A stretch of DNA of 64,000 nt from Candidatus Delongbacteria bacterium. Its GTDB lineage: Bacteria > UBA4055. Shown here piece by piece: positions 1 to 64,000 of this stretch. Every line of letters starts with the position of its first letter. Position 1 is the first letter of the stretch. The notes beneath the pieces were generated by a model. It was given only the letters and a program-made list of their open reading frames with translations, had not been told where the DNA came from and ran no database searches. Where the stretch lies: NCBI GenBank assembly GCA_016937995.1, contig JAFGVM010000064.1, forward strand, positions 27,636 to 91,635, in the 5' to 3' direction. A program made the position numbers and the translations under genes.

Positions 1-1473
1 AATGACAGTTTTGAGGATCATATTCAGGATACTTTGAATGCAGGTGATGAACTGTGTAATCTTAAAGCTGTTGAGATGATAGTAAGAGAGGGACCGAAGG
101 TCATTGATGATCTGCTTGATCTGGGAGCGAAGTTCTCAAAAGAAACAAGCAAAGGTTTCTACTCTCTTCACAAAGAGGGAGGGCACTCTAAAAGCAGAGT
201 ATTCCATTTTAAAGATACTACAGGAAAGGAATTGATAAGAGCACTGACTAAAAGTGTTAAATCCAATCCTAATATCGAGATAATGGAAAATGCAATAAGT
301 ATTGACCTTTTGACTGAACACCAGAAGACAGCTTCATCGGAAGAATCAAAAGGGATAACTTGTTACGGAGCATATGTTCTGGATATAAAGACCGATAAAG
401 TATTAAAGATATTATCAAGATCAACTATTCTGGCAACAGGTGGTTCAGGTCAGGTCTATCAGCACACATCAAATCCTTTACCCGCTACCGGTGACGGTAT
501 CGGAATGGCATACAGAGCCGGTGCGACAATCTCAAATCTTGAATTTTTTCAATTCCATCCCACAACTTTATATACAGGCAAAAGTGAAGAAAGTTCTTTC
601 TTGATTAGTGAGGCAGTGAGGGGTTTTGGAGGAATATTAAAAACAGCTTCAAAGAAAAAATTCATGCACAAATACCATGAGCTGGGGTCACTAGCTCCAA
701 GAGATGTTGTTGCAAGGGGGATCGATGCTGAAATGAAAAAAAGCGGAGATTCTTGTGTTTATATAGATATAACAAATTTCCCGGCAAAGAAAGTCATCAG
801 TTCATTTCCTAATATATACAGCAAGTGCCTTGAGAACGGGATCGATATTACAAAAGAAATGATTCCTGTAGTACCTGCTGCCCATTATCAATGTGGTGGT
901 ATTGAGGCAGATATTAACGGAAAAACAGATATAAGAGGTCTATTTGCTATCGGTGAAGTAGCACAAAATGGAGTTCACGGTGCAAACAGATTAGCATCAA
1001 ACTCTCTTCTTGAAGCACTTGTTTTTGCAAAAAGGTCAGCAAAGAGTTCCGAGCATTATATCAAGAAAACAACTTTGGATTTTACTGGTATTGAGGATTG
1101 GCATTCGGATGCATCTGTTGACAATGAGGAAAAGATCATTATTTCATTCTTGAAGAATAACATCAAGAGTCTTACAAGTAAATTCGTCGGGATCGTAAGA
1201 AGTAAGGCACGTTTGGAAATAGCTACAAAAATGATCGATCTATTGTTGTGGCAGGTTAGGGATTATTACAGGAATACAAAGATAACTAAAGAAACTATTG
1301 AATTACGTAATCTTGCAGATGTTGCAAGTTTACTTGTGCGGTTCGCAAATTTCAGGAAAGAATCCAGGGGTTTGCATTATAACATAGATTATCCTGATAA
1401 AGATAACGTGAACTGGCAGAAAAATACAAGGATACGCAGTTCAGGCAGAACAAGTAAAAAAGATGTGAACTAA
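1..1473 (+). CDS. nadB: L-aspartate oxidase, 5'-partial (reading frame open from base 1; track ORF begins at an internal TTG at 34)
   Basis: Translation from base 1 gives NDSFEDHIQDTL..., the FAD-binding fumarate reductase/succinate dehydrogenase flavoprotein fold, an HYQCGGI active-site motif and a C-terminal domain typical of NadB. No start codon lies in the window, so the gene continues upstream. Confidence 0.8.
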   Translation, partial: NDSFEDHIQDTLNAGDELCNLKAVEMIVREGPKVIDDLLDLGAKFSKETSKGFYSLHKEGGHSKSRVFHFKDTTGKELIRALTKSVKSNPNIEIMENAISIDLLTEHQKTASSEESKGITCYGAYVLDIKTDKVLKILSRSTILATGGSGQVYQHTSNPLPATGDGIGMAYRAGATISNLEFFQFHPTTLYTGKSEESSFLISEAVRGFGGILKTASKKKFMHKYHELGSLAPRDVVARGIDAEMKKSGDSCVYIDITNFPAKKVISSFPNIYSKCLENGIDITKEMIPVVPAAHYQCGGIEADINGKTDIRGLFAIGEVAQNGVHGANRLASNSLLEALVFAKRSAKSSEHYIKKTTLDFTGIEDWHSDASVDNEEKIIISFLKNNIKSLTSKFVGIVRSKARLEIATKMIDLLLWQVRDYYRNTKITKETIELRNLADVASLLVRFANFRKESRGLHYNIDYPDKDNVNWQKNTRIRSSGRTSKKDVN

Positions 1474-1484
1474 ATTTTGGGAAG

Positions 1485-2738
1485 ATGTTGAAGAAGTTTT
1501 TGATAATAGTATTATTTTTAACTATCATTGCAAAAGCAGATGATATTTTGATCCCCATGGACTGGGGCCAGAAAGATCATTTAAAAGCTTATGGATTAGC
1601 TTATTGGGCTATTGAAAATGGAGCAAAAGTTGACTGGTTACTAAATTACCGTGGCGGATCTTTCAAAATAGAAGGATATGAGAACGTTATTAATGAGGCA
1701 GTTGTAAGGGGAGTTAGTTACGAATTAATATCTCAAAGTGATTTTGCTGTGATAGCCGGTGAAATACTGGAATCAAATATGGATATTGTCAAACTTGAAA
1801 AAGCTCCCAAGGTCGCAGTCTATACACCTGAAGGGAAATTTCCATGGGATGATGCTGTTACTTTAGCTCTAACTTATGCAGAGATCCCTTATGAGACTCT
1901 GTGGGATAAAGAAGTTCTCAGGGGAGATCTTACAAAGTATGACTGGCTCCACCTTCACCATGAGGATTTTACCGGTCAGTATGGAAAATTTTTCTCAGCT
2001 CACGGCAATGATGAATGGTACAGAGATCAGGTTAGAAGATTTGAAGAACTTGCTCAGCAGCTCGGTTTTTCTAAAGTTTCGAAAGAGAAACTTGCAGTTG
2101 TGATCAAGATAAAACAGTTTGTTATTCAGGGTGGATTTTTATTTGCAATGTGCAGTGCTACCGATACTTATGATATTGCTTTGGCAGCATACAATACGGA
2201 TATCTGCGAAACTGTTTTTGACGGTGATCCTGCTGATCCAAACTGTCAAAGCAAACTGGATTTCTCTCAATGCCTTGCTTTTAAAGATTTTCATCTTGAA
2301 TTGAATCCGTATGTATATGAACATTCTGATATTGATATGTCAAAGGAAATGAGTATGAGCGTTCCGGAAAATATTGATTATTTCACTCTATTTGATTTCT
2401 CCGCAAAATTCGATCCGATAGCTTCTATTTTAACTCAGAATCATACCAGGATATTAAAAGGTTTCATGGGACAGACCACTGCTTTCAGAAGAAACTTGAT
2501 CAAAAAGAATGTTGTCGTTTTAGGAGATGTTAAGAATACTGAGATCGTTAAATATATTTATGCGCCACTTGGACAGGGATTTTTTACTTTCTACGGAGGG
2601 CATGATCCAGAGGATCACAAGCATTATATTATGGATCCTCCTACAGAGCTTGAACTTTATAAGAATTCACCGGGTTACAGGTTGATCTTGAATAATATTT
2701 TATTTCCAGCTACGAATAAGAAGAAGAGAAAAACGTAG
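1485..2738 (+). CDS. hypothetical secreted protein (N-terminal signal peptide); function unknown
   Basis: 417-aa ORF with a hydrophobic N-terminus (MLKKFLIIVLFLTIIAKA) and a GGGAAG Shine-Dalgarno before the ATG. It is tightly spaced after nadB. A possible Cys in an FAMCSAT elbow is noted but gives no secure family assignment. Confidence 0.4.
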   Translation: MLKKFLIIVLFLTIIAKADDILIPMDWGQKDHLKAYGLAYWAIENGAKVDWLLNYRGGSFKIEGYENVINEAVVRGVSYELISQSDFAVIAGEILESNMDIVKLEKAPKVAVYTPEGKFPWDDAVTLALTYAEIPYETLWDKEVLRGDLTKYDWLHLHHEDFTGQYGKFFSAHGNDEWYRDQVRRFEELAQQLGFSKVSKEKLAVVIKIKQFVIQGGFLFAMCSATDTYDIALAAYNTDICETVFDGDPADPNCQSKLDFSQCLAFKDFHLELNPYVYEHSDIDMSKEMSMSVPENIDYFTLFDFSAKFDPIASILTQNHTRILKGFMGQTTAFRRNLIKKNVVVLGDVKNTEIVKYIYAPLGQGFFTFYGGHDPEDHKHYIMDPPTELELYKNSPGYRLILNNILFPATNKKKRKT

Positions 2739-2793
2739 AGGGTTATGGGTCTTGGGTTTTGAGTGATCATGATTAGTTTTTTAAGAGGAATGT

Positions 2794-4242
2794 ATGTTCT
2801 TTAATTCAATAGATTTTGCCATATTTTTACCAATAGTATTTATTTTCTACTGGTTCGTGTTTCAAAAAAATCTGAAAGCTCAGAATTTCTTTATTTTAAC
2901 AGCAAGCTATATATTCTACGGCTGGTGGGACTGGCGTTTTCTTTCTCTGATATTTTTCAGTTCAATAGTTGATTATATAGTTGGTCTTAAGCTGGCAAAG
3001 ACGGATAAAACCGGTCATAGAAAATTTCTATTACTTACGAGTATCACGGTGAATCTCGGGTTTCTCGGATTTTTCAAGTATTACAATTTCTTTGCTGAAA
3101 GTTTTGCAGATGCGTTCACTTTATTCGGTACATCAATTGAACCTTCCAGATTAAATATAATCCTGCCTGTTGGTATAAGTTTTTACACATTTCAGACTTT
3201 AAGTTACTCGATAGATGTCTATAAAAGGAAACTTGAGCCTACCAAGGATATCATAGCATTTTTCAGCTTTGTCAGTTTCTTCCCGCAACTCGTTGCCGGT
3301 CCTATTGAAAGAGCGACTCATCTTTTACCTCAGTTCTATGTAAAACGAAAGTTTGACTACGATAAAGCTATAAACGGTTCAAGACAGATACTCTGGGGTC
3401 TTTTTAAGAAGATCGTTATTGCAGATAATTGTGCAAAATATGCAAACCTGATGTTCAATGATCCTGCAGATAAACCCGGCAGTGCACTGGTACTAGGAGC
3501 TGTATTCTTTGCTTTCCAGATCTACGGGGATTTCTCAGGTTATTCAGATATTGCGATCGGAACTTCGCGATTGTTCGGTTTCGACCTGATGAAGAACTTC
3601 TCATATCCGTATTTCTCGAGAGATATTGCTGAATTCTGGAGAAGATGGCATATTTCACTATCAACATGGTTCAGAGATTACCTGTACATTCCTCTCGGAG
3701 GAAGTAAGGGATCCACTTCGAATAAAGTCAGGAATACATTTATTATTTTCATAGTCAGTGGTTTCTGGCATGGAGCGAACTGGACTTTCATTGCATGGGG
3801 AACTTTGAACGCTATATATTTTCTTCCTCTGCTGTTATCCAACCGTAACAGAAGGAATATCGGAACAGTAGCAGAGAATACCATATTTCCTTCACTCAGA
3901 GAAACTTTAAGTATCTTATCAACTTTTGCATTAACGACTTTTGCATGGATATTTTTCAGAGCTGAGAGCATGAAACATGCTTTTGAGTATATTGCAGGGA
4001 TATTCTCAATATCTTTATTTGCGAACCCGGATCTGCCAGCCAAAGCTTATCAAAGCATAAGACTGATAATTCTGTTTATTATCATTGAGTGGATAGGGAG
4101 GAAGCAGGAGTTCGCTATAGAGGAGCTAAAGCTTTACAATTATAAAGTTCCAAAATGGATATTTTACTATGCTATAGTAATGGTGATCTACATCTGGGGA
4201 AATTATTCCGAGACAATAGAATTTATTTATTTCCAGTTCTGA
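2794..4242 (+). CDS. MBOAT-family membrane-bound O-acyltransferase (AlgI/DltB/PatA-like)
   Basis: A multi-pass membrane protein carrying the diagnostic MBOAT block WRRWHISLSTWFRDYLYIPLGGS, including the conserved His. Its length of 482 aa is typical for AlgI/DltB. Confidence 0.85.
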   Translation: MFFNSIDFAIFLPIVFIFYWFVFQKNLKAQNFFILTASYIFYGWWDWRFLSLIFFSSIVDYIVGLKLAKTDKTGHRKFLLLTSITVNLGFLGFFKYYNFFAESFADAFTLFGTSIEPSRLNIILPVGISFYTFQTLSYSIDVYKRKLEPTKDIIAFFSFVSFFPQLVAGPIERATHLLPQFYVKRKFDYDKAINGSRQILWGLFKKIVIADNCAKYANLMFNDPADKPGSALVLGAVFFAFQIYGDFSGYSDIAIGTSRLFGFDLMKNFSYPYFSRDIAEFWRRWHISLSTWFRDYLYIPLGGSKGSTSNKVRNTFIIFIVSGFWHGANWTFIAWGTLNAIYFLPLLLSNRNRRNIGTVAENTIFPSLRETLSILSTFALTTFAWIFFRAESMKHAFEYIAGIFSISLFANPDLPAKAYQSIRLIILFIIIEWIGRKQEFAIEELKLYNYKVPKWIFYYAIVMVIYIWGNYSETIEFIYFQF

Positions 4243-4243
4243 T

Positions 4244-5122
4244 ATGAAAAAATATTTTTTCAAAATAATTATATTTACTCTCGGGGTGATCCTGATCAAC
4301 ACAGTGATATATTTCATTACTGACCGATATTATTTTAAACCCTATGAGAACATTGAAAAGATAAATTCAAACGATACAGTGTTTATACTGGCAGATTCTC
4401 ACGGTGGTCCTCTGAAGCAGAATTTAAGAGAGTTCGGAGTTTACAATTTTTCTATTGGATCTGATTCCTATTTTGATATCTACAGGAAGATAGTATACCT
4501 GAAAAAACATTCTAATATTAAGAAAGTCATTATTACAGCTGATGATCATACTCTGTCAATTTACAGAGAAAGACTGAATAACAAAGACAGGTCAGTTCAT
4601 TTCTTAGAAATAAGCGACAGTGATATTTTACTGGAGGGCCGATTTTCCATTTTCAAGGAAAAGTATTTCAAGAGATATGTTCCGTTGTTCAATCCAAAAA
4701 CGACAGCTATAGTTGGAAGATATTTCAGATCATTGTTCAAAAAGAAGAAGAATACAGTTCTGGACTGGGATACGAATGATAATAAGAAGAAAGAATCTGT
4801 AAAGAGAGCAAAAAGCCAGTTCAGAGGTACAGAGTCATCAACGGAACTCACAGAATGCATTAGAAAAACAGTAGAGCTGTGCAAGTCTTATGATATTGAG
4901 ATAGTTACGATAAAATTCCCTTTAGCTAAGGATTATTTAAGTGAGATCAAAGGTAGAAATTTTGGGGCTGATGAACAATTCAGGGAACTTGGTATTAAGA
5001 CTTACGATTTTACTGAGCTTTACATTAATCATGATGAATATTTTGCAAATCAGGATCATTTGAATGATCTTGGAGGAGAATTATTTGCAAAAGAACTTTT
5101 AAAGATAGTGGAAGCTGACTGA
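4244..5122 (+). CDS. membrane-anchored SGNH-like protein, AlgJ/AlgX/DltD-type partner of MBOAT acyltransferase (copy 1)
   Basis: Starts 2 nt after the MBOAT stop. It has an N-terminal transmembrane helix, an ILADSHGG (GDS-like block I) motif and a C-terminal DHLND (DxxH block V) motif. Confidence 0.5.
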   Translation: MKKYFFKIIIFTLGVILINTVIYFITDRYYFKPYENIEKINSNDTVFILADSHGGPLKQNLREFGVYNFSIGSDSYFDIYRKIVYLKKHSNIKKVIITADDHTLSIYRERLNNKDRSVHFLEISDSDILLEGRFSIFKEKYFKRYVPLFNPKTTAIVGRYFRSLFKKKKNTVLDWDTNDNKKKESVKRAKSQFRGTESSTELTECIRKTVELCKSYDIEIVTIKFPLAKDYLSEIKGRNFGADEQFRELGIKTYDFTELYINHDEYFANQDHLNDLGGELFAKELLKIVEAD

Positions 5123-6027
5123 TGAAAAATTATCTGACTAAAATATCTTTCTTTGTTCTACCGATACTTTTAACGTTGGTCTTCCTGGAATTTTATATTC
5201 GAAGTAAACCCAATGATTACTCATATAAGAATAAATATCTGACCGAGAATGCTAAAGATATCGAAACTCTGATAATTGGAAGTTCGCATAGTTTTTACGG
5301 TATCGATCCTCAGTATTTTTCAATGAATACTTTTAATGCTGCACATGTAGCTCAATCTCTTAAATGGGATTATTTTATCTTCGACAACTTCAAAGACAGG
5401 ATGACGAATTTAAAATTTCTTATTATTCCCATATCGTATTTTTCTCTGTTCTATGATCTTGAAGGGGGAGATGCTGACTGGAGGATCAAGGATTATAAGA
5501 TATACTATGATGCTGATGGACCCTCATGGAAGTATAATTTTGAGATACTGAACAGAAAGATCGTTCCTTTAGTGATACATGCATACAAACTTTTCTCCGG
5601 AGAAGATCATGGGATAAATTGTACTGATCTTGGTTTCGGGAAAAGGACAGCTTTGGTTGATATAGATATGGATACCTCTGGTAAGACAGCAGCTGAAATA
5701 CATACTGTCGAGAATTTTGATGATTATGATAGTAATATTGAGATATTGGAGAAGTTTATCATTGATTGTAGATCTATGGATGTGAAAGTATTGTTAATAT
5801 CTTTGCCTTCATGGGAGACTTACAGAAAGCATTTGAAAGCTGATCAGTTGAAGAAGACGGTTGATGCTTGTCTGGATCTGAGTGGAAAGTATGATAATGT
5901 TGTATATTATTCTTTTTTTAATGACAGAAGATTTGTTCTGGAAGATTTTGCAAATGCCGATCATCTGAATGATAAAGGAGCTGAAAAAATTTCGCGTCTG
6001 TTAGATGCCCTGATCGTTGCACCGTAG
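5122..6027 (+). CDS. membrane-anchored SGNH-like protein, AlgJ/DltD-type (copy 2, paralog of the previous gene)
   Basis: Overlaps the previous stop by 1 nt. It has an N-terminal transmembrane helix, an IIGSSHSFYG block and a C-terminal ADHLNDKG block matching copy 1. Confidence 0.5.
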   Translation: MKNYLTKISFFVLPILLTLVFLEFYIRSKPNDYSYKNKYLTENAKDIETLIIGSSHSFYGIDPQYFSMNTFNAAHVAQSLKWDYFIFDNFKDRMTNLKFLIIPISYFSLFYDLEGGDADWRIKDYKIYYDADGPSWKYNFEILNRKIVPLVIHAYKLFSGEDHGINCTDLGFGKRTALVDIDMDTSGKTAAEIHTVENFDDYDSNIEILEKFIIDCRSMDVKVLLISLPSWETYRKHLKADQLKKTVDACLDLSGKYDNVVYYSFFNDRRFVLEDFANADHLNDKGAEKISRLLDALIVAP

Positions 6028-6185
6028 GGTGGTAATTTATTATGCCCTTTTTCATTTATTATCTAGTTATTGTTACATCAGCAGTGTTTTGTTCGACAAC
6101 AATATAATAATTTATCAATTGCTGACCGTTCACTTAATCTATATTACGATAAATCCCTCCTCTAATTTCAAATTTCAAAAAATTC

Positions 6186-6221
6186 TTGACAATGTAAAAT
6201 AATAGTAGTAAATTGCTACTA
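6186..6221 (+). promoter_or_regulatory. sigma70-like promoter (TTGACA-17 bp-TAAATT) overlapped by inverted repeat TAGTAG-N7-CTACTA, upstream of the TrmB-like regulator gene
   Basis: TTGACA lies at about 6186-6191, with 17-bp spacing to TAAATT at about 6209-6214. The dyad TAGTAGtaaattgCTACTA at 6203-6221 overlaps the -10, and the ATG is at 6241. Confidence 0.35.
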
Positions 6222-6240
6222 ATAAAATTGTGGAGTCCTC

Positions 6241-7092
6241 ATGACAAATGTAAATGCTTTGAAAAATATGCTGAATGATATTGGGCTTAACGATCTTGAG
6301 ACAACTATATATATATGGTTGCTCGAGCACAGGAAAAGTACAGGTTATAAGATAGCAAGTCAGATAAATAAACCTGTTGCAAATACATATAAAGCTCTTG
6401 GAAGTCTTGAAATTAAAGGAGCAGTTATAAGTGACAAGTCATCAGGAAAAGCGTATTTCGATACAGTGCCTATAGAACAATTTTTGAATAAGATGGAAAA
6501 TGAATTTGCCAATACTCGAAAGAATATTATTGATGAAGTTAAAAAGCTTGATGTTGAGCAGGAATCAGGTGGTATTTATGAATTGAAATCAGTAGAAATG
6601 GTTTATGGAAAAGCTTTCAGTATGATCAAATCAGCAGAAAAATTATTACTAATAGATTGCTTTCCTATTCCTATGCAAAAGATAAAAGGTCATATTAAAA
6701 AAGCAGGTAAAAGAAAGATCGATGTTTATTTGAAGAATTATTGTGCAGAGAAGATCGATAATATCAATCAGATCATGTCAAAGAATACTGAGATACCAAT
6801 TGAAAGTATTTCCGGTCAATGGATGATGGTCCTGAAGGATACTGAAGAATCACTTATTGCTATGTTCAATCAGGACGGGACAGAGCTTAAGCATTGTATC
6901 TGGACTACAAACAAATTTCTTTCATTCGTTCTGTTCAACGGTTCTATCTATGAATTTAATTATACTCAGATCCATAAAAAGTTATTTGATGATCAGGGCA
7001 ACAAGATAGATAGGATAAAGGAAGTTGTTGCAGGTCAGCAGAATATTTTAAAATTACTTCAAACTATAGAAAAAGATGTTCATAAAAAGTAA
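6241..7092 (+). CDS. TrmB-family transcriptional regulator (sugar-responsive type)
   Basis: The N-terminal winged-HTH (LETTIYIWLLEHRKSTGYKIASQINKPVANTYKALGSLEIKGAV) is characteristic of the TrmB family. The C-terminal roughly 180 aa are consistent with a TrmB effector domain. Confidence 0.6.
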   Translation: MTNVNALKNMLNDIGLNDLETTIYIWLLEHRKSTGYKIASQINKPVANTYKALGSLEIKGAVISDKSSGKAYFDTVPIEQFLNKMENEFANTRKNIIDEVKKLDVEQESGGIYELKSVEMVYGKAFSMIKSAEKLLLIDCFPIPMQKIKGHIKKAGKRKIDVYLKNYCAEKIDNINQIMSKNTEIPIESISGQWMMVLKDTEESLIAMFNQDGTELKHCIWTTNKFLSFVLFNGSIYEFNYTQIHKKLFDDQGNKIDRIKEVVAGQQNILKLLQTIEKDVHKK

Positions 7093-7110
7093 ATAAAAGG
7101 AGAGATTGTC

Positions 7111-7353
7111 ATGGAAAAAACTATTGCAAGTCTTATCATTGGTAGTGCAATGATCTGGGGTGCAACTATTTTAGCTGTTTCATTTAAGTTGAAAGGGATG
7201 GAAATAAAACCTGATGTTATTCAGGTTATAGGTCTAGCAGCAGGTATGCACCTTATTCTTATCTGGGGACCAGCTGGTGCAATGATCAGAAAGATGAAGC
7301 TCAAAGAGCTAAAAAAAGATAAAGAAAAGGAGGGAAATGATGAAGGATATTAA
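7111..7353 (+). CDS. small membrane protein (2 TM), hypothetical
   Basis: AAAGGAG Shine-Dalgarno 7 nt before the ATG, two hydrophobic helices and a charged C-terminus. Confidence 0.4.
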   Translation: MEKTIASLIIGSAMIWGATILAVSFKLKGMEIKPDVIQVIGLAAGMHLILIWGPAGAMIRKMKLKELKKDKEKEGNDEGY

Positions 7354-7630
7354 GAGGAATATCATTTTTATACTAGCACTGTCAACTTTCATTTTTATAG
7401 GTTGCGGAAGCAAGGAAACTGGAGCAAAACTGAATTATGAGATCAAAGATGTAAATGGTGTAAAAGTTTATGCGAACAGTAAAGAACCTTCGGTTAACAA
7501 GATCGAAGTTAATTATGTTGAATCTTTCACCATTGCAGGTGATAGTGAGGATGAAGAGAAGAAATTTCAAATCAGGCAACCTATTGTTGATATTGATGAT
7601 AAAGGTAATGTCTATACTAAAGTAATTTAA
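7337..7630 (+). CDS. small lipoprotein, hypothetical
   Basis: Signal peptide with lipobox (FIFIGC-GSK). Overlaps the previous ORF by 17 nt and is followed by an intrinsic terminator. Confidence 0.4.
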   Translation: MMKDIKRNIIFILALSTFIFIGCGSKETGAKLNYEIKDVNGVKVYANSKEPSVNKIEVNYVESFTIAGDSEDEEKKFQIRQPIVDIDDKGNVYTKVI

Positions 7631-7742
7631 ATAACTACAAATGTCAATCATATAATAGGTTTCATAACTTTTCCTTGATGATCCCGATTTATCGGAGTTT
7701 TAGGCAAGCAAAAGAAATCTAAAAACAAAAACACTATAAAAG

Positions 7743-7779
7743 AGGGGACGGTAAGAAACCGTCCCCTACAATTTTTTTT
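7743..7779 (+). terminator. rho-independent terminator (AGGGGACGG-loop-CCGTCCCCT followed by T8)
   Basis: A perfect 9-bp GC-rich stem, 7-nt loop and T-run, lying downstream of the 7337..7630 ORF. Confidence 0.6.
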
Positions 7780-7984
7780 CAATATGTGGAATGATTTCTT
7801 ATTTTTAACACATGGTATTTTCTTGAAACAAATAATCTTAAAACCTCATAGTGAAAGTGCATTTCCTTTCACTCTCCATATCATTCAAAATTTCGAAAAG
7901 TCATTCCTCAAAGATCCGGAAAACTTTTTAAAAGATTATGAGAGATATTATTTTTTATTTTGAAAATAGCATTTATTGCGTTAT

Positions 7985-8001
7985 TTTGTGATTTACACAA
8001 A
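7985..8001. promoter_or_regulatory. inverted repeat TTTGTG-ATTTA-CACAAA about 22 bp upstream of the cyclase-STAND gene start
   Basis: Perfect 6-bp arms with a 5-nt spacer in the 5' region of the 8023 gene. This is a candidate operator or CRP/FNR-like half-site pair. Confidence 0.3.
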
Positions 8002-8022
8002 TAAATATTTCGGGATAAAAAA

Positions 8023-11000
8023 ATGAAAAATCTCATACCTCATTTGATTCAGGAAAAATATTTAAAAAACAAAACATCCGGATGGATCTTCGGTTCTGTA
8101 GTATCAATTGATCTGAAGGGTTTTACAAAAATGACTGAAGATCTTATGAAAGATGGTTACTATGGTGCAGAAACATTATCTGAAATCATTAATAAAGTTT
8201 TCGAGCCTGTAATTGATATAATATACAAAAAAGGCGGATTTGTCACAGCATTTATAGGGGATGCAATTACCGCAGTATTTCCTAATGAATATGCATTCAA
8301 TGCTGAATCTGCTTCTAAAGATATTTTAAAAAAGTTCAGCAAAATAAGTTCGATCTCAATAGAAAATTATAAATTCAATTTAAATATCAGGATAGGTATT
8401 TCCTATGGCAGGGTCATTTGGAAGATAGTTAATGTTCCTGAAAGATCAGTTTATTTTTTCAAAGGAAAAACTGTAGATCTAGCTGCAGATGCTCAACAAA
8501 AAGCTGTGCCTGGGAAAATAAAGATAGACAGATCGTATAAAATTGAAAATGGTAAACCGAATAATAAGAAAGCAGTAATAGAAAATATTTCAGAAGAAGT
8601 ATTAAAAGATTTTGTTCCTGATAATGTTCTTGAAATGAAAACACTGGGTGAATTCAGAGATATAGTATCAATATTCATTACCTTTAATGAAATCAGCACC
8701 GATCTGATCCTGTTGTCTAAGTTCCTTTGCTCTGAAAGTGTAAAATATAAGGGTTATCTAAATAAGATCGACTTTGGAGATAAAGGAGGTATTGCTCTTG
8801 TAGTATTCGGAGCTCCGATCAAGGTAGAAAAATACGCTGAACATGCATTGTCATTTGCAATTGAACTTGAAAAGAGATTTCCATTTATAAAGATCGGTAT
8901 AGCCAAAGGAATTACGTACTGTGGTTTTGTCGGTAGTGCTAAGAGAGCTGAATATACAGTTCTTGGTGATACAGTTAATTTGTCAGCCAGATTGATAAAT
9001 GTTACTCCTAAGGGAAAGATCAGAGTTGATGAGAACATGGCAAAGTATAATTATTCCGGCTTTGAATTTAAAACCGAAGGTAAGTATAAATTCAAAGGTT
9101 TTTCGAAACAATTGGCTGTCTTTTCACCTGAAGTAAGATCACATAAGAAACATTTGGATGTTGAAAGTGTATTCGTAGGCAGAGAAAAAGAAATGCAGGT
9201 CCTGAAAGATTTTATAGAACCGATATTTAAAAATAGATTCGCAGGATATATACAGATAAATGGGAATGCGGGTGTAGGTAAAAGCAGATTGGTAAGTGCA
9301 TTAAAAGATAATCTTGGAAAGAAGAAATTTAAGTGGTTCTTTATTTCATGTGATAATATCGTAAATAAAAGTTTTCAGCCTCTAATATCATTTCTTAATC
9401 AGTATATTCAACTGATAGAGAGTCTGGATATTTATGAAAAAACAAAAATATTTAAAGAACATTTAGGCGAACTTAAGAAAATAAGTAGATCAATAAAAGA
9501 TAATCTCAAGAAGATAGAATTTTTTCTTGGAAAATTACTCGGATTAAATGTAAATGATAAAACTTTTGAAAAACTTCCTTCACAGGATATATATGAAAAC
9601 ACATTATTTGCATTTAAACACTATATGTTGTCATACTGTACTAAATATCCGGTTATACTTGAAATAGATGATATCTATAAAGCTGATGAACAGACTCTTG
9701 ATGTAATAAAAGTATTATCGAGGTCCGAAGAAAATATCCCATTTTGCATTATAGGCTCTTCGAGATATCTTGATAATGGAGAGAAGTTCGTTCCGGGGTT
9801 AGATGATGTTGATGAATTTTCAATAGAATTAAAAACTTTGACAAGATCATCTGCAAGAGCAATTATTGAGTTTCTGCTTAGTGTTAAAATATCGGACAAA
9901 TTGTTCAATACAATTTGGGAAAAATCCACCGGAAACCCTTTTTATACCGAACAGCTGACACTTTTTCTTAAGGAGTCAAAATTTTTATATCTGGAAGAAG
10001 GTACAATGACCATTGATCCAAAGGAATATGCTATCCCGGAGAAAATAAGTTCTGTTATAATTTCAAGGATCGACAGATTAAGTTCAGAACTCAGAACTTC
10101 TATTAAAACAGCATCAGTGCTCGGTAAAGAATTTTCAGCTATGGTACTTTCAAAAATGCTTAAAAGTGAAGATATTGATTCACATTTAAAACTTATAGAA
10201 AAAGAAGCATTCTGGTCAAACATAACCGAGATGTTATACATCTTTAAACATGCACTTATCAGAGACAGTGTTTATCAAATGCAGTTGAAAAAAACTTTAA
10301 AAGTTCTACACAAACTTGCTGCAGAAACGATAAAGTCTGTTCATAAAAAGGGAATAGAGAAATATTATGCAGATATTGCGTATCATTATGAAAAATCCGG
10401 AGACAATAAAAATACAATAGATTATTTGTACAAGGCAGCTTTGTATGCCAATGAGAAATATTTTTTGAAGGAAAGCATTAACCACTATAACAAATTGTTA
10501 AAGTTTGAAACCGATAAAACAAATATCGCTGATATTAAATGCACTCTGGCAGATATGCTTTATACACTCGGTAAATGGGATGAAAGTAAAGCTCTGTATA
10601 AAGAAGCGGAAGTTCTGGCGAAAAAATTAAAGAATATTCGCCTTATGATAAGAGCAAAATCTGGTATTGCTGAAATAGTATTTGAAAAAGGTGATCCAGT
10701 AAAAGCTATGGAAATCTTTAAGAAACTTAATCTACAGGCAAAGAACAATAAATTGTACAGACTTCAGGCTGATATTTTAATTAATATGGGTGTTATAAAT
10801 CGGATATCATCAAAATTTGATGAAGCCCTTAAATGCTATAACTCAGTAATAAAACTAGACAAATTTAATAAAGATGACAGATTAATGTGCGGTGTTTATG
10901 ATAATCTGGGAGTTGTATATCTGAACAATAGTGAGTTAGGTAAAGCAAAAGAGAATTTCAATAAATCAAAAGAGATAGCAAAAAGAACTAATAATATCGT

Positions 11001-11964
11001 TGGTTTAATGCACGCAAGATCAAATGAAGGAATAATATATTACAGGCAGGGAAATACAAAAGAAGCTGAAAAGATATATTTGGAAGCTTTAAAAGTTGCT
11101 GAAGATATTGGACATCTGAGACATAAAAGTACAATCCTGGGGCATCTTGCTTCTATAAGTTATTACAACACTGACTATAATCAAGCATTGGATTATTTAA
11201 ATGAGGGTTACGATATAGCAAATGATCTCGGTGATAAAGCAAGTAAATGTTATTTGTTGTCGTCTATAGGTGTATTGAACCGGAGATTGGGGAATAATAA
11301 AAAAAGTTTTGAATCATTTGAAATCCAAAAAAAATTGGCAAAAGAATTAAATAATCATGAACAATATGCTATGTCTATCGGAAATATTGCTTTTATGCAT
11401 TCACTTCTAGGAAATTTTAAAAAAAGTAATAAGATGTATGAAGAAAGCAACATTCTTACTAAGAAAGTAAATGACAGGTACAGTCTGGGACATAATTATA
11501 TTAGTATGGGAGAGAATTTCAGGCACTTGAAAGATCACAAAAAGTCGATCGAGTATTACAAAAATGGATTAGTGATCGCGGAAGAATTTGATGCGAAATT
11601 TCTTCTGGTTTCGTCATATTATTATTTTGGAGAAGTATATTTTGATGTGAATGACCATAAGAATGCAAAGATATACTTTAGTAAGGCTTTAAACCTAGCT
11701 AAAGAGCTTGAAAGAGATGATTATATTTTCGACAGCAAATTAATGCTGATATTCATTGATAAAAAGATGAAGGATAAAGAAAAAGCACTCCTTGAATTAA
11801 GACCGGATAAACTTGGAGAAAATAAAAAAGCTAATCTTAACAGAATTCTTTTCCTTACTACAGGCATGAAGAAATATAAAACAGCAGCAGTGAAAATTTA
11901 TAGAGATCTATTTGATAAATTTGGATATTACGAATATAAAGTGGCTTTAGATCAATTAAAATAA
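8023..11964 (+). CDS. multidomain signalling protein: tandem class III nucleotide cyclase homology domains (CHD1+CHD2) - STAND/AAA P-loop NTPase - TPR repeats
   Basis: CHD1 spans residues about 20-200 with IDLKGFT and FIGDAIT (both metal-binding Asp present) but a degenerate GKTVDLAADA in place of the GDTVNLAARL block. CHD2 spans residues about 215-340 and lacks both Asp (FITFNEIS, FGAP) but keeps NKIDFGDKG and GDTVNLSARL (Asn and Arg present). There is a Walker A (GNAGVGKS) and Walker B (ILEIDDIY), and the C-terminal 600 aa are rich in TPR-like repeats. Confidence 0.75.
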   Translation: MKNLIPHLIQEKYLKNKTSGWIFGSVVSIDLKGFTKMTEDLMKDGYYGAETLSEIINKVFEPVIDIIYKKGGFVTAFIGDAITAVFPNEYAFNAESASKDILKKFSKISSISIENYKFNLNIRIGISYGRVIWKIVNVPERSVYFFKGKTVDLAADAQQKAVPGKIKIDRSYKIENGKPNNKKAVIENISEEVLKDFVPDNVLEMKTLGEFRDIVSIFITFNEISTDLILLSKFLCSESVKYKGYLNKIDFGDKGGIALVVFGAPIKVEKYAEHALSFAIELEKRFPFIKIGIAKGITYCGFVGSAKRAEYTVLGDTVNLSARLINVTPKGKIRVDENMAKYNYSGFEFKTEGKYKFKGFSKQLAVFSPEVRSHKKHLDVESVFVGREKEMQVLKDFIEPIFKNRFAGYIQINGNAGVGKSRLVSALKDNLGKKKFKWFFISCDNIVNKSFQPLISFLNQYIQLIESLDIYEKTKIFKEHLGELKKISRSIKDNLKKIEFFLGKLLGLNVNDKTFEKLPSQDIYENTLFAFKHYMLSYCTKYPVILEIDDIYKADEQTLDVIKVLSRSEENIPFCIIGSSRYLDNGEKFVPGLDDVDEFSIELKTLTRSSARAIIEFLLSVKISDKLFNTIWEKSTGNPFYTEQLTLFLKESKFLYLEEGTMTIDPKEYAIPEKISSVIISRIDRLSSELRTSIKTASVLGKEFSAMVLSKMLKSEDIDSHLKLIEKEAFWSNITEMLYIFKHALIRDSVYQMQLKKTLKVLHKLAAETIKSVHKKGIEKYYADIAYHYEKSGDNKNTIDYLYKAALYANEKYFLKESINHYNKLLKFETDKTNIADIKCTLADMLYTLGKWDESKALYKEAEVLAKKLKNIRLMIRAKSGIAEIVFEKGDPVKAMEIFKKLNLQAKNNKLYRLQADILINMGVINRISSKFDEALKCYNSVIKLDKFNKDDRLMCGVYDNLGVVYLNNSELGKAKENFNKSKEIAKRTNNIVGLMHARSNEGIIYYRQGNTKEAEKIYLEALKVAEDIGHLRHKSTILGHLASISYYNTDYNQALDYLNEGYDIANDLGDKASKCYLLSSIGVLNRRLGNNKKSFESFEIQKKLAKELNNHEQYAMSIGNIAFMHSLLGNFKKSNKMYEESNILTKKVNDRYSLGHNYISMGENFRHLKDHKKSIEYYKNGLVIAEEFDAKFLLVSSYYYFGEVYFDVNDHKNAKIYFSKALNLAKELERDDYIFDSKLMLIFIDKKMKDKEKALLELRPDKLGENKKANLNRILFLTTGMKKYKTAAVKIYRDLFDKFGYYEYKVALDQLK

Positions 11965-12224
11965 TTTATCCACAGACAATCTGTTAGATCAACAAAGATA
12001 TGGATCATTAACCCTATACCGATGATTCTTGTTTTTGGGATAAAACTTAAAATTAGATAAATTCCAATAGCGTAATATGAATGCAAAGGATGAAATCCGA
12101 TACTACATCTTGCAGGATCAAAGATCGGAGTAGCTAAAAGATGATCAAGATCGATCAAATAGGCTGCTAACATGATGAGCCATGAGCTCTTCCATTTACT
12201 GTTAAAAAAGAACCAGGCGATCAT
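11952..12224 (-). CDS. hypothetical small membrane protein (possibly a fragment of a membrane-bound metal-dependent hydrolase-like protein)
   Basis: 90-aa ORF with hydrophobic segments and His/Asp-rich motifs (IDLDHLL, HPLHS). It overlaps the 3' end of the convergent 8023 gene by 13 nt and has no clear Shine-Dalgarno, so it is doubtful. Confidence 0.25.
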   Translation of the reverse strand: MIAWFFFNSKWKSSWLIMLAAYLIDLDHLLATPIFDPARCSIGFHPLHSYYAIGIYLILSFIPKTRIIGIGLMIHIFVDLTDCLWINYFN

Positions 12225-12309
12225 GCCCGGTATTAAAATGTGTAAACTATTATGTATAATCGTTTGTAAGATGATTTATTCCTTATTTATAACACCTAGA
12301 TTCCTCACT

Positions 12310-12353
12310 GCGATTTAGATTGCCACACATCCCGATTTATCGGGACAATGACA
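12310..12353. repeat. short dispersed repeat element (GCGA-TTTA-GATTGCCACAC + CCGATTTATCGG hairpin + AATGACA); second copy in inverse orientation at about 22185-22226
   Basis: Direct comparison gives 12310 GCGAtttaGATTGCCACACatcccgatttatcgggacAATGACA against the reverse complement of 22185-22226, GCGA-GATTGCCACACctcgtcaagccgaggttcgcAATGACA. The conserved flanks surround a hairpin of different sequence. Confidence 0.45.
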
Positions 12354-12414
12354 GCGAGTAACCTCATACCTTATATCTAAAAAAGTCTTACATTTCGGTA
12401 ACTCAATGTGACTT

Positions 12415-13110
12415 TTAATCCCTGCGACCAAAAATTCTAAGCAGCATTAGGAATAAATTAATAAAATCCAGATAAAGCCTTAAAGCACCCATGATGGCTT
12501 CTTTCTTATCCTCATCAGTATTTTCATTTCCGATGATGTTCATCTCTTTTATCTTCTGAGTATCATAAGCTGTCAATCCGGTGAAAACAAAAACACCAAC
12601 ATAGGTTATCAGCCAGTACAAAGCACTGCTTGCCCAGAAGATGTTTACAACTGAACCTATGATAATCCCGATCAGTCCCATGAAGAAGAAGCTTCCCCAG
12701 CTTGTAAGATCTTTCTTTGTAGTATATCCATAGAAACTCATTGCAGCGAACATAGCTGCTGTTGTGAAAAAAGCACTGTTTATTGCCTCAGAAGTATAAA
12801 CGATGAATATAAATGACATTGTAAGGCCGTTCAATGCTGCATAAAGAAAGAATACTAGCATGGCTGTTGAAGCGCTCATTTTTTTAACAGCAACAACCAG
12901 ATAACCGACTGCGAAAAGTTCACCAATGAATAATCCGAAAAATAACATTGGATTACCGAACATATAACGCATCATTGATTCGCTTCCTGATACAAAATAA
13001 GCTACTAAAGCAGTTATTAGCAATGCACTGCTCATCCAGTTATAAACTTTCATCATAAAACGTCTTTGCTCATCAGCAACTTCCTGGGATATTGCTCTTT
13101 GTTCAAACAT
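12415..13110 (-). CDS. Bax inhibitor-1/YccA (TMBIM) family membrane protein
   Basis: 231 aa with 7 predicted transmembrane segments. The N-terminus (ISQEVADEQRRFMMKVYNWMSSALLITALVAYFV) and overall pattern are typical of YccA/BI-1. Confidence 0.65.
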   Translation of the reverse strand: MFEQRAISQEVADEQRRFMMKVYNWMSSALLITALVAYFVSGSESMMRYMFGNPMLFFGLFIGELFAVGYLVVAVKKMSASTAMLVFFLYAALNGLTMSFIFIVYTSEAINSAFFTTAAMFAAMSFYGYTTKKDLTSWGSFFFMGLIGIIIGSVVNIFWASSALYWLITYVGVFVFTGLTAYDTQKIKEMNIIGNENTDEDKKEAIMGALRLYLDFINLFLMLLRIFGRRD

Positions 13111-13124
13111 AATGTGCTCCTTGT

Positions 13125-13154
13125 AAAAGAGGGGAGGGTTGGGAACCCTCCCCT
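13125..13154 (-). terminator. intrinsic terminator for the M42 peptidase gene (stem AGGGGAGGGTT/AACCCTCCCCT, loop GGG, U-run on the minus strand)
   Basis: An 11-bp GC-rich perfect stem followed by CTTTT on the minus strand. The sequence resembles the 7743 terminator (AGGGGA.GGT...ACC.TCCCCTACAA). Confidence 0.5.
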
Positions 13155-13170
13155 ACAAAAGTGTTTTTTG

Positions 13171-14208
13171 TTATTTTGCCAACATATACATTATCGTTAA
13201 TTCTGTTGTTGCATCGATTGAATCCCTGTGAACTCTTTCAAATGAATGAGATGCGTCAACTCCCGGGCCGAAAAGAATATGTCTTGCATCAATACCGGTC
13301 CTCAATGCACCTGCAACATCACTTCCGTACATTGGATATATGTCAACTTTGTAAGGTATCTTATTCTTTTTTGCCAGATCAACTATCTTAGTTCTAAGTT
13401 TGTAATCGAAAGGTCCTGTAGAATCTTTTGCACAGATAGATACAGAAAATTCATCGCTTGCCTGACCATGTCCCAGAGCACCCATATCAATTGCAGCTAT
13501 CTCAAAACAATTATCAGGCAACTTGGAAATTGTGCCATTACCCACTTCTTCAGCGACTGAGATGTAGAACCACGTTTCGTACTCAGGAACTTTCTTGGTC
13601 CTTACAAAATATTCTACAGCACCGAAAAGAGCAGCAACTCCAGCCTTATCATCAAGATGTCTTGATTTAATAAAACCGGACTTAGTAACTTCAACTCTGG
13701 GATCAAAATAAACGTAATCACCGATCTCTATACCTAATTTCTGAACATCTTCAATACTGTTAACTTTTTCATCAATTTTTATGCTGATATTATCAAAACT
13801 TCTTTCTTCTTTGCTTAATTTTGCATTTACATGTGCAGAAGGATTATTATGAAGTACAGTACCTCTGTATCTTTTCCCTTTCACAGTCTCGATAGTTACA
13901 TATTCACCTTCAATACTGAACGGAGCAACTCCACCGACTGGAACTAAGTAAACTCTTCCGTCATCACCGATCTTCTTGACCATTCCGCCAAGAGTATCTG
14001 CATGAGCTGTAAGTAATCTGACTTTCTTATTATTTTTACCTTTTAACTTTATGATCAGACCGCCTTTATAAGTTTGTTCACTTTTGATCTTTAGAGCTTT
14101 GGTGTATTTTTCCATTAGTTTTACAACTTTTTCACAATTACCTGAAATACCTTCAGTGTTAAGAAGTTCAGGTAACATTTTCCATGCATAATCTTTAGCT
14201 TTTTTCAT
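13171..14208 (-). CDS. M42-family metallo-aminopeptidase (FrvX/YpdE/CelM-like)
   Basis: 345 aa with M42-typical metal-ligand blocks (LTAHADTLG, HLDDKAGVAALF and a C-terminal GPGVDASHSFER-like region). Confidence 0.7.
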   Translation of the reverse strand: MKKAKDYAWKMLPELLNTEGISGNCEKVVKLMEKYTKALKIKSEQTYKGGLIIKLKGKNNKKVRLLTAHADTLGGMVKKIGDDGRVYLVPVGGVAPFSIEGEYVTIETVKGKRYRGTVLHNNPSAHVNAKLSKEERSFDNISIKIDEKVNSIEDVQKLGIEIGDYVYFDPRVEVTKSGFIKSRHLDDKAGVAALFGAVEYFVRTKKVPEYETWFYISVAEEVGNGTISKLPDNCFEIAAIDMGALGHGQASDEFSVSICAKDSTGPFDYKLRTKIVDLAKKNKIPYKVDIYPMYGSDVAGALRTGIDARHILFGPGVDASHSFERVHRDSIDATTELTIMYMLAK

Positions 14209-14318
14209 TATAAATATCTCCGATAGTAATTTTCATCGTTCAATCAAATTAATTGTTAAGAATTTTATTTCTTAACAGCATCAAAGTAATTTAGTAAATA
14301 TTCTATTAAAAAACAATA

Positions 14319-15668
14319 CTAACGGGATGTTTTAAGCGCTTTATACCATTTTTTCTTTGTATTATTTTCGTGTGATTTGCTTTTCCCGGGTTCTGTTGAT
14401 CTTTTTTGCCTAGGTTGTTTGACCGGTTTAACAGGATCATGGTCGATCAACGGGAAAGGATGGTCTTCAATTACTTCTATTTTCTTGTTTATCAATTTCT
14501 CAATATCTTTGAGAAAAGGTTTTTCATCAGCATCACAAAATGAAATTGCTGTTCCCTCAGCTCCCGCTCTTGCTGTTCTGCCTATTCGATGAACATAAGT
14601 CTCTGAAATATTAGGTATCTCATAATTGATCACGTACTCCATATCATCAATATCAATACCTCGGGCCGCAATATCTGTTGCCAATAATACCCTTGTTGTT
14701 TTAGCTTTAAAATTCGCTAATGCTTTCTGTCTTGCATTTTGAGATTTGTTGCCATGTATAGCTTCAGCCTTTATATTGTTTTTATGCATGATCTTCACAA
14801 GTTTGTCAGCCCCGTACTTTGTTCTGGTAAAAACCAGTGCTGAGTTGATGTTTTCATCTTTTAGAACATCAAGAAGTAATGCACTTTTGTTACCTTTATC
14901 AACAAAGTAAACGCATTGTTTTACAATTTCTACTGTGGACGAAACTGGTGTAACTGAAATATGTGCAGGATCATTCAAAATAGTGGCAGCAAGAGTAACT
15001 ATTTCTTGAGGCATTGTTGCTGAGAAGAAGAGTGACTGTCTTTTCTTTGGAAGTTCGGCTATCATTTTTTTTACATCGTGAATGAATCCCATATCAAGCA
15101 TTCTATCTGCTTCGTCCAAAACGAAATATTTTATATTCCGTAATGTTAAAACCCCCTGGTTCATAAGATCCAGAAGCCTTCCGGGTGTTGCAACTACAAC
15201 ATCTACACCGGATTGTAACGAACTTACCTGAGAATGTTGTTTTACTCCACCAAAGATCACAGCATGTTTAATTCCTGTATGCCTTCCATAAGCCGCAAAG
15301 CTTTCTCCGATCTGGATTGCAAGTTCTCTTGTCGGAGTGACGATCAGTGACTTGATTTTTCTCTTATCTTCGTAATTTCTATTGGTTTCTAACAATTGCA
15401 ATATTGGAATCGCAAATGCAGCAGTTTTACCTGTTCCGGTCTGAGCACATCCGAGGACATCCGATCCTTTCAGGACTATAGGAATACATTGTTCCTGTAT
15501 CGGTGTAGGTATGGAATAACCTTCTTCTTTTATAGCTTTTAAAATGGGTTTGATGATGTTCAGTGATTGAAATTGTATCTCATGTTCGTGCGTCTTAGGT
15601 TTAATTTCTTTTATTTTTGTCAAGTTTAATTTCCTCTTTAGTTTTGTCACTTGACACCAGCGAATCAA
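14319..15668 (-). CDS. DEAD-box ATP-dependent RNA helicase (RhlE/CshA-like); the true start may be an internal TTG near 15623, which has an AGAGGA Shine-Dalgarno
   Basis: Q-motif (PTPIQ), motif I (AQTGTGKT), DEAD box, SAT and HRIGRTARAG motifs are all present. The annotated 5' end overlaps recN by 68 nt. Confidence 0.85.
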   Translation of the reverse strand: MIRWCQVTKLKRKLNLTKIKEIKPKTHEHEIQFQSLNIIKPILKAIKEEGYSIPTPIQEQCIPIVLKGSDVLGCAQTGTGKTAAFAIPILQLLETNRNYEDKRKIKSLIVTPTRELAIQIGESFAAYGRHTGIKHAVIFGGVKQHSQVSSLQSGVDVVVATPGRLLDLMNQGVLTLRNIKYFVLDEADRMLDMGFIHDVKKMIAELPKKRQSLFFSATMPQEIVTLAATILNDPAHISVTPVSSTVEIVKQCVYFVDKGNKSALLLDVLKDENINSALVFTRTKYGADKLVKIMHKNNIKAEAIHGNKSQNARQKALANFKAKTTRVLLATDIAARGIDIDDMEYVINYEIPNISETYVHRIGRTARAGAEGTAISFCDADEKPFLKDIEKLINKKIEVIEDHPFPLIDHDPVKPVKQPRQKRSTEPGKSKSHENNTKKKWYKALKTSR

Positions 15669-17244
15669 TTTCTTTTAATCTATCCGATCCTTCAAGTTTC
15701 TTGATTTTCACCATAGTTTTATTGTTATTAACTTCTTTTCTGACAGAGAAATGGTGAATTCCCTTTGAAGCTATTGCAGGAAGGTGAGTAATTACAAATA
15801 ACTGTTTATTTTTTGATAGAGCTTCAAGTTTTGCTCCGACCTTTTCAGCGATCCTTCCACTGATACCTGAATCTATCTCATCAAATATAAGTATGTTGAT
15901 ACCTTTCTTCTTACTTATGATATTTTTTATAGCAAGCATGATCCTTGAAACTTCACCACCGGAAACTATCTTTGACAGTGGTTTGGAATCCTCTCCGATA
16001 TTGGTTCTGATGAAAAGCTCAATATCATCCATTCCATTCTCAGAGATATCTTTCTCGCTGAAAACAAAGCTTATCTCAGCAGCCGAAAGACCGACATCAT
16101 CAAATTCCTGATTGATCCTTTTGACAAGGTCTTTTGAACCGGTTTTTCTCTGTTCACTGATTTCAGAACAAACGACTTTTAGCTGATCTTCAGTATTTTT
16201 AATTTCTTTATTTAATTTTTCAATATCAAAAGAGATATTTTCAATGGATTCCAACTGACCATTGATCTCATCAAGGTATTTTATTACATCTTCAATTTCC
16301 GGACCGAATTTCTTCTTTAATTTCGAAAGTTTATTTAGTCTGTCATTCAAATAAACAAATCTCTCCTCATCGAATTCCAAACCGTTAACATATCTTGAAG
16401 CAGAGTCATTCAGTTCGGAGAAAGTTGCATAAGCTGAGTCGATGTCTTTATCGAATTCAAGGAATTCCGGGTTTATTCCGGATAATTCTTCACATTTATT
16501 CTTCAGTGTATCTATGGCAGAAAGAACAGAATTCGGGGATCCTGAGATCAAGTGGTCTATATGATCTGAAGTTTTCTTTAAATTTTCAATGTTTTCAAGT
16601 TCTCTCAGCTCTTTGTCTACTTGGGTATCTTCGTCATTCTCAGGTGATATCTCTTCAATTTCTTTCTTGTGATATTCAAGCAACTCTTTTTTATCTTTGA
16701 GTTCGTTCTCTTCTCTGATAGTTTTTTCAAGTTCTTTCTTAAAGTTAATTAACTTTAAATATATTTTTGAAATTCCACCGGTGTTGATATCAAGGTAATT
16801 ATCTAAAATTGATAAATGATTATTCTTATCCAGCAGAGACTGATGTTCGTGCTGTCCATGTACGTCGATTAATTTTTTTCCAATCTCAGTTAGTATATCG
16901 ATCTTAACAGGGGAATCATTTATAAATGCTCTGCTTCGATTACTACTGTTAAGTTCTCTTCTGATGATCAAAGGATCTTCAAAAAGTATATAATCGTTAT
17001 CAGAGAGGATTTTTTTTACTTCATCATCAAGGTTGATAAATTCAGCTTCGACTGTTAATTTATCTTCACCTGTTCGTATCAGAGTTGTATCGATCCGGTT
17101 CCCAAGTATCAGGTTCAATGATGCAATAATAATAGATTTTCCGGCACCTGTTTCACCGGTTAAAATATTAAGACCATCATGAGGAATGAATTCAAGATGG
17201 TCTATAATTGCAAGATTATCTATTGTGAGTTTGCTTAGAAGCAT
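15601..17244 (-). CDS. recN: DNA repair protein RecN
   Basis: The N-terminal SMC-like Walker A (LNILTGETGAGKSIIIASLNLILG), a long coiled-coil middle region and C-terminal signature/Walker B blocks (ILIFDEIDSGISG). Confidence 0.85.
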   Translation of the reverse strand: MLLSKLTIDNLAIIDHLEFIPHDGLNILTGETGAGKSIIIASLNLILGNRIDTTLIRTGEDKLTVEAEFINLDDEVKKILSDNDYILFEDPLIIRRELNSSNRSRAFINDSPVKIDILTEIGKKLIDVHGQHEHQSLLDKNNHLSILDNYLDINTGGISKIYLKLINFKKELEKTIREENELKDKKELLEYHKKEIEEISPENDEDTQVDKELRELENIENLKKTSDHIDHLISGSPNSVLSAIDTLKNKCEELSGINPEFLEFDKDIDSAYATFSELNDSASRYVNGLEFDEERFVYLNDRLNKLSKLKKKFGPEIEDVIKYLDEINGQLESIENISFDIEKLNKEIKNTEDQLKVVCSEISEQRKTGSKDLVKRINQEFDDVGLSAAEISFVFSEKDISENGMDDIELFIRTNIGEDSKPLSKIVSGGEVSRIMLAIKNIISKKKGINILIFDEIDSGISGRIAEKVGAKLEALSKNKQLFVITHLPAIASKGIHHFSVRKEVNNNKTMVKIKKLEGSDRLKEIDSLVSSDKTKEEIKLDKNKRN

Positions 17245-17499
17245 GGTAGTTGCTCTAACTCGGTTTTATTTTATTTGTATGACTGCTTATATTCATGACT
17301 TGTAATATAAAAGAATAAACTACTTTTGCAATTCATTTATTTGATCTGTCAAAAATCTTCAAATTAATCTACACATTTTCTTCTGATACACAAGGGTATT
17401 CTAAGGTAGATTAAATTTAATTATTCTCTTGATTTGCTAGAGAATCGGTTTTATTATTGTATAATTATTAAGTAACAAAATATTTAAGAGGAGTTCAAA

Positions 17500-18642
17500 A
17501 TGAAAAGATTAATTGTAGCTCTTGTAGTAATAGTGTTATTTTTATTGATCTTCACATCATGCAGTGATGACAGCAGTTCTGAACCGGGCAATAAAGCTCC
17601 TGTAATTACCAGTATCGTATCAAATCCAGCCACAGTTGAGTTAGGGCAGACAGCTACAGTTACGTGTACAGCTTCAGATGCAGATGTGGATGTTTTAACT
17701 TATTCATGGAACAATACAGGTGGAACTATTTCAGGAAGTGGATCAAGTATCACATGGACTGCACCTGACACAGTAGGGAATTATAGTGTTACTTGTGAAG
17801 TCAGCGACGGGGAAGACTCAGTGAATGACGGAGTTAATATAAGTACTTTTGAAACTGCAATACCCGGTGCAATGGTTTCTGTTACTGGTGGTACTTTCAC
17901 TATGACCGATCCTTCTAAGCAGACTTATGTGACTGTTACAGTTAGTGACTTTAGCATTGGAAAGTATGAAGTTACTCAGAAAGAGTGGGTAGATTTAATG
18001 GGCAGTAATCCTGCGTCTTATGATCCTACGAACAATATTGGAGTTGGAGATAATAATCCTGTTTTTCATATCGGCTGGTTCGATATTCTTGTTTTCTGCA
18101 ACCAAAAAAGTATGGCAGACAGTTTAACCCCGTGTTATTCTATAAATGGTTCGACAGATCCTGACAACTGGGGTGTTAGACCAATTTATAGCTCTGATCC
18201 GACTTTTGCAGCATGGAATGCAGTAATATGTGACTGGGATGCTACAGGTTACAGAATGCCGACTGAAGCAGAATGGGAATTCGCAGCAAGAGGTGGAGTA
18301 AACTGGACGGATGATTATACTTACAGCGGAAGTAATATTATTGGTGATGTAGCCTGGTATAATGATAACTCAGGTAGTGAACTTCATATTATCGGAACCA
18401 AATTACCTAATCAACTTGGTATTTATGATATGACAGGTAATCTTTACGAATACTGCTGGGACTGGTATGCTGCTTATACTGATAATGCTACTGATCCTAC
18501 AGGAGCACCGACCGGAGATATGCGTATTGTAAGAGGCGGTTCGTGGATGAGTATTCCTGAAAATTGTGTCGTTAACGGACGCTACAGAGAGTATCCGAAT
18601 ACAAATTATGATTATAATGGTTTTAGACTGGTTAAAAGATAA
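17500..18642 (+). CDS. lipoprotein with Ig-like/PKD-like domain fused to an FGE-sulfatase (SUMF1/formylglycine-generating-enzyme family) domain
   Basis: Signal peptide plus lipobox (IFTSC). Residues about 30-110 form a beta-rich Ig-like domain (VTCTASD...YSVTCEVSDGED). The FGE-domain hallmarks are YEVTQKEW, GYRMPTEAEWEFAARGG and RIVRGGSW. Confidence 0.7.
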   Translation: MKRLIVALVVIVLFLLIFTSCSDDSSSEPGNKAPVITSIVSNPATVELGQTATVTCTASDADVDVLTYSWNNTGGTISGSGSSITWTAPDTVGNYSVTCEVSDGEDSVNDGVNISTFETAIPGAMVSVTGGTFTMTDPSKQTYVTVTVSDFSIGKYEVTQKEWVDLMGSNPASYDPTNNIGVGDNNPVFHIGWFDILVFCNQKSMADSLTPCYSINGSTDPDNWGVRPIYSSDPTFAAWNAVICDWDATGYRMPTEAEWEFAARGGVNWTDDYTYSGSNIIGDVAWYNDNSGSELHIIGTKLPNQLGIYDMTGNLYEYCWDWYAAYTDNATDPTGAPTGDMRIVRGGSWMSIPENCVVNGRYREYPNTNYDYNGFRLVKR

Positions 18643-18649
18643 AATAGAA

Positions 18650-18672
18650 AAGCCCCGATTATGGGGCTTTTT
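18650..18672. terminator. bidirectional intrinsic terminator between convergent genes (AAGCCCC-GATTAT-GGGGCTT flanked by A-run and T-run)
   Basis: A 7-bp GC stem with TTTTT on the plus strand and TTTTCTATTTT on the minus strand. It lies between the FGE lipoprotein gene (+) and hcp (-). Confidence 0.6.
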
Positions 18673-18712
18673 AATTAGATTCTGAAACAAGTTCAGAATG
18701 ACGATAATTTTA

Positions 18713-20383
18713 TTACTTACCTGCCATCATAGCTTCTACATCACCTTTTACATCACCAATAGGCTTGATATTGAAATTCTGTACAAGGACATTTATAACA
18801 TTTGGCGATAAAAATGCTGGAAGGGTTGGTCCTAAGCGGATCCCTTTAACACCAAGATGCAATAATGCAAGTAATACGGTCACAGCTTTCTGCTCATACC
18901 ATGCAATATCGAATGAAATTGGAAGTTCATTGATATCTTCAAGTCCGAATACTTCTTTCAATTTCAGAGCTATCACAGCTAGAGAATATGAATCGTTACA
19001 CTGACCGGCATCGAGTACTCTCGGGATTCCGCCGATGTCACCAAGGTCAAGTTTGTTGTAACGGTACTTGGCACATCCTGCGGTCAGGATTATAGTGTCT
19101 TTCGGAAGTTCTTTTGCTACTTCAGTGAAATAATCTCTCGAATCATGTCTTCCGTCGCAACCCGCCATTACAACAAATCTCTTGATAGCTCCGGACTTGA
19201 CCGCTTCAACGACCTTGTCAGCCAGCGCGATGACCTGAGCGTGAGCGAATCCGCCGACGATATTTCCTGTCTCGATTTCTGTCGGTGCCGGTAAAGTCTT
19301 TGCCAGTGCGATCACTTCGGAGAAATCTTTCGCTTCGCCTTTAGCAGGTATAGCAATATGTTTCACACTGTCAAAACCGACATTATTAGTTGTGAAAACC
19401 CTGTTCTTATAAGAATCTTTTGGAGGGATCAAGCAATTAGTTGTCAAGATTATTGCTCCATTGAATGATTCGAATTCAGTTCCCTGTTTCCACCATGCAT
19501 TTCCATAGTTGCCTACGAAATGATCATATTTCTTGAAAGCAGGATAATAGTTTGCAGGAAGCATTTCACTGTGCGTATATACATCAACTCCGGTTCCTTC
19601 AGTTTGCTTTAACAATTGCTCCATATCTAACAGATCATGTCCTGAAATTAAGATAGCAGGATTATTTCTAACACCGATATTTACTTCAGTGATCTCAGGA
19701 TTTCCATAAGCTTCTGTATTTGCAGTATCTAAGGCAGCCATTGCATCAACTGAATATTTCCCGGCTTCCATTACTAACCCAACAAGGTCCATCACTTCCA
19801 GAGAATCATCCAGAGTTGCAAGAAGTCCTTTTTCCATGAACATTACTATCTCTTTCACTTCCTTACCAAGTCTTAGTGCATGATCAGCATAAGCAGCCAT
19901 ACCTTTGATTCCAATTGTAAGCAGTTCTCTCAATGAACGGATATCCTCATTCTCAGTTCTCAAAACACCGACCTGAGTAGCTTTTTCATCAATATTCTCA
20001 TCTGTTACAAAGAAAGTTGCAGCATCATGCTGTCCCAATTCTCCAACATCAATTCCCATTTCAGCTACTTTCTTTTTTCCCATCTCACGCATCTCGATAG
20101 TTTCCTTGATCGCTTTTACTAAGTAATTTCTGTCGAAATTTGCATTAGTTATTGTCGAGAACAGCATCTCAAGGATAAATTTATCCATTTCGTTGCAGGA
20201 TTCTGCGTATTCCTTTCTTGTTTCCAGTGAAGCACCTGCCCTGAAGATAAGCATTCCTTTTAATGCGTGGATCAGAAGATCCTGTAAATTTGCTACATCT
20301 GCAGTTTTTCCGCAGAATCCTTTGGCGTAAGAACAGCCTTTGTTGCCGATTGTTTCCTGGCATTGAAAACAGTACATACTCAT
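18713..20383 (-). CDS. hcp: hydroxylamine reductase / hybrid-cluster protein
   Basis: The N-terminal Cys cluster ([27 protein letters not shown]), length 556 aa and a conserved C-terminal hybrid-cluster ligand region. There is an AAGGAG Shine-Dalgarno. Confidence 0.85.
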
Positions 20384-20558
20384 TATAACTCCTTTTTTTT
20401 AGTTTAAATTTTATATTTCTTCGTCATAAACATAATTTGATTCACTCATTTACTGTTTGTAAACTCATTCAAAAATTTTCTTTCTTCTTTGAACTATTTC
20501 ATTTAATTCAAAAATGTTTTAGTTAGAAGTTTTCTTAAACATAATTGCCTGAATTATT

Positions 20559-20879
20559 CTATTTGAATTTCTTTATTACTAGAACAATTATTTGTTCATC
20601 CGTATCGTTTCTCATGCCGTGAGGAATATCTCCAGGGCAAGCTATAATAGTGCCTTCTTTTGCATTGATCTCTTTATCACCTACAGTGAAAACAGCGCTT
20701 CCTTTGTGAGCGAAGAATTCAGAGTCAAAGGGTGTTTTGTGAGGTTTTAGATATGATTTAGGTTCAAGGGTCATGTGAATTATTTCAAAATTAGGATGAA
20801 CTGTCATTTTTCTTCCTACGATTCCATCCTGATCATAGATCGGTTCAAGTTTTAATGGGTCAATAAGCTTCATAGTCAT
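20559..20879 (-). CDS. cupin-domain protein (cupin_2)
   Basis: 106 aa with a two-His cupin core (HKTP...GDIPHGMRN). Confidence 0.5.
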   Translation of the reverse strand: MTMKLIDPLKLEPIYDQDGIVGRKMTVHPNFEIIHMTLEPKSYLKPHKTPFDSEFFAHKGSAVFTVGDKEINAKEGTIIACPGDIPHGMRNDTDEQIIVLVIKKFK

Positions 20880-20883
20880 ACTC

Positions 20884-21222
20884 CTATAGAAGTTTAGTTT
20901 TATTCGTTGGTCGTGGAACTTTATTTACAAGAACTCTAAGAATAGTATCACTTTCATTGTACCAGCAGTGGGGAATATCTTTAGGACTGTCGATCAGTGT
21001 ATCCTTTGTAACGACTTTCTTCTCATCTCCGATCTCAACAATACCTTCACCTTCAAGTACGTAGAAGTAAACATCAACTGGTGTTATATGCTTGATGAGT
21101 TTCTCTCCCGGTTGAAGCTGTATGTAAACTACTAATGCATTATCAGTTGAATATAGATCCCTGGCATCAATACCATGCGGTGTATTTTTCTTTTCTATCT
21201 CTGATACTTTTATTGTCTTCAT
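20884..21222 (-). CDS. cupin-domain protein (cupin_2), paralog-like neighbour
   Basis: 112 aa with a cupin beta-barrel pattern (YIQLQPGEKLIKHITP...DIPHCWYN). Confidence 0.5.
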   Translation of the reverse strand: MKTIKVSEIEKKNTPHGIDARDLYSTDNALVVYIQLQPGEKLIKHITPVDVYFYVLEGEGIVEIGDEKKVVTKDTLIDSPKDIPHCWYNESDTILRVLVNKVPRPTNKTKLL

Positions 21223-21249
21223 TTTATATCTCCAATTTTCTTAATTTAA

Positions 21250-21313
21250 AAGTCAGAAGTCAGAAGTATTTCTCAACTCACAACTCACAACTCACAACCC
21301 ACAACCCACAACT
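21250..21313. repeat. intergenic microsatellite-like tandem repeats: AGTCAGA x2 then 5.9 copies of heptamer CAACYCA
   Basis: Read directly as agtcagaagtcagaagt at 21250-21266 and caactca caactca caactca caaccca caaccca caacta at 21273-21313. This lies between the Fe-S protein stop and the cupin start on the minus strand. Confidence 0.8.
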
Positions 21314-22136
21314 ACAGAATACTTCCACTTATAGATATCACATCCAGCTTTACCATTTTGCTTACACCTGCAATTTCAAGTGCTTTTTGTACGATGACTT
21401 CCATTCCACCACAGCAGGGAACTTCCATTCTGACAACATGGATAGACTTGATATTTTTATTTTTGAATATATATGCAAGTTTTGAAATGTATCTTTCAAC
21501 TCCCTGATCAAGCTTAGGACAGAAAATTATCAGTCTTTTACCTTTTAGAAATTTTTCATGAAAATTCGGATATGATGCCATAACTCCGTCTGCTGCAATC
21601 AGAATATCGGCATTGTCAAAACTCGGATCATTCTGATTTATCAAGTGAAGTTGAACCGGCCAATGTTTCAATTGCGACTTGCCGCTTGCAAGAACAGGTT
21701 CAATATTATGGTTATCAGGAATTGTCTGTGGAGCACTTCCAGGACATCCGCCGGTAGCACAAACGCTTGGTGCATCTCTGAATTGAGGAATATCAATACC
21801 TTTCTTAGTTAAGATCTGTATAGCCTGATTTACATATTTGTCAAGGCCGTGATCGTTCAGATGTTTCAAATGAGCTTTGATCGTATTAGTTCCGGCAGGG
21901 ATAATATTTTCGATGACGAGAGCTTCATCGTATTCATCAGCCTCTCTTTCTTCAGTAGAAATTGCTCCAACAGGACAGTTACCTATACATGCTCCAAGCC
22001 CGTCACAAAATAAGTCACTGATCAATCTTGCTTTTCCATCGATCATTTGCAAAGCTCCCTCAGGACAGTCAGGTATGCAGTTCCCGCATCCGTTACAAAG
22101 TTCAGCATCTATTTTTATTATTTGTCTTTTAGCCAT
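21312..22136 (-). CDS. 4Fe-4S dicluster ferredoxin-domain protein with Cys-rich C-terminal domain
   Basis: Two CxxCxxCxxxCP motifs (CNGCGNCIPDCP and CDGLGACIGNCP), plus a C-terminal region with CATGGCPGS and PCCGG Cys motifs. Confidence 0.55.
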   Translation of the reverse strand: MAKRQIIKIDAELCNGCGNCIPDCPEGALQMIDGKARLISDLFCDGLGACIGNCPVGAISTEEREADEYDEALVIENIIPAGTNTIKAHLKHLNDHGLDKYVNQAIQILTKKGIDIPQFRDAPSVCATGGCPGSAPQTIPDNHNIEPVLASGKSQLKHWPVQLHLINQNDPSFDNADILIAADGVMASYPNFHEKFLKGKRLIIFCPKLDQGVERYISKLAYIFKNKNIKSIHVVRMEVPCCGGMEVIVQKALEIAGVSKMVKLDVISISGSIL

Positions 22137-22300
22137 TTTATATCTCCTTTTATGAGACGTTGCGGTGCAACGTCTTTACGGGTTTGTCATTGCGAACCTC
22201 GGCTTGACGAGGTGTGGCAATCTCGCTCTATACTGTCATACTCGGGCTTGCCCCGGGTATCCAGGCGTATCAGAGACGCTCATGTAGAGCGTCTTTACGG
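22137..22300. repeat. GC-rich (about 52% GC), hairpin-dense intergenic element flanked by 11-bp direct repeats (CGTCTTTACGG)
   Basis: Hairpins AGACGTTGC-GGT-GCAACGTCT (22155-22175), CCTCG-GCTTGA-CGAGG and AGACGCTC-ATGTA-GAGCGTCT (22274-22294). The direct repeat CGTCTTTACGG lies at about 22171-22181 and 22290-22300. It contains an inverse-orientation copy of the 12310 repeat core. Confidence 0.6.
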
Positions 22301-22876
22301 TTCGATCATTACTTTCACATTGTTCCAGAGGTTTATTCCTTCTTTTTTCAGATCGAATGCATTTCCGTTGTAACACCATTGAAGGATCAGTAGTCTCATT
22401 GAACCAACTATTGTTCTAAACACCGAAACAGGATCAAGTTCCTTTTTAATTAGTCCGGACTTTTGTCCTTCTTTGATGAATCCGGTCACAGTCCCTTTAT
22501 GACCATGCATGATAGATCTTGCTTTGTTTGATAGTTCTTCATCATTAACGAAAATTCCTTCTGAGAACATTACTTTTGCCAGATCAGGATCTGAAGAGAA
22601 CTTTTCGTATCTGTCGGTAAGAAATAATTCTATTTTTTCAATAGGGGAGAGAGTACTACCGGCAGGGATATCCGGCATCTCTGATATATCCTTGAAAAGG
22701 TCAAGTATTCCCATTAGAATTGCATGCTTACTTTCATAATGTCTGTATAAAGCAGCTTCGGATACACCTATCTTTGCAGATAAGTTCTTTGTTGTAAGGT
22801 TCTGAATCCCTTCCTGTGCAATAATTGAGATCGAAGTTTTCAGGATCTGCTTTTGTCTTTCGGTCAGTTCACTCAT
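22295..22876 (-). CDS. TetR/AcrR-family transcriptional regulator
   Basis: The N-terminal HTH (TKNLSAKIGVSEAALYRHYESKHAIL) and an approximately 190-aa all-helical protein. Confidence 0.8.
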   Translation of the reverse strand: MSELTERQKQILKTSISIIAQEGIQNLTTKNLSAKIGVSEAALYRHYESKHAILMGILDLFKDISEMPDIPAGSTLSPIEKIELFLTDRYEKFSSDPDLAKVMFSEGIFVNDEELSNKARSIMHGHKGTVTGFIKEGQKSGLIKKELDPVSVFRTIVGSMRLLILQWCYNGNAFDLKKEGINLWNNVKVMIEP

Positions 22877-22887
22877 GATTTTTCCAT

Positions 22888-22907
22888 GTTAGTAAGTGTT
22901 CACTAAC
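22888..22907. promoter_or_regulatory. imperfect palindrome GTTAGTAAGTG-TT-CACTAAC immediately upstream of the tetR start; candidate TetR operator
   Basis: Perfect outer arms GTTAGT/ACTAAC and inner arms AGTG/CACT, placed 12 nt upstream of the tetR ATG in the divergent region shared with the second cyclase-STAND gene. Confidence 0.4.
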
Positions 22908-23026
22908 AAAGATAATACAGAGAGTATTGATAGTTCATGATTAATGTCAGGAAAGGAAAGATAATTGAAAATTAAAATCAAAAGAATAAAGAATTTCAAC
23001 ACAGAGGGACCGTAACCTTTCGTCTA

Positions 23027-23051
23027 TTTTTATTGCGACTCGCAATAAAAA
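23027..23051. promoter_or_regulatory. perfect 25-bp palindrome TTTTTATTGCGA-C-TCGCAATAAAAA in the 5' region of the second cyclase-STAND gene
   Basis: 12-bp perfect arms with a single-base centre, 45 nt upstream of the preferred ATG at 23096. The track's TTG start at 23033 falls inside it. Confidence 0.45.
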
Positions 23052-23095
23052 TCCCTATTTTATCCAAAACCATGAAAATATACGAGGAAGAAACT

Positions 23096-26000
23096 ATGTC
23101 TCAACTGAACGGAGCATTCCCGAAGCATATTCATTCGCCTGAGTATTATATGAATAAACAGTTCATGTTCATTGATATATCAGGGTTTACACCATTGTGT
23201 GATAAATTTATAAGTGAGAGCAGTTACGGAGCAGAAAAGATCGGTGATCTGGTGAACACAGTTTTTAATCCAATTATAGATTTTGTATTTGAAAAAGGTG
23301 GGGATGTTATTTCTTTTGCAGGTGATGCATTGTTCGTTGCAGTTGAAAAGAAATCGGTCAAAGCGGTACAGGATATGTCTCAGAAACTTATAAAAGAACA
23401 GACCATAGATAAAAGTCTTGCCATTACAATAGATATGCTGAAAGATGAATACTACCCGAATATTATAAAGTCAGCTGAAGGAAGTTCATTTAGCTACTAC
23501 CCACAGAAAGATAAAAATGATCTATTGAAAAATACTTTCCCTGACGAGATATATGAGATCTATCAAAGTAATTTCAGAGGTGAACTTAGAGCTGTACCTG
23601 TTTTCTTTATTCATATTTCAGAAAAATATTCTATAAACAAAATAAGACCGTTGCTTGAATTCATTACAGAGAAATCAAAAGAGAATTCTGTTTATATCAA
23701 TAAAATAGAATATCTCGACAAAGGCTGGATGATATTGCTTTCAGCGGGATCACCTGTATATTCCTCCGAAGCACCTGTCAAAATATATGAACTGTTATCC
23801 AAATTCTCCAAGAAAGCTAAAACTTATAATATCCCTGTGCAGATAGGTGGAACTCTTCAAAGAGGTTACTGCGGTATCATCGGTAATGAAAAGAGATGGG
23901 AATTTACTTTCTTAGGGTCAAATGTCAACCTTGCAGCCAGGATCGCCTTTTCTTCAGAAAATTACAAGATCTCCTGTGATGAGTCATTTGCATATTCTTC
24001 TCAAAACCTTTTGAAGTCTGAGTCTATAGGTATAAAGACTTATAAAGGAGTAGGTGAAAGAGAAATCTTTGAAATCACGGGTAAGATCAATGATACAAAA
24101 AATATTTTCGTAGGCAGGGAGAAAGAGGTACTATCATGCTTGAATTTCTTTTCAGGTGACAGAAGAGCTTTTGTACTTTTGAACGGTCCTTCAGGAATTG
24201 GAAAAACAGTACTTGCAGAACATATAATTCAATCTTTGGGTTATAAGTTTCTTATAAGATTAAAAGGTGTTTTCGGAAATGAATCAGCTTTCTCCTTATT
24301 CGATAATTTCTGTGATAAAAATTCGGGAGCAGCTGAAATATTCAAAAAATTCAAAGCTATAAAGCAACCAACTCTAATTTATATAGATGACCTGCATTTT
24401 GCCGATGACAGCAGTTTATTTATGTTTCACAGAATGATCAACGAAGGTAACCCGTTCGTTAATTTCATAGCTACAACGATAGGAAGGGAAAAAGTTAAGA
24501 TCACACCTTTGTCTTACTATGAATCTTTGATAATTGATCTGCAGCCGTTCGACCCGAAAGATATTCAGCATATAACGAAGATGATATCAGGAATTAATAT
24601 AACATTGAAGACCAGTAAAATGCTGCACAGATCAACTCAGGGAAATCCTTTATTCATTACTAAAATACTGCCTTATATAACAAAAGATATTGAAAATTCA
24701 GGAAAAGTTCCCTATTCACTTCAGGAAATAATCTTGATGAAATTAAATGAAATTCCTGATAAAGGACCGGAATTCATTGATGGGGGCTCTGTTTATGGTG
24801 ATATTTTTGATCATGGTGTGGTTAGAGAAGTAATAAATCTGAAGGATAAAATATTTAGAGACATTGTTTCAAAGGCGGAGAACGAAGGATTAGTAAGAAG
24901 ATCTCTTTCCCGTGATGAGATGGAGTTCTCGAACACAATTATAAGAGAAATTATCTATGAAAGACTTTTAAAAAAGAAGATCGATTTTTTCAGGATAAAA
25001 ATAGCAGAAGCTATTGTTGACTCAAAGACTAAAGATCTGAAAAAATTATATAAAGCAGTGACAATGTACTTTTCTGCAAATGATAATAGAGCTCTACCTT
25101 TAGCTCTTAAACTTGTTGAAGAATTTAAAAGAACAAAAGATCATGGTACTTTAAGAAGTATCGTTCAAAGATCTTTTGAGTTCATTAAAAAGAATAACTT
25201 ATATTCAAAGGCTTATGATTTTATTGAGTTGTTTTCAAGATCTTCTCAATTTGTTATTGGTGCAAAACTAACAACAATACTCGAAGAAATAGCCTTCAAG
25301 ATAACTGATTGGAGAAATAATGAAAAATTACTTCTCTATATTGCAAGATTAGTTTTTGAGATACAGTTCAAAGCACCCGAGGAACTTCTGAAAAAATATC
25401 TGGAATTGAAAGGTGAAGATAAACATTATCTTTGGACAAAAGTAAAGACCTGTGCTTATGTAATACCGCAAAACGAAGCTGTGAAGATATTTTACGATCT
25501 GAAAAATAAATTCGAAGGCAATGAAAGGGTAGAGTTCTATATAGATTTTGTGGGTTATGCATTCTTTATCACAGGGAATGTGGACATGGAAAAAGAAGGT
25601 ATAAAGGAATTGCAGAGACTCGAATCATCTATGCCTGTTTATTTAAAAGTATCTTACTTGTTCATAAAGAACAGCATAGCTATTCACAGGGACGATATGA
25701 CTGAATCAAAAAAATGTCTTGATGAAATTACAAGTTATAATAAAAAAGATGTGGATCTTAGTGATTCTTTCTCGATATACAATGATTATTCGATCCTTTA
25801 TCTGAATTTGGCCTATGAAAATTTTGATAAAGAATATATTAAGAGATCTTTAAAGTATTCCATTAAAGCTGTTAAGGCAATGACAGACCTCCAAATAGAA
25901 GCTGATCTGCCTTTGATGACGACCAATCTTGCAAGTTACTATATGACCAGTGGTTATGTGAAGAAGGCGGAAAGAACTTATCTTGAAGGCTTGTATTATG

Positions 26001-26716
26001 GACTAAATATCGATCATCCTGTTGAGGTACTTTATACAAAATCTAGGATTGCTTTTCAAACTTCTGCATCAGGAGCTTATGCTCTTTCGATTAAGTTATC
26101 AGATGAAGTTATTCAGGGAAAGATCACAGATATCCTATCCGGTTCATATACCATCAAATATCTATATGGTGGTAAAAAGGAGAATGATCTCAAAACAGCC
26201 AAAAAATATGCTCTGGAGATAGCTAAATTCGGATCTGCAAAATGTTACTGGGAGATGTCAAGATTAATGACCCAGCAGGCATTTGCTGATAATGATATCA
26301 GTGAAATGAAAAAGATCAGAAGAGACTTGATGAAATGGAGAAAATATACTCAAAGGGCGGGAAATCTGTTTGCAAATGAAACTACGATCAAAATACTTGG
26401 ATTGATGAGTGGAATTAAGACAGAAGCTGTAAAAGTAAGAGACAGATTGTCAAAACTTGAAAAACTGAATGTTAATTTCAGTCTTCAAGGTAAATGCTGC
26501 TATGCTTTAGGACTTCATCATAAAGATATTGATCTTCTCAAAAAAGCAAAGAAATATGCTTTAAAGATGAGAGAATATCCGTTCGTTTTAAGGATCGAAA
26601 AAGAACTATACAGGATCACACAAGATAATTACTGGTCCCGAAGGATGAAAATATCAGAGAAGAAGCTTAAAGAAGTGAATAAGATAAAGAGTATTGAGGA
26701 ATTCTTTGGATACTAA
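23096..26716 (+). CDS. multidomain signalling protein, paralog of the 8023 gene: CHD1 + CHD2 cyclase homology domains - STAND P-loop NTPase - TPR repeats (the track ORF starts at a TTG at 23033; the ATG at 23096 has a GAGGAAG Shine-Dalgarno)
   Basis: CHD1 has FIDISGFT and SFAGDAL (both Asp present). CHD2 has FFIHISEKY and LLSAGSP (Asp absent) but LGSNVNLAARIAF (Asn/Arg present). Walker A is LNGPSGIGKT and Walker B is TLIYIDDLHF. A long TPR-like helical C-terminus gives the same order as the 8023 protein. Confidence 0.75.
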   Translation: MSQLNGAFPKHIHSPEYYMNKQFMFIDISGFTPLCDKFISESSYGAEKIGDLVNTVFNPIIDFVFEKGGDVISFAGDALFVAVEKKSVKAVQDMSQKLIKEQTIDKSLAITIDMLKDEYYPNIIKSAEGSSFSYYPQKDKNDLLKNTFPDEIYEIYQSNFRGELRAVPVFFIHISEKYSINKIRPLLEFITEKSKENSVYINKIEYLDKGWMILLSAGSPVYSSEAPVKIYELLSKFSKKAKTYNIPVQIGGTLQRGYCGIIGNEKRWEFTFLGSNVNLAARIAFSSENYKISCDESFAYSSQNLLKSESIGIKTYKGVGEREIFEITGKINDTKNIFVGREKEVLSCLNFFSGDRRAFVLLNGPSGIGKTVLAEHIIQSLGYKFLIRLKGVFGNESAFSLFDNFCDKNSGAAEIFKKFKAIKQPTLIYIDDLHFADDSSLFMFHRMINEGNPFVNFIATTIGREKVKITPLSYYESLIIDLQPFDPKDIQHITKMISGINITLKTSKMLHRSTQGNPLFITKILPYITKDIENSGKVPYSLQEIILMKLNEIPDKGPEFIDGGSVYGDIFDHGVVREVINLKDKIFRDIVSKAENEGLVRRSLSRDEMEFSNTIIREIIYERLLKKKIDFFRIKIAEAIVDSKTKDLKKLYKAVTMYFSANDNRALPLALKLVEEFKRTKDHGTLRSIVQRSFEFIKKNNLYSKAYDFIELFSRSSQFVIGAKLTTILEEIAFKITDWRNNEKLLLYIARLVFEIQFKAPEELLKKYLELKGEDKHYLWTKVKTCAYVIPQNEAVKIFYDLKNKFEGNERVEFYIDFVGYAFFITGNVDMEKEGIKELQRLESSMPVYLKVSYLFIKNSIAIHRDDMTESKKCLDEITSYNKKDVDLSDSFSIYNDYSILYLNLAYENFDKEYIKRSLKYSIKAVKAMTDLQIEADLPLMTTNLASYYMTSGYVKKAERTYLEGLYYGLNIDHPVEVLYTKSRIAFQTSASGAYALSIKLSDEVIQGKITDILSGSYTIKYLYGGKKENDLKTAKKYALEIAKFGSAKCYWEMSRLMTQQAFADNDISEMKKIRRDLMKWRKYTQRAGNLFANETTIKILGLMSGIKTEAVKVRDRLSKLEKLNVNFSLQGKCCYALGLHHKDIDLLKKAKKYALKMREYPFVLRIEKELYRITQDNYWSRRMKISEKKLKEVNKIKSIEEFFGY

Positions 26717-26729
26717 TAGCAGGTATGAA

Positions 26730-27521
26730 CTATCTTCCGTACTTATAGAATAATTTATTTACCCATACCGGCATAAATCTGAGGAATGTTTTTGCCAATA
26801 TTTTAGGTATCTGAAAATAACCGTGAAGTTTTTTTACCAGAAAAAAAGAAACTCTCATTTCATTTTTAACGTTGCTGAATAGAGTTCTGTTCTTCCAGAA
26901 CTTATCTGTAACCCTGAAATATATCAACGGTTCATGAATGTTATTCATTTTAACATTTTTAACGACTGCTCTAGACCAGAGATCATAATCCTGACTTTTT
27001 CTGTAATTCTCGTTATAATATCCGACAACATCAAAGAACTCTCTTCTGAAAGCTACAGATGGGTGAATGAAAGGATTTCTTGTAAATGCCCATTTTTTTA
27101 TGTCTACCTGGTAAGGCATATTTTTATAGAATATCTCTGCTCCGTCCTTATTAATCTCAATACATTCTGTACCGATTAACATAAGATCTTCATCGACTTT
27201 AAATTCTTCCAGAGTTCTCTCGAATCTTTTACGGTGAGAAATGTCATCAGCGTCCATTCTGAAATAAATATCAGCAGGATATTTTTTTAATGCTTTGTTC
27301 AAGGTTGCAGCAAGACCGATATTTTCTTCATTTCTCATGATGGTGATCCTGCGATCGTTCAGAGAATTAATGTACAGGTCAATATCTTCATTAGTTTTAC
27401 CATCTATACAAAGTATAAGATCAAAATCAGAATATGATTGAGATAGAATACTGTTCAGAGCCAATTTGAAATACTTTAGCTCATCACTGAGGGAAACAGG
27501 TAGTAAAACTTTGATATTCAT
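26730..27521 (-). CDS. family 2 glycosyltransferase
   Basis: A GT-A fold N-terminus (LILCIDGKTNED...DADD), 263 aa. Confidence 0.6.
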   Translation of the reverse strand: MNIKVLLPVSLSDELKYFKLALNSILSQSYSDFDLILCIDGKTNEDIDLYINSLNDRRITIMRNEENIGLAATLNKALKKYPADIYFRMDADDISHRKRFERTLEEFKVDEDLMLIGTECIEINKDGAEIFYKNMPYQVDIKKWAFTRNPFIHPSVAFRREFFDVVGYYNENYRKSQDYDLWSRAVVKNVKMNNIHEPLIYFRVTDKFWKNRTLFSNVKNEMRVSFFLVKKLHGYFQIPKILAKTFLRFMPVWVNKLFYKYGR

Positions 27522-27621
27522 TAACAGGTCTTATCTTTAATTTTTAGCTACAGTATGAAAAATATAGTATTTTAATGAAATAGTAAAGAGGAAAATGAGA
27601 CTGAATTATAAAACAATTTCA

Positions 27622-28755
27622 TTAAGTAATATGTACTTTATCGTTAATCATGGATTGGTATAATTCTGAATATTTATCTGACATAGCTTGAGAAGAAAAG
27701 TGTACTTTAATAATTTGTGAACAATCTGTTTTATTATGCAGCAATTCTATAGCTTGTTTGAGTTTGTTGGATAGTGCAACAGAATCATTATTCTTAAACA
27801 AAACACCAACATCACTTTTGTTAAAATAGGTAAGAATTTCTTCAAATGCTGGGATATCTGAAAGTATACAGAATAATCCACAAGAAATAGCTTCGGTCAC
27901 AACTAATCCAAATCCTTCAGTTAAAGATGAACTTATAAAGACATCAGAAGCTTGATAGTAATCTTCGACATTAGTTTGTCTTCCAACAAATTTAATATTA
28001 TCAGAACTATTAGATAAAGTCTTACATTCTTCTAATAATTCTCCGTCTCCCACAAAAATTAGTAATGACTTTTCAACTTCTGAAATCATAAAAGCTTTAA
28101 TTGTTGTGATAGGATCTTTTAGTTGTGTTAAATGGCCTACAGATAAAAAAACAACTCGATCAGCAGGTATTTTAAGCTTATCTCTTAATTTTAATTTTGC
28201 AGATAAAGGAATAGAAAAGAATTTTTTTGAATCTATGCCATTATAAACAACAGAAGTATTGAGAGAGTATCGATTTTTTAAATGCTTGGAAATACTTTTT
28301 GAGATTGATACAGGTTGGCTTATCTTTTTCAAAATCTTCATGTGAAAATACAGCATAATATTTCCTAAGAATTTACCGTATCTTAATAGGTAATCTTTAT
28401 TTGGAAAATTATGAATTGTAGAAACTGTGCTATATTTTTTTGAGAATATCGAACACAAATAATCACTTCGAATACCATGAGAGTGTATTAAGTCAGGATT
28501 GATATTGTTGATTATTTTTGAAGTATTTCTTTTCAAAAAAAAGATACCTTTTAGTCTTGATAGTTTAACCTGACTAACATCCGATCCTTCTTTTACGAAT
28601 TCATCAATAAGTGAATGTTGTGGTTCTTTTGACAATGTAATTATAAAAACATCAAATAGTTTTTTATCAAGGTTTTTAACAATGCTCAATAGAACTTGGA
28701 CTGGTCCACAATTTTTAAGAGTTGATACGATATATACTATTTTTATTTTTTTCAT
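27622..28755 (-). CDS. family 4 (GT-B, GT1-clan) glycosyltransferase
   Basis: C-terminal GT-B block with the E-x7-E motif (LTEGFGLVVTEAISCGL), 377 aa. Confidence 0.65.
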   Translation of the reverse strand: MKKIKIVYIVSTLKNCGPVQVLLSIVKNLDKKLFDVFIITLSKEPQHSLIDEFVKEGSDVSQVKLSRLKGIFFLKRNTSKIINNINPDLIHSHGIRSDYLCSIFSKKYSTVSTIHNFPNKDYLLRYGKFLGNIMLYFHMKILKKISQPVSISKSISKHLKNRYSLNTSVVYNGIDSKKFFSIPLSAKLKLRDKLKIPADRVVFLSVGHLTQLKDPITTIKAFMISEVEKSLLIFVGDGELLEECKTLSNSSDNIKFVGRQTNVEDYYQASDVFISSSLTEGFGLVVTEAISCGLFCILSDIPAFEEILTYFNKSDVGVLFKNNDSVALSNKLKQAIELLHNKTDCSQIIKVHFSSQAMSDKYSELYQSMINDKVHIT

Positions 28756-28756
28756 A

Positions 28757-29842
28757 TTATAATTTTATCATTTCATTCCATTTATCCATATATTTATCTA
28801 CAGAAAGAGTGTCAGATATTTTTATAGCATTATTACCCAAATTTCTTCTTAATTCACTATCTGTAAGTAAAAGTCTTATTTTTTCGCTAAGTTCCTCGAT
28901 ATTTTCATTTTGAATAAGAATACCGTTAACATTATTTTCAATTATATTTCTAGGCCCATTCGGACAATCTGTTGAAATAACAGGTAAGCCTGCAGACATA
29001 GCTTCAGCTATAACCATTCCGAAAGATTCGGATTTTGACGACAAAACGAATATGTCTGATTGGACCATCTTTTCTACTATATTGTCAACTGGATCATGAA
29101 TGATTATTTTTTGTTCAAGACCTAGGTTGTTAATTAAATTATTTAAATTACTTAACTCTGGGCCTGAACCATAAATATTCAATTTTAATTTCGGGAACTC
29201 TTTTTCTACTTTAGAAAAAGCATGTACAAGGATATCAAAACCTTTGTCTTTTATCAATCTACCTACGCTTATCAATTCGTATTTTAAATCGCTATAATTT
29301 GTTTTAAATAAGCTGGAATTCATAATAGGGTTGTATACAACATGTATTTTATTGCTCAATACTGATGAAAAAAAAATCTTATCCTCAGGAGTAATAACAG
29401 TGATTGCTTTTGTAAGTTTATATGTTTTTATTCTCAGAAATTCCCATATATTGCCGATTTTTTTAAAGCAAAGTGCAAAATGCTCAGTTGCAATTACTGG
29501 AATTTTAGTTTTGAATAGAGAGATTATGGTTAAAATATTCAATATATCTGCAAATGAAATAATTAGGTCGGGTTTTGTTCTTAGAATCGCTTTCCTAATC
29601 TTATATAGTGTTACTGGAAAATATAATGATTTTAAGACAGGATTTTTGATCTTGCCGAGTATGTCAGTTTTGATCAATTTGATTTGGGGATCCAACGGAT
29701 AAAAACTATTTTTAGAAGTATCACTGACTGTTAATATAGTAACTTTATGATCACGCTTCACCAATTCAGATGATAGGATGGACATTACTCTTTCAGTTCC
29801 CCCAGAGTTACTCATTTTTGATATTATTAAAGTTATTCTCAT
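28757..29842 (-). CDS. family 4 glycosyltransferase
   Basis: SESFGMVIAEAMSAGLPVISTDCPNGP, the GT4 E-x7-E signature, 361 aa. Confidence 0.65.
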   Translation of the reverse strand: MRITLIISKMSNSGGTERVMSILSSELVKRDHKVTILTVSDTSKNSFYPLDPQIKLIKTDILGKIKNPVLKSLYFPVTLYKIRKAILRTKPDLIISFADILNILTIISLFKTKIPVIATEHFALCFKKIGNIWEFLRIKTYKLTKAITVITPEDKIFFSSVLSNKIHVVYNPIMNSSLFKTNYSDLKYELISVGRLIKDKGFDILVHAFSKVEKEFPKLKLNIYGSGPELSNLNNLINNLGLEQKIIIHDPVDNIVEKMVQSDIFVLSSKSESFGMVIAEAMSAGLPVISTDCPNGPRNIIENNVNGILIQNENIEELSEKIRLLLTDSELRRNLGNNAIKISDTLSVDKYMDKWNEMIKL

Positions 29843-29859
29843 TTGATCTATACAATTCC

Positions 29860-30864
29860 CTAAAATAATCTTGATTTTTTGTTCTTGTAGATATTGAAGT
29901 ATATATTGTCGAAATATAAAAGCATAATTGATTTAATCATAAGTTTATAATTTTTAAATGGATTCATATAAAATGCTCTTCTAAGGAAATATTTTATTAT
30001 CTTCCTTTTTCTTAAACTGAAATATTTTTTTTCTTCTTTCAATACGGCCCAATTTGTAAGTATCATAACAGTAGTTCTGACAATTTTGTCATACTTAACA
30101 GCATTTATGATCTTCGAATCCTCTTTTTGGTCTATGAATTTTTTTTCCAGATGGTAGAGTGATTTCAATATTGTAAGATATTTTAGATTTTTCAGATTCT
30201 GCATTGTTCCCTGATCATGTCTGAGATAAATTAGAAGCTCTTTATTAACACAGCTAACTCTATTTGCTTTGGCAAGTGATTCGTAGTTAAATATCTGATC
30301 CTCACCATAGCTGATATTTTCATAAAATCTGATCTTATTATTTTCTAATAACTTTTTATCGAATAAAATGCTCCAAATGTACATATATGTTTCAGATTTA
30401 AGGTATTTCAATAAAACATCTTTTCCGGATAAAACACCTTCTGTGTATTTATATCTATCCAGGTATGTTCTGAAAACAGATCCGTCAGTCAAGACTTCAG
30501 TATAACCACAATAGACCATATCTGAACCATTTTCAATGATTTTATTATACATTAATTCAAGGTAATTATTTTCCACATGATCATCACCGTCAATGAAACA
30601 AATATATTTACCGATCGAAAGTTCAATCCCGATATTTCTACTTTTACTTACCCCTTTATTTTCTTGGTCGATCACACGATAATTTGAGAAAATGTCCTTA
30701 TAAGAGTTGATCACATCCAAAGTACTATCAGTTGAACCATCGTTTACAACTATTATTTCAAAATTTTGGAAAGTCTGATTTTTTAAACTGTCCAATGTTT
30801 TTGATACGAAGTTACCAACGTTAAATGCCGGTATTATGACAGTGATATATATATCGTTGATCAT
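29860..30864 (-). CDS. family 2 glycosyltransferase
   Basis: VIIPAFNVGNFVSKTLDSLKNQTF...IVVNDGSTD...FIDGDD GT-A motifs. Confidence 0.7.
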   Translation of the reverse strand: MINDIYITVIIPAFNVGNFVSKTLDSLKNQTFQNFEIIVVNDGSTDSTLDVINSYKDIFSNYRVIDQENKGVSKSRNIGIELSIGKYICFIDGDDHVENNYLELMYNKIIENGSDMVYCGYTEVLTDGSVFRTYLDRYKYTEGVLSGKDVLLKYLKSETYMYIWSILFDKKLLENNKIRFYENISYGEDQIFNYESLAKANRVSCVNKELLIYLRHDQGTMQNLKNLKYLTILKSLYHLEKKFIDQKEDSKIINAVKYDKIVRTTVMILTNWAVLKEEKKYFSLRKRKIIKYFLRRAFYMNPFKNYKLMIKSIMLLYFDNIYFNIYKNKKSRLF

Positions 30865-32097
30865 TTAGTTCTCATTTATAATTTCTAAATATTCATTGAT
30901 AATTCTTTTGGAATCAAAATCAAATGCTCTGGCCTTACCTTTATCTGAGTAATCTTTACTCATATTTTTATCATTGAGCAAAACTTTTATTGCATCTAAA
31001 AGAAATTTCTCTTCATTCGTTAATGGTTCATAAGCATTTCTGAATTTTCCATCGCAAACTGGCGTTAATATACCAAATTCAGCAAATTCAATTTTATCTT
31101 TCAAGTTAACATCCCGGGAGCCTGGAGCTAATATCTCTCTAGGACCAGCTTTACAATCAGGGAATATCACAGGCAAACAACAGATCATTGATTCAACTAT
31201 AACATTTCCAAAACCTTCAAGTATTGAACTTGAAACAAATATGTCAGCACTTTTTAGAAGATTATATGGATTTTCAGTATAATCAATGAATCTGATACAG
31301 TCTTCCAGGTTTAACTCATTTATTAGGGTTAGTAACTGATCTTTTATTTTGATCTCAACATCTAAAAAGGCTTCACCGATTATTACGAGTTCTATGTCTG
31401 CAAATTCCTTTTTTACCTCTGAAAATGATCTGATTAAATGCCAAAAAGCTTTTGTATGACAAATCCTTCCGATTGTAATTAATCTTTTGGCATTAGATTT
31501 TTTTTGGAATTCTGTCGAGAGTGGTTCTGAAGACCGTTTGATAATGTCATCAGTATTAAACGGGTTGTATATCGGGACGATCTTTCTTTCCTGAAGATTA
31601 AAATTAGATACAAGGTCTTTTTTTAATGATCTGGATACAGTAATAATTTTATCACTTTTGTTATATAAAAACCGTATCAAGACTTTGTTAACAACGCCTC
31701 TGAAATCCCTCCTTTCAGATTCCTCTTTCGACTTGTAGCTATGAATTGTAAGTATGGAGTTATTAGTTGATCTAGATAGAATGTTTAAAATGTTAGGGTG
31801 TTCACCAAAAGAAATTATTGATCCGAGATTATATTTTTTAACAAAATTTCTTAACATGAAAAATTTCTTAAAACTTCTGGTAAATCTGTGTATTATTTTA
31901 TTGGATTGAGCATTTTGATCTAATATTAAAAGTTTACCTGAAAAATCAAATAACCTGTTCTTATTTGAGTATACAATGACAAAAACATTATAATGCTTTG
32001 AAAGCTCATTTGATAATGTCGTTGCAACCCTTTCGATCCCACCGATCACATTAAAATCTCTGAGCAATAAACCGATATTATTTTTATTTTCTGTCAT
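30865..32097 (-). CDS. family 4 glycosyltransferase
   Basis: C-terminal ILEGFGNVIVESMICCLPVI GT-B motif, 410 aa. Confidence 0.6.
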   Translation of the reverse strand: MTENKNNIGLLLRDFNVIGGIERVATTLSNELSKHYNVFVIVYSNKNRLFDFSGKLLILDQNAQSNKIIHRFTRSFKKFFMLRNFVKKYNLGSIISFGEHPNILNILSRSTNNSILTIHSYKSKEESERRDFRGVVNKVLIRFLYNKSDKIITVSRSLKKDLVSNFNLQERKIVPIYNPFNTDDIIKRSSEPLSTEFQKKSNAKRLITIGRICHTKAFWHLIRSFSEVKKEFADIELVIIGEAFLDVEIKIKDQLLTLINELNLEDCIRFIDYTENPYNLLKSADIFVSSSILEGFGNVIVESMICCLPVIFPDCKAGPREILAPGSRDVNLKDKIEFAEFGILTPVCDGKFRNAYEPLTNEEKFLLDAIKVLLNDKNMSKDYSDKGKARAFDFDSKRIINEYLEIINEN

Positions 32098-33118
32098 ATT
32101 TGATCGAACATTTTAATAAGAATTTTAATTTCAATACAAACCCCGGGTTAAATTTTTGTGAATAAATGAATTCTGAATAAATATCTTTTGTTTTCAATCC
32201 GAATTTTGTTGAATTAGTACAAACTGAGAACCAGTATTTTGATATTATATTTTTAAAAATGTTGTGCTGATATATTTTATTATCATCATTTGCTTTGATC
32301 AGGTTATTTATCCAAGCAAGTATCAGTTTAAGATCCTCAAATTTATCAAGAATTTTATTGGTTGATAAATTTATATGAGTTGTGATTTCTGATTCATCAG
32401 GTTTTAAACCAAGAACTTCCAACTGAGCCAAGAAGATCCTCTTCAAGAAAGTTTTTCTATAATCTTTAGTAGTCGAATTTGTAATATTTGAACTTAAGAA
32501 ACGGTATTTTAATAAAGGTTCAGTGAGATTCGCAAATTTTGTATATTTAACCATTCTAGACCAAAGCTCATAGTCCTGACTGATTTGAAATTCTTCGTTA
32601 TAACGGAATTTATGCTCATCAAGTACTGATTTTCTCATAAACACCGTTGGGTGCATGATCACATCTCTAAATAACAATTCAACCTTTATCTCATCATGCG
32701 ACAATGGAAGTTCTGTGAGTTCATTATATTTGCCAAAAAATTGAATATTCGTACCTAAAACTCCCACATCAGAATTATCCTCCATGAATGAGTACTGTTT
32801 AAGAAATCGTTCAGGTTTAGAAATGTCGTCTGAGTCCATTCTTGCTATATATTTTCCCTTTACAATATCAAGCATTTTATTCAAATTTTTTGTAAGACCA
32901 ATATTTTCTAGGTTTTTTAGCAATACTATTCTATCATCTTGCTTCGCATAATCTTCTAGAATTATTAACGAAGTATCAGAAGAACAATCATCTGTAATTA
33001 TAAATTCAAAATCAGAAAACGATTGGTTTAAAATGCTGTCAACAGATTCTTTTAAGTATAACTCGCTGTTATATACAGACATTATGACAGATATTTGAGG
33101 AGTGTTTTTAGAATTCAT
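32084..33118 (-). CDS. family 2 glycosyltransferase
   Basis: VIMSVYNSELYLKESVDSILNQSF...ITDDCSSD...RMDSDD GT-A motifs. Confidence 0.7.
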   Translation of the reverse strand: MNSKNTPQISVIMSVYNSELYLKESVDSILNQSFSDFEFIITDDCSSDTSLIILEDYAKQDDRIVLLKNLENIGLTKNLNKMLDIVKGKYIARMDSDDISKPERFLKQYSFMEDNSDVGVLGTNIQFFGKYNELTELPLSHDEIKVELLFRDVIMHPTVFMRKSVLDEHKFRYNEEFQISQDYELWSRMVKYTKFANLTEPLLKYRFLSSNITNSTTKDYRKTFLKRIFLAQLEVLGLKPDESEITTHINLSTNKILDKFEDLKLILAWINNLIKANDDNKIYQHNIFKNIISKYWFSVCTNSTKFGLKTKDIYSEFIYSQKFNPGFVLKLKFLLKCSIKYDRK

Positions 33119-34397
33119 TCTGGATAGCTTTTTTTCTTATTACAAATTTCTGAGAAATAAATATAATGATAAAAACTGAACCTACACTCCAAATATACCT
33201 GAATTCCCATTTAAGTAATCCCATGATACTAACGAAAAATACTAATAGTAAAAGTGAAAAACTTACGATAGAATAATTTTTACGGAATGTATTAAAAGTA
33301 AGAGAATTAATTACTCCTATAATGTAGGAATATAGTGCTATCCCAAAAATTCCTGCATCTCTATAGAATGTATACAGCATCGTATAATGTGAGTTGTGAT
33401 TTATTGCAGAACCGCCAAGGCTTCTGTATGTTGCAGTAATTTCATGAAATGAGTTATTGATATTCGCAAAAGGTATGGATATTTTCTTAAAAATGATATC
33501 TAGGATCCAATCTATTCCGGCTATAAAACCTCGAAAGTATGAATAATCATAATCAATTCCCACTTTATAATTATTCAAAAAGTAGTCAAAAGCAGTGAAT
33601 GGACCTGCAAAGTACCAAACGAAATAATTCTTAATTATTGAAAATGGATCAAGAGATTGATTTGAGGTTCTGAATGTGCTCATAGAAATTATAAATGTAA
33701 TTAGCAATAAAACACTAGCAATATATCTGAGCTTAATTTTCTTTTTATCAATAAGAAAATAAAAACCTAAAAAAAGATTTATAACAATTAAGAAAATAGG
33801 AAACCTTCCAATTGTAGATATACTGTATAAAATTAGGTTCAAAAAAGATATGAATAGAAATCTCTTTGGTAACTTCTCCAACAAAACTCCTGCAATTGAA
33901 ATGAACGAACATGCATAAAGGCTTGGTTTTACAAAATACGCAAAATATAGCAGATAATTTCCATATAGTCCTTCAGAAGAATATACCATACCTCTAAAAG
34001 TACCAGGATTAAGATTTCTTAACATACCTATTGTTTTCTGGATCATTAAAATTAGAATGATAGTAATGAAAAATTGGAAATAAAAAAATAATTTTAATTT
34101 AATTGAATTATTTATATTGAAGTCAAGCTTTTTAACTTTTTTCAATAATAACTTCTTATTACTTAAAAATGTTATGCTTCCTACAGAAAACATTATCAGA
34201 GATAAAATAATCAATTGATATGCATACATACTTGGTAGCCTCATTCCTATCAAATTGAAAGTAGATAGAAAAATAAATCCACCCCACCAAATCACATAAA
34301 TTGTGGTTGGATTTGCTAAAGTCTCTGATTTTACCCATGCCAGAAAAATTGAGAGAAAAATAACAGAAAATAAAATATAATAAAATGAATCAGGCAT
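33108..34397 (-). CDS. O-antigen/oligosaccharide repeat-unit polymerase (Wzy-like) membrane protein
   Basis: A 429-aa polytopic membrane protein with no soluble domains, sitting between the glycosyltransferases and wzz. This is the typical Wzy position and topology. Confidence 0.5.
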   Translation of the reverse strand: MPDSFYYILFSVIFLSIFLAWVKSETLANPTTIYVIWWGGFIFLSTFNLIGMRLPSMYAYQLIILSLIMFSVGSITFLSNKKLLLKKVKKLDFNINNSIKLKLFFYFQFFITIILILMIQKTIGMLRNLNPGTFRGMVYSSEGLYGNYLLYFAYFVKPSLYACSFISIAGVLLEKLPKRFLFISFLNLILYSISTIGRFPIFLIVINLFLGFYFLIDKKKIKLRYIASVLLLITFIISMSTFRTSNQSLDPFSIIKNYFVWYFAGPFTAFDYFLNNYKVGIDYDYSYFRGFIAGIDWILDIIFKKISIPFANINNSFHEITATYRSLGGSAINHNSHYTMLYTFYRDAGIFGIALYSYIIGVINSLTFNTFRKNYSIVSFSLLLLVFFVSIMGLLKWEFRYIWSVGSVFIIIFISQKFVIRKKAIQNEF

Positions 34398-34402
34398 CTA
34401 CT

Positions 34403-35266
34403 TTACTCTTTAATTGCCGCAAAGATCTTCTTAAATCCCGGTTTCAATGAAACGATCAGGACTGAAAACAATCCACCTAAAAACGTAGTCATTATGACCA
34501 TGAAAGATCTTTTTGGATATATTCTTTTTGAAGGTATGTAAGGTTTATTGACTACTGTAAAAACATTTGAGGATAAAACGAACTTATCTTCGATCTTGGT
34601 TGACAGTTTCTTTTCAAGCATTTGTATAACTCTTGAATCCTTAGTTTTATTTATTAGATCCTCATAAAACTCAATATCAGCCTGCAGATTTTCAACATTT
34701 TGATTTCTTATATAGTCTCTAAGGGTAATTAAAATTTCATTCATAAGCTCATAAGCAAAATATTTATCCTTCAATTTAACAGACAGACCTATAGTATTAT
34801 GATCAGTATTCACTGCGTATTTAATTACTTTTTCAAGAATTTTAATTGCAGTATCATGTTTCATCTGTTCTTTTAATTTTTTATCAGGCTCGATTTTATC
34901 AATTTTAGATAAAATATCTCCAAACAACCGTTCTTCTTTTTCGTATTTCTTATAAAATATTTCAAGGAAAGTATTGGATTTTAATGTTAGTAAGATCTGA
35001 TTTATCACAGGTGTACTTGTATAGCCACCAAGTGAAAATCCCATCAAATTAGTACTGGATTCCAATGATGTTTCCTCAGATGCTTCTGCGGGTTTAATGA
35101 TTGCATTCACTTCATAAATATGATCAACTACCAGTGAATAAATAATACTTCCAATTGCGAAGATCATTGTTATTAGTATAACCTGATATCTGTCTTTCCA
35201 AAGATTACGGATAAGATTATAAATGTTAAATTCATCCATCATGTCTTTCTGTTCTTCATTGCTCAT
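34403..35266 (-). CDS. polysaccharide chain-length determinant (Wzz-like) protein
   Basis: An N-terminal charged segment and then a transmembrane helix (YQVILITMIFAIGSIIYSLVV). The periplasmic coiled region and C-terminal transmembrane helix are typical of Wzz. Confidence 0.55.
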   Translation of the reverse strand: MSNEEQKDMMDEFNIYNLIRNLWKDRYQVILITMIFAIGSIIYSLVVDHIYEVNAIIKPAEASEETSLESSTNLMGFSLGGYTSTPVINQILLTLKSNTFLEIFYKKYEKEERLFGDILSKIDKIEPDKKLKEQMKHDTAIKILEKVIKYAVNTDHNTIGLSVKLKDKYFAYELMNEILITLRDYIRNQNVENLQADIEFYEDLINKTKDSRVIQMLEKKLSTKIEDKFVLSSNVFTVVNKPYIPSKRIYPKRSFMVIMTTFLGGLFSVLIVSLKPGFKKIFAAIKE

Positions 35267-35325
35267 TGCTATATCCTATTGTCCTTTAGTATTAATAATG
35301 ACTTTGTTATACGTATAAATTTGAT

Positions 35326-36921
35326 TTAAGTTCGTTCCAATATGTTTTCGTTAAGTACGTGAATATTTGAATAAAGTTGATATGCTCTCATTCCTTCGAT
35401 GTTCTCTAATATGTCATCAGGGATAAAACCGGGGTTCTTATCTTTAAATTCGATCACATCATTTTTTATTATATCCCGGTGATATTTCAGATAGTAATAA
35501 TCATGAGTTTCTGTATCAAAGCGGTTGGGAAAATTGACAGGCAGTTTTATTTTTCCCTGAATTATACTATTCAACTTTCGGATAATTCTATACTCCAGAT
35601 CCTGACATTTGTTGCTCAGTCCTATCTCTTTATTTCTAAAAATAGATGAGACATTATTAATATTTAGCAGTTTGGGATCAATTCTATTTAACAATCGGTT
35701 AACGATAGCTTTATATTTTCTGCTACTGTCAGGTAAGGACATGAAAAGATTCTCGATCCTGTGATCTAAAGGTGGAATGATAACATTTGTATATCTTCGC
35801 CAGACATTTACCAGACCGAACATGAACTTGGAGTTTCTTTCCCTTATATAGACATATTCATTGAAGCTTGATATAGTTCTGTTCAGTTTCCAGTCAGTAA
35901 ATAATTTTTCTAGATCAGAAATGATCTCATCAGTAATTTTCTGAGGGATCCGGTATTTACCTGAAGCATTAATTATGGTTTTATAGTAACTTGACTTTGT
36001 AAATTCATTGTTTAGTTCAGGGTCGCATGCATAGCCGAATATACCGTCGGCCAAAACACCCGAAATCAAATTTGAACCTTTAGGATCTACATCCGATAAG
36101 TAACTAAATAAATGACTATTTTGAACTCCAATAAAACCACCGGAAATTTCGGATAATTCAACAATATCTTTCATGTATTTATCTTCGGTCAATTTATGAA
36201 AAATATGTTTTTTCCTGTCATATCCTAGCAGATCTATCACTTTTTTTGCAGCTGCATTTTCGATGATATTTTTATTAAAACCATAAGTTACGAACTCGTT
36301 TATATATTTTTCTTTATCGAACAATGAAAGGAACAAACGGCTGTCAAATCCTCCGCTTACAGGGAAAAGATATTCCTTATATTCCAACTCCTTAAAATAT
36401 GATCTGATAGTATCGATCATTTCATCATAATTGTTCGCTGAGACTCCGGATATTTTTTCATAGTCATAATTGAAGTATCTAGATTCTTTTACAGAATTAT
36501 TTTCTATGTGTAATAAAGAACAGGCTTGTAAATATTTAACCTCTTGAAGCAAAGTTCTGTCAAGTAGAGTGTTTTCAAAAATAAAAAGCTCCCAAAATCC
36601 TATTTTGTCTTCAGTTGGGATAATTACATTTGAAGCAACATATTTATAGTTATTTGAAAATATTACCTGAGAACCGGTATTTGTGTAGAATACAGGTATT
36701 GAAGAAAAATGATCGGTGTATATACTTAAAGACCGTTCAGTGAATTCAATTTTTACTCCTCTGAATTTTGACATATCGGTAGCATTATCGAGTTCGTTCT
36801 TTAAATTTGTTATCAAGATCTCTGAGCTTGAAATTCTGTTTACAAATCCATTGATCTTTTTTTCGGTCAGTTGTATTTTGCTGTCACTGATATTGAATAT
36901 TAATAAAAAATCGTTTTTCAA
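35326..36921 (-). CDS. asparagine synthetase B-like amidotransferase (PP-loop ATP pyrophosphatase domain); the N-terminus lacks a Cys2 nucleophile
   Basis: A PP-loop SGGFDS is present (FPVSGGFDSRLFLSLF). The N-terminus is MKNDF... rather than MCG..., so the glutamine-hydrolysing domain is absent or inactive. Confidence 0.55.
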   Translation of the reverse strand: MKNDFLLIFNISDSKIQLTEKKINGFVNRISSSEILITNLKNELDNATDMSKFRGVKIEFTERSLSIYTDHFSSIPVFYTNTGSQVIFSNNYKYVASNVIIPTEDKIGFWELFIFENTLLDRTLLQEVKYLQACSLLHIENNSVKESRYFNYDYEKISGVSANNYDEMIDTIRSYFKELEYKEYLFPVSGGFDSRLFLSLFDKEKYINEFVTYGFNKNIIENAAAKKVIDLLGYDRKKHIFHKLTEDKYMKDIVELSEISGGFIGVQNSHLFSYLSDVDPKGSNLISGVLADGIFGYACDPELNNEFTKSSYYKTIINASGKYRIPQKITDEIISDLEKLFTDWKLNRTISSFNEYVYIRERNSKFMFGLVNVWRRYTNVIIPPLDHRIENLFMSLPDSSRKYKAIVNRLLNRIDPKLLNINNVSSIFRNKEIGLSNKCQDLEYRIIRKLNSIIQGKIKLPVNFPNRFDTETHDYYYLKYHRDIIKNDVIEFKDKNPGFIPDDILENIEGMRAYQLYSNIHVLNENILERT

Positions 36922-36933
36922 ATTTATCTATTC

Positions 36934-37422
36934 TTATATTTCTTTTATGATTTTCGCCGGTGTTCCGCCTATGATCACGTTATTCTCTGTGAAATCCTTG
37001 TTCACCACGGAGTTAGCAGCAACTATTATTCCTTTTCCAGTAATATTCACTCCTGCCAGGATCGTTGCTCCTGCACCTATCCAGCATTTTTCACCAATGA
37101 AAACAGGTTTGTCTATATGGTCTACCATACTACCGTCTTTTCTTTCATTCCAGCTGTCAGTATCGAGTCCGGTGGAAATTATCTTTACATGAGCAGAAAT
37201 AACAACATCATTAGAGATCGTAATTCCACCTGAACCGTTCAGATACGATCTATGATTTATAGCTACATTATCTCCAATACTGATCTTTTCAGGAGCTACC
37301 AGGTCAATAGGTCCATAGATCCTTATCTTATTTCCCTCAGGTATCCGTAAAAGTTTTTTATAGTAGAACAGTCTTAAATTGTTTCTTATTTCTAAGCATT
37401 TTGAGATCAATTTGAATATCAT
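36934..37422 (-). CDS. hexapeptide-repeat (LbH) acetyltransferase, WbbJ/maltose-O-acetyltransferase-like
   Basis: Imperfect tandem hexapeptides (IGDNVAINHRSYL..., IGEKCWIGAGATILAGVNITGKGIIVAANSVV). Confidence 0.7.
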   Translation of the reverse strand: MIFKLISKCLEIRNNLRLFYYKKLLRIPEGNKIRIYGPIDLVAPEKISIGDNVAINHRSYLNGSGGITISNDVVISAHVKIISTGLDTDSWNERKDGSMVDHIDKPVFIGEKCWIGAGATILAGVNITGKGIIVAANSVVNKDFTENNVIIGGTPAKIIKEI

Positions 37423-37481
37423 AAATCATTTCCTGAAATATTAGTATTGTTATACACTTTAAAATATAGCTGAACAGATCG

Positions 37482-38900
37482 TTAATATCCACTGTTTTTT
37501 AACGGCCAGTCATCAGTTCTGAAAGGGCTCAACGGAAGATCTTCAGAATTATAGACATTGCATTTTGGATCTGAACTCCATCCATACCTTACTGCAACAG
37601 GGTTATTAACATATTCGGAACTTAAGATAATATTTCCCCCTTCTAAATAAGCTTCAGCATCATAGAATATCCTGTTAACTGAAGCTATTTCAAATCCTGT
37701 GATATCGTCACCGATAAATTTTAAGCCGTCATATGTATTTACAAGATCTACAGTGATTTGTTCATTTTTTACGGTATGATCCCTGTATACTGGCCCCGAA
37801 TCAATTATTTTTTTGCTGTAAGTATTTTTTAATGCCAATAAAGATAATCTCCTCCCAACTTCCTGCTTATTTGCAGGATGGATATTGTCAGATTCACCGA
37901 TATCTATCGTTATGGCAATTCCTGTATTTACAGTATTTTCAGCTGCAAATTTCATTGATTCTCTCATCAAAGCCCAGTTGTAATCAATTTTGTAGTTCGG
38001 TAATTGAACAAAATAAAATGGTAAAGTCTCTTCATTCCAATTACTTCTCCAGTCATTTATCAAAACGGGAAGTTGAAACCGGTATTTATAGCAAGCTCCA
38101 TCAGTTCTGGTATTTCTTTCACCCTGATACCATATGAATCCTTTTATAGCAAACTCAGTAAAAGGAAAGATCATAGTATTAAAAATAGCAGAAGGGTAAT
38201 GTCTTTCCTCAAGATCAGAATATTGATGATTGTAAACATCCTCAATATATTGTTTTCCACCTTCAACTTTTATGTTTCCTTCCATAGATGTCCATGATTC
38301 GATCATTGAACTTCCGTAGGAGGAATTTATCAATCCAATGGGTATGTCTAAATTTTCATTCAGTTCTTTTCCGAAGAAATAAGCTGTTGCTGAAAAATCC
38401 TTAACATTTACAGGAGAGCAATACTCCCAGGTATCCAAGATCTCAGGTTCATCATTTAACTGAAGTTCATAGGATTGAGTTACAGTGAACAATCTAATAC
38501 AGGGGTTCTCGGATCTGCTGATCACGTCCTGACCATTTGTTGCAAAACTTGTGGATAGTACCATATTTGATTGCCCTGAGCAGAACCAGACATCACCAAT
38601 CAGTACATCTTCCAGATTTAAGATAATACCTTCTGATTCAAGTTCAAATAATACCGGTACTTTGGAAATTTTTAAGGGTTGAAATACAACACTCCATCTA
38701 TCATTATCATCGACTATTGTACTTTTTTCCTGATCACAAATCCTGACAATTACCTCATCACCCTGATCACCATATCCCCAAACTTTGATATCCTTATCTC
38801 TTTGAAGTATCATTTTATCCCTGAAAATACCTGATAAATAAGCCTCAGAGTAAAGTTGAGATATCAGGGAAATAAATATTATTGACAGAATTATTTTCAT
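37482..38900 (-). CDS. secreted sialate O-acetylesterase-family (carbohydrate esterase, GQSNM motif) protein
   Basis: Signal peptide, the hallmark block VWFCSGQSNMV and a size of 472 aa. Confidence 0.55.
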   Translation of the reverse strand: MKIILSIIFISLISQLYSEAYLSGIFRDKMILQRDKDIKVWGYGDQGDEVIVRICDQEKSTIVDDNDRWSVVFQPLKISKVPVLFELESEGIILNLEDVLIGDVWFCSGQSNMVLSTSFATNGQDVISRSENPCIRLFTVTQSYELQLNDEPEILDTWEYCSPVNVKDFSATAYFFGKELNENLDIPIGLINSSYGSSMIESWTSMEGNIKVEGGKQYIEDVYNHQYSDLEERHYPSAIFNTMIFPFTEFAIKGFIWYQGERNTRTDGACYKYRFQLPVLINDWRSNWNEETLPFYFVQLPNYKIDYNWALMRESMKFAAENTVNTGIAITIDIGESDNIHPANKQEVGRRLSLLALKNTYSKKIIDSGPVYRDHTVKNEQITVDLVNTYDGLKFIGDDITGFEIASVNRIFYDAEAYLEGGNIILSSEYVNNPVAVRYGWSSDPKCNVYNSEDLPLSPFRTDDWPLKNSGY

Positions 38901-39008
38901 GTTTTAACGAATTAAGTTTTCCTGTTGACATTTTTATAACCTTAATGTAATTTGATTTGTTCCAAAAAACAAGAAACCGTTAAAATAAAAAAAACATGGA
39001 GAACATCT

Positions 39009-39542
39009 ATGAAGAAAATCATTATTCTTGCTGTCGTTTTAGCAATTGTCAGCAGTTATGCTCAAAGATTGAAATGTATCACCACTATGTACGATAGTCC
39101 CAAAAAAGAAACTGTGATCTATGCTACATTCACTGATGGAAGTGTTTATTCAAGAGGCAGTGCTGATCAAAAATGGGATAAAGTGAGTATGGATGGAGTT
39201 CCTAAGGGAACCCGCTTCAAAGAGCTTACTGTAACTTATATCAACGGGGTTGCAGTTCTTTACGCACTTTCATACAAAGATGACATTTATTCTAGGATCA
39301 GTACTCAGGAAAAATGGGGTGTTATAGAGAAGAATGGTCTTCCTGCCGGAAGATTAGAGAATATTTCGGCTACAACAGCTGATAATGTTCTTGTTACTTA
39401 CGCAACTTATCCGAACGGAGATATATACTACAGAACAAACAAAGAAAAAGTTTGGATTAAAATTAACACAGATGGCTTACCAACAGATAAGAAAAAACCT
39501 GCTAAACCGATGAAACCCAAGAAACCTGTTAAGAACTTTTAA
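39009..39542 (+). CDS. secreted protein with three tandem repeats of about 45 aa and a Lys/Pro-rich basic tail (start moved to the internal ATG that has a GGAGAA Shine-Dalgarno)
   Basis: Signal peptide MKKIIILAVVLAIVSSYA. The repeats are YATFTDGSVYSRGSADQKWDKVSMDGVPKG, YALSYKDDIYSRISTQEKWGVIEKNGLPAG and YATYPNGDIYYRTNKEKVWIKINTDGLPTD. The tail is KKKPAKPMKPKKPVKNF. Confidence 0.5.
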   Translation: MKKIIILAVVLAIVSSYAQRLKCITTMYDSPKKETVIYATFTDGSVYSRGSADQKWDKVSMDGVPKGTRFKELTVTYINGVAVLYALSYKDDIYSRISTQEKWGVIEKNGLPAGRLENISATTADNVLVTYATYPNGDIYYRTNKEKVWIKINTDGLPTDKKKPAKPMKPKKPVKNF

Positions 39543-39556
39543 TGATTTTGTTGAAA

Positions 39557-39597
39557 TAAAAAAAGGATAGCTGTTGCTATCCTTTTTCTTTTTTTGA
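39557..39597. terminator. bidirectional intrinsic terminator (AGGATAGC-TGTT-GCTATCCT flanked by A7 and T-rich runs)
   Basis: A perfect 8-bp stem. T-runs follow on both strands, and the element lies between convergent genes 39009..39542 (+) and wzx (-). Confidence 0.6.
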
Positions 39598-40890
39598 TTA
39601 TAATTTTTTTGAGAACTGATACCACAGATCTGAAATTTCTTTTCGTTCAATAACAAATATCGATCTTACTGTGAATTTTTCTTTAATAACATACATCAGT
39701 ATATAAGACAATCCAAATATTGAGTATGAAGCAGTAGAAGCCCATGCAGCACCATTGATACCCAATACAGGGATAAGATATATATTCAGCACAAAATTGA
39801 CCGACAGTACAAGAAAAGCTGTTGCAAGATGAATGAACGGTTTTCCCTTGATAACAAAATAATGACTTCCTACTTTTCCAAATGTAAGAAAAAGAATACC
39901 GATCAGAAGTATTTTAACAACTTCAACTGAATCCTGATATTTTGCACCGTAAAGAATTTCAGAAGAAATTAAATTTACTCCAAAATATACCGGAATACTT
40001 ATCAATAACGTAATATAAAGCGAAAATTTCAAAGTTTTTGCTGTTAACATTCTGTATTCAGAACTATTAACGTCAAGATTATACAGTCTGGCTCTCAATG
40101 GATTTATTACGCTCATTGGTACCAACAGTATCATTTCAGCAATTCCAACACCGACTGAGTATAGACCGAGAGAGGTATCGTCGATATAGAATTTTATAAG
40201 CCACTGGTCCATTCTGTAGTTCAGATAGATAAAGAGTGCACCGAAATATACGACTATTCCATAGCTGATCTCTTCCAGAATTATCCTGAGATCGAACAGG
40301 AATTTGAATTTAATATTGATACTTTTTTTCATCATTATACAGCTGATGACACTTTTAAGAGAGAATACTATTAGGTAAGTTGTTACATTAAGATTTCCAG
40401 TAAGCCACAAAACGATGTATATAAAAATGATTAAGAATGAAGAATACAATGTGATCTTGTTCACTTGAATAATTTTCTCTTTACTTACGAACGTAGCATA
40501 TAGGAGATTATTTAGGAAAGTAAAAAATATTAGAGCAATGGAAGCTAAAGTGATTATTAGAAAACTATAGTCATTAAAAATTATACCGAAATATTTTAAT
40601 ATTACAAGAGTACCGGATATTAAGAATGAAATGATAAAAAGAAATGTAAAGTTAACTTTGAAGATCTGTTCAAGAGAGTGTTTTGATTTTCTCTGAAAAT
40701 AAGAAGTGGCATCAATTATTCCGATATGACCGAATTGAGCAAAGGCTGATAATGTCAGGATTAAAAATTTTGCATATCCAAGTTCTTTCGGTCCAAGACT
40801 TTTTGCTATTATCACACTCGTGAAAAAAGCCAGAAAGATATTTATTATCTTTGTGATAAAATCGAAAGATATATTTTTTTTATAACTCAT
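39598..40890 (-). CDS. polysaccharide flippase (Wzx, MOP superfamily)
   Basis: 430 aa with about 12 transmembrane helices in a polysaccharide locus, with Wzx-like topology. Confidence 0.6.
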   Translation of the reverse strand: MSYKKNISFDFITKIINIFLAFFTSVIIAKSLGPKELGYAKFLILTLSAFAQFGHIGIIDATSYFQRKSKHSLEQIFKVNFTFLFIISFLISGTLVILKYFGIIFNDYSFLIITLASIALIFFTFLNNLLYATFVSKEKIIQVNKITLYSSFLIIFIYIVLWLTGNLNVTTYLIVFSLKSVISCIMMKKSINIKFKFLFDLRIILEEISYGIVVYFGALFIYLNYRMDQWLIKFYIDDTSLGLYSVGVGIAEMILLVPMSVINPLRARLYNLDVNSSEYRMLTAKTLKFSLYITLLISIPVYFGVNLISSEILYGAKYQDSVEVVKILLIGILFLTFGKVGSHYFVIKGKPFIHLATAFLVLSVNFVLNIYLIPVLGINGAAWASTASYSIFGLSYILMYVIKEKFTVRSIFVIERKEISDLWYQFSKKL

Positions 40891-40901
40891 CTATATACAG
40901 G

Positions 40902-41381
40902 CTATTTAATGAATTTCTTTTTTAATCTTTCAACTACGATATGTGGGACAAAGTTCTTAATGTCAGCATTAAAGTTCGCAATTCCTTTTATGATGGATGA
41001 ATTGATGAAAGAATATTCGTTCTTTGGCATCAGGAAAACAGTTTCTATCTTTTCATCGAGCCTTCTGTTCATGATCGCCATTTGAAGTTCGTATTCAAAA
41101 TCCGCAAAAGCTCTTACACCTCTGACTAATATATTGATATCATGTTTTTTTGCATATTCAACAGTAAGTTCCGAATTTGAATCCACGGTGACATTGGAAA
41201 GATGTTTTACTGATTCAGTTATCATTTCGATCCTTTCATCCACGTCAAATAAAGGTTTTTTATGCGAATTTTCACCAACAAGTACAACAAGTTTACCGAA
41301 CATTCTGGATGCTCTTTCGATCAGGTCCAAGTGACCGTTAGTGATAGGATCGAACGTTCCCGGATATATTGCAGTTTTCAT
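40902..41381 (-). CDS. coaD: phosphopantetheine adenylyltransferase
   Basis: N-terminal MKTAIYPGTFDPITNGHLDLIERA (T/HxGH nucleotidyltransferase motif), 159 aa. Confidence 0.9.
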   Translation of the reverse strand: MKTAIYPGTFDPITNGHLDLIERASRMFGKLVVLVGENSHKKPLFDVDERIEMITESVKHLSNVTVDSNSELTVEYAKKHDINILVRGVRAFADFEYELQMAIMNRRLDEKIETVFLMPKNEYSFINSSIIKGIANFNADIKNFVPHIVVERLKKKFIK

Positions 41382-41546
41382 TTAAACCTCTCAGATAAAT
41401 TACTTCATTTCTCAAGATACAATTGAATTATAAAGAATTTAGTGGAAGATTACACTTAAAATTTTAACAATTTAAAAGATATATTTATAAAATAATAATT
41501 TGACTAAAAGATAAACGGTCATTATTTTTCGACCATAAATTACAAT

Positions 41547-41568
41547 ATCTATATAATTGAATATAGAT
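41547..41568. promoter_or_regulatory. inverted repeat ATCTATAT-AATTGA-ATATAGAT about 45 bp upstream of rnfC
   Basis: 8-bp perfect arms with a 6-nt spacer in the 230-bp rnf upstream region. This is a candidate operator. Confidence 0.3.
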
Positions 41569-41611
41569 GAGATAGGTGAAACTATACTTATGAAATAATA
41601 TAAATTGGAGA

Positions 41612-42937
41612 ATGTCGATGAAATACACTTTTAAAGGTGGATATCACCCTCCTGACGGGAAAGAATTCTCAGAGAAGAAGTCAATTGAAAAGATGCCACT
41701 ACCAAAGACCGTGGCAATTCATCTGCACCAACATATCGGTGCTCCTTCAAAAGCTATCGTAGCAATTGGGGATGAAGTAAAAGTAGGTCAGCCATTGAGT
41801 GAGGCAGGTGGATTTGTATCAATTCCTGTTCATGCTTCTATCTCAGGAAAAGTAAAAGCCATTGCAAAGATAACAGATGCAGGTGGCAATAAAAGTGATG
41901 CGGTCATCATTGAAAGTGATGAAAAAGATGAAATGTTCGAAGGTGTAGGGATTAAAGTTGATTATGATAACTTCACTGCTGACGAGATAAAGAAAAAAAT
42001 AGCTGCTTGCGGTATCGCAGGAATGGGTGGTGCCAGATTTCCTACCCACGTTAAGCTTTCACCACCGGCTGACAAGAAAATCGATTATATCATTCTTAAT
42101 GGTGTTGAATGTGAACCATATCTTACGGCTGATGACAGATTAATGCAGGAAAGTCCGGAAACTATCATAGAAGGTCTTAAGTTGATGATGAAAACCGTAA
42201 ATGCATCGAACGGTATCATCGGTATTGAAAAAAACAAGCCTGATTCAATAAAGATCATGACTGATAAAACTTCGTCAATAGATAATATCAAAGTTATTGA
42301 TCTTGAAGTGAAATATCCTCAGGGTGGAGAAAAACAGTTGATCTATGCTGCTATCAAGAAAGAAGTTCCGTCCGGTGGTCTTCCAATGGATGTTGGAGTA
42401 GTAGTTTCAAATGTAGGGACTGCAAATGCAGTATATGAAGCTGTTGCCTTAAATAAACCTTTCTATGAAAGAGTTGTTTCTGTAACTGGTGAATCTATTA
42501 AAGATCCAAAGAATGTTCTCGCTAGAATAGGTACACCATCTTCTGAACTTATTGAGTTTGCAGGTGGATTGAAGGAAGACATTTATAAAGTTGTAAATGG
42601 TGGACCTATGATGGGTGCTGCAATGTATGAAATGGAAGCACCTGTTCATAAGGGAACTTCGGGAATTCTTTGCCTGAGTAAAGAAAATGCAAAAGTATTT
42701 ACAGAACTTGCATGTATCAGCTGTGGTAAATGTGTTTCGGTCTGTCCTTTAAAACTTTTGCCTACTGACATTCAGCTTAATATTCAGCACGGTAAATATG
42801 AAGAATCTGAGAAACTGGGATTGTTAGACTGTATGTTATGTGGAACATGCGCGTATGTTTGTCCGTCAAAAAGAAATCTAGTTCACTGGTTCAATGTTGG
42901 AAAAGCAAAAATAGCAGAAATGAAAAGAAAAGCTTAA
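41612..42937 (+). CDS. rnfC: Rnf electron transport complex subunit C
   Basis: NADH/FMN-binding region (CGIAGMGGARFPTHVKL) and two C-terminal 4Fe-4S motifs (CISCGKCVSVCP, CMLCGTCAYVCP). Confidence 0.85.
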   Translation: MSMKYTFKGGYHPPDGKEFSEKKSIEKMPLPKTVAIHLHQHIGAPSKAIVAIGDEVKVGQPLSEAGGFVSIPVHASISGKVKAIAKITDAGGNKSDAVIIESDEKDEMFEGVGIKVDYDNFTADEIKKKIAACGIAGMGGARFPTHVKLSPPADKKIDYIILNGVECEPYLTADDRLMQESPETIIEGLKLMMKTVNASNGIIGIEKNKPDSIKIMTDKTSSIDNIKVIDLEVKYPQGGEKQLIYAAIKKEVPSGGLPMDVGVVVSNVGTANAVYEAVALNKPFYERVVSVTGESIKDPKNVLARIGTPSSELIEFAGGLKEDIYKVVNGGPMMGAAMYEMEAPVHKGTSGILCLSKENAKVFTELACISCGKCVSVCPLKLLPTDIQLNIQHGKYEESEKLGLLDCMLCGTCAYVCPSKRNLVHWFNVGKAKIAEMKRKA

Positions 42938-42967
42938 TTAAAACTATTAAAATAAAAAGGTAAATAA

Positions 42968-43999
42968 ATGGATAAAATGTTAATTGTATCGGCTAATCCC
43001 CATATAAGAAGCAAAGCATCCGTGACCAAAATAATGCATATGGTAAATCTTTCATTGTTGCCGGCATTATTCATGTCTTACTATTACTTTGGTTTCAGAG
43101 CGATATTTTTGACTTTGGTCAGTGTTGTTTCAGCTGTTGTAACGGAAGCTGCAATTCAGAAATTCAGAAAAGTACCTGTGACAGTGTCTGACGGAAGTGC
43201 TATTCTTACCGGGATCCTTCTTGCATTCAATGTTCCTGCTTATATTCCATGGTGGATAGTTATGCTTGGATCATTTTTTGCGATAGCAATTGCAAAACAG
43301 GCATTCGGTGGTCTCGGTTTCAATATCTTCAACCCAGCTTTGATCGGAAGGGCTTTCATGCTTGCATCATGGCCGGTTGAAATGACATCAAATAAATTCT
43401 GGGCAAATCCAGTAGCGAGTTTTGGAGCTAAAACAGGTCAGACAATGGATGCAATTTCTTCAGCAACTCCACTTAATCTCGTAAAGACAGCATTAAAAGC
43501 TGATCCTACGCAAATCACCTGTGATATTCTTAGCAAAGCGAATGATGCAGGATATGCAGGAGCGACTTACTGGGATCTGTTTGTGGGTAATGTTTCAGGA
43601 TGTATCGGGGAAACTTCATTCCTTGCATTACTGATCGGAGTAATTTTCTTAATGATCTTAGGTCTTGTGAACTGGAGAGTACCTTTCTTCTACATAGGCG
43701 GAGTATTTGTATTCACATGGTTACTGGGATATGATCCTGTATTCCATATACTGGCAGGTGGACTTGCATTAGGAGCATTCTATATGGCTACTGATATGGT
43801 AACCTCACCTATATCGAACAAAGGAAATATAATTTTTGCAATAGGTCTTGCATTTTTCACGGTAGCAATAAGGATCTGGGGTGGATATCCTGAAGGTGTA
43901 TCATATTCGATACTGCTTATGAACTGTGCAGTGCCATTGATAAATAAATTCACAGTACCTAAAAAATTCGGGTGCGTTAAACCGGTAAAAGCTAACTAA
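42968..43999 (+). CDS. rnfD: Rnf complex subunit D (NqrB-like membrane subunit)
   Basis: A polytopic membrane protein with a conserved FMN-attachment region (TDMVTSP, Thr-containing motif); gene order is rnfC-D. Confidence 0.8.
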   Translation: MDKMLIVSANPHIRSKASVTKIMHMVNLSLLPALFMSYYYFGFRAIFLTLVSVVSAVVTEAAIQKFRKVPVTVSDGSAILTGILLAFNVPAYIPWWIVMLGSFFAIAIAKQAFGGLGFNIFNPALIGRAFMLASWPVEMTSNKFWANPVASFGAKTGQTMDAISSATPLNLVKTALKADPTQITCDILSKANDAGYAGATYWDLFVGNVSGCIGETSFLALLIGVIFLMILGLVNWRVPFFYIGGVFVFTWLLGYDPVFHILAGGLALGAFYMATDMVTSPISNKGNIIFAIGLAFFTVAIRIWGGYPEGVSYSILLMNCAVPLINKFTVPKKFGCVKPVKAN

Positions 44000-44009
44000 A
44001 GGAGCAGTA

Positions 44010-44765
44010 ATGGGAAACATTATAAAATTATCATCCATTCTCTTTTTTGTTGCGGGAATCGCAGCAGGCAGTTTAGCTTTTTACAACAGCTTTACTAAGC
44101 CTGAAATAGCGAAACTGAAGGCTGAGAATGAAACAAAAGCAAGGGGTTATGTTCTTCAGGGATTAATTCCTGATGATCAGATACCTGGACTGATATATGA
44201 AGAAGGGCAAATTGAAATTAACGGAATGAAGGAAAAGTTCTGGAAAGTCAAAACTCCAGGTTCAAACCAGTACAAAGCTCTGGTATTTCTGGCAAAAGGT
44301 CAGGGATTTTCAGGAGTTGTCGAGACAATGGTAGCTACCGACATGAACTTCAAGATAAACGGAATTAAAGTTCTGAAACATACTGAAACACCCGGACTGG
44401 GTGCTGAAGCTCAAACTGTAAAGTACGGAGATACAAAACCGTTTTTTGAAGGGTGGTTCAAAGAGAAGAACTCTTTAAATGTTATTGTTGAAAAAGATGA
44501 TCCGAATTCTGCCGATAAAGTTCAGTCAATTACCGGAGCAACTATAACAACAAGGGCAGTATGTAACAGTATCAACAAATATGCTGAATTAGTTAAGAAG
44601 CAAATGGGAGCTGTACAGGGACAGATCGTTATTGATCAGTCAAAAGTAGTTTCAGTAGACAGAGAAGCGATCATGAAAGCCAGGGCTGAAGCGGCAGCAA
44701 AGGCCGAAGCAGAAAAAGATACTACTGTTACGGAAGATACTCCAGAAGGAGGTAAAGATGAATAA
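44010..44765 (+). CDS. rnfG: Rnf complex subunit G (FMN-binding)
   Basis: An N-terminal transmembrane anchor and the FMN_bind motif SITGATITTRAV. Confidence 0.8.
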   Translation: MGNIIKLSSILFFVAGIAAGSLAFYNSFTKPEIAKLKAENETKARGYVLQGLIPDDQIPGLIYEEGQIEINGMKEKFWKVKTPGSNQYKALVFLAKGQGFSGVVETMVATDMNFKINGIKVLKHTETPGLGAEAQTVKYGDTKPFFEGWFKEKNSLNVIVEKDDPNSADKVQSITGATITTRAVCNSINKYAELVKKQMGAVQGQIVIDQSKVVSVDREAIMKARAEAAAKAEAEKDTTVTEDTPEGGKDE

Positions 44766-45381
44766 ATTACAGAATTTTACTAAAGGGTTCTTCAAAGAGA
44801 ATCCTGTGCTTGTACTGGCTCTTGGTCTTTGTCCGTCTTTGGCTGTTACAACTTCAATTGAGAATGGCCTGGGTATGGGAATGGCATCAACTGCAGTTCT
44901 TGTAGGATCAAGTACACTGGTGTCAATGCTGAAGAAGTATATTCCAGGAAGTATAAGAATACCTATATTTATCGTAATAATTGCAACATTCGTAACATTG
45001 ATAGATTTAACACTTCAGGCTTTTATTCCCTCATTGAGTGAGTCACTAGGTCTGTTCATCCCTCTTATAGTTGTAAATTGTATTATTCTGGGAAGAGCTG
45101 AGGCATTTGCTTCAAAGAAAAGTGTTCTGGACTCGATCATTGATGCTATAGGAATGGGTATAGGTTTCACAATAGCACTTGTGCTTATCAGTGCTGTAAG
45201 AGAGTTTGCCGGAACAGGAGCTCTTTACGGATATCCTTTATTCCAGTTAATGGGAATTGAAGGTTTTAAGGGTTCTATTCTGATGATACTGCCTCCGGGA
45301 GGTTTTTTGACAATGGGATTGATCCTAGGTTTCATGCAGTGGAATAAAGTTAGAAAAGCAAAAAATACGGGAGGTAAATAA
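44758..45381 (+). CDS. rnfE: Rnf complex subunit E
   Basis: A NqrD/RnfE-type 6-TM protein (LALGLCPSLAVTTS, LGLFIPLIVVNCIILGRAEAFA). Confidence 0.8.
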   Translation: MNKLQNFTKGFFKENPVLVLALGLCPSLAVTTSIENGLGMGMASTAVLVGSSTLVSMLKKYIPGSIRIPIFIVIIATFVTLIDLTLQAFIPSLSESLGLFIPLIVVNCIILGRAEAFASKKSVLDSIIDAIGMGIGFTIALVLISAVREFAGTGALYGYPLFQLMGIEGFKGSILMILPPGGFLTMGLILGFMQWNKVRKAKNTGGK

Positions 45382-45986
45382 TGGATTTTTCACATCTCGT
45401 GGTCATAGCTGTATCGTCTATATTTATAAACAATTTCGTTCTGGGTAGATTTTTGGGTATCTGTCCATTCATTGGTGTATCAAAGAAAATTGACAGTGCT
45501 CTTGGAATGGGAATGGCGGTAATATTTGTTATGACTCTGGCATCAGTAGTTACTTATCTTATTCAGACTTTTGTACTTGTAAGGTTTGAACTTCAGTACC
45601 TGCAAACTATAGCGTTTATCCTGGTTATTGCTTCTCTTGTCCAATTCATAGAAATGTTCATGAAGAAAAATATGCCAGCTCTATATCAGTCTTTAGGTGT
45701 ATTTCTTCCTTTGATCACTACAAATTGTGCAGTACTGGGTGTGGCTATTCTTAATATAGATGCTACCTGGGCTGACGGCTCTCACTATAACTTTATTGAA
45801 TCAACCTGGAACGGATTCACAGCAGGAATCGGATTTACAATAGCATTGTTGCTTATGGCAGGTATCAGAGAAAGATTAGAGCTTGCAGATATTCCTGAAA
45901 GTATGAAGGGAACACCTATTACTTTTATATCAGCAAGTCTTATAGCAATGGCTTTTCTGGGATTCAGCGGAATGAGTATTATGTAA
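45381..45986 (+). CDS. rnfA: Rnf complex subunit A
   Basis: A NqrE/RnfA-type 6-TM protein (LGICPFIGVSKKIDSALGMG, LGVFLPLITTNCAVLG). Confidence 0.8.
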   Translation: MDFSHLVVIAVSSIFINNFVLGRFLGICPFIGVSKKIDSALGMGMAVIFVMTLASVVTYLIQTFVLVRFELQYLQTIAFILVIASLVQFIEMFMKKNMPALYQSLGVFLPLITTNCAVLGVAILNIDATWADGSHYNFIESTWNGFTAGIGFTIALLLMAGIRERLELADIPESMKGTPITFISASLIAMAFLGFSGMSIM

Positions 45987-46072
45987 ATGAGTGATTAGTG
46001 GTTAGTGGCTTGTTTCTGAATAATTCTAACTACTAAATTCTAAATTAAACGATTTTTATTGGAGATAAATAA

Positions 46073-47020
46073 ATGGATACAACTCAAATAATAACTGCTT
46101 TTTTATCGGTCGGACTGATCGGAGCTATTCTGGGAGCTGTTCTCGCTTATGCCTCTAAAGTATTCCATGTTGAGGTTGATCCCAAAGTTGAGAAAATTGC
46201 TGAAATATTACCACAGGCTAATTGTGGAGCATGTGGTTATCCCGGATGTTCAGGTTATGCTGATGCAGTGGTCACTAAAGGAACTGATATTACTCTATGT
46301 TCACCAGGGGGACAAGATGTTATTGATCAAATAGCATCAATTATGGGAGTAGAAGCAACTGCTGGAAAAGCAATGGTTGCGTATTGTGCTTGTAACGGTA
46401 CAAAAGAAAACGCAAAAGACAGATTTGAATATTACGGACCTGAAAAATGTAGTAGTGCTGTATTTGTTTCGGGTGGACATAAAGCTTGTGATTATGGATG
46501 TTTAGGTTTCGGAGAATGCGTAGAAGCCTGTACATTCGGAGCTATGTATATGGATGAAAAAACAGGCTTACCTGTTGTCATAGATGAAAAATGTGTTGGT
46601 TGTGGAGCTTGTGTAAGAGCATGTCCTAAAGATGTTATGAAACTTATGCCTAAAGACAGCAAAGTATACATTGCTTGTAATTCAAAAGCTAAAGGTAAAG
46701 AAGTAAGTGATTCATGTAAAGTTGGATGTATCGGTTGTAAGATATGTACTTTACCGAATACTACCCCTTCAGGAGCTGTTAAAATGGAAGGCGATCTTCC
46801 TGTCATTAATTATGAATTACCTGATGATCTTGTTGCAGCTAAATATAAATGTCCTAAATCATGTTTTATTGATAAAGGTGATGCTGAGAAGTCTGCTGAA
46901 GAGATCGCTAAAGAGAAAGCTGACTGGAAAGCTGCTGACGCTGAAAAGACAGCTGCGGCAAAGAAAGCTGCGTTGGAAAAAGCAGAAGCTGCTAAGGCTG
47001 CAAAAGAAGCGGGAATGTAA
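46073..47020 (+). CDS. rnfB: Rnf complex subunit B (ferredoxin-type) with a C-terminal Ala/Lys/Glu-rich low-complexity extension
   Basis: An N-terminal transmembrane helix, a Cys cluster (CGACGYPGCSGYADAV) and multiple 4Fe-4S motifs (CVGCGACVRACP and others). The last roughly 50 aa are EEIAKEKADWKAADAEKTAAAKKAALEKAEAAKAAKEAGM. Confidence 0.8.
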   Translation: MDTTQIITAFLSVGLIGAILGAVLAYASKVFHVEVDPKVEKIAEILPQANCGACGYPGCSGYADAVVTKGTDITLCSPGGQDVIDQIASIMGVEATAGKAMVAYCACNGTKENAKDRFEYYGPEKCSSAVFVSGGHKACDYGCLGFGECVEACTFGAMYMDEKTGLPVVIDEKCVGCGACVRACPKDVMKLMPKDSKVYIACNSKAKGKEVSDSCKVGCIGCKICTLPNTTPSGAVKMEGDLPVINYELPDDLVAAKYKCPKSCFIDKGDAEKSAEEIAKEKADWKAADAEKTAAAKKAALEKAEAAKAAKEAGM

Positions 47021-47056
47021 TTGTATTTTGACAATTAAATTTAAGTCAATAAATGA

Positions 47057-47083
47057 AGGGTGATCGGTTGTCACCCTCTTTTT
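47057..47083 (+). terminator. intrinsic terminator of the rnf operon (AGGGTGA-TCGGTTG-TCACCCT + CTTTTT)
   Basis: A 7-bp stem and T-run about 37 nt after the rnfB stop. It overlaps the stop codon of the convergent gene. Confidence 0.55.
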
Positions 47084-47759
47084 ATTCACCGAGTTTAATC
47101 TTTTCCAGAGTTTCAAATTCAGGTACAGGAGTTGTAATATCAACTTTTACTAAATTTATAAGATCTACATTTATACTACCGAAATTCATATTTCTAATTT
47201 TTTTTACTGCTTTTACAAAGTCACCAACATTATCATTTTTGAAATTCCCTAATGCTATATGCGGGATATAATTTTCAAGGTCTCTTTCTGGATAAGTTAC
47301 AATATTATTTGTTTCACATATTATCCTGTTGAGCTCTTCTAAATTACCATCATCTTCTATCTGGGCAAATAAAACTGAGGGAAATAAATTCAGCATTTTA
47401 ACGTTAGCTTTAAAGTTTTTGATCCAGGTTAATTTTGTTTTCAGGTTAAGAAGAATATCATCAATTTCATTCAAAGTATAATCAGAAGGATCTTCTTCAT
47501 TGCTTATTGCCCCAAGTATTTTTATCGTAACATGAAAATACTCTTTGGGAAAGGGATTGTAGCAATCAAAGATAGAAAGTTTATCATTAATTTTAGTAAG
47601 TTTATCTGTAAATAACGGGTCTTTGATCTTATAGATCAGACCAACACGTCTTTTATCTTTGGCAAAGCTATCTAAACTCCAGGCTCTGCTTTTTGCGATC
47701 AAAGGTTTAAAATTATTCCGGTTTTCCCAGAATTCTTTCAGTTTCTGTTCATTGTTCAT
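47082..47759 (-). CDS. 2H phosphoesterase superfamily protein (LigT/ThpR-like RNA 2',3'-cyclic phosphodiesterase)
   Basis: Two H-x-T/S-x motifs (FHVTIKILG and PHIALGNF) at the spacing typical of the 2H fold, 225 aa. Confidence 0.55.
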   Translation of the reverse strand: MNNEQKLKEFWENRNNFKPLIAKSRAWSLDSFAKDKRRVGLIYKIKDPLFTDKLTKINDKLSIFDCYNPFPKEYFHVTIKILGAISNEEDPSDYTLNEIDDILLNLKTKLTWIKNFKANVKMLNLFPSVLFAQIEDDGNLEELNRIICETNNIVTYPERDLENYIPHIALGNFKNDNVGDFVKAVKKIRNMNFGSINVDLINLVKVDITTPVPEFETLEKIKLGE

Positions 47760-47909
47760 TTTATTTTATCTTTTTTCAGGTTATAATTCCTTCATTCATA
47801 TTGTAAAGATATGTTTTTCTTGCTCTTTTTCCAATTATTTATATTTTACACTGGATAATTCAATGATATAATGATACAATATTAAAGAGTAACTACAAGA
47901 AGGTATATA

Positions 47910-48527
47910 ATGAATAAAATAATAAAACTTACATTCTCATTCTTTTTTCAAGGTTTGCTGGCTTTGTTACCTTTGATAGTTTCAGCTTATATTATTTTCT
48001 TCTTTTACGGTTTTGTGGAACGGATACTTGATGGTCTTTTTGTATTTGTTCCTGAAGAATTCAGGCAAACTACTCAAATGATAGTAATAATTAAGATCAT
48101 GTCATTCATCGTAATGTTCTGCCTAATAACTCTTCTTGGTTTATTTGTTAAGACTGTGGCAGGTAAACTGCTGCTTTCTCTTATTGATTCATTCTTTATG
48201 TCTATACCAGGGCTTAGACCGGTATATCGAGCTACCAGACAGGTAATTCATTCATTTTCCAGTTCAAAAACATCTTTCTTCTTAAATCCGGTTCTTGTTG
48301 AATATCCGTCAAAAGGTATCTGGACGATTGGTTTTAATACTGGAGTAGTGCCTGACGAATTTAATCCTGAAAAGGAAATAAAACGATTTTCTATTTTTAT
48401 ACCTACTACTCCTAATCCTACAAGCGGATTCTTGATGATAGTTAACAATGATCAGATAAGACCTTTAAAAATGAAGACTGAAAAAGCAATGCAGTTCTTA
48501 TTAACCGGTGGTGTAGTAAAAGATTGA
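47910..48527 (+). CDS. DUF502-family membrane protein
   Basis: N-terminal FFFQGLLALLPLIVSAYIIFF, the conserved P-x-x-x-I/VY (PGLRPVYRAT) block and a GxxxxGFxT-like block (GIWTIGFNTG). Confidence 0.5.
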   Translation: MNKIIKLTFSFFFQGLLALLPLIVSAYIIFFFYGFVERILDGLFVFVPEEFRQTTQMIVIIKIMSFIVMFCLITLLGLFVKTVAGKLLLSLIDSFFMSIPGLRPVYRATRQVIHSFSSSKTSFFLNPVLVEYPSKGIWTIGFNTGVVPDEFNPEKEIKRFSIFIPTTPNPTSGFLMIVNNDQIRPLKMKTEKAMQFLLTGGVVKD

Positions 48528-49441
48528 TATTTCTATTTCTTGCAATATTAAGCAGTGCATCGATAGCAATGATCCTAAAGTTCAGTGAAACAAAGAACTT
48601 TAACCGTTATGCAGTTACAACTATGAATTATGTTGTGGCATTTTCGATCAGTCTTGCATTAAGCCCATTGAGCACTTCAGGGGAACTATCATTCTCTCTT
48701 AGTTCAATGATGAGTGAATTCAGTCTTGTTTCAGCAGATAAATTATCATTATCAGGAAGTTTCACCTGGGCAATTATTACAGGTTTAGCAGGGGGAGTTC
48801 TTTATTTTCTTGGATTTATCTATATTCAGAAGAGTATTAGAATTAACGGTGTTGGTATAACAGGTGCAGTAGGAAAAATAGGTATTCTTATTCCAATGCT
48901 TATTTCTTTATTCTTATGGAAAGAGATACCAAACACTATCCAGACGGCTGGTATTATTCTTGCGATCTCTGCGATCGTTCTAATAAATATTTCATTCAAA
49001 GATATTAAGAATCTGAAAGGTTTTAACTATATTATAGTTCTTTTATTTTTTATTGCAGGTTTTGCTGAATTCTCAAATAAGATATTTGAGAAGTATTCTC
49101 TGCTGGAGCATAGATCGTTCTATTTATTTACAGTGTTCTTTTCAGCATTCTGGATCAGTTTGTTTTTTACAGTAAAAGAGCTTAAGAAAGGTGTTAAGAT
49201 CACGAGGAACGATATTCTTACAGGTTTCCTTGTTGGAATACCGAATATGTTCGCATCATATTTTCTGATAATGTCATTCGAATATTATAAAGCAACAGTT
49301 GCATTTCCCATTTACAGTTCAGGATCTATATTGTTGATCAGTGTTGGTGGAGTAGTTCTTTTTCAGGAAAGATTAAAAAGAAAGGAGTTCGTTGCGATTT
49401 TTATGATCATCACCGCTGTTGTATTGATGAGTATCAGGTAA
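48524..49441 (+). CDS. DMT-superfamily (EamA-like) 10-TM transporter, hypothetical
   Basis: 305 aa with about 10 hydrophobic helices in two halves. It overlaps the upstream stop by 4 nt. Confidence 0.4.
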   Translation: MIFLFLAILSSASIAMILKFSETKNFNRYAVTTMNYVVAFSISLALSPLSTSGELSFSLSSMMSEFSLVSADKLSLSGSFTWAIITGLAGGVLYFLGFIYIQKSIRINGVGITGAVGKIGILIPMLISLFLWKEIPNTIQTAGIILAISAIVLINISFKDIKNLKGFNYIIVLLFFIAGFAEFSNKIFEKYSLLEHRSFYLFTVFFSAFWISLFFTVKELKKGVKITRNDILTGFLVGIPNMFASYFLIMSFEYYKATVAFPIYSSGSILLISVGGVVLFQERLKRKEFVAIFMIITAVVLMSIR

Positions 49442-49581
49442 TGATAAAAAAAATAAAACTTGAAATAAAATAATTTATTCTTTATAATTGAATAGAATAA
49501 TTATTGATGATAACAATTCAATATAATTAAAAAAGCTTGCTTGTTAATAAAAAGATCTGTTTTAAAAAAGAGGAAATTAGA

Positions 49582-50550
49582 ATGAAACACGCACTTATAG
49601 TAATGGGATTTTTGGTAATAATTCTTATAGCATTTTTTTATACAGAAGAACCCGGAATAATAATTGAGGATGATAATGGTGTAATTGATTCAGCAGAAGT
49701 TATAAAACCCCAAACCCAAATTCATAAAAAGAAACCTACACGAAAAAAGATCTCAATGGACATGGTCTTAGTTGATGAAGGAACATTTCAAATGGGTTGT
49801 AATAGTCAGAATGAAGATGAGGAAATTGATGATTTTAAAGCAGAAGCAAGAAAAAGTCATGATTTTGAGTCCGGGAATAATAACAGGGATGATGAAAAGC
49901 CAGTACACGACGTCAGGATCAGTAAATTCTATATAGGTAAGTATGAAGTAACTCAGAAAGAATGGAAATCAGTTATGGGAAAAAATCCCAGTCATCGTAA
50001 AGGTAATAATAATCCTGTTGAAAAGATCAGCTGGTATGATGCTGTGGAATTCTGCAATAGGTTAAGTGCGAAAGACGGTCTGGAAAAATGTTATTCAGGA
50101 GAGGGAGTTACAATACAATGCGATTTTACTGCAAATGGTTATAGATTGCCGACTGAAGCTGAATGGGAATTTGCTGCTAAAGGCGGGGGTCTTATAGGTA
50201 CTAGAACTGATTTTGAATATAGTGGTAGTAATGAGATAGATGAAGTTGCATGGTATCGTGCCAACTCTGCTGTCATCACTCATCCTGTTGGTTCAAAAAA
50301 GCCTAATGAGATCGGAATATATGATATGAGTGGAAATGTATGGGAATGGTGCTGGGACTGGTATGATCAGGAATATTATAAAAACAGTCCTAATAGTAAT
50401 CCTACAGGTCCGGATATGAGCGCTACTAGGGTCATTCGCGGAGGAAGTTGGGGTGGTGGATCTGTGAATTGTTTAGTTGAGAACAGAAGAGGAGAAAATC
50501 CTCATTTTCAAAATAAATTTAACGGTCTGAGAGTTGCTAGAAAGTTTTAA
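49582..50550 (+). CDS. membrane-anchored FGE-sulfatase (SUMF1) domain protein (start moved to the ATG with an AGAGGAAA Shine-Dalgarno)
   Basis: N-terminal transmembrane/signal (MKHALIVMGFLVIILIAFF). FGE blocks YEVTQKEWKSVMG, GYRLPTEAEWEFAAKGG, NVWEWCWDWY and RVIRGGSW. Confidence 0.7.
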   Translation: MKHALIVMGFLVIILIAFFYTEEPGIIIEDDNGVIDSAEVIKPQTQIHKKKPTRKKISMDMVLVDEGTFQMGCNSQNEDEEIDDFKAEARKSHDFESGNNNRDDEKPVHDVRISKFYIGKYEVTQKEWKSVMGKNPSHRKGNNNPVEKISWYDAVEFCNRLSAKDGLEKCYSGEGVTIQCDFTANGYRLPTEAEWEFAAKGGGLIGTRTDFEYSGSNEIDEVAWYRANSAVITHPVGSKKPNEIGIYDMSGNVWEWCWDWYDQEYYKNSPNSNPTGPDMSATRVIRGGSWGGGSVNCLVENRRGENPHFQNKFNGLRVARKF

Positions 50551-50858
50551 ATCTTAACCCATAAGTATTCTTCAAGATCAATTTTACCCTCAGAAATAAA
50601 CTCAATACCTTCGCTTTCAAGAAGTGCGATCTGCTCATGGTACATGTCGATATTTATTCTTTGTATTTCACCTTTGGAGTTCATAACACGATGCCATGGT
50701 AAATTATATTTCCTGCTCATAGAAGATAGAATCCTTACAACCTGCCTTGCACCGAAAGGACTTCCTGCAAGTTTGGAGATCCCACCATATGTTTGAACTT
50801 TTCCCTTAGGAATACTTTTGATTATCTCAATGACTGCTTCAGTGAATTGTGCAGGCAT
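50547..50858 (-). CDS. alkyltransferase-like (ATL) protein: MGMT DNA-binding domain lacking the acceptor Cys (PWHRV instead of PCHRV)
   Basis: 103 aa. The winged-helix of O6-alkylguanine-DNA alkyltransferase (GKVQTYGGISKLAG...ARQV) is present, with active-site motif PWHRV. Confidence 0.6.
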   Translation of the reverse strand: MPAQFTEAVIEIIKSIPKGKVQTYGGISKLAGSPFGARQVVRILSSMSRKYNLPWHRVMNSKGEIQRINIDMYHEQIALLESEGIEFISEGKIDLEEYLWVKI

Positions 50859-50861
50859 AAT

Positions 50862-51266
50862 TTAACCCAGAAGTTCAGATAATTTCCAGACTGCCTGTCC
50901 GACACCTGATTCGACGAATACACCTACTTGAGCCATAAGTGAATTTGCAAAAGCTATCTGAGCTAAAGCATAGTATGCAATAGTGATCTGGCCCAGGCTG
51001 AAGAAACCTATTCCTAGCTGAGATATATTCACGACACCAATTCCAAATTGACCTATAGCTATGATCCCTTTTGCTACAACAGGTGTTCTATTCTTTGAAT
51101 ATTTAAATGAAATATGAAGTAACGGGATACCAAAAAAAGTCATTTTACTTTTGTATTCCCATCCGTATCCATCCCACTTTTCTTTTGCAGGTTTAGGAGC
51201 TCCACAATGCGGACAGATCGGAGCTGATTCAGATACTTCTTTTGAACATTCTCTGCAGGGTTTCAT
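50862..51266 (-). CDS. zinc-ribbon domain protein with C-terminal Gly-rich membrane segment
   Basis: An N-terminal CxxC...CxxC (MKPCRECSKEVSESAPICPHCGAP) and C-terminal hydrophobic GxxxG-rich repeats. Confidence 0.45.
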   Translation of the reverse strand: MKPCRECSKEVSESAPICPHCGAPKPAKEKWDGYGWEYKSKMTFFGIPLLHISFKYSKNRTPVVAKGIIAIGQFGIGVVNISQLGIGFFSLGQITIAYYALAQIAFANSLMAQVGVFVESGVGQAVWKLSELLG

Positions 51267-51290
51267 GTTTTTCTCCGTAAAAAAGTTAGA

Positions 51291-51321
51291 AATTAGAAGT
51301 CAGAGGTTAGAAGTCAGGTCA
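51291..51321. repeat. direct repeats TTAGAAGTCAG(A/G)G x2 in the promoter region of the zinc-ribbon gene; the same CTGACTTCT core is repeated at 21250-21266
   Basis: gttagaaattagaagtcagaggttagaagtcaggtcac lies upstream (minus strand) of the 50862..51266 start. On the minus strand it reads CTGACTTCTAACCTCTGACTTCTAA. Confidence 0.5.
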
Positions 51322-51436
51322 CATTGAGTTAGTTTACTCCGATTTATCGGAGAAATGTTAGGCCTGATTTTTATAACGAAAAGTCTTATACTTCCACTAA
51401 CTCAGTATGACTTTTCTGTCTACTGGTCACTGACCA

Positions 51437-52375
51437 CTAATTTTTATCAATCTGATAAAAAATACCCCGCTCTTGTCTTGTATGTGATATCTTTCCTTCT
51501 GCTTCTAATGTATCGAGATATTTATTAATTTCATTTGCATGTAAACCGAGTATATCTACCATATCTTCCAGTGTACATGGTCTTCTTGATATCGTCTGCA
51601 GTATTGTGGATTCAATATCTTTGCTGAATGATTTAGCGTCTTTTCTTTTTTGGACTTTAGCAATGATCTCAACATTATCGAGCTTCCAGGTATCAACGAT
51701 CTTTTGTAATTCTTCATGGGTAGCTGCTCTTATTCCATCAATTGCACCGGGTCTGTCAAGAGTGTTGAGTTGAACTGAATCAGGTTTTATTTTCAAGACT
51801 GCATCTTTAAGTAAGTCAATATCTTCTTTACTGTCATTATATCCCGGAATAATAAGTATTTCAAGCCAGATAGTACCTTTGAATTCTTTTCTAAATTCTA
51901 TTAAAGAGGATAAATATTCTTCAAGATCAATTGAACTGTTTCCACGGTTTATCCTTTTGAATGATAATTCTGTTGCTGCATCAAAAGATGGCAGAATAAG
52001 ATCCGCTTTCAGTAGTTCATCTCTGACTTTTTTGTCAGGGAACAGAGTTGCATTGGTCAACACTGCAACTTTGGTATCGGGATAATTATCTTTGATAAAT
52101 GAAATAATATCACCGATCTTTAAGTTCAAAGTAGGTTCACCTGAACCTGAGAAAGTAATATAGTCAGGTGCAGAGTTATTTTTCATATAATCTTTCAGTT
52201 CGGTGATGACTTCATCGAATTTGATATATTCTTTTCTTTCAAGGGTCAGATCAGTTGTTTTTCCGCATTCACAGTAGATGCAATTCAGCGAACATACTTT
52301 ATGAGGAACAAGGTCAATGCCTAATGACATTCCAAGTCTTCTTGATGGTACAGGGCCGAAAATGTGTTTATACAT
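51437..52375 (-). CDS. radical SAM enzyme with C-terminal winged-helix-like domain
   Basis: An N-terminal GPVPSRRLGMSLGIDLVPHKVCSLNCIYCECG (CxxxCxxC radical SAM cluster motif). The C-terminal 60 aa (LEDMVDILGLHANEINKYLDTLEAEGKISHTRQ) are wHTH-like. Confidence 0.65.
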   Translation of the reverse strand: MYKHIFGPVPSRRLGMSLGIDLVPHKVCSLNCIYCECGKTTDLTLERKEYIKFDEVITELKDYMKNNSAPDYITFSGSGEPTLNLKIGDIISFIKDNYPDTKVAVLTNATLFPDKKVRDELLKADLILPSFDAATELSFKRINRGNSSIDLEEYLSSLIEFRKEFKGTIWLEILIIPGYNDSKEDIDLLKDAVLKIKPDSVQLNTLDRPGAIDGIRAATHEELQKIVDTWKLDNVEIIAKVQKRKDAKSFSKDIESTILQTISRRPCTLEDMVDILGLHANEINKYLDTLEAEGKISHTRQERGIFYQIDKN

Positions 52376-52452
52376 TAGGTTCTCTTGTTATTTTATTTGA
52401 ATGTAATATAAGATACAGGGAGAGATTTACAAAGTATCTATTTGATCTGCTG

Positions 52453-54318
52453 TTAAATTTCTTTTAAGAACTTTTCAACTGAATTTTCTTTCAAAGCATC
52501 TTTTAGTTCTTCTTTAAAAATTTCATCTCGTAAGGCTGTTGTAATTACTTTAAGTGCTTTTAAGTGCTGTTCTGGGTATTTCTCAGGAGTTATGATCATA
52601 AATATCAGATCAACTTCTTTTTCATCAGGGGATTTCCAGTCAACAGGGTTCTCCATCAATCCGCAGACTACTTTTACTGATTCAACAGCACTGGTACGGC
52701 AGTGAGGGAATGCAACACCTCCACCGATTCCAGTACTACCGAGTTTTTCTCTTTCCAGTATTGAGTTAACGATGATATCTTTATCATAAATAATTCCACC
52801 TTCAACAAATTTAGATGTAAGAATATTGATCGCTGCTTCTCTGGATTCAGCACTGATCTCAAAAACTCTATTGTAAATAAGTGTCGATAACGTAAGTATT
52901 TCATCAGTTTCAATAAATGAATTATCATCAATCTCATCAATATTATTTTTATTCATTAACTTACTTTCACCGATGATCCAGTTCTTCCACTTTATCAATG
53001 TTTTCTCTGATAGCCATGCTCCTCCAAGTTCAAAAACTACGAGTGCAGGGATGATAGTATCAAATATTCTCTGACCACCAGAATTTTTCAGAACAGTAAA
53101 TACAAGAATAGTTTCAACCGCTGCCATACCGGCTTGAGGAAGCATAAGTTTCGGTAAACATGCCGTTATCTTAGAATCCTGATCAGTTACTTTACATCCG
53201 TACCAACTACCTGCCAGTTTTCCGGTAGTCCTAAGAACAAGATATCCTCCTACAAATATAAGAGTTTCACCAGAGAAGCTTTCAACGTTGACATTTGAAC
53301 CTATGATAGCAAAGAAAAGAAGGTTGAACATCGGCATAACATTTTCGATCTTAAGTGAATCGAAGAGTGCATGTGAGTGAAAGTTTGATATTAGGAATCC
53401 TGCGACAATAGCTGTTATAAGAAAAGGGAGATTAAAGTGCATCGCAACAGCTATACCAAGAGCAACAATTCCGAGAATTATAAGAAGTATCTCAACAGAA
53501 GGTGTTGGGTGTTCCATCAGTACTCTTGATAAGAACGTTCTGTCATCTTTTATAAATTCCTGTTCTTCAGGTTCAGGAAGCTTCTTTTTTACGATCTTTT
53601 TCAGTATGAAGAATATTACAAAGCCGATCAGGACAGAGAAGAAAAGTTCTTCAATTACTAAGATAGAAATCGATGTAAAACTTACCTCATGTCCGGTTTG
53701 TAATGCCACAGCAATACCAAGGAAAATAGAGAAGAATATTACTTCGATTATATCATCCAGAACTACTATGTTTGCGAGGAGATTCTTCAGCTTTCCTTCA
53801 ATCTTGAGTTTATTCATCAAAACAAATGTCAGAGCTGGTGCTGTTGCGATACCGATTGATCCAATTATAAGAGCGTGAATCAATTCAAAATCAAATACGA
53901 AGTAAAATCCTGAGAAGATCAAAGCAAATGTTACAAAAGCTTGAATAACACAGATAATGGTAGCTTTTATACCGACCTTGCGAACTCTGTCCCTGTGTAA
54001 TTCCTCACCGATAGAAAAAGCAATTATTCCTAGGAAAAGAAAAATGAAAAAATGAAAATCCTCCATAACTTTGGCGTATTCATCGTAAGAATTTTCAAAA
54101 AAATGAAAAACAGGTCTTAATAAAAAAACTTCGTCTAAACCATCGAATTTAAGCAGAAACCTGTAAATTATGTGAAGGAAATGAGGACCTACGACAACTC
54201 CGCCAATTATCTGACCAACAACTTCTCCGATCTTGATCTTACGAGCCAGATAACCACCCAAGTAAGCTGCAAGTATAAGTATCCCTGCTTCCAGTATTTG
54301 AAATTTAATATGATCCAT
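52453..54318 (-). CDS. monovalent cation:proton antiporter (CPA family, Na+/H+ exchanger-like) fused to a C-terminal PTS EIIA type-2 (PtsN-like) domain (start moved to the ATG with a GAGGA Shine-Dalgarno)
   Basis: About 12 transmembrane helices of Na_H_exchanger type. The C-terminal 150 aa carry the EIIA-2 phosphorylation-site motif GIGGGVAFPHCRT. Confidence 0.65.
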   Translation of the reverse strand: MDHIKFQILEAGILILAAYLGGYLARKIKIGEVVGQIIGGVVVGPHFLHIIYRFLLKFDGLDEVFLLRPVFHFFENSYDEYAKVMEDFHFFIFLFLGIIAFSIGEELHRDRVRKVGIKATIICVIQAFVTFALIFSGFYFVFDFELIHALIIGSIGIATAPALTFVLMNKLKIEGKLKNLLANIVVLDDIIEVIFFSIFLGIAVALQTGHEVSFTSISILVIEELFFSVLIGFVIFFILKKIVKKKLPEPEEQEFIKDDRTFLSRVLMEHPTPSVEILLIILGIVALGIAVAMHFNLPFLITAIVAGFLISNFHSHALFDSLKIENVMPMFNLLFFAIIGSNVNVESFSGETLIFVGGYLVLRTTGKLAGSWYGCKVTDQDSKITACLPKLMLPQAGMAAVETILVFTVLKNSGGQRIFDTIIPALVVFELGGAWLSEKTLIKWKNWIIGESKLMNKNNIDEIDDNSFIETDEILTLSTLIYNRVFEISAESREAAINILTSKFVEGGIIYDKDIIVNSILEREKLGSTGIGGGVAFPHCRTSAVESVKVVCGLMENPVDWKSPDEKEVDLIFMIITPEKYPEQHLKALKVITTALRDEIFKEELKDALKENSVEKFLKEI

Positions 54319-54382
54319 ACGAATCCTCAAAATAAGAAAGAAACAGATGTAAATCAATACATCTGTTCCTTATTTTTAAATT

Positions 54383-55594
54383 TTATAAGTAAGCATTTTC
54401 TCCATGAAGAACTTCATCAACTCCTAACTCTTCTTCTTCCTTAGAAACTCTAGCCGGAGTAAATTTATTTATAACGATCAGCATTACATATGTAAATATG
54501 AATGCATATATCGATGCACCAATTACTGCAGCAGTCTGCTTCCAGAAGAACATTCCACCACCGTAAAGTAATCCATCCGCTCCACCTGGATTAACTGCTG
54601 TTGAAGCAAATACTCCAAGTAATATGACACCAATAGTTCCACCTACACCGTGAACTCCCCATACATCAAGAGCATCATCCCAATTTAACTTATTTTTCAT
54701 TGCTACAGCCAGGTAACAAACAGCTCCAGCTATGATACCGATGAACATGGCTGACACAGGAGATACAAAACCAGCTGCAGGTGTAATTGTTGCCAATCCT
54801 GCCACTGCACCTGTAAGAAGACCTACAAATTTAGGCTTTTTAATATGATTCCATTCTATTATCAGCCAGGTAATTGCAGCAAAAGAAGCAGCAATATCTG
54901 TGTTTACGAACGCAATAGCAGTAATAGAATCTACCTTTAACTCACTACCGGCATTGAAACCATACCATCCGAACCAGAGAAGACCAGTTCCAAGTGCAAC
55001 CAATGGAATACTGTGAGGGCCATGTTCTGATACTTTCCTGTTTCCAAGAAAGAACACTGAAGCCAAAGCTGCCATACCTGCTATTGCATGAACAACTATA
55101 CCACCTGCAAAATCAAGAACACCCCATTGCTGTAAAATTCCGCCACCCCAAACCATGTGAACGAACGGGAAATAAACAAAAAGCAACCATAGGACTAAGA
55201 AGATCAAATATGCTTTGAATCTGATCCTGTTAGTGAAAGCTCCTGTAATAAGAGCAGGTGTGATAATAGCGAACATCATCTGATATGCCACAAATACAAG
55301 GACCGGTATTCTTCCGTCAGCTGAAAACGCATCTGTAATCGAAATACCCTGCAAAAATGCATTATCAAGATTACCGATCACACCTCCGATATCCCCGCTA
55401 AAGCAAAGTGAATATCCTACTGCGAACCATAAAATTGTCGTGATTCCCATTGACACAAAACTCTGCATCATAATACTGAGCACATTCTTTCTTCCTACCA
55501 GACCACCGTAGAAGAATGCAAGTCCCGGTGTCATTAACATTACCAGACTTGTTGCCAGAAGCATAAAACCTGTGTTACCTGTGTTGAAATCCAT
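54383..55594 (-). CDS. amt: ammonium transporter (Amt family)
   Basis: 11-TM Amt signature blocks (DFAGGIVVHAIAG, GAVAGLATITPAAGFV, tandem His-containing helices). Confidence 0.85.
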   Translation of the reverse strand: MDFNTGNTGFMLLATSLVMLMTPGLAFFYGGLVGRKNVLSIMMQSFVSMGITTILWFAVGYSLCFSGDIGGVIGNLDNAFLQGISITDAFSADGRIPVLVFVAYQMMFAIITPALITGAFTNRIRFKAYLIFLVLWLLFVYFPFVHMVWGGGILQQWGVLDFAGGIVVHAIAGMAALASVFFLGNRKVSEHGPHSIPLVALGTGLLWFGWYGFNAGSELKVDSITAIAFVNTDIAASFAAITWLIIEWNHIKKPKFVGLLTGAVAGLATITPAAGFVSPVSAMFIGIIAGAVCYLAVAMKNKLNWDDALDVWGVHGVGGTIGVILLGVFASTAVNPGGADGLLYGGGMFFWKQTAAVIGASIYAFIFTYVMLIVINKFTPARVSKEEEELGVDEVLHGENAYL

Positions 55595-55760
55595 AACTAC
55601 TCCATTCTAGTTAATTTTATATAATATTTTGTTTTCATTTAATAATTTGAAATATTTAAAAATTAGATAAATGAAACGAATCGATCATTTATCTACGATA
55701 TTACTAAAGGTTAGTATGAAATTATGATATGGTTAAAAATTCAAATAAGTTCAAGAAAAT

Positions 55761-57005
55761 TTACAAATATGCAGTTTCACCATGCTGTCCTTCATCAAGA
55801 CCGGAATTCTCTTCTTCCTCTGAAACTCTTACATCAGTGATCTTATTTACGATCCAAAGCATAAAAAGAGTGAACAGGAAAGCATAAATAGCAGCAAATA
55901 TTACTGCCCCTGTCTGTTTGAAAAGAAAAGCAATATTTCCGTCGATCAATCCACTTGCTAAACTAGAAGCATCTTTACCGAGAAAAGTCATGGTATTAGT
56001 TCCTAAGATACCAAGGAGTATAACTCCAAGAAGTCCGCCGATCCCATGTATTCCGAAAACATCAAGTGCATCATCTAGGCCGGCCCTGTTCTTAAAATAA
56101 ACTGCAATATAGCAAGCAACAGAAGCTAATGTCCCAATTATTACGGCAGATTGAGGAGAAACATAACCTGCAGCAGGTGTAATACATGCCAATCCTGCAA
56201 CTGAACCCGTAAGAAAACCTAATAGTTTCGGTTTTCTTGTAAATATCCAGTCAAGCAATAGCCATGTTGGACCTGCAAAAGAAGCTGCTATGTCAGTATT
56301 TATAAAAGCCAGTGTTGTAATAGGATCAACTTCGAACTCACTTCCCGCATTAAATCCGTACCATCCGAACCACAAAATACCGGTCCCTAATGCTACAAGA
56401 GGAATACTGTGCATACCTTTATCTGAAATTTTTCTTTTACCTATGAATATAACTGAAGCTAAGGCTGCAAACCCGGCTGTAGTATGCACTACTATGCCTC
56501 CTGCAAAATCCTTAATACCCCAATGAGATAATAATCCGCCACCCCAGACCATATGTACGAGAGGGAAATAAACAAATATCTGCCATACTACCAGGAATAT
56601 TATATATGCGGAAAATCTTACTCTGTTTGCAAATGCTCCAGTGATCAAAGCTGGTGTTATAATAGCGAACATCATTTGATAAGCTACAAACACATAAATC
56701 GGTACTCCCGGATTTACAGGACTTGGATCAACAAGTGTAATTCCGCTAAGGAATATGTGATCAAAATTTCCAATGATACCAAGAATATCCCCGTTCCCGT
56801 AAGAACCGCTAAAGCAAATTGAATAACCAAATGCAAACCATAATATCGTAGTTAAACCCAGAGAAACAAAGTTTTGGAACATAATAGTAATAACATGTTT
56901 TCTTCCGACTAATCCTCCGTAAAAAAAAGCCAGTCCGGGTGTCATGAACATAACTAAGCTGGTAGCTATTAGCATAAAGCCAGTGCTTGCAAGGTCAAAA
57001 TTCAT
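55761..57005 (-). CDS. amt: ammonium transporter (Amt family), tandem paralog
   Basis: Same blocks (DFAGGIVVHTTAG, GSVAGLACITPAAGYV), with about 60% identity by eye to the downstream copy. Confidence 0.85.
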   Translation of the reverse strand: MNFDLASTGFMLIATSLVMFMTPGLAFFYGGLVGRKHVITIMFQNFVSLGLTTILWFAFGYSICFSGSYGNGDILGIIGNFDHIFLSGITLVDPSPVNPGVPIYVFVAYQMMFAIITPALITGAFANRVRFSAYIIFLVVWQIFVYFPLVHMVWGGGLLSHWGIKDFAGGIVVHTTAGFAALASVIFIGKRKISDKGMHSIPLVALGTGILWFGWYGFNAGSEFEVDPITTLAFINTDIAASFAGPTWLLLDWIFTRKPKLLGFLTGSVAGLACITPAAGYVSPQSAVIIGTLASVACYIAVYFKNRAGLDDALDVFGIHGIGGLLGVILLGILGTNTMTFLGKDASSLASGLIDGNIAFLFKQTGAVIFAAIYAFLFTLFMLWIVNKITDVRVSEEEENSGLDEGQHGETAYL

Positions 57006-57068
57006 AAAAATTCCCGGTTGAGTGTTAATGTTCTATATTAATTTGTCAGTCTGAGTAAAATATAATGA

Positions 57069-57494
57069 TCATACATTTTGGTAAGGAGGAGGTCTCGGTA
57101 AAGCTGTATTTGAAGATTCTTTCCGTATAAAAGAAATAAAATATAAAAAACTTATGATCTGTTTTACAGGATCGAAATTAAAGAATTTATAAAAAAATGC
57201 GAAAGAACCAAGAAGAAAGAATATCATACTCAACTCTAGTCTTGAAATATTAACAAGAGAGTTCTCATTATCAATGAACAGGGTTTGTGGCCGAGGTTCA
57301 AAGAAGTTTTTACTTGATATTAAATTTGTGGAGCTAGAGAATGGATATGTGTTCATGAACGAGAAGGTCCGTGTGCTCTTTCCTGATTTAATTACTTTAT
57401 CTAGTTCAATGTAAATATCAATGAAAAAGACTAAACTTATCAATGTGATAAGGAAAAATATACCTGTTCTATCGTTGTGTTTCTTTATATCCAC
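57069..57494 (-). CDS. hypothetical membrane protein
   Basis: 141 aa with 2-3 hydrophobic helices and no recognisable motifs. Confidence 0.3.
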   Translation of the reverse strand: MDIKKHNDRTGIFFLITLISLVFFIDIYIELDKVIKSGKSTRTFSFMNTYPFSSSTNLISSKNFFEPRPQTLFIDNENSLVNISRLELSMIFFLLGSFAFFYKFFNFDPVKQIISFLYFISFIRKESSNTALPRPPPYQNV

Positions 57495-57583
57495 CTGGAC
57501 TTTCTCACTGTATGTTACAATACCAAGTAAAAAATATATAAAACATATTTAATAGTCAATTCGAATTTTTATTATAGGTTATA

Positions 57584-57619
57584 TAAAAAAAGACCGAAAC
57601 AATCTAATCATTTCGGTCT
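57584..57619 (-). terminator. intrinsic terminator after trpB (AGACCGAAA-loop-TTTCGGTCT + U7 on the minus strand)
   Basis: A 9-bp stem and T7 run on the coding (minus) strand, 20 nt after the trpB stop. Confidence 0.6.
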
Positions 57620-57639
57620 TTTCAATGTGTACAAGAAGT

Positions 57640-58872
57640 TCAGTCAATACCGATCATATCTCCGTAGCTTTCAGCAATGAAATCAATATCCTTATCACCC
57701 CGGCCGGAAAGGTTAACAAGAATTGTTTCACTTGGCTCTAAAGAAGATGCTAATTTGATAGCAAAAGCTATAGCATGAGAGCTTTCAAGGGCTGGAATTA
57801 TTCCTTCATTTTTTGACATAATACTGAATGCTTCAATAGCTTCGGTGTCATTAATTGTTTCGTATCTTATACGTTCAATATCCTTCAGATAAGAATGTTG
57901 TGGTCCGACACCGGGATAATCAAGACCACTGGCAATAGAATGTACAGGTGAAGGTTCACCATTCTCATTCTGCAATAAATAACACATAAATCCATGAATT
58001 ACTCCGGGTTTCCCTAATGTCAATGTTGCTGCATGCTCTCCATCTTTAAAACCTTTTCCGGATGGTTCTACTCCATGTATCTGCACATTTTTATCTTCTA
58101 AAAAAGCTGTAAATAGACCAATTGCATTAGATCCTCCTCCAACACAGGCAACAAGATGATCAGGAAGTTTTCCGGTTTTTTGTTGGAATTGTGCCCTTGC
58201 TTCTTCGCCGACTATCTGCTGAAAATCTCTGACCATCATAGGGAAGGGATGAGGACCTACAACTGAACCGATTGCATAGAACTGTGTGACGGGATCCTGC
58301 ATGTAAGCCATAAACGCTGAATCTACAGCTTCTTTAAGAGTTTTAAGACCGAATGTTACTGGAACTACTTTTGCACCGAGTATCTTCATCCTGATCACAT
58401 TTGGGTGCTCTTTTGCAATATCCACTTCACCCATATGGATCTCACATTGCATATCAAGTAATGCTGCTGCTGTTGCCAAAGCAACTCCATGCTGACCTGC
58501 ACCAGTTTCTGCAATAACTTTTTTCTTTCCCATTTTCTTTGCAAGTAATACTTCACCAAGGCAGTGATTGATCTTATGTGCTCCGGTATGATTGAGATCT
58601 TCTCTTTTGAAGTATATCTGTGCACCTCCAACTTTTTGGGACAAGCTTTTTGCGTGATAAACAGGTGAAGGTCTACCAGTGTAATCCCGGTTTAATCTTA
58701 TGAGTTCGGTTTTGAATTCCTCAGTTTCAATAATACGATAGTAAGACTCAGTGATCTTCTGCATTTCTTCTACCAATTGCGGTGGAAGATAAGCTCCCCC
58801 GTACTCACCGAAATACCCCTTTTCATCTGGGAGTTGTTTTGTTTTTGTTCTTTCAGCTGTGATCGTTTCCAT
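57640..58872 (-). CDS. trpB: tryptophan synthase beta chain (stand-alone; start moved to the ATG preceded by an AAGGAG Shine-Dalgarno, so the protein begins [10 protein letters not shown])
   Basis: PLP-dependent fold-II TrpB signatures ([24 protein letters not shown] Lys-PLP site, GSNAIG). No trpA is adjacent. The track's 10-codon N-terminal extension contains the Shine-Dalgarno and is rejected. Confidence 0.85.
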
Positions 58873-58902
58873 TTTGCTTCTCCTTTTGTTTATTTTTTGC
58901 AT

Positions 58903-58972
58903 AAAAAAAGTCGCTCTAAGGCGACTTTTAACAATTAAAAAAGCCGCAGACAGTTCATACCATCTACGGCTT
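58903..58972 (-). terminator. two tandem intrinsic terminator hairpins in the trpB leader (attenuator terminators)
   Basis: On the minus strand, AAGCCGUAGA-12 nt loop-UCUGCGGCUU + UUUUUU (58935-58972), then AAAAGUCGC-CUUAGA-GCGACUUUUUUU (58903-58929). Both lie immediately 5' of the trpB ribosome-binding site. Confidence 0.6.
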
Positions 58973-58999
58973 ATATTTTATAAAACTATAGATAGTGGG

Positions 59000-59047
59000 C
59001 TAGATTGTCCACCACCAGAAGTTCATTAAAGATATGTTCGTATTCAT
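59000..59047 (-). CDS. trpL: trp leader peptide (MNTNISLMNFWWWTI; the minimal version MNFWWWTI starts at 59026) with three consecutive Trp codons
   Basis: The minus-strand read is ATG AAT ACG AAC ATA TCT TTA ATG AAC TTC TGG TGG TGG ACA ATC TAG. It lies about 30 nt upstream of the terminator hairpins, and the start choice among three in-frame ATGs is uncertain. Confidence 0.55.
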   Translation of the reverse strand: MNTNISLMNFWWWTI

Positions 59048-59205
59048 TTTTTCCATCGGGCTAAATCTAACACTAAATTTATTTGATGTCAAGCTGTTTT
59101 AATATTTAGATTTTTCACTTCAGTGTTAAAATTACTAATTGATTTACGGGTTAAAATTACATATAATGCAGTAGGAAAAGGAATTAACTTAAAAGGAATT
59201 AAAAA

Positions 59206-60636
59206 ATGTTGGAGATCTACAATAGCTATTCAAAGAAAAAAGAGACATTCAAACCTGTAGCTGAGGGTAAAGTTAACATATATACTTGTGGTCCAACTGT
59301 ATACAGTAATGCTCACGTAGGTAATTTCTCAGCATTTTTAATGGCTGATGTACTTGTAAGATATTTAAAATACAAAGGGTATGATGTTAAGTGGGTAATG
59401 AATATAACCGATGTTGGTCATTTAACTGATGATAATGAAGTTACTGATGATGGTGAAGATAAATTAGAAGCTGCTTCTAAGAGAGAAAATAAAACTGTTT
59501 GGGAAATTGCAAGACACTATGAAGATCTTTTTATGGGGGATATTCGAACCCTTAAGCTTTTTCCTGCTGATAAATATCCCAGAGCAACTGAACATGTTGA
59601 AGAAATGATCGAAATGATAAAGATTCTTCAGCAAAAAGAAGTTATTTATGAAACATCGGACGGAGTTTATTTCGATATTTCAAAGTTTAAGAAATACGGA
59701 AAACTTTCAGGTAATGATATTGAGGCATTACAAGCCGGATCGAGGGTAGAGATCAATGAGGATAAGCGGTCAGCATATGATTTTGCATTATGGAAGAAGC
59801 TTACAGGTAAAAATGAAAAACATATAATGCAGTGGGACAGCCCGTGGGGAACAGGTTTCCCTGGATGGCATATTGAATGCAGTGCAATGAGTAAAAAATA
59901 TCTTGGAGAAACACTTGATTTCCATACAGGCGGTGAAGATAATAAATTTCCACATCATGAAAGTGAAATAGCTCAATCAGAAACCGCAAACTGCAAACCG
60001 TTCGCGAACTACTGGATGCATAAGAGCAGAGTTATTGTAAATAATGAAAAAATGAGTAAATCCCTAGGTAATTTCTTCACAGTTCAGGACCTTCTGAAGC
60101 TTGGATATACTCCTGAATCCATAAGGTTCACTTTTGTCAGTGTGCACTACAGGTCTAAATTGAATTTTACTGAGGAAAAACTGGTAGAATCACAAAAATC
60201 GATCGATAAATTCAATGATTTTATTCAATTTTTGATCAAATCTGAGGAGACTGTAGAAAATAGTTCAATTTCTTCTATTATAAAATCTACGAAACAGCAA
60301 TTTGAAAAAGCTATGGATGACGACCTGAACGTTTCAGGAGCTCTTGCACCTCTTTTCGGTTTTATGAAGTCAATCAGAAAGCAGATAAACAGTTCTGGCA
60401 TATCTGCAAAAAATAAAGATGAGATCCTTCATTTTATGAAGAGTATTAATTCAATATTCGAAGTCTTCGATTTTGAAGAGAAAAAAGAAAAAAAATTAAG
60501 CATATCTGATCAGAAGACAGTTGAAGAACTTATCAAGAAAAGAGAGCAATTCAGATCAGAGAAAAATTGGGTGGAAGCTGATAAGGTCAGAGATGAGTTA
60601 AATAAAATGGGGGTAAAAATTGAAGATAAAAAATAG
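59206..60636 (+). CDS. cysS: cysteinyl-tRNA synthetase
   Basis: Class I HIGH variant (NAHVGNF), Zn-binding Cys (TCGPTVY, HIECSAM) and KMSKS (KMSKSLGN), 476 aa. Confidence 0.9.
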   Translation: MLEIYNSYSKKKETFKPVAEGKVNIYTCGPTVYSNAHVGNFSAFLMADVLVRYLKYKGYDVKWVMNITDVGHLTDDNEVTDDGEDKLEAASKRENKTVWEIARHYEDLFMGDIRTLKLFPADKYPRATEHVEEMIEMIKILQQKEVIYETSDGVYFDISKFKKYGKLSGNDIEALQAGSRVEINEDKRSAYDFALWKKLTGKNEKHIMQWDSPWGTGFPGWHIECSAMSKKYLGETLDFHTGGEDNKFPHHESEIAQSETANCKPFANYWMHKSRVIVNNEKMSKSLGNFFTVQDLLKLGYTPESIRFTFVSVHYRSKLNFTEEKLVESQKSIDKFNDFIQFLIKSEETVENSSISSIIKSTKQQFEKAMDDDLNVSGALAPLFGFMKSIRKQINSSGISAKNKDEILHFMKSINSIFEVFDFEEKKEKKLSISDQKTVEELIKKREQFRSEKNWVEADKVRDELNKMGVKIEDKK

Positions 60637-61624
60637 AATTTTAACTGTTTTACTGATCTCAATATTATTTGTCATTTCATCATGCTCCATAAAGGGAAAA
60701 GCTATTGGCAAGGACGAGGAGATAGTTGTAGTAGCTGATGAGCAAATGTTCGATATATATAAACCTATGCTTCAGGATATTTACGAAGATGAAATATATA
60801 CTCCAATGCTTGAAAAAAGATTTACTTTGACAAGAATGTCACTTGCCAAATTCAAGGAGATCGGATATAAGTTCAAAAATATTATAATGTTAACAGATGT
60901 GGACTCTGATTCTCCTGAATCTGAATATATCGCTTCAATATTTGATGAAAGTATTATAGACGGAGTCAGAGAAAGTGAATATTTTTATGTAGTAAAAAAT
61001 GATATATGGGCCAAAGATCAATTAGTGTTATTTCTACTTGACTCCAAAGAAATGTTCCTAAGGAAATATCTTGAAAAATACTCAGGGAAAATGTTCGATG
61101 TTTTTAATGATAAACTCTTAACAAAGATCAAAAGCACATTGTTTGACAGGTTTAACAGCAAAGGTGCTCAGGAATTAGCAAAAGAGAAAAAAGGCATAGA
61201 TCTTTTTGTTCCTCATGATTTCGCTATAGTTAATGAGGGAAAAGATATTGATTTCTTAAGATTCCGTAGGTTCAATCCTGATAGATGGCTTACCGTTATC
61301 AAAGGAGAATATGATGAAAATCTTACAATGGAAGATAACATTATTGTTTTGAGAGATGCCGCCGGTAGAGAATTCGGTGATAGTGTTAGAGTGAACAGGG
61401 AACTTCTGACGTTTAAACCAGATTCAACTTTTGCAGACGGATGTATTAAGGCACAGGGTTTGTGGGAATATACTCTGGGCGGTGGACCTTTTTTTACTTA
61501 CGGATATGTTAAAAATGGGATGCTTTATCTTGTTGATGGAGCGGTATTTGCACCTCAGAAAGCAAAGTATCCTTATATAATTCAACTGGACCTTATGGCA
61601 AGAACTGTAAAATTCCCGGACTAA
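60620..61624 (+). CDS. hypothetical lipoprotein
   Basis: Signal peptide with lipobox (ILFVISSC-SIK), 334 aa, overlapping the cysS stop by 17 nt. Confidence 0.4.
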   Translation: MKIKNRILTVLLISILFVISSCSIKGKAIGKDEEIVVVADEQMFDIYKPMLQDIYEDEIYTPMLEKRFTLTRMSLAKFKEIGYKFKNIIMLTDVDSDSPESEYIASIFDESIIDGVRESEYFYVVKNDIWAKDQLVLFLLDSKEMFLRKYLEKYSGKMFDVFNDKLLTKIKSTLFDRFNSKGAQELAKEKKGIDLFVPHDFAIVNEGKDIDFLRFRRFNPDRWLTVIKGEYDENLTMEDNIIVLRDAAGREFGDSVRVNRELLTFKPDSTFADGCIKAQGLWEYTLGGGPFFTYGYVKNGMLYLVDGAVFAPQKAKYPYIIQLDLMARTVKFPD

Positions 61625-61625
61625 T

Positions 61626-62261
61626 ATGGATATTTTCAATCATCCGCCAAAATTTATTAAAGTTCTTTTCCCATGGATAATCTGGGATCTGGAAAGTAAT
61701 GGTATTTTACTTACAATAGATGATGGTCCCTCTGAAAATACTGATAAACTACTTGATCAACTCGATCGGCACAATATCAAAGCAGTATTTTTTTGCACTG
61801 GTAGAAATATTGAGAAATATCACTTTTCATTTCAAAATATGATCAAAAGGGGACATGTGATCGGAAATCACGGTTATGATCATAAGCAGCTTATATTTGG
61901 TAGTAAAAGTTCGAATTTTAAAAGCTTGAAGAGATCTGATGATATTATTAAGAAAGTCACCGGTGAAAGTCCCAAACTTGTCAGACCTCCTTACGGAAGG
62001 TTCAATCATCAGACAGTTAGAGCACTGAAAAAACTGGATGGAACTATGATGCTGTGGTCTTTACTTACAGGAGATCATACAGGAGATTTTCTACATGTAA
62101 GAAGACTTGTGGATTCTTACTTAAAAAATAGTTCGATAATCGTTATGCATGATAATAAAAAAAGTATGGAAATATTTTCTGAAAGTCTCGAATATATTGT
62201 ACAAATATGCAAAGATAGAGAAATTTCAATTATAGACCCTAACTTTCTTAAGTTTGATTAA
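61626..62261 (+). CDS. polysaccharide deacetylase (CE4, NodB homology domain)
   Basis: NodB motifs TIDDGP (Asp-Asp metal/catalytic), HVIGNHGYDH (His-His) and RPPYGRFN. Confidence 0.75.
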   Translation: MDIFNHPPKFIKVLFPWIIWDLESNGILLTIDDGPSENTDKLLDQLDRHNIKAVFFCTGRNIEKYHFSFQNMIKRGHVIGNHGYDHKQLIFGSKSSNFKSLKRSDDIIKKVTGESPKLVRPPYGRFNHQTVRALKKLDGTMMLWSLLTGDHTGDFLHVRRLVDSYLKNSSIIVMHDNKKSMEIFSESLEYIVQICKDREISIIDPNFLKFD

Positions 62262-62321
62262 TAAAATTGACTTGGGAGATAATTGGCATTATATTTCTGC
62301 CTCTTGAAATTCAGTAGGAGT

Positions 62322-62343
62322 AGCTGTAAATAAATTTTACAGC
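62322..62343 (+). other. perfect hairpin AGCTGTAAA-TAAAT-TTTACAGCT directly upstream of tRNA-Ser (no U-run)
   Basis: A 9-bp perfect inverted repeat 8 nt before the tRNA 5' end. This is a possible processing or promoter-associated structure. Confidence 0.3.
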
Positions 62344-62350
62344 TGATTAC

Positions 62351-62434
62351 GGGGAAGTGGCCGAGTGGCTGATGGCGCACGCTTGGAAAGCGTGTTTCCG
62401 AAAGGAAACGTGGGTTCGAATCCCTCCTTCTCCG
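62351..62434 (+). tRNA. tRNA-Ser (anticodon GGA), type II with long variable arm
   Basis: Acceptor GGGGAAG/CTTCTCC (one G-U), anticodon stem CACGC/GCGTG with loop TTGGAAA, variable arm TTTCCGAAAGGAAAC and T-loop TTCGAAT. The T-stem has one U-U mismatch, which leaves some doubt. Confidence 0.7.
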
Positions 62435-62468
62435 CAGATATGCAGGAATAATAATACAAGAAGATCAT

Positions 62469-62542
62469 GTACCCATAGCTCAATTGGATAGAGTACCTGG
62501 CTACGAACCAGGCGGTTGGGGGTTCGACTCCCTCTGGGTATA
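62469..62542 (+). tRNA. tRNA-Arg (anticodon ACG)
   Basis: Acceptor GTACCCA/TGGGTAT, D-arm GCTC-AATTGGATA-GAGT, anticodon stem CCTGG/CCAGG with loop CTACGAA, 5-nt variable loop and T-arm GGGGG-TTCGACT-CCCTC. Confidence 0.8.
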
Positions 62543-62551
62543 CACAGGAGT

Positions 62552-62590
62552 AAAAAAAAGCGATCAACTGATCGCTTTTTTTTTTAATTA
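62552..62590. terminator. bidirectional intrinsic terminator (A8-AGCGATC-AACT-GATCGCT-T10)
   Basis: A perfect 7-bp stem flanked by poly-A and poly-T. It terminates the tRNA pair on the plus strand and the convergent membrane-protein gene on the minus strand. Confidence 0.7.
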
Positions 62591-63822
62591 TCTTCAAAGA
62601 GTGATGAGGGGTATAAGAAGAACGAAATTATAAGGCAGATCAACGCAATAGCTGACCCAAGAATAAAGATCACCATACTTCCGTTATCACCCATTTCAAA
62701 CCATAAAAAACCTGTTACAGCTGGAATAATTATAGCTGAAAAATTTGTGATCCGGTCAAACAGAACAAGATTTGTTCTCATTTCATGTGGCTGAGATATT
62801 CCTTGCATATACGTTTTTACAATTGATTCAAAAAGTTGAAGGATCACAAAAACCACAAATAATCCTATTAAAGTGAATTTCTCAGGCACAAATGCATAGC
62901 ATAATAAAATTATCAGTTCTCCTCCGAATTTTAGCTGCATAATAAAAGCTATACCTTTTGAATTTATGAAATCCGGAACTTTTATCTTAAAAAAGTAAAC
63001 TGATAATGACCTGACCAGAAATATTCCACCAATTATCCCGAGACTTACACTGAACTTGGATACCAGCTGATAGGTTCCGTATATGATGAATAAATAGTAT
63101 ATAGATGATGAGAAAAACGTCAAAATGTAGTATCTCAAAAATTTCATTTTAAAGAATATTTCGATGTTCTCTTTAAGGTTTTTAGAGGGATCAGCCTGTT
63201 GTGATCCTAAAACACCACCGATAATAAGTGGAAGTCCAATTATTATATAAATGATAGTATATTTGATCTCAGGATCATCAGAAAAATTTATGAATCCCAG
63301 AATAGTAATTATGAGATAACCTGCAATAGTGCCTACCAGACCATATCCGGCGATCTTTCCCATGTATACAGCCGTTTTTTCACTGGAAGTGCTATGCATA
63401 ATAAGATTGTCTTTAGCAGTATGAAAGTAATTAAATCCGATTGATAAGATGAATGTTATTACGATCATATGAAAAGTGAATTTACTAAAAACAAAATTAT
63501 TGTAAAGTGTGTCTCCAAGCATGTCGTAATTTGCAAACCCGGTCAATATTATACCAAATCCTGAAATGGCAACAAATACACCTAAGATCCTTGACTCAGA
63601 AATAAAGGAAAGTATTATCGCAAGTATGAAACCAAGTAATACCGGAATTTCCTTTACTGACCAAATTATACCAAGATCTAATGAATTGATATTTGCAACT
63701 TCAGAAGAAAAATTAATAAAGGAGGCAGTCCATCCAGCCAATCCAAAACTTATCAATAATGTCAAGAAGGCTGTTATTTTTACTTTTTTGTCTGTGTCCC
63801 TATCAAATGCTAAAATTTTCAT
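62584..63822 (-). CDS. polytopic membrane protein, MFS-like transporter (hypothetical)
   Basis: 412 aa with about 12 hydrophobic helices and no soluble domain, so the family is uncertain. Confidence 0.35.
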   Translation of the reverse strand: MKILAFDRDTDKKVKITAFLTLLISFGLAGWTASFINFSSEVANINSLDLGIIWSVKEIPVLLGFILAIILSFISESRILGVFVAISGFGIILTGFANYDMLGDTLYNNFVFSKFTFHMIVITFILSIGFNYFHTAKDNLIMHSTSSEKTAVYMGKIAGYGLVGTIAGYLIITILGFINFSDDPEIKYTIIYIIIGLPLIIGGVLGSQQADPSKNLKENIEIFFKMKFLRYYILTFFSSSIYYLFIIYGTYQLVSKFSVSLGIIGGIFLVRSLSVYFFKIKVPDFINSKGIAFIMQLKFGGELIILLCYAFVPEKFTLIGLFVVFVILQLFESIVKTYMQGISQPHEMRTNLVLFDRITNFSAIIIPAVTGFLWFEMGDNGSMVIFILGSAIALICLIISFFLYPSSLFEDN

Positions 63823-64000
63823 TACATTACCTGTCGTTAATTACATAGACCATATCATTTTATTACCCGAGTATAAAATAAGCATAAAAATAAGTATCTA
63901 GCAAGTGTTATTTTTTAAAGTTTTTATTTATCCGGGTGCTATTATTAATAGATCATTTTTTAAATTTTATGATCTTCTCATTATCCCTGTTCTTTTCAAA

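Follow-up and report, generated by a model that had tools for sequence, protein, structure and literature searches.

The textbook ribosome-mediated attenuator is trpL of the E. coli trpEDCBA operon, whose short uORF carries tandem Trp codons a few codons ahead of the stop codon, whose leader can form the helices 1:2 (hairpin), 2:3 (antiterminator) and 3:4 (terminator with a U-run), and in which the stop is placed so that the terminating ribosome covers segment 2. The his leader of Salmonella and E. coli is a multi-hairpin relay (A:B, C:D and E:F versus B:C and D:E), and only its last hairpin terminates. Attenuators in Bacteroidetes/Chlorobi are said to have been predicted by Vitreschak et al. 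in 2004.

The Sinorhizobium meliloti trpL transcript starts at the trpL ATG, giving a leaderless leader peptide (PMC7298713). The actinobacterial candidate attenuators (Corynebacterium, Streptomyces) carry UGG repeated two or three times and GC-rich terminators followed by U-tracts, and in C. diphtheriae they are located upstream of trpB1EDGC and trpB2A (PMC1262725). Regarding the enzyme, the naturally stand-alone TrpB1 of Pelodictyon luteolum is highly active without TrpA (PMC11917138), and the Chlamydia trpRBA indole-salvage operon is reported to be controlled by TrpR, YtgR and Trp-dependent attenuation (PMC7755916). Within the collection of papers searched, we found nothing on Delongbacteria and tryptophan, nor on Bacteroidetes or Thermotogales attenuators.

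We analyzed the leader of a trpB gene in the window (the whole 64 kb stretch of DNA under study, positions counted from its first letter), for which an earlier note had proposed a trp attenuator. The uORF, the 1:2 hairpin, the 2:3 antiterminator and the terminators are present and conserved in 12 distinct loci, in agreement with that proposal. Judging from the sequence and from modeled RNA folds, the element is very probably a classical ribosome-mediated leader-peptide attenuator, with charged tRNA-Trp as the signal sensed and a monocistronic trpB as its target. It shares with E. coli trpL the short uORF with tandem Trp codons, the 1:2, 2:3 and 3:4 helices with the U-run and the position of the stop, and the relative stabilities of its helices follow the pattern generally known for E. 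coli trpL.

Leader, promoter and target gene

The features of the locus are:

59092-59064, minus strand: sigma-70-like promoter, a consensus match at 10/12 positions with an extended -10 TG
59056-59000, minus strand: trpL-like leader uORF of 18 codons plus TAG, read as MEKMNTNISLMNFWWWTI and stop
59017-59009, minus strand: three tandem Trp codons UGG UGG UGG, the putative sensing site, invariant in 12/12 loci
59016-58991, minus strand: 1:2 hairpin in which GGUGGUGG (Trp codons) pairs with CCACUAUC just past the stop, in both the MFE and the centroid fold
58996-58959, minus strand: 2:3 antiterminator predicted by nascent-RNA folding, ACUAUCUAU (58996-58988) pairing with GUAGAUGGU (58967-58959)
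58972-58937, minus strand: terminator T1 (3:4), AAGCCGUAGAUGGU-AUGA-ACUGUCUGCGGCUU followed by U6, with 14 pairs in the terminator scan
58947-58921, minus strand: proposed 4:5 pairing of GCGGCUUUU (T1 3' arm, 58947-58939) with AAAAGUCGC (T2 5' arm, 58929-58921)
58929-58903, minus strand: terminator T2 (5:6), AAAAGUCGC-CUUAGA-GCGACUUUU followed by U7, predicted by folding and present in 12/12 loci
58885-58880, minus strand: Shine-Dalgarno (SD) sequence AAGGAG upstream of trpB
58872 (ATG) to 57640 (stop), minus strand: trpB, 410 aa, canonical TrpB1 (TIGR00263, PALP domain)
57618-57585, minus strand: intrinsic terminator directly 3' of trpB, AAAAGACCGAAA...UUUCGGUCUUUUUUU

The micro-ORF described before, ATG AAC TTC TGG TGG TGG ACA ATC TAG, is present on the minus strand, with its stop codon at 59002-59000 (minus strand). 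The ATG at 59047, given earlier as the start of a 15-aa version, exists too, but the in-frame ATG at 59056 gives 18 aa and is kept in relatives. The leader contains a translatable small ORF of 18 codons in which the tandem Trp codons lie near the 3' end (WWW-T-I-stop). TGGTGGTGG occurs a single time in the 64 kb on both strands, against 0.06 occurrences expected. The uORF counts are based on the 11 relatives having the full region, and in all 11 the frame of the UGG codons stays open over 19-45 upstream codons (mean 28.5 codons, versus 4.0 and 13.2 in the other two frames) and the stop falls exactly 2 codons past WWW. The uORFs of the relatives encode 18-39 aa, are variable in the N-terminal sequence, always end in WWW-x-x-stop and are not conserved outside WWW. 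The UGG conservation could be partly structural, since UGG is the sole Trp codon and also forms segment 1.

The promoter was assigned by consensus match only; its hexamers are TTGACA (59092-59087) and, after a 17-nt spacer, TG-TAGATT (59069-59064), and the uORF ATG starts 7 nt after the end of the -10 hexamer. In 8/11 related loci TTGAC(A/T) is found exactly at -36 relative to the uORF ATG, the promoter-ATG spacing is fixed and no SD precedes the uORF; two loci (L164 and L165) instead carry SD-like sequences before the uORF. The fixed 7-nt distance between the -10 hexamer and the ATG in these 8/11 loci suggests that the leader peptide is leaderless or nearly so. A consensus scan of the minus strand downstream of 59064 detected no promoter-like site between the terminators and trpB, and the trpB expression would thus require read-through.

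The trpB product scores 557.6 bits with TIGR00263 (TrpB1; cut-off 392.45) and is an intact canonical TrpB1; with TIGR01415 (TrpB2) it scores 176.6 bits, below the cut-off of 518.85, and it is not a TrpB2. The ATG at 58902 (420-aa ORF) was rejected as the trpB start, being without SD, within the T2 tail and out of frame in the locus L001. The gene is monocistronic, since an intrinsic terminator follows it directly, and it is solitary as had been stated: no other trp-pathway family is found among 49/50 window ORFs of at least 150 aa. A 141-aa ORF 3' of trpB was considered as a partner gene and rejected (a terminator lies between, and the ORF has no Pfam/NCBIfam match and no homologue in any locus). 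This trpB may serve indole salvage, producing Trp from indole and serine on demand, though the analysis was confined to a window of the genome and dispersed trp genes do occur, e.g. in P. luteolum (PMC11917138).

Leader folding and conservation

The classical 1:2 hairpin is formed by the WWW codons and the sequence just past the stop (-10.4 kcal/mol), a pairing that the earlier note did not describe. Over the 12 sequences 95% of its cells are paired, and one pair is compensated. The regulatory Trp codons are themselves part of this helix, which acts as an anti-antiterminator and possibly as a pause hairpin. Both antiterminator arms named before are in place (ACUAUCUA(U) at 58996-58988 and (G)UAGAUGGU at 58967-58959), in a helix of 9 bp versus the 8 claimed. 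GUAGAUGGU, which makes up the 5' arm and the loop side of T1, is shared by T1 and the 2:3 helix; the antiterminator and the terminator are mutually exclusive. The 2:3 helix (-11.1 kcal/mol in the window) is the MFE fold in 12/12 loci when the nascent RNA is folded without segment 4. It has 9 pairs in the RNAalifold consensus, and its covariation is weak, with one compensated pair (A-U to G-C in 2 sequences). Given the footprint geometry that we propose, the 2:3 pairing would become available when the ribosome stalls at the Trp codons.

T1 proved to be the strong intrinsic terminator with U6 that had been described (-20.4 kcal/mol); it is the sole terminator-like site from the leader scan, and its helix is 100% paired across 12 sequences, with 2 compensated pairs. 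The second hairpin with U7 had been placed next to the trpB ribosome-binding site (RBS). It is present in the window, about 30 nt before the trpB ATG (58872), with an energy of -10.8 kcal/mol, and its helix is 98% paired with 7/9 pairs compensated. The position abutting the RBS is not general (the gap from T2 to the trpB RBS is ~130 nt in L164 and L165). Two U-run terminators, T1 and T2, supported by covariation, are thus located between the uORF and trpB.

The complete leader has an MFE of -47.7 kcal/mol (z = -3.6; 0/200 shuffles as stable), and folding of the minus-strand RNA supports the alternative 1:2/3:4 versus 2:3 structures suggested before. The comparative set comprises 12 distinct loci including the window. 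The eleven others share its architecture, encode TrpB proteins 79-90% identical, belong to Candidatus Delongbacteria and similar MAGs, and were obtained through exact-protein look-ups. The conservation of the WWW peptide and hairpins upstream of trpB, on which the attenuator reading depended, is observed in all 12 loci, which have in common a variable uORF ending in WWW, 2 codons and a stop, a 1:2 hairpin with the Trp codons, a 9-bp 2:3 helix, T1 and T2. The element is always directly upstream of trpB in the same orientation, and the flanking genes differ in every locus.

In the terminated fold 97.8% of cells are paired, with 10 compensated pairs, versus 34-58% of cells in the slid controls; of the five measures, four have an observed value that 0/500 shuffles reach, and the fifth (further pair types) is reached by 3/500. 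The alternative fold has 89.8% of cells paired versus 35-55% in the slid controls, with one compensated pair only; its percentage paired and covariation score are reached by 19-30/500 shuffles, and its values on the remaining three measures by 126-324/500. RNAalifold independently recovers the 2:3 and 4:5 helices.

The covariance model gives 69-141 bits for the 12 members versus at most 35.5 bits for every other match in 177 loci; the next matches are terminator-like, and the search of these loci added no members beyond the 12. A metagenome scan with TrpB found no close relatives (≤74%) and no new family members. A permissive Rfam scan (E ≤10) returned sub-threshold matches only, mostly terminator-driven, and no Rfam family was matched. 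The 12 members make up an RNA family that Rfam does not contain.

Proposed mechanism and alternative readings

In the proposed mechanism, transcription would start at or next to the uORF AUG, and a ribosome would translate the 18-codon leader close behind RNA polymerase. When Trp-tRNA is ample, the ribosome would reach the stop two codons past WWW, where its footprint would cover segment 2 (58996-58988), or 1:2 would re-form after release. Segment 3 would be free for segment 4, T1 would form and transcription would end at U6; polymerases escaping T1 would meet T2, which would form too. When Trp-tRNA is scarce, the ribosome would stall on UGG UGG UGG, masking segment 1 and freeing segment 2, and the pairing of segment 2 with the emerging segment 3 would block T1. 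The freed segment 4 (GCGGCUUUU) may then pair with the T2 5' arm (AAAAGUCGC), and in this case T2 would fail and trpB would be transcribed. The 4:5 pairing would block T2 whenever T1 is unformed, and it is plausible from the modeled folds that the pairing of the T1 3' arm with the T2 5' arm could let one stall open both terminators. T1 and T2 together are ~10 kcal/mol more stable than 2:3 and 4:5 together, and read-through would therefore depend on kinetics.

The joint opening has to be weighed against an attenuator acting at T1 only, a reading that is quite possible and to which we give well under half of our belief. T2 would then be unregulated and partly efficient, lowering the output or working as a fail-safe, and the 4:5 complementarity would be a by-product, both terminators sharing an A-tract, a GC-rich core and a U-tract. 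The 9 pairs of 4:5 in the RNAalifold consensus include zero compensated pairs, and the dinucleotide-shuffle p is 0.03-0.28. In a specificity comparison with only 11 control arms, 1/11 unrelated terminator arms of the window pairs better with segment 4 than the real partner does (-12.0 vs -11.3 kcal/mol). In addition, a single terminator is found in other W-run leaders that precede trpB genes of the same clade.

Against this, T2 is under selection, since it is kept in 12/12 loci with 7/9 pairs compensated, and an unregulated hairpin with U7 just before trpB would cap the induced expression. Nearly all 4:5 cells stay pairable though T2 varies, only 2 cells (U-U) being unpaired, and column 144 is always U or C, each pairing with the invariant G111. 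Moreover, folding the segment 4-to-5 RNA gives 4:5 as the MFE in 12/12 loci (-8.1 to -13.6 kcal/mol; -9.9 kcal/mol in the window), and this helix is about isoenergetic with T2.

The fuller reading, to which we give a little less than an even chance, is a 'domino' attenuator, in which one stall on a leaderless WWW leader opens two terminators (2:3, then 4:5). It would hold the basal expression of a stand-alone TrpB1 very low while leaving it fully inducible, the enzyme making Trp from environmental indole in uncultured anaerobes (Delongbacteria-like and relatives), as part of a cross-phylum clade of lone trpB genes that has repeatedly gained unrelated Trp-codon leaders.

It is very unlikely that the uORF region is an independent small-protein or sRNA gene, with trpB transcribed from its own promoter and no regulatory meaning in the arrangement. 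The ~130-nt distance between T2 and trpB in L164 and L165 could hold a promoter, and terminated attenuator RNAs and peptides of S. meliloti can act in trans (PMC7298713, PMC6614838). However, in the window the T2 U-run lies only 30 nt from the trpB ATG, the consensus scan of the minus strand gave no promoter-like site downstream of 59064, the element invariably directly precedes trpB in the same orientation despite differing flanks, and the peptide is not conserved apart from WWW.

Control by a protein, a tRNA or a small ligand (TRAP-like, T-box or riboswitch), with UGGUGGUGG conserved only as an RNA structural element, is just as hard to credit. TRAP binds 9-11 (G/U)AG triplets separated by 2-3 nt. 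The 191-nt leader contains seven scattered (G/U)AG triplets, and the longest run with 2-3-nt spacers is 0, which bears out the earlier argument against a TRAP mechanism; the T-box was also rightly dismissed, as the Rfam scan of 58700-59400 gave no T-box match even at E ≤10. UGGUGGUGG does lie in the 1:2 helix, and the leader has a weak similarity (19.9 bits, E = 3.9, vs the gathering score of 59) to RF04312, the trpB motif of Rfam and an orphan candidate riboswitch of Firmicutes and Fusobacteria (PMC11109978), which was rejected as belonging to a different phylum and design. Nothing in the scan is above an Rfam gathering score (Phe_leader, 15.6 bits vs 55), and Trp_leader (RF00513) had no match in the leader at E ≤10. 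In 11/11 loci the frame, the start codon and a stop two codons past WWW are kept while the uORF length and sequence vary, which is beyond what an RNA-only element would require.

Least probable of all is a TnaC-like nascent-peptide sensor, in which free Trp arrests the ribosome at the uORF stop and so controls downstream transcription: tnaC is a short uORF with Trp near the stop codon, which the leader superficially resembles, but such a sensor induces its gene at high Trp, which fits catabolism better than TrpB, T1 would be favoured if a ribosome were arrested at the stop and so covered segment 2, the peptide varies apart from WWW, and the intrinsic terminators with a matching antiterminator are not a Rho-dependent design.

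Comparison with known attenuators and TrpB systems

Taken together, the results broaden the range of classical leader-peptide attenuation to include a candidate phylum without cultured members, and the comparative support for this is good. The proposed Trp-codon attenuator combines separately known features, namely a leaderless leader peptide, a hairpin relay and a trpB-first target, and adds a conserved second terminator, providing a simple test case for the joint relief of tandem terminators. If the rest of the pathway is really missing, a Trp-starvation-induced monocistronic TrpB1 without nearby trpA would suggest that members of anaerobic communities share indole as a metabolite. The rarity of such attenuation outside Proteobacteria and Actinobacteria, stressed in the earlier note, is a fair statement, but in Marinilabiliales and further lineages trpB genes of the same clade are also preceded by W-run uORFs of other kinds.

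As in P. luteolum, the window encodes a TrpB1-type enzyme outside a trp operon; unlike the P. luteolum stand-alone TrpB1, it keeps only 3/6 of the 'Res6' stand-alone residues of LBCA / P. luteolum TrpB (E52, S203, M296), a count that speaks neither for nor against stand-alone activity. The proposed Trp-responsive attenuation would be shared with the Chlamydia trpRBA operon (PMC7755916), and Chlamydia, unlike the window, keeps trpA. The S. meliloti trpL-trpE(G) system (rnTrpL/peTrpL) is likewise a ribosome-dependent trp attenuator, with the leaderless start mapped there and only suggested, by promoter geometry, in the window; unlike the window element, it regulates trpE(G) and has a single terminator. 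Some of the actinobacterial attenuators are, like the window element, directly upstream of a trpB gene (PMC1262725), whereas they precede multigene operons and differ in lineage and sequence, and tandem terminators are not described in that paper.

The proposed scheme of 1:2, 3:4 and 5:6 versus 2:3 and 4:5 resembles the his leader in that one stall would be passed along alternative hairpins; unlike in the his leader, both 3:4 and 5:6 carry U-runs in the window, forming two successive terminators. Compared with E. coli trpL, the window leader has no sequence or structure homology to RF00513 at E ≤10, contains three Trp codons instead of two, carries the second conserved terminator T2, probably has a leaderless start in place of the SD-led one, controls a single trpB instead of the whole operon, and belongs to a host of a candidate phylum (Delongbacteria-like). 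The trpB attenuator does not overturn the current understanding; its mechanism is of the textbook E. coli type with unusual details.

Anatomy of the trpB leader and its neighbourhood

We read the minus strand of 59100-58860 and found the coordinates and strings of the earlier note, which had proposed a ribosome-mediated trp attenuator before trpB, to be correct. The features of the leader and of the surrounding region are listed below.

Leader and gene neighbourhood of trpB (window coordinates)
59092-59087 and 59069-59064, minus: sigma-70-like promoter, TTGACA, 17-nt spacer, TG-TAGATT (10/12 consensus positions)
59056 to 59002-59000, minus: leader-peptide ORF (uORF), ATG (7 nt past the promoter) to TAG, 18 codons, MEKMNTNISLMNFWWWTI
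59017-59009, minus: three Trp codons within the uORF
Between uORF stop and T1, minus: CCCACUAUCUAU, then AU-rich spacer
58972-58937, minus: intrinsic terminator T1, AAGCCGUAGAUGGU-AUGA-ACUGUCUGCGGCUU + U6
Between T1 and T2, minus: AAUUGUU
58929-58903, minus: intrinsic terminator T2, AAAAGUCGC-CUUAGA-GCGACUUUU, U7 run
58885-58880, minus: Shine-Dalgarno (SD) AAGGAG
58872, minus: trpB start ATG
57640-58872, minus: trpB, canonical TrpB1
57618-57585, minus: intrinsic terminator 3' of the trpB stop
57069-57494, minus: 141-aa ORF, GTG start, between the trpB terminator and the amt genes
54383-57005, minus: two tandem ammonium-transporter (amt) genes
41612-47020, plus: Rnf operon (rnfC, D, G-like, E, A, B)
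26730-40890, minus: large glycosyltransferase and polysaccharide cluster
18713-20383, minus: hybrid-cluster (prismane) protein

The string TGGTGGTGG occurs once in the 64 kb, both strands counted, against 0.06 expected. The 191-nt leader folds into three hairpins at -47.7 kcal/mol (z = -3.6), a stability reached by 0/200 shuffles. The first hairpin, missing from the earlier account, is a classical 1:2 helix, pairing the Trp codons GGUGGUGG with CCACUAUC directly 3' of the stop. The promoter scan detected no promoter-like site in the stretch from the terminators to trpB, so the gene depends on read-through for its expression. A divergent promoter-like site for cysS, the gene upstream of trpB (59139-59167, plus strand, TTGATT-17-TATAAT), shares one 330-bp intergenic region with the leader promoter. 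A 420-aa ORF from ATG 58902 (58900-58902, minus strand) was rejected as an artefact: its ATG falls in the T2 tail with no SD before it, and in the related locus L001 that ATG is not in frame; the real start is 58872.

The trpB product scored 557.6 bits against TIGR00263 (cut-off 392) and far under the cut-off of the TrpB2 model. It carries the PALP domain and closely resembles TrpB proteins of solved structure, the best match being the reconstructed last-bacterial-common-ancestor TrpB (5ey5_B, 513 bits, gapless alignment), and by sequence it is assigned to canonical TrpB1. The gene is solitary in the window, as had been claimed: the terminator at 57618-57585 follows its stop codon, making trpB monocistronic, and no match to other trp-pathway families was found among 49 of the 50 window ORFs of at least 150 aa (all but the 1227-aa ORF 23033-26716). 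Downstream lie the 141-aa ORF, which may be no gene since it has no Pfam or NCBIfam match and no homologue in the fetched trpB loci, and then the two amt genes. The amt pair, Rnf operon, polysaccharide cluster and prismane protein are content typical of an anaerobe.

The window TrpB belongs to a highly conserved cross-phylum TrpB1-type clade (L001-L177, the 177 fetched trpB loci, 64-90% identity), with members in Spirochaetes, Desulfobacterota, Bacteroidales, Ignavibacteria, Fibrobacterota, Krumholzibacteriota and some Gammaproteobacteria. Gammaproteobacteria normally have a complete trp operon, and the clade trpB there is presumably an extra copy. Almost none of the 177 loci (TrpB at least 64% identical) has a trpA-sized ORF just downstream of trpB, and Trp_syntA had no match among the ten nearest downstream ORFs tested. 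The solitary trpB may serve indole salvage, with which the earlier note called the arrangement consistent. Six residues are reported to confer TrpB stand-alone activity, and the window TrpB has three of them, E52, S203 and M296 only; Pelodictyon luteolum has a natural TrpB1, encoded outside an operon, that is highly active on its own, and its genome carries trpA elsewhere (PMC11917138). Two contigs, L176 (5830-6000) and L177 (4820-4990), share a conserved stretch of ~170 nt, possibly a different regulatory element, directly upstream of a trpB homologue (74% identity, 3.8-Mb genome) that has no W-uORF.

Conservation of the leader peptide and of two alternative folds

The closest TrpB matches (90%, 88% and 83% identity) were found in Candidatus Delongbacteria and 'Cloacimonetes'-labelled MAGs, which places the window in an uncultured lineage of this type. 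In the DNA surrounding the closest TrpB proteins we detected the same leader design at 11 further distinct loci (L001, L002, L161, L162, L164, L165, L166, L168, L169, L172, L175), each with a WWW uORF upstream of trpB. The element lies directly upstream of a solitary trpB in every family locus, while the flanking genes vary. A covariance model built from the family alignment and run on the 177 loci gave the 12 members 69-141 bits and all else at most 35.5 bits.

The family uORFs (18-39 aa) are unrelated in sequence except for the WWW-x-x-stop ending. At all 11 loci whose upstream sequence is complete, the UGG frame stays open over 19-45 codons (mean 28.5; the other two frames average 4.0 and 13.2), and the stop lies exactly 2 codons past WWW; an open frame and a fixed stop are what a translated sensor would need, unlike a purely structural RNA. 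Among the four closest relatives (window, L161, L002, L001) the peptides have 18, 23, 27 and 36 aa and grow by repeats of a ..TNIS(T/V)LNL.. unit; given this growth, uORF length appears unconstrained, with expansion through short tandem duplications.

A -35 element TTGAC(A/T) stands exactly at -36 from the uORF ATG in 8/11 loci (6 + 17 + 6 + 7 nt), where the 7-nt spacer before the ATG is variable and has no SD. With this fixed distance, transcription would be expected to start at the A of the ATG or beside it, and the leader peptide is probably leaderless. The exceptions are L164 and L165, with SD-like sequences, and L162, with no clear pattern. Such a start has a precedent in Sinorhizobium meliloti, where trpL is documented to be leaderless (PMC7298713).

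The terminated state (1:2, T1, T2) and the alternative state (2:3, segment 2 ACUAUCUAU with segment 3 GUAGAUGGU; 4:5, segment 4 GCGGCUUUU with segment 5 AAAAGUCGC) were both scored on a model-fitted 12-sequence alignment, A4, not fitted to the alternative fold. The terminated state is 97.8% paired (slid controls, 34-58%), with both-side changes in 10/30 pairs; 0/500 column shuffles reached the observed value on four of five measures, and 3/500 on further pair types. Seven of the nine T2 pairs are compensated, which makes T2 a selected element and no accident of one genome. The alternative state is 89.8% paired (slid controls, 35-55%). Just one of its pairs is compensated, with two sequences having G-C in place of A-U, and its shuffle statistics are borderline. 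Such thin covariation is expected, each column having to serve two helices, but the antiterminator is thereby supported mainly by conserved pairing potential. Separate folding runs gave the same picture: 2:3 is the minimum-free-energy (MFE) fold in 12/12 sequences for RNA cut before segment 4, 4:5 is so in 12/12 for RNA of segments 4-5 only, and RNAalifold recovered both 9-bp helices on plain MAFFT alignments.

The window energies (kcal/mol) are -10.4 for 1:2, -11.1 for 2:3, -20.4 for T1, -9.9 for 4:5 and -10.8 for T2. As in E. coli trpL, the thermodynamic sink lies with the terminators, and antitermination has to come about kinetically.

Attenuation model and the second terminator

The leader geometry fits the textbook attenuation model. 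Judging from established ribosome dimensions, a ribosome with its A site empty at any of the three UGG codons would cover roughly up to the stop codon, masking segment 1 while segment 2 (from 4 nt past the stop) stayed exposed and could capture segment 3. If the ribosome instead stood at the stop codon, it would cover ~12-15 nt further, that is segment 2, so T1 would form; an untranslated leader would form 1:2 and terminate as well.

T2 would defeat induction unless it were relieved as well, and 4:5 is the only conserved candidate for this. The pairing would be available exactly when 2:3 has kept segment 4 from T1; it is isoenergetic with T2, is transcribed ahead of the T2 3' arm and pairs in all cells of the 12-sequence alignment but two U-U. 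T2 could instead be an unregulated second terminator: 4:5 has zero compensated pairs, its shuffle p is 0.03-0.28, and segment 4 pairs slightly better with 1/11 unrelated terminator arms of the window than with its own partner. On these grounds we rate the relay and the unregulated T2 at roughly even odds. The proposed relay resembles the one through hairpins in the his leader; in the window leader, unlike there, both downstream hairpins are terminators. This candidate relay across tandem terminators is what most merits experiment.

An independent small gene followed by a separate trpB promoter is unlikely: the ATG of trpB lies only 30 nt past T2, and the element keeps strictly to trpB although neighbourhoods are shuffled. 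If the leader sensed free Trp in the manner of TnaC, it would regulate in the wrong direction for a biosynthetic gene. The absence of a T-box and of a TRAP mechanism, argued before, held: the leader has no Rfam match at or above gathering score, no T-box match and no (G/U)AG run with 2-3-nt spacers, excluding a TRAP-type site. RF04312 ('trpB motif'), an orphan riboswitch candidate of Firmicutes and Fusobacteria (PMC11109978), was rejected at 19.9 bits against a threshold of 59.

Relation to known attenuators

Proteobacteria and Actinobacteria have classical attenuators, established or predicted, with double or triple UGG codons, and in C. diphtheriae such elements lie directly upstream of trpB-first operons (PMC1262725). 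We detected other, non-homologous W-run uORFs before clade trpB genes of Marinilabiliales and further lineages (L006, L014, L026, L030, L037, L081, L096, L097; L025, L092, L093; L043, L109; L170; L148), 100-250 nt upstream of trpB and each followed by a single terminator (for instance MLNLLFNNWWWHSS.., MKANLKHINSWRWWQH.., ..SQWWWLRD..), suggesting that peptide-based Trp sensing is widespread around trpB. In several, a -10-like hexamer stands 6-7 nt ahead of the ATG, and these would be leaderless too. The mechanism of the window family is very probably known ribosome-mediated attenuation; the family comes from a candidate phylum and is absent from Rfam, and what it adds is the conserved second terminator in tandem and a start that is probably leaderless.
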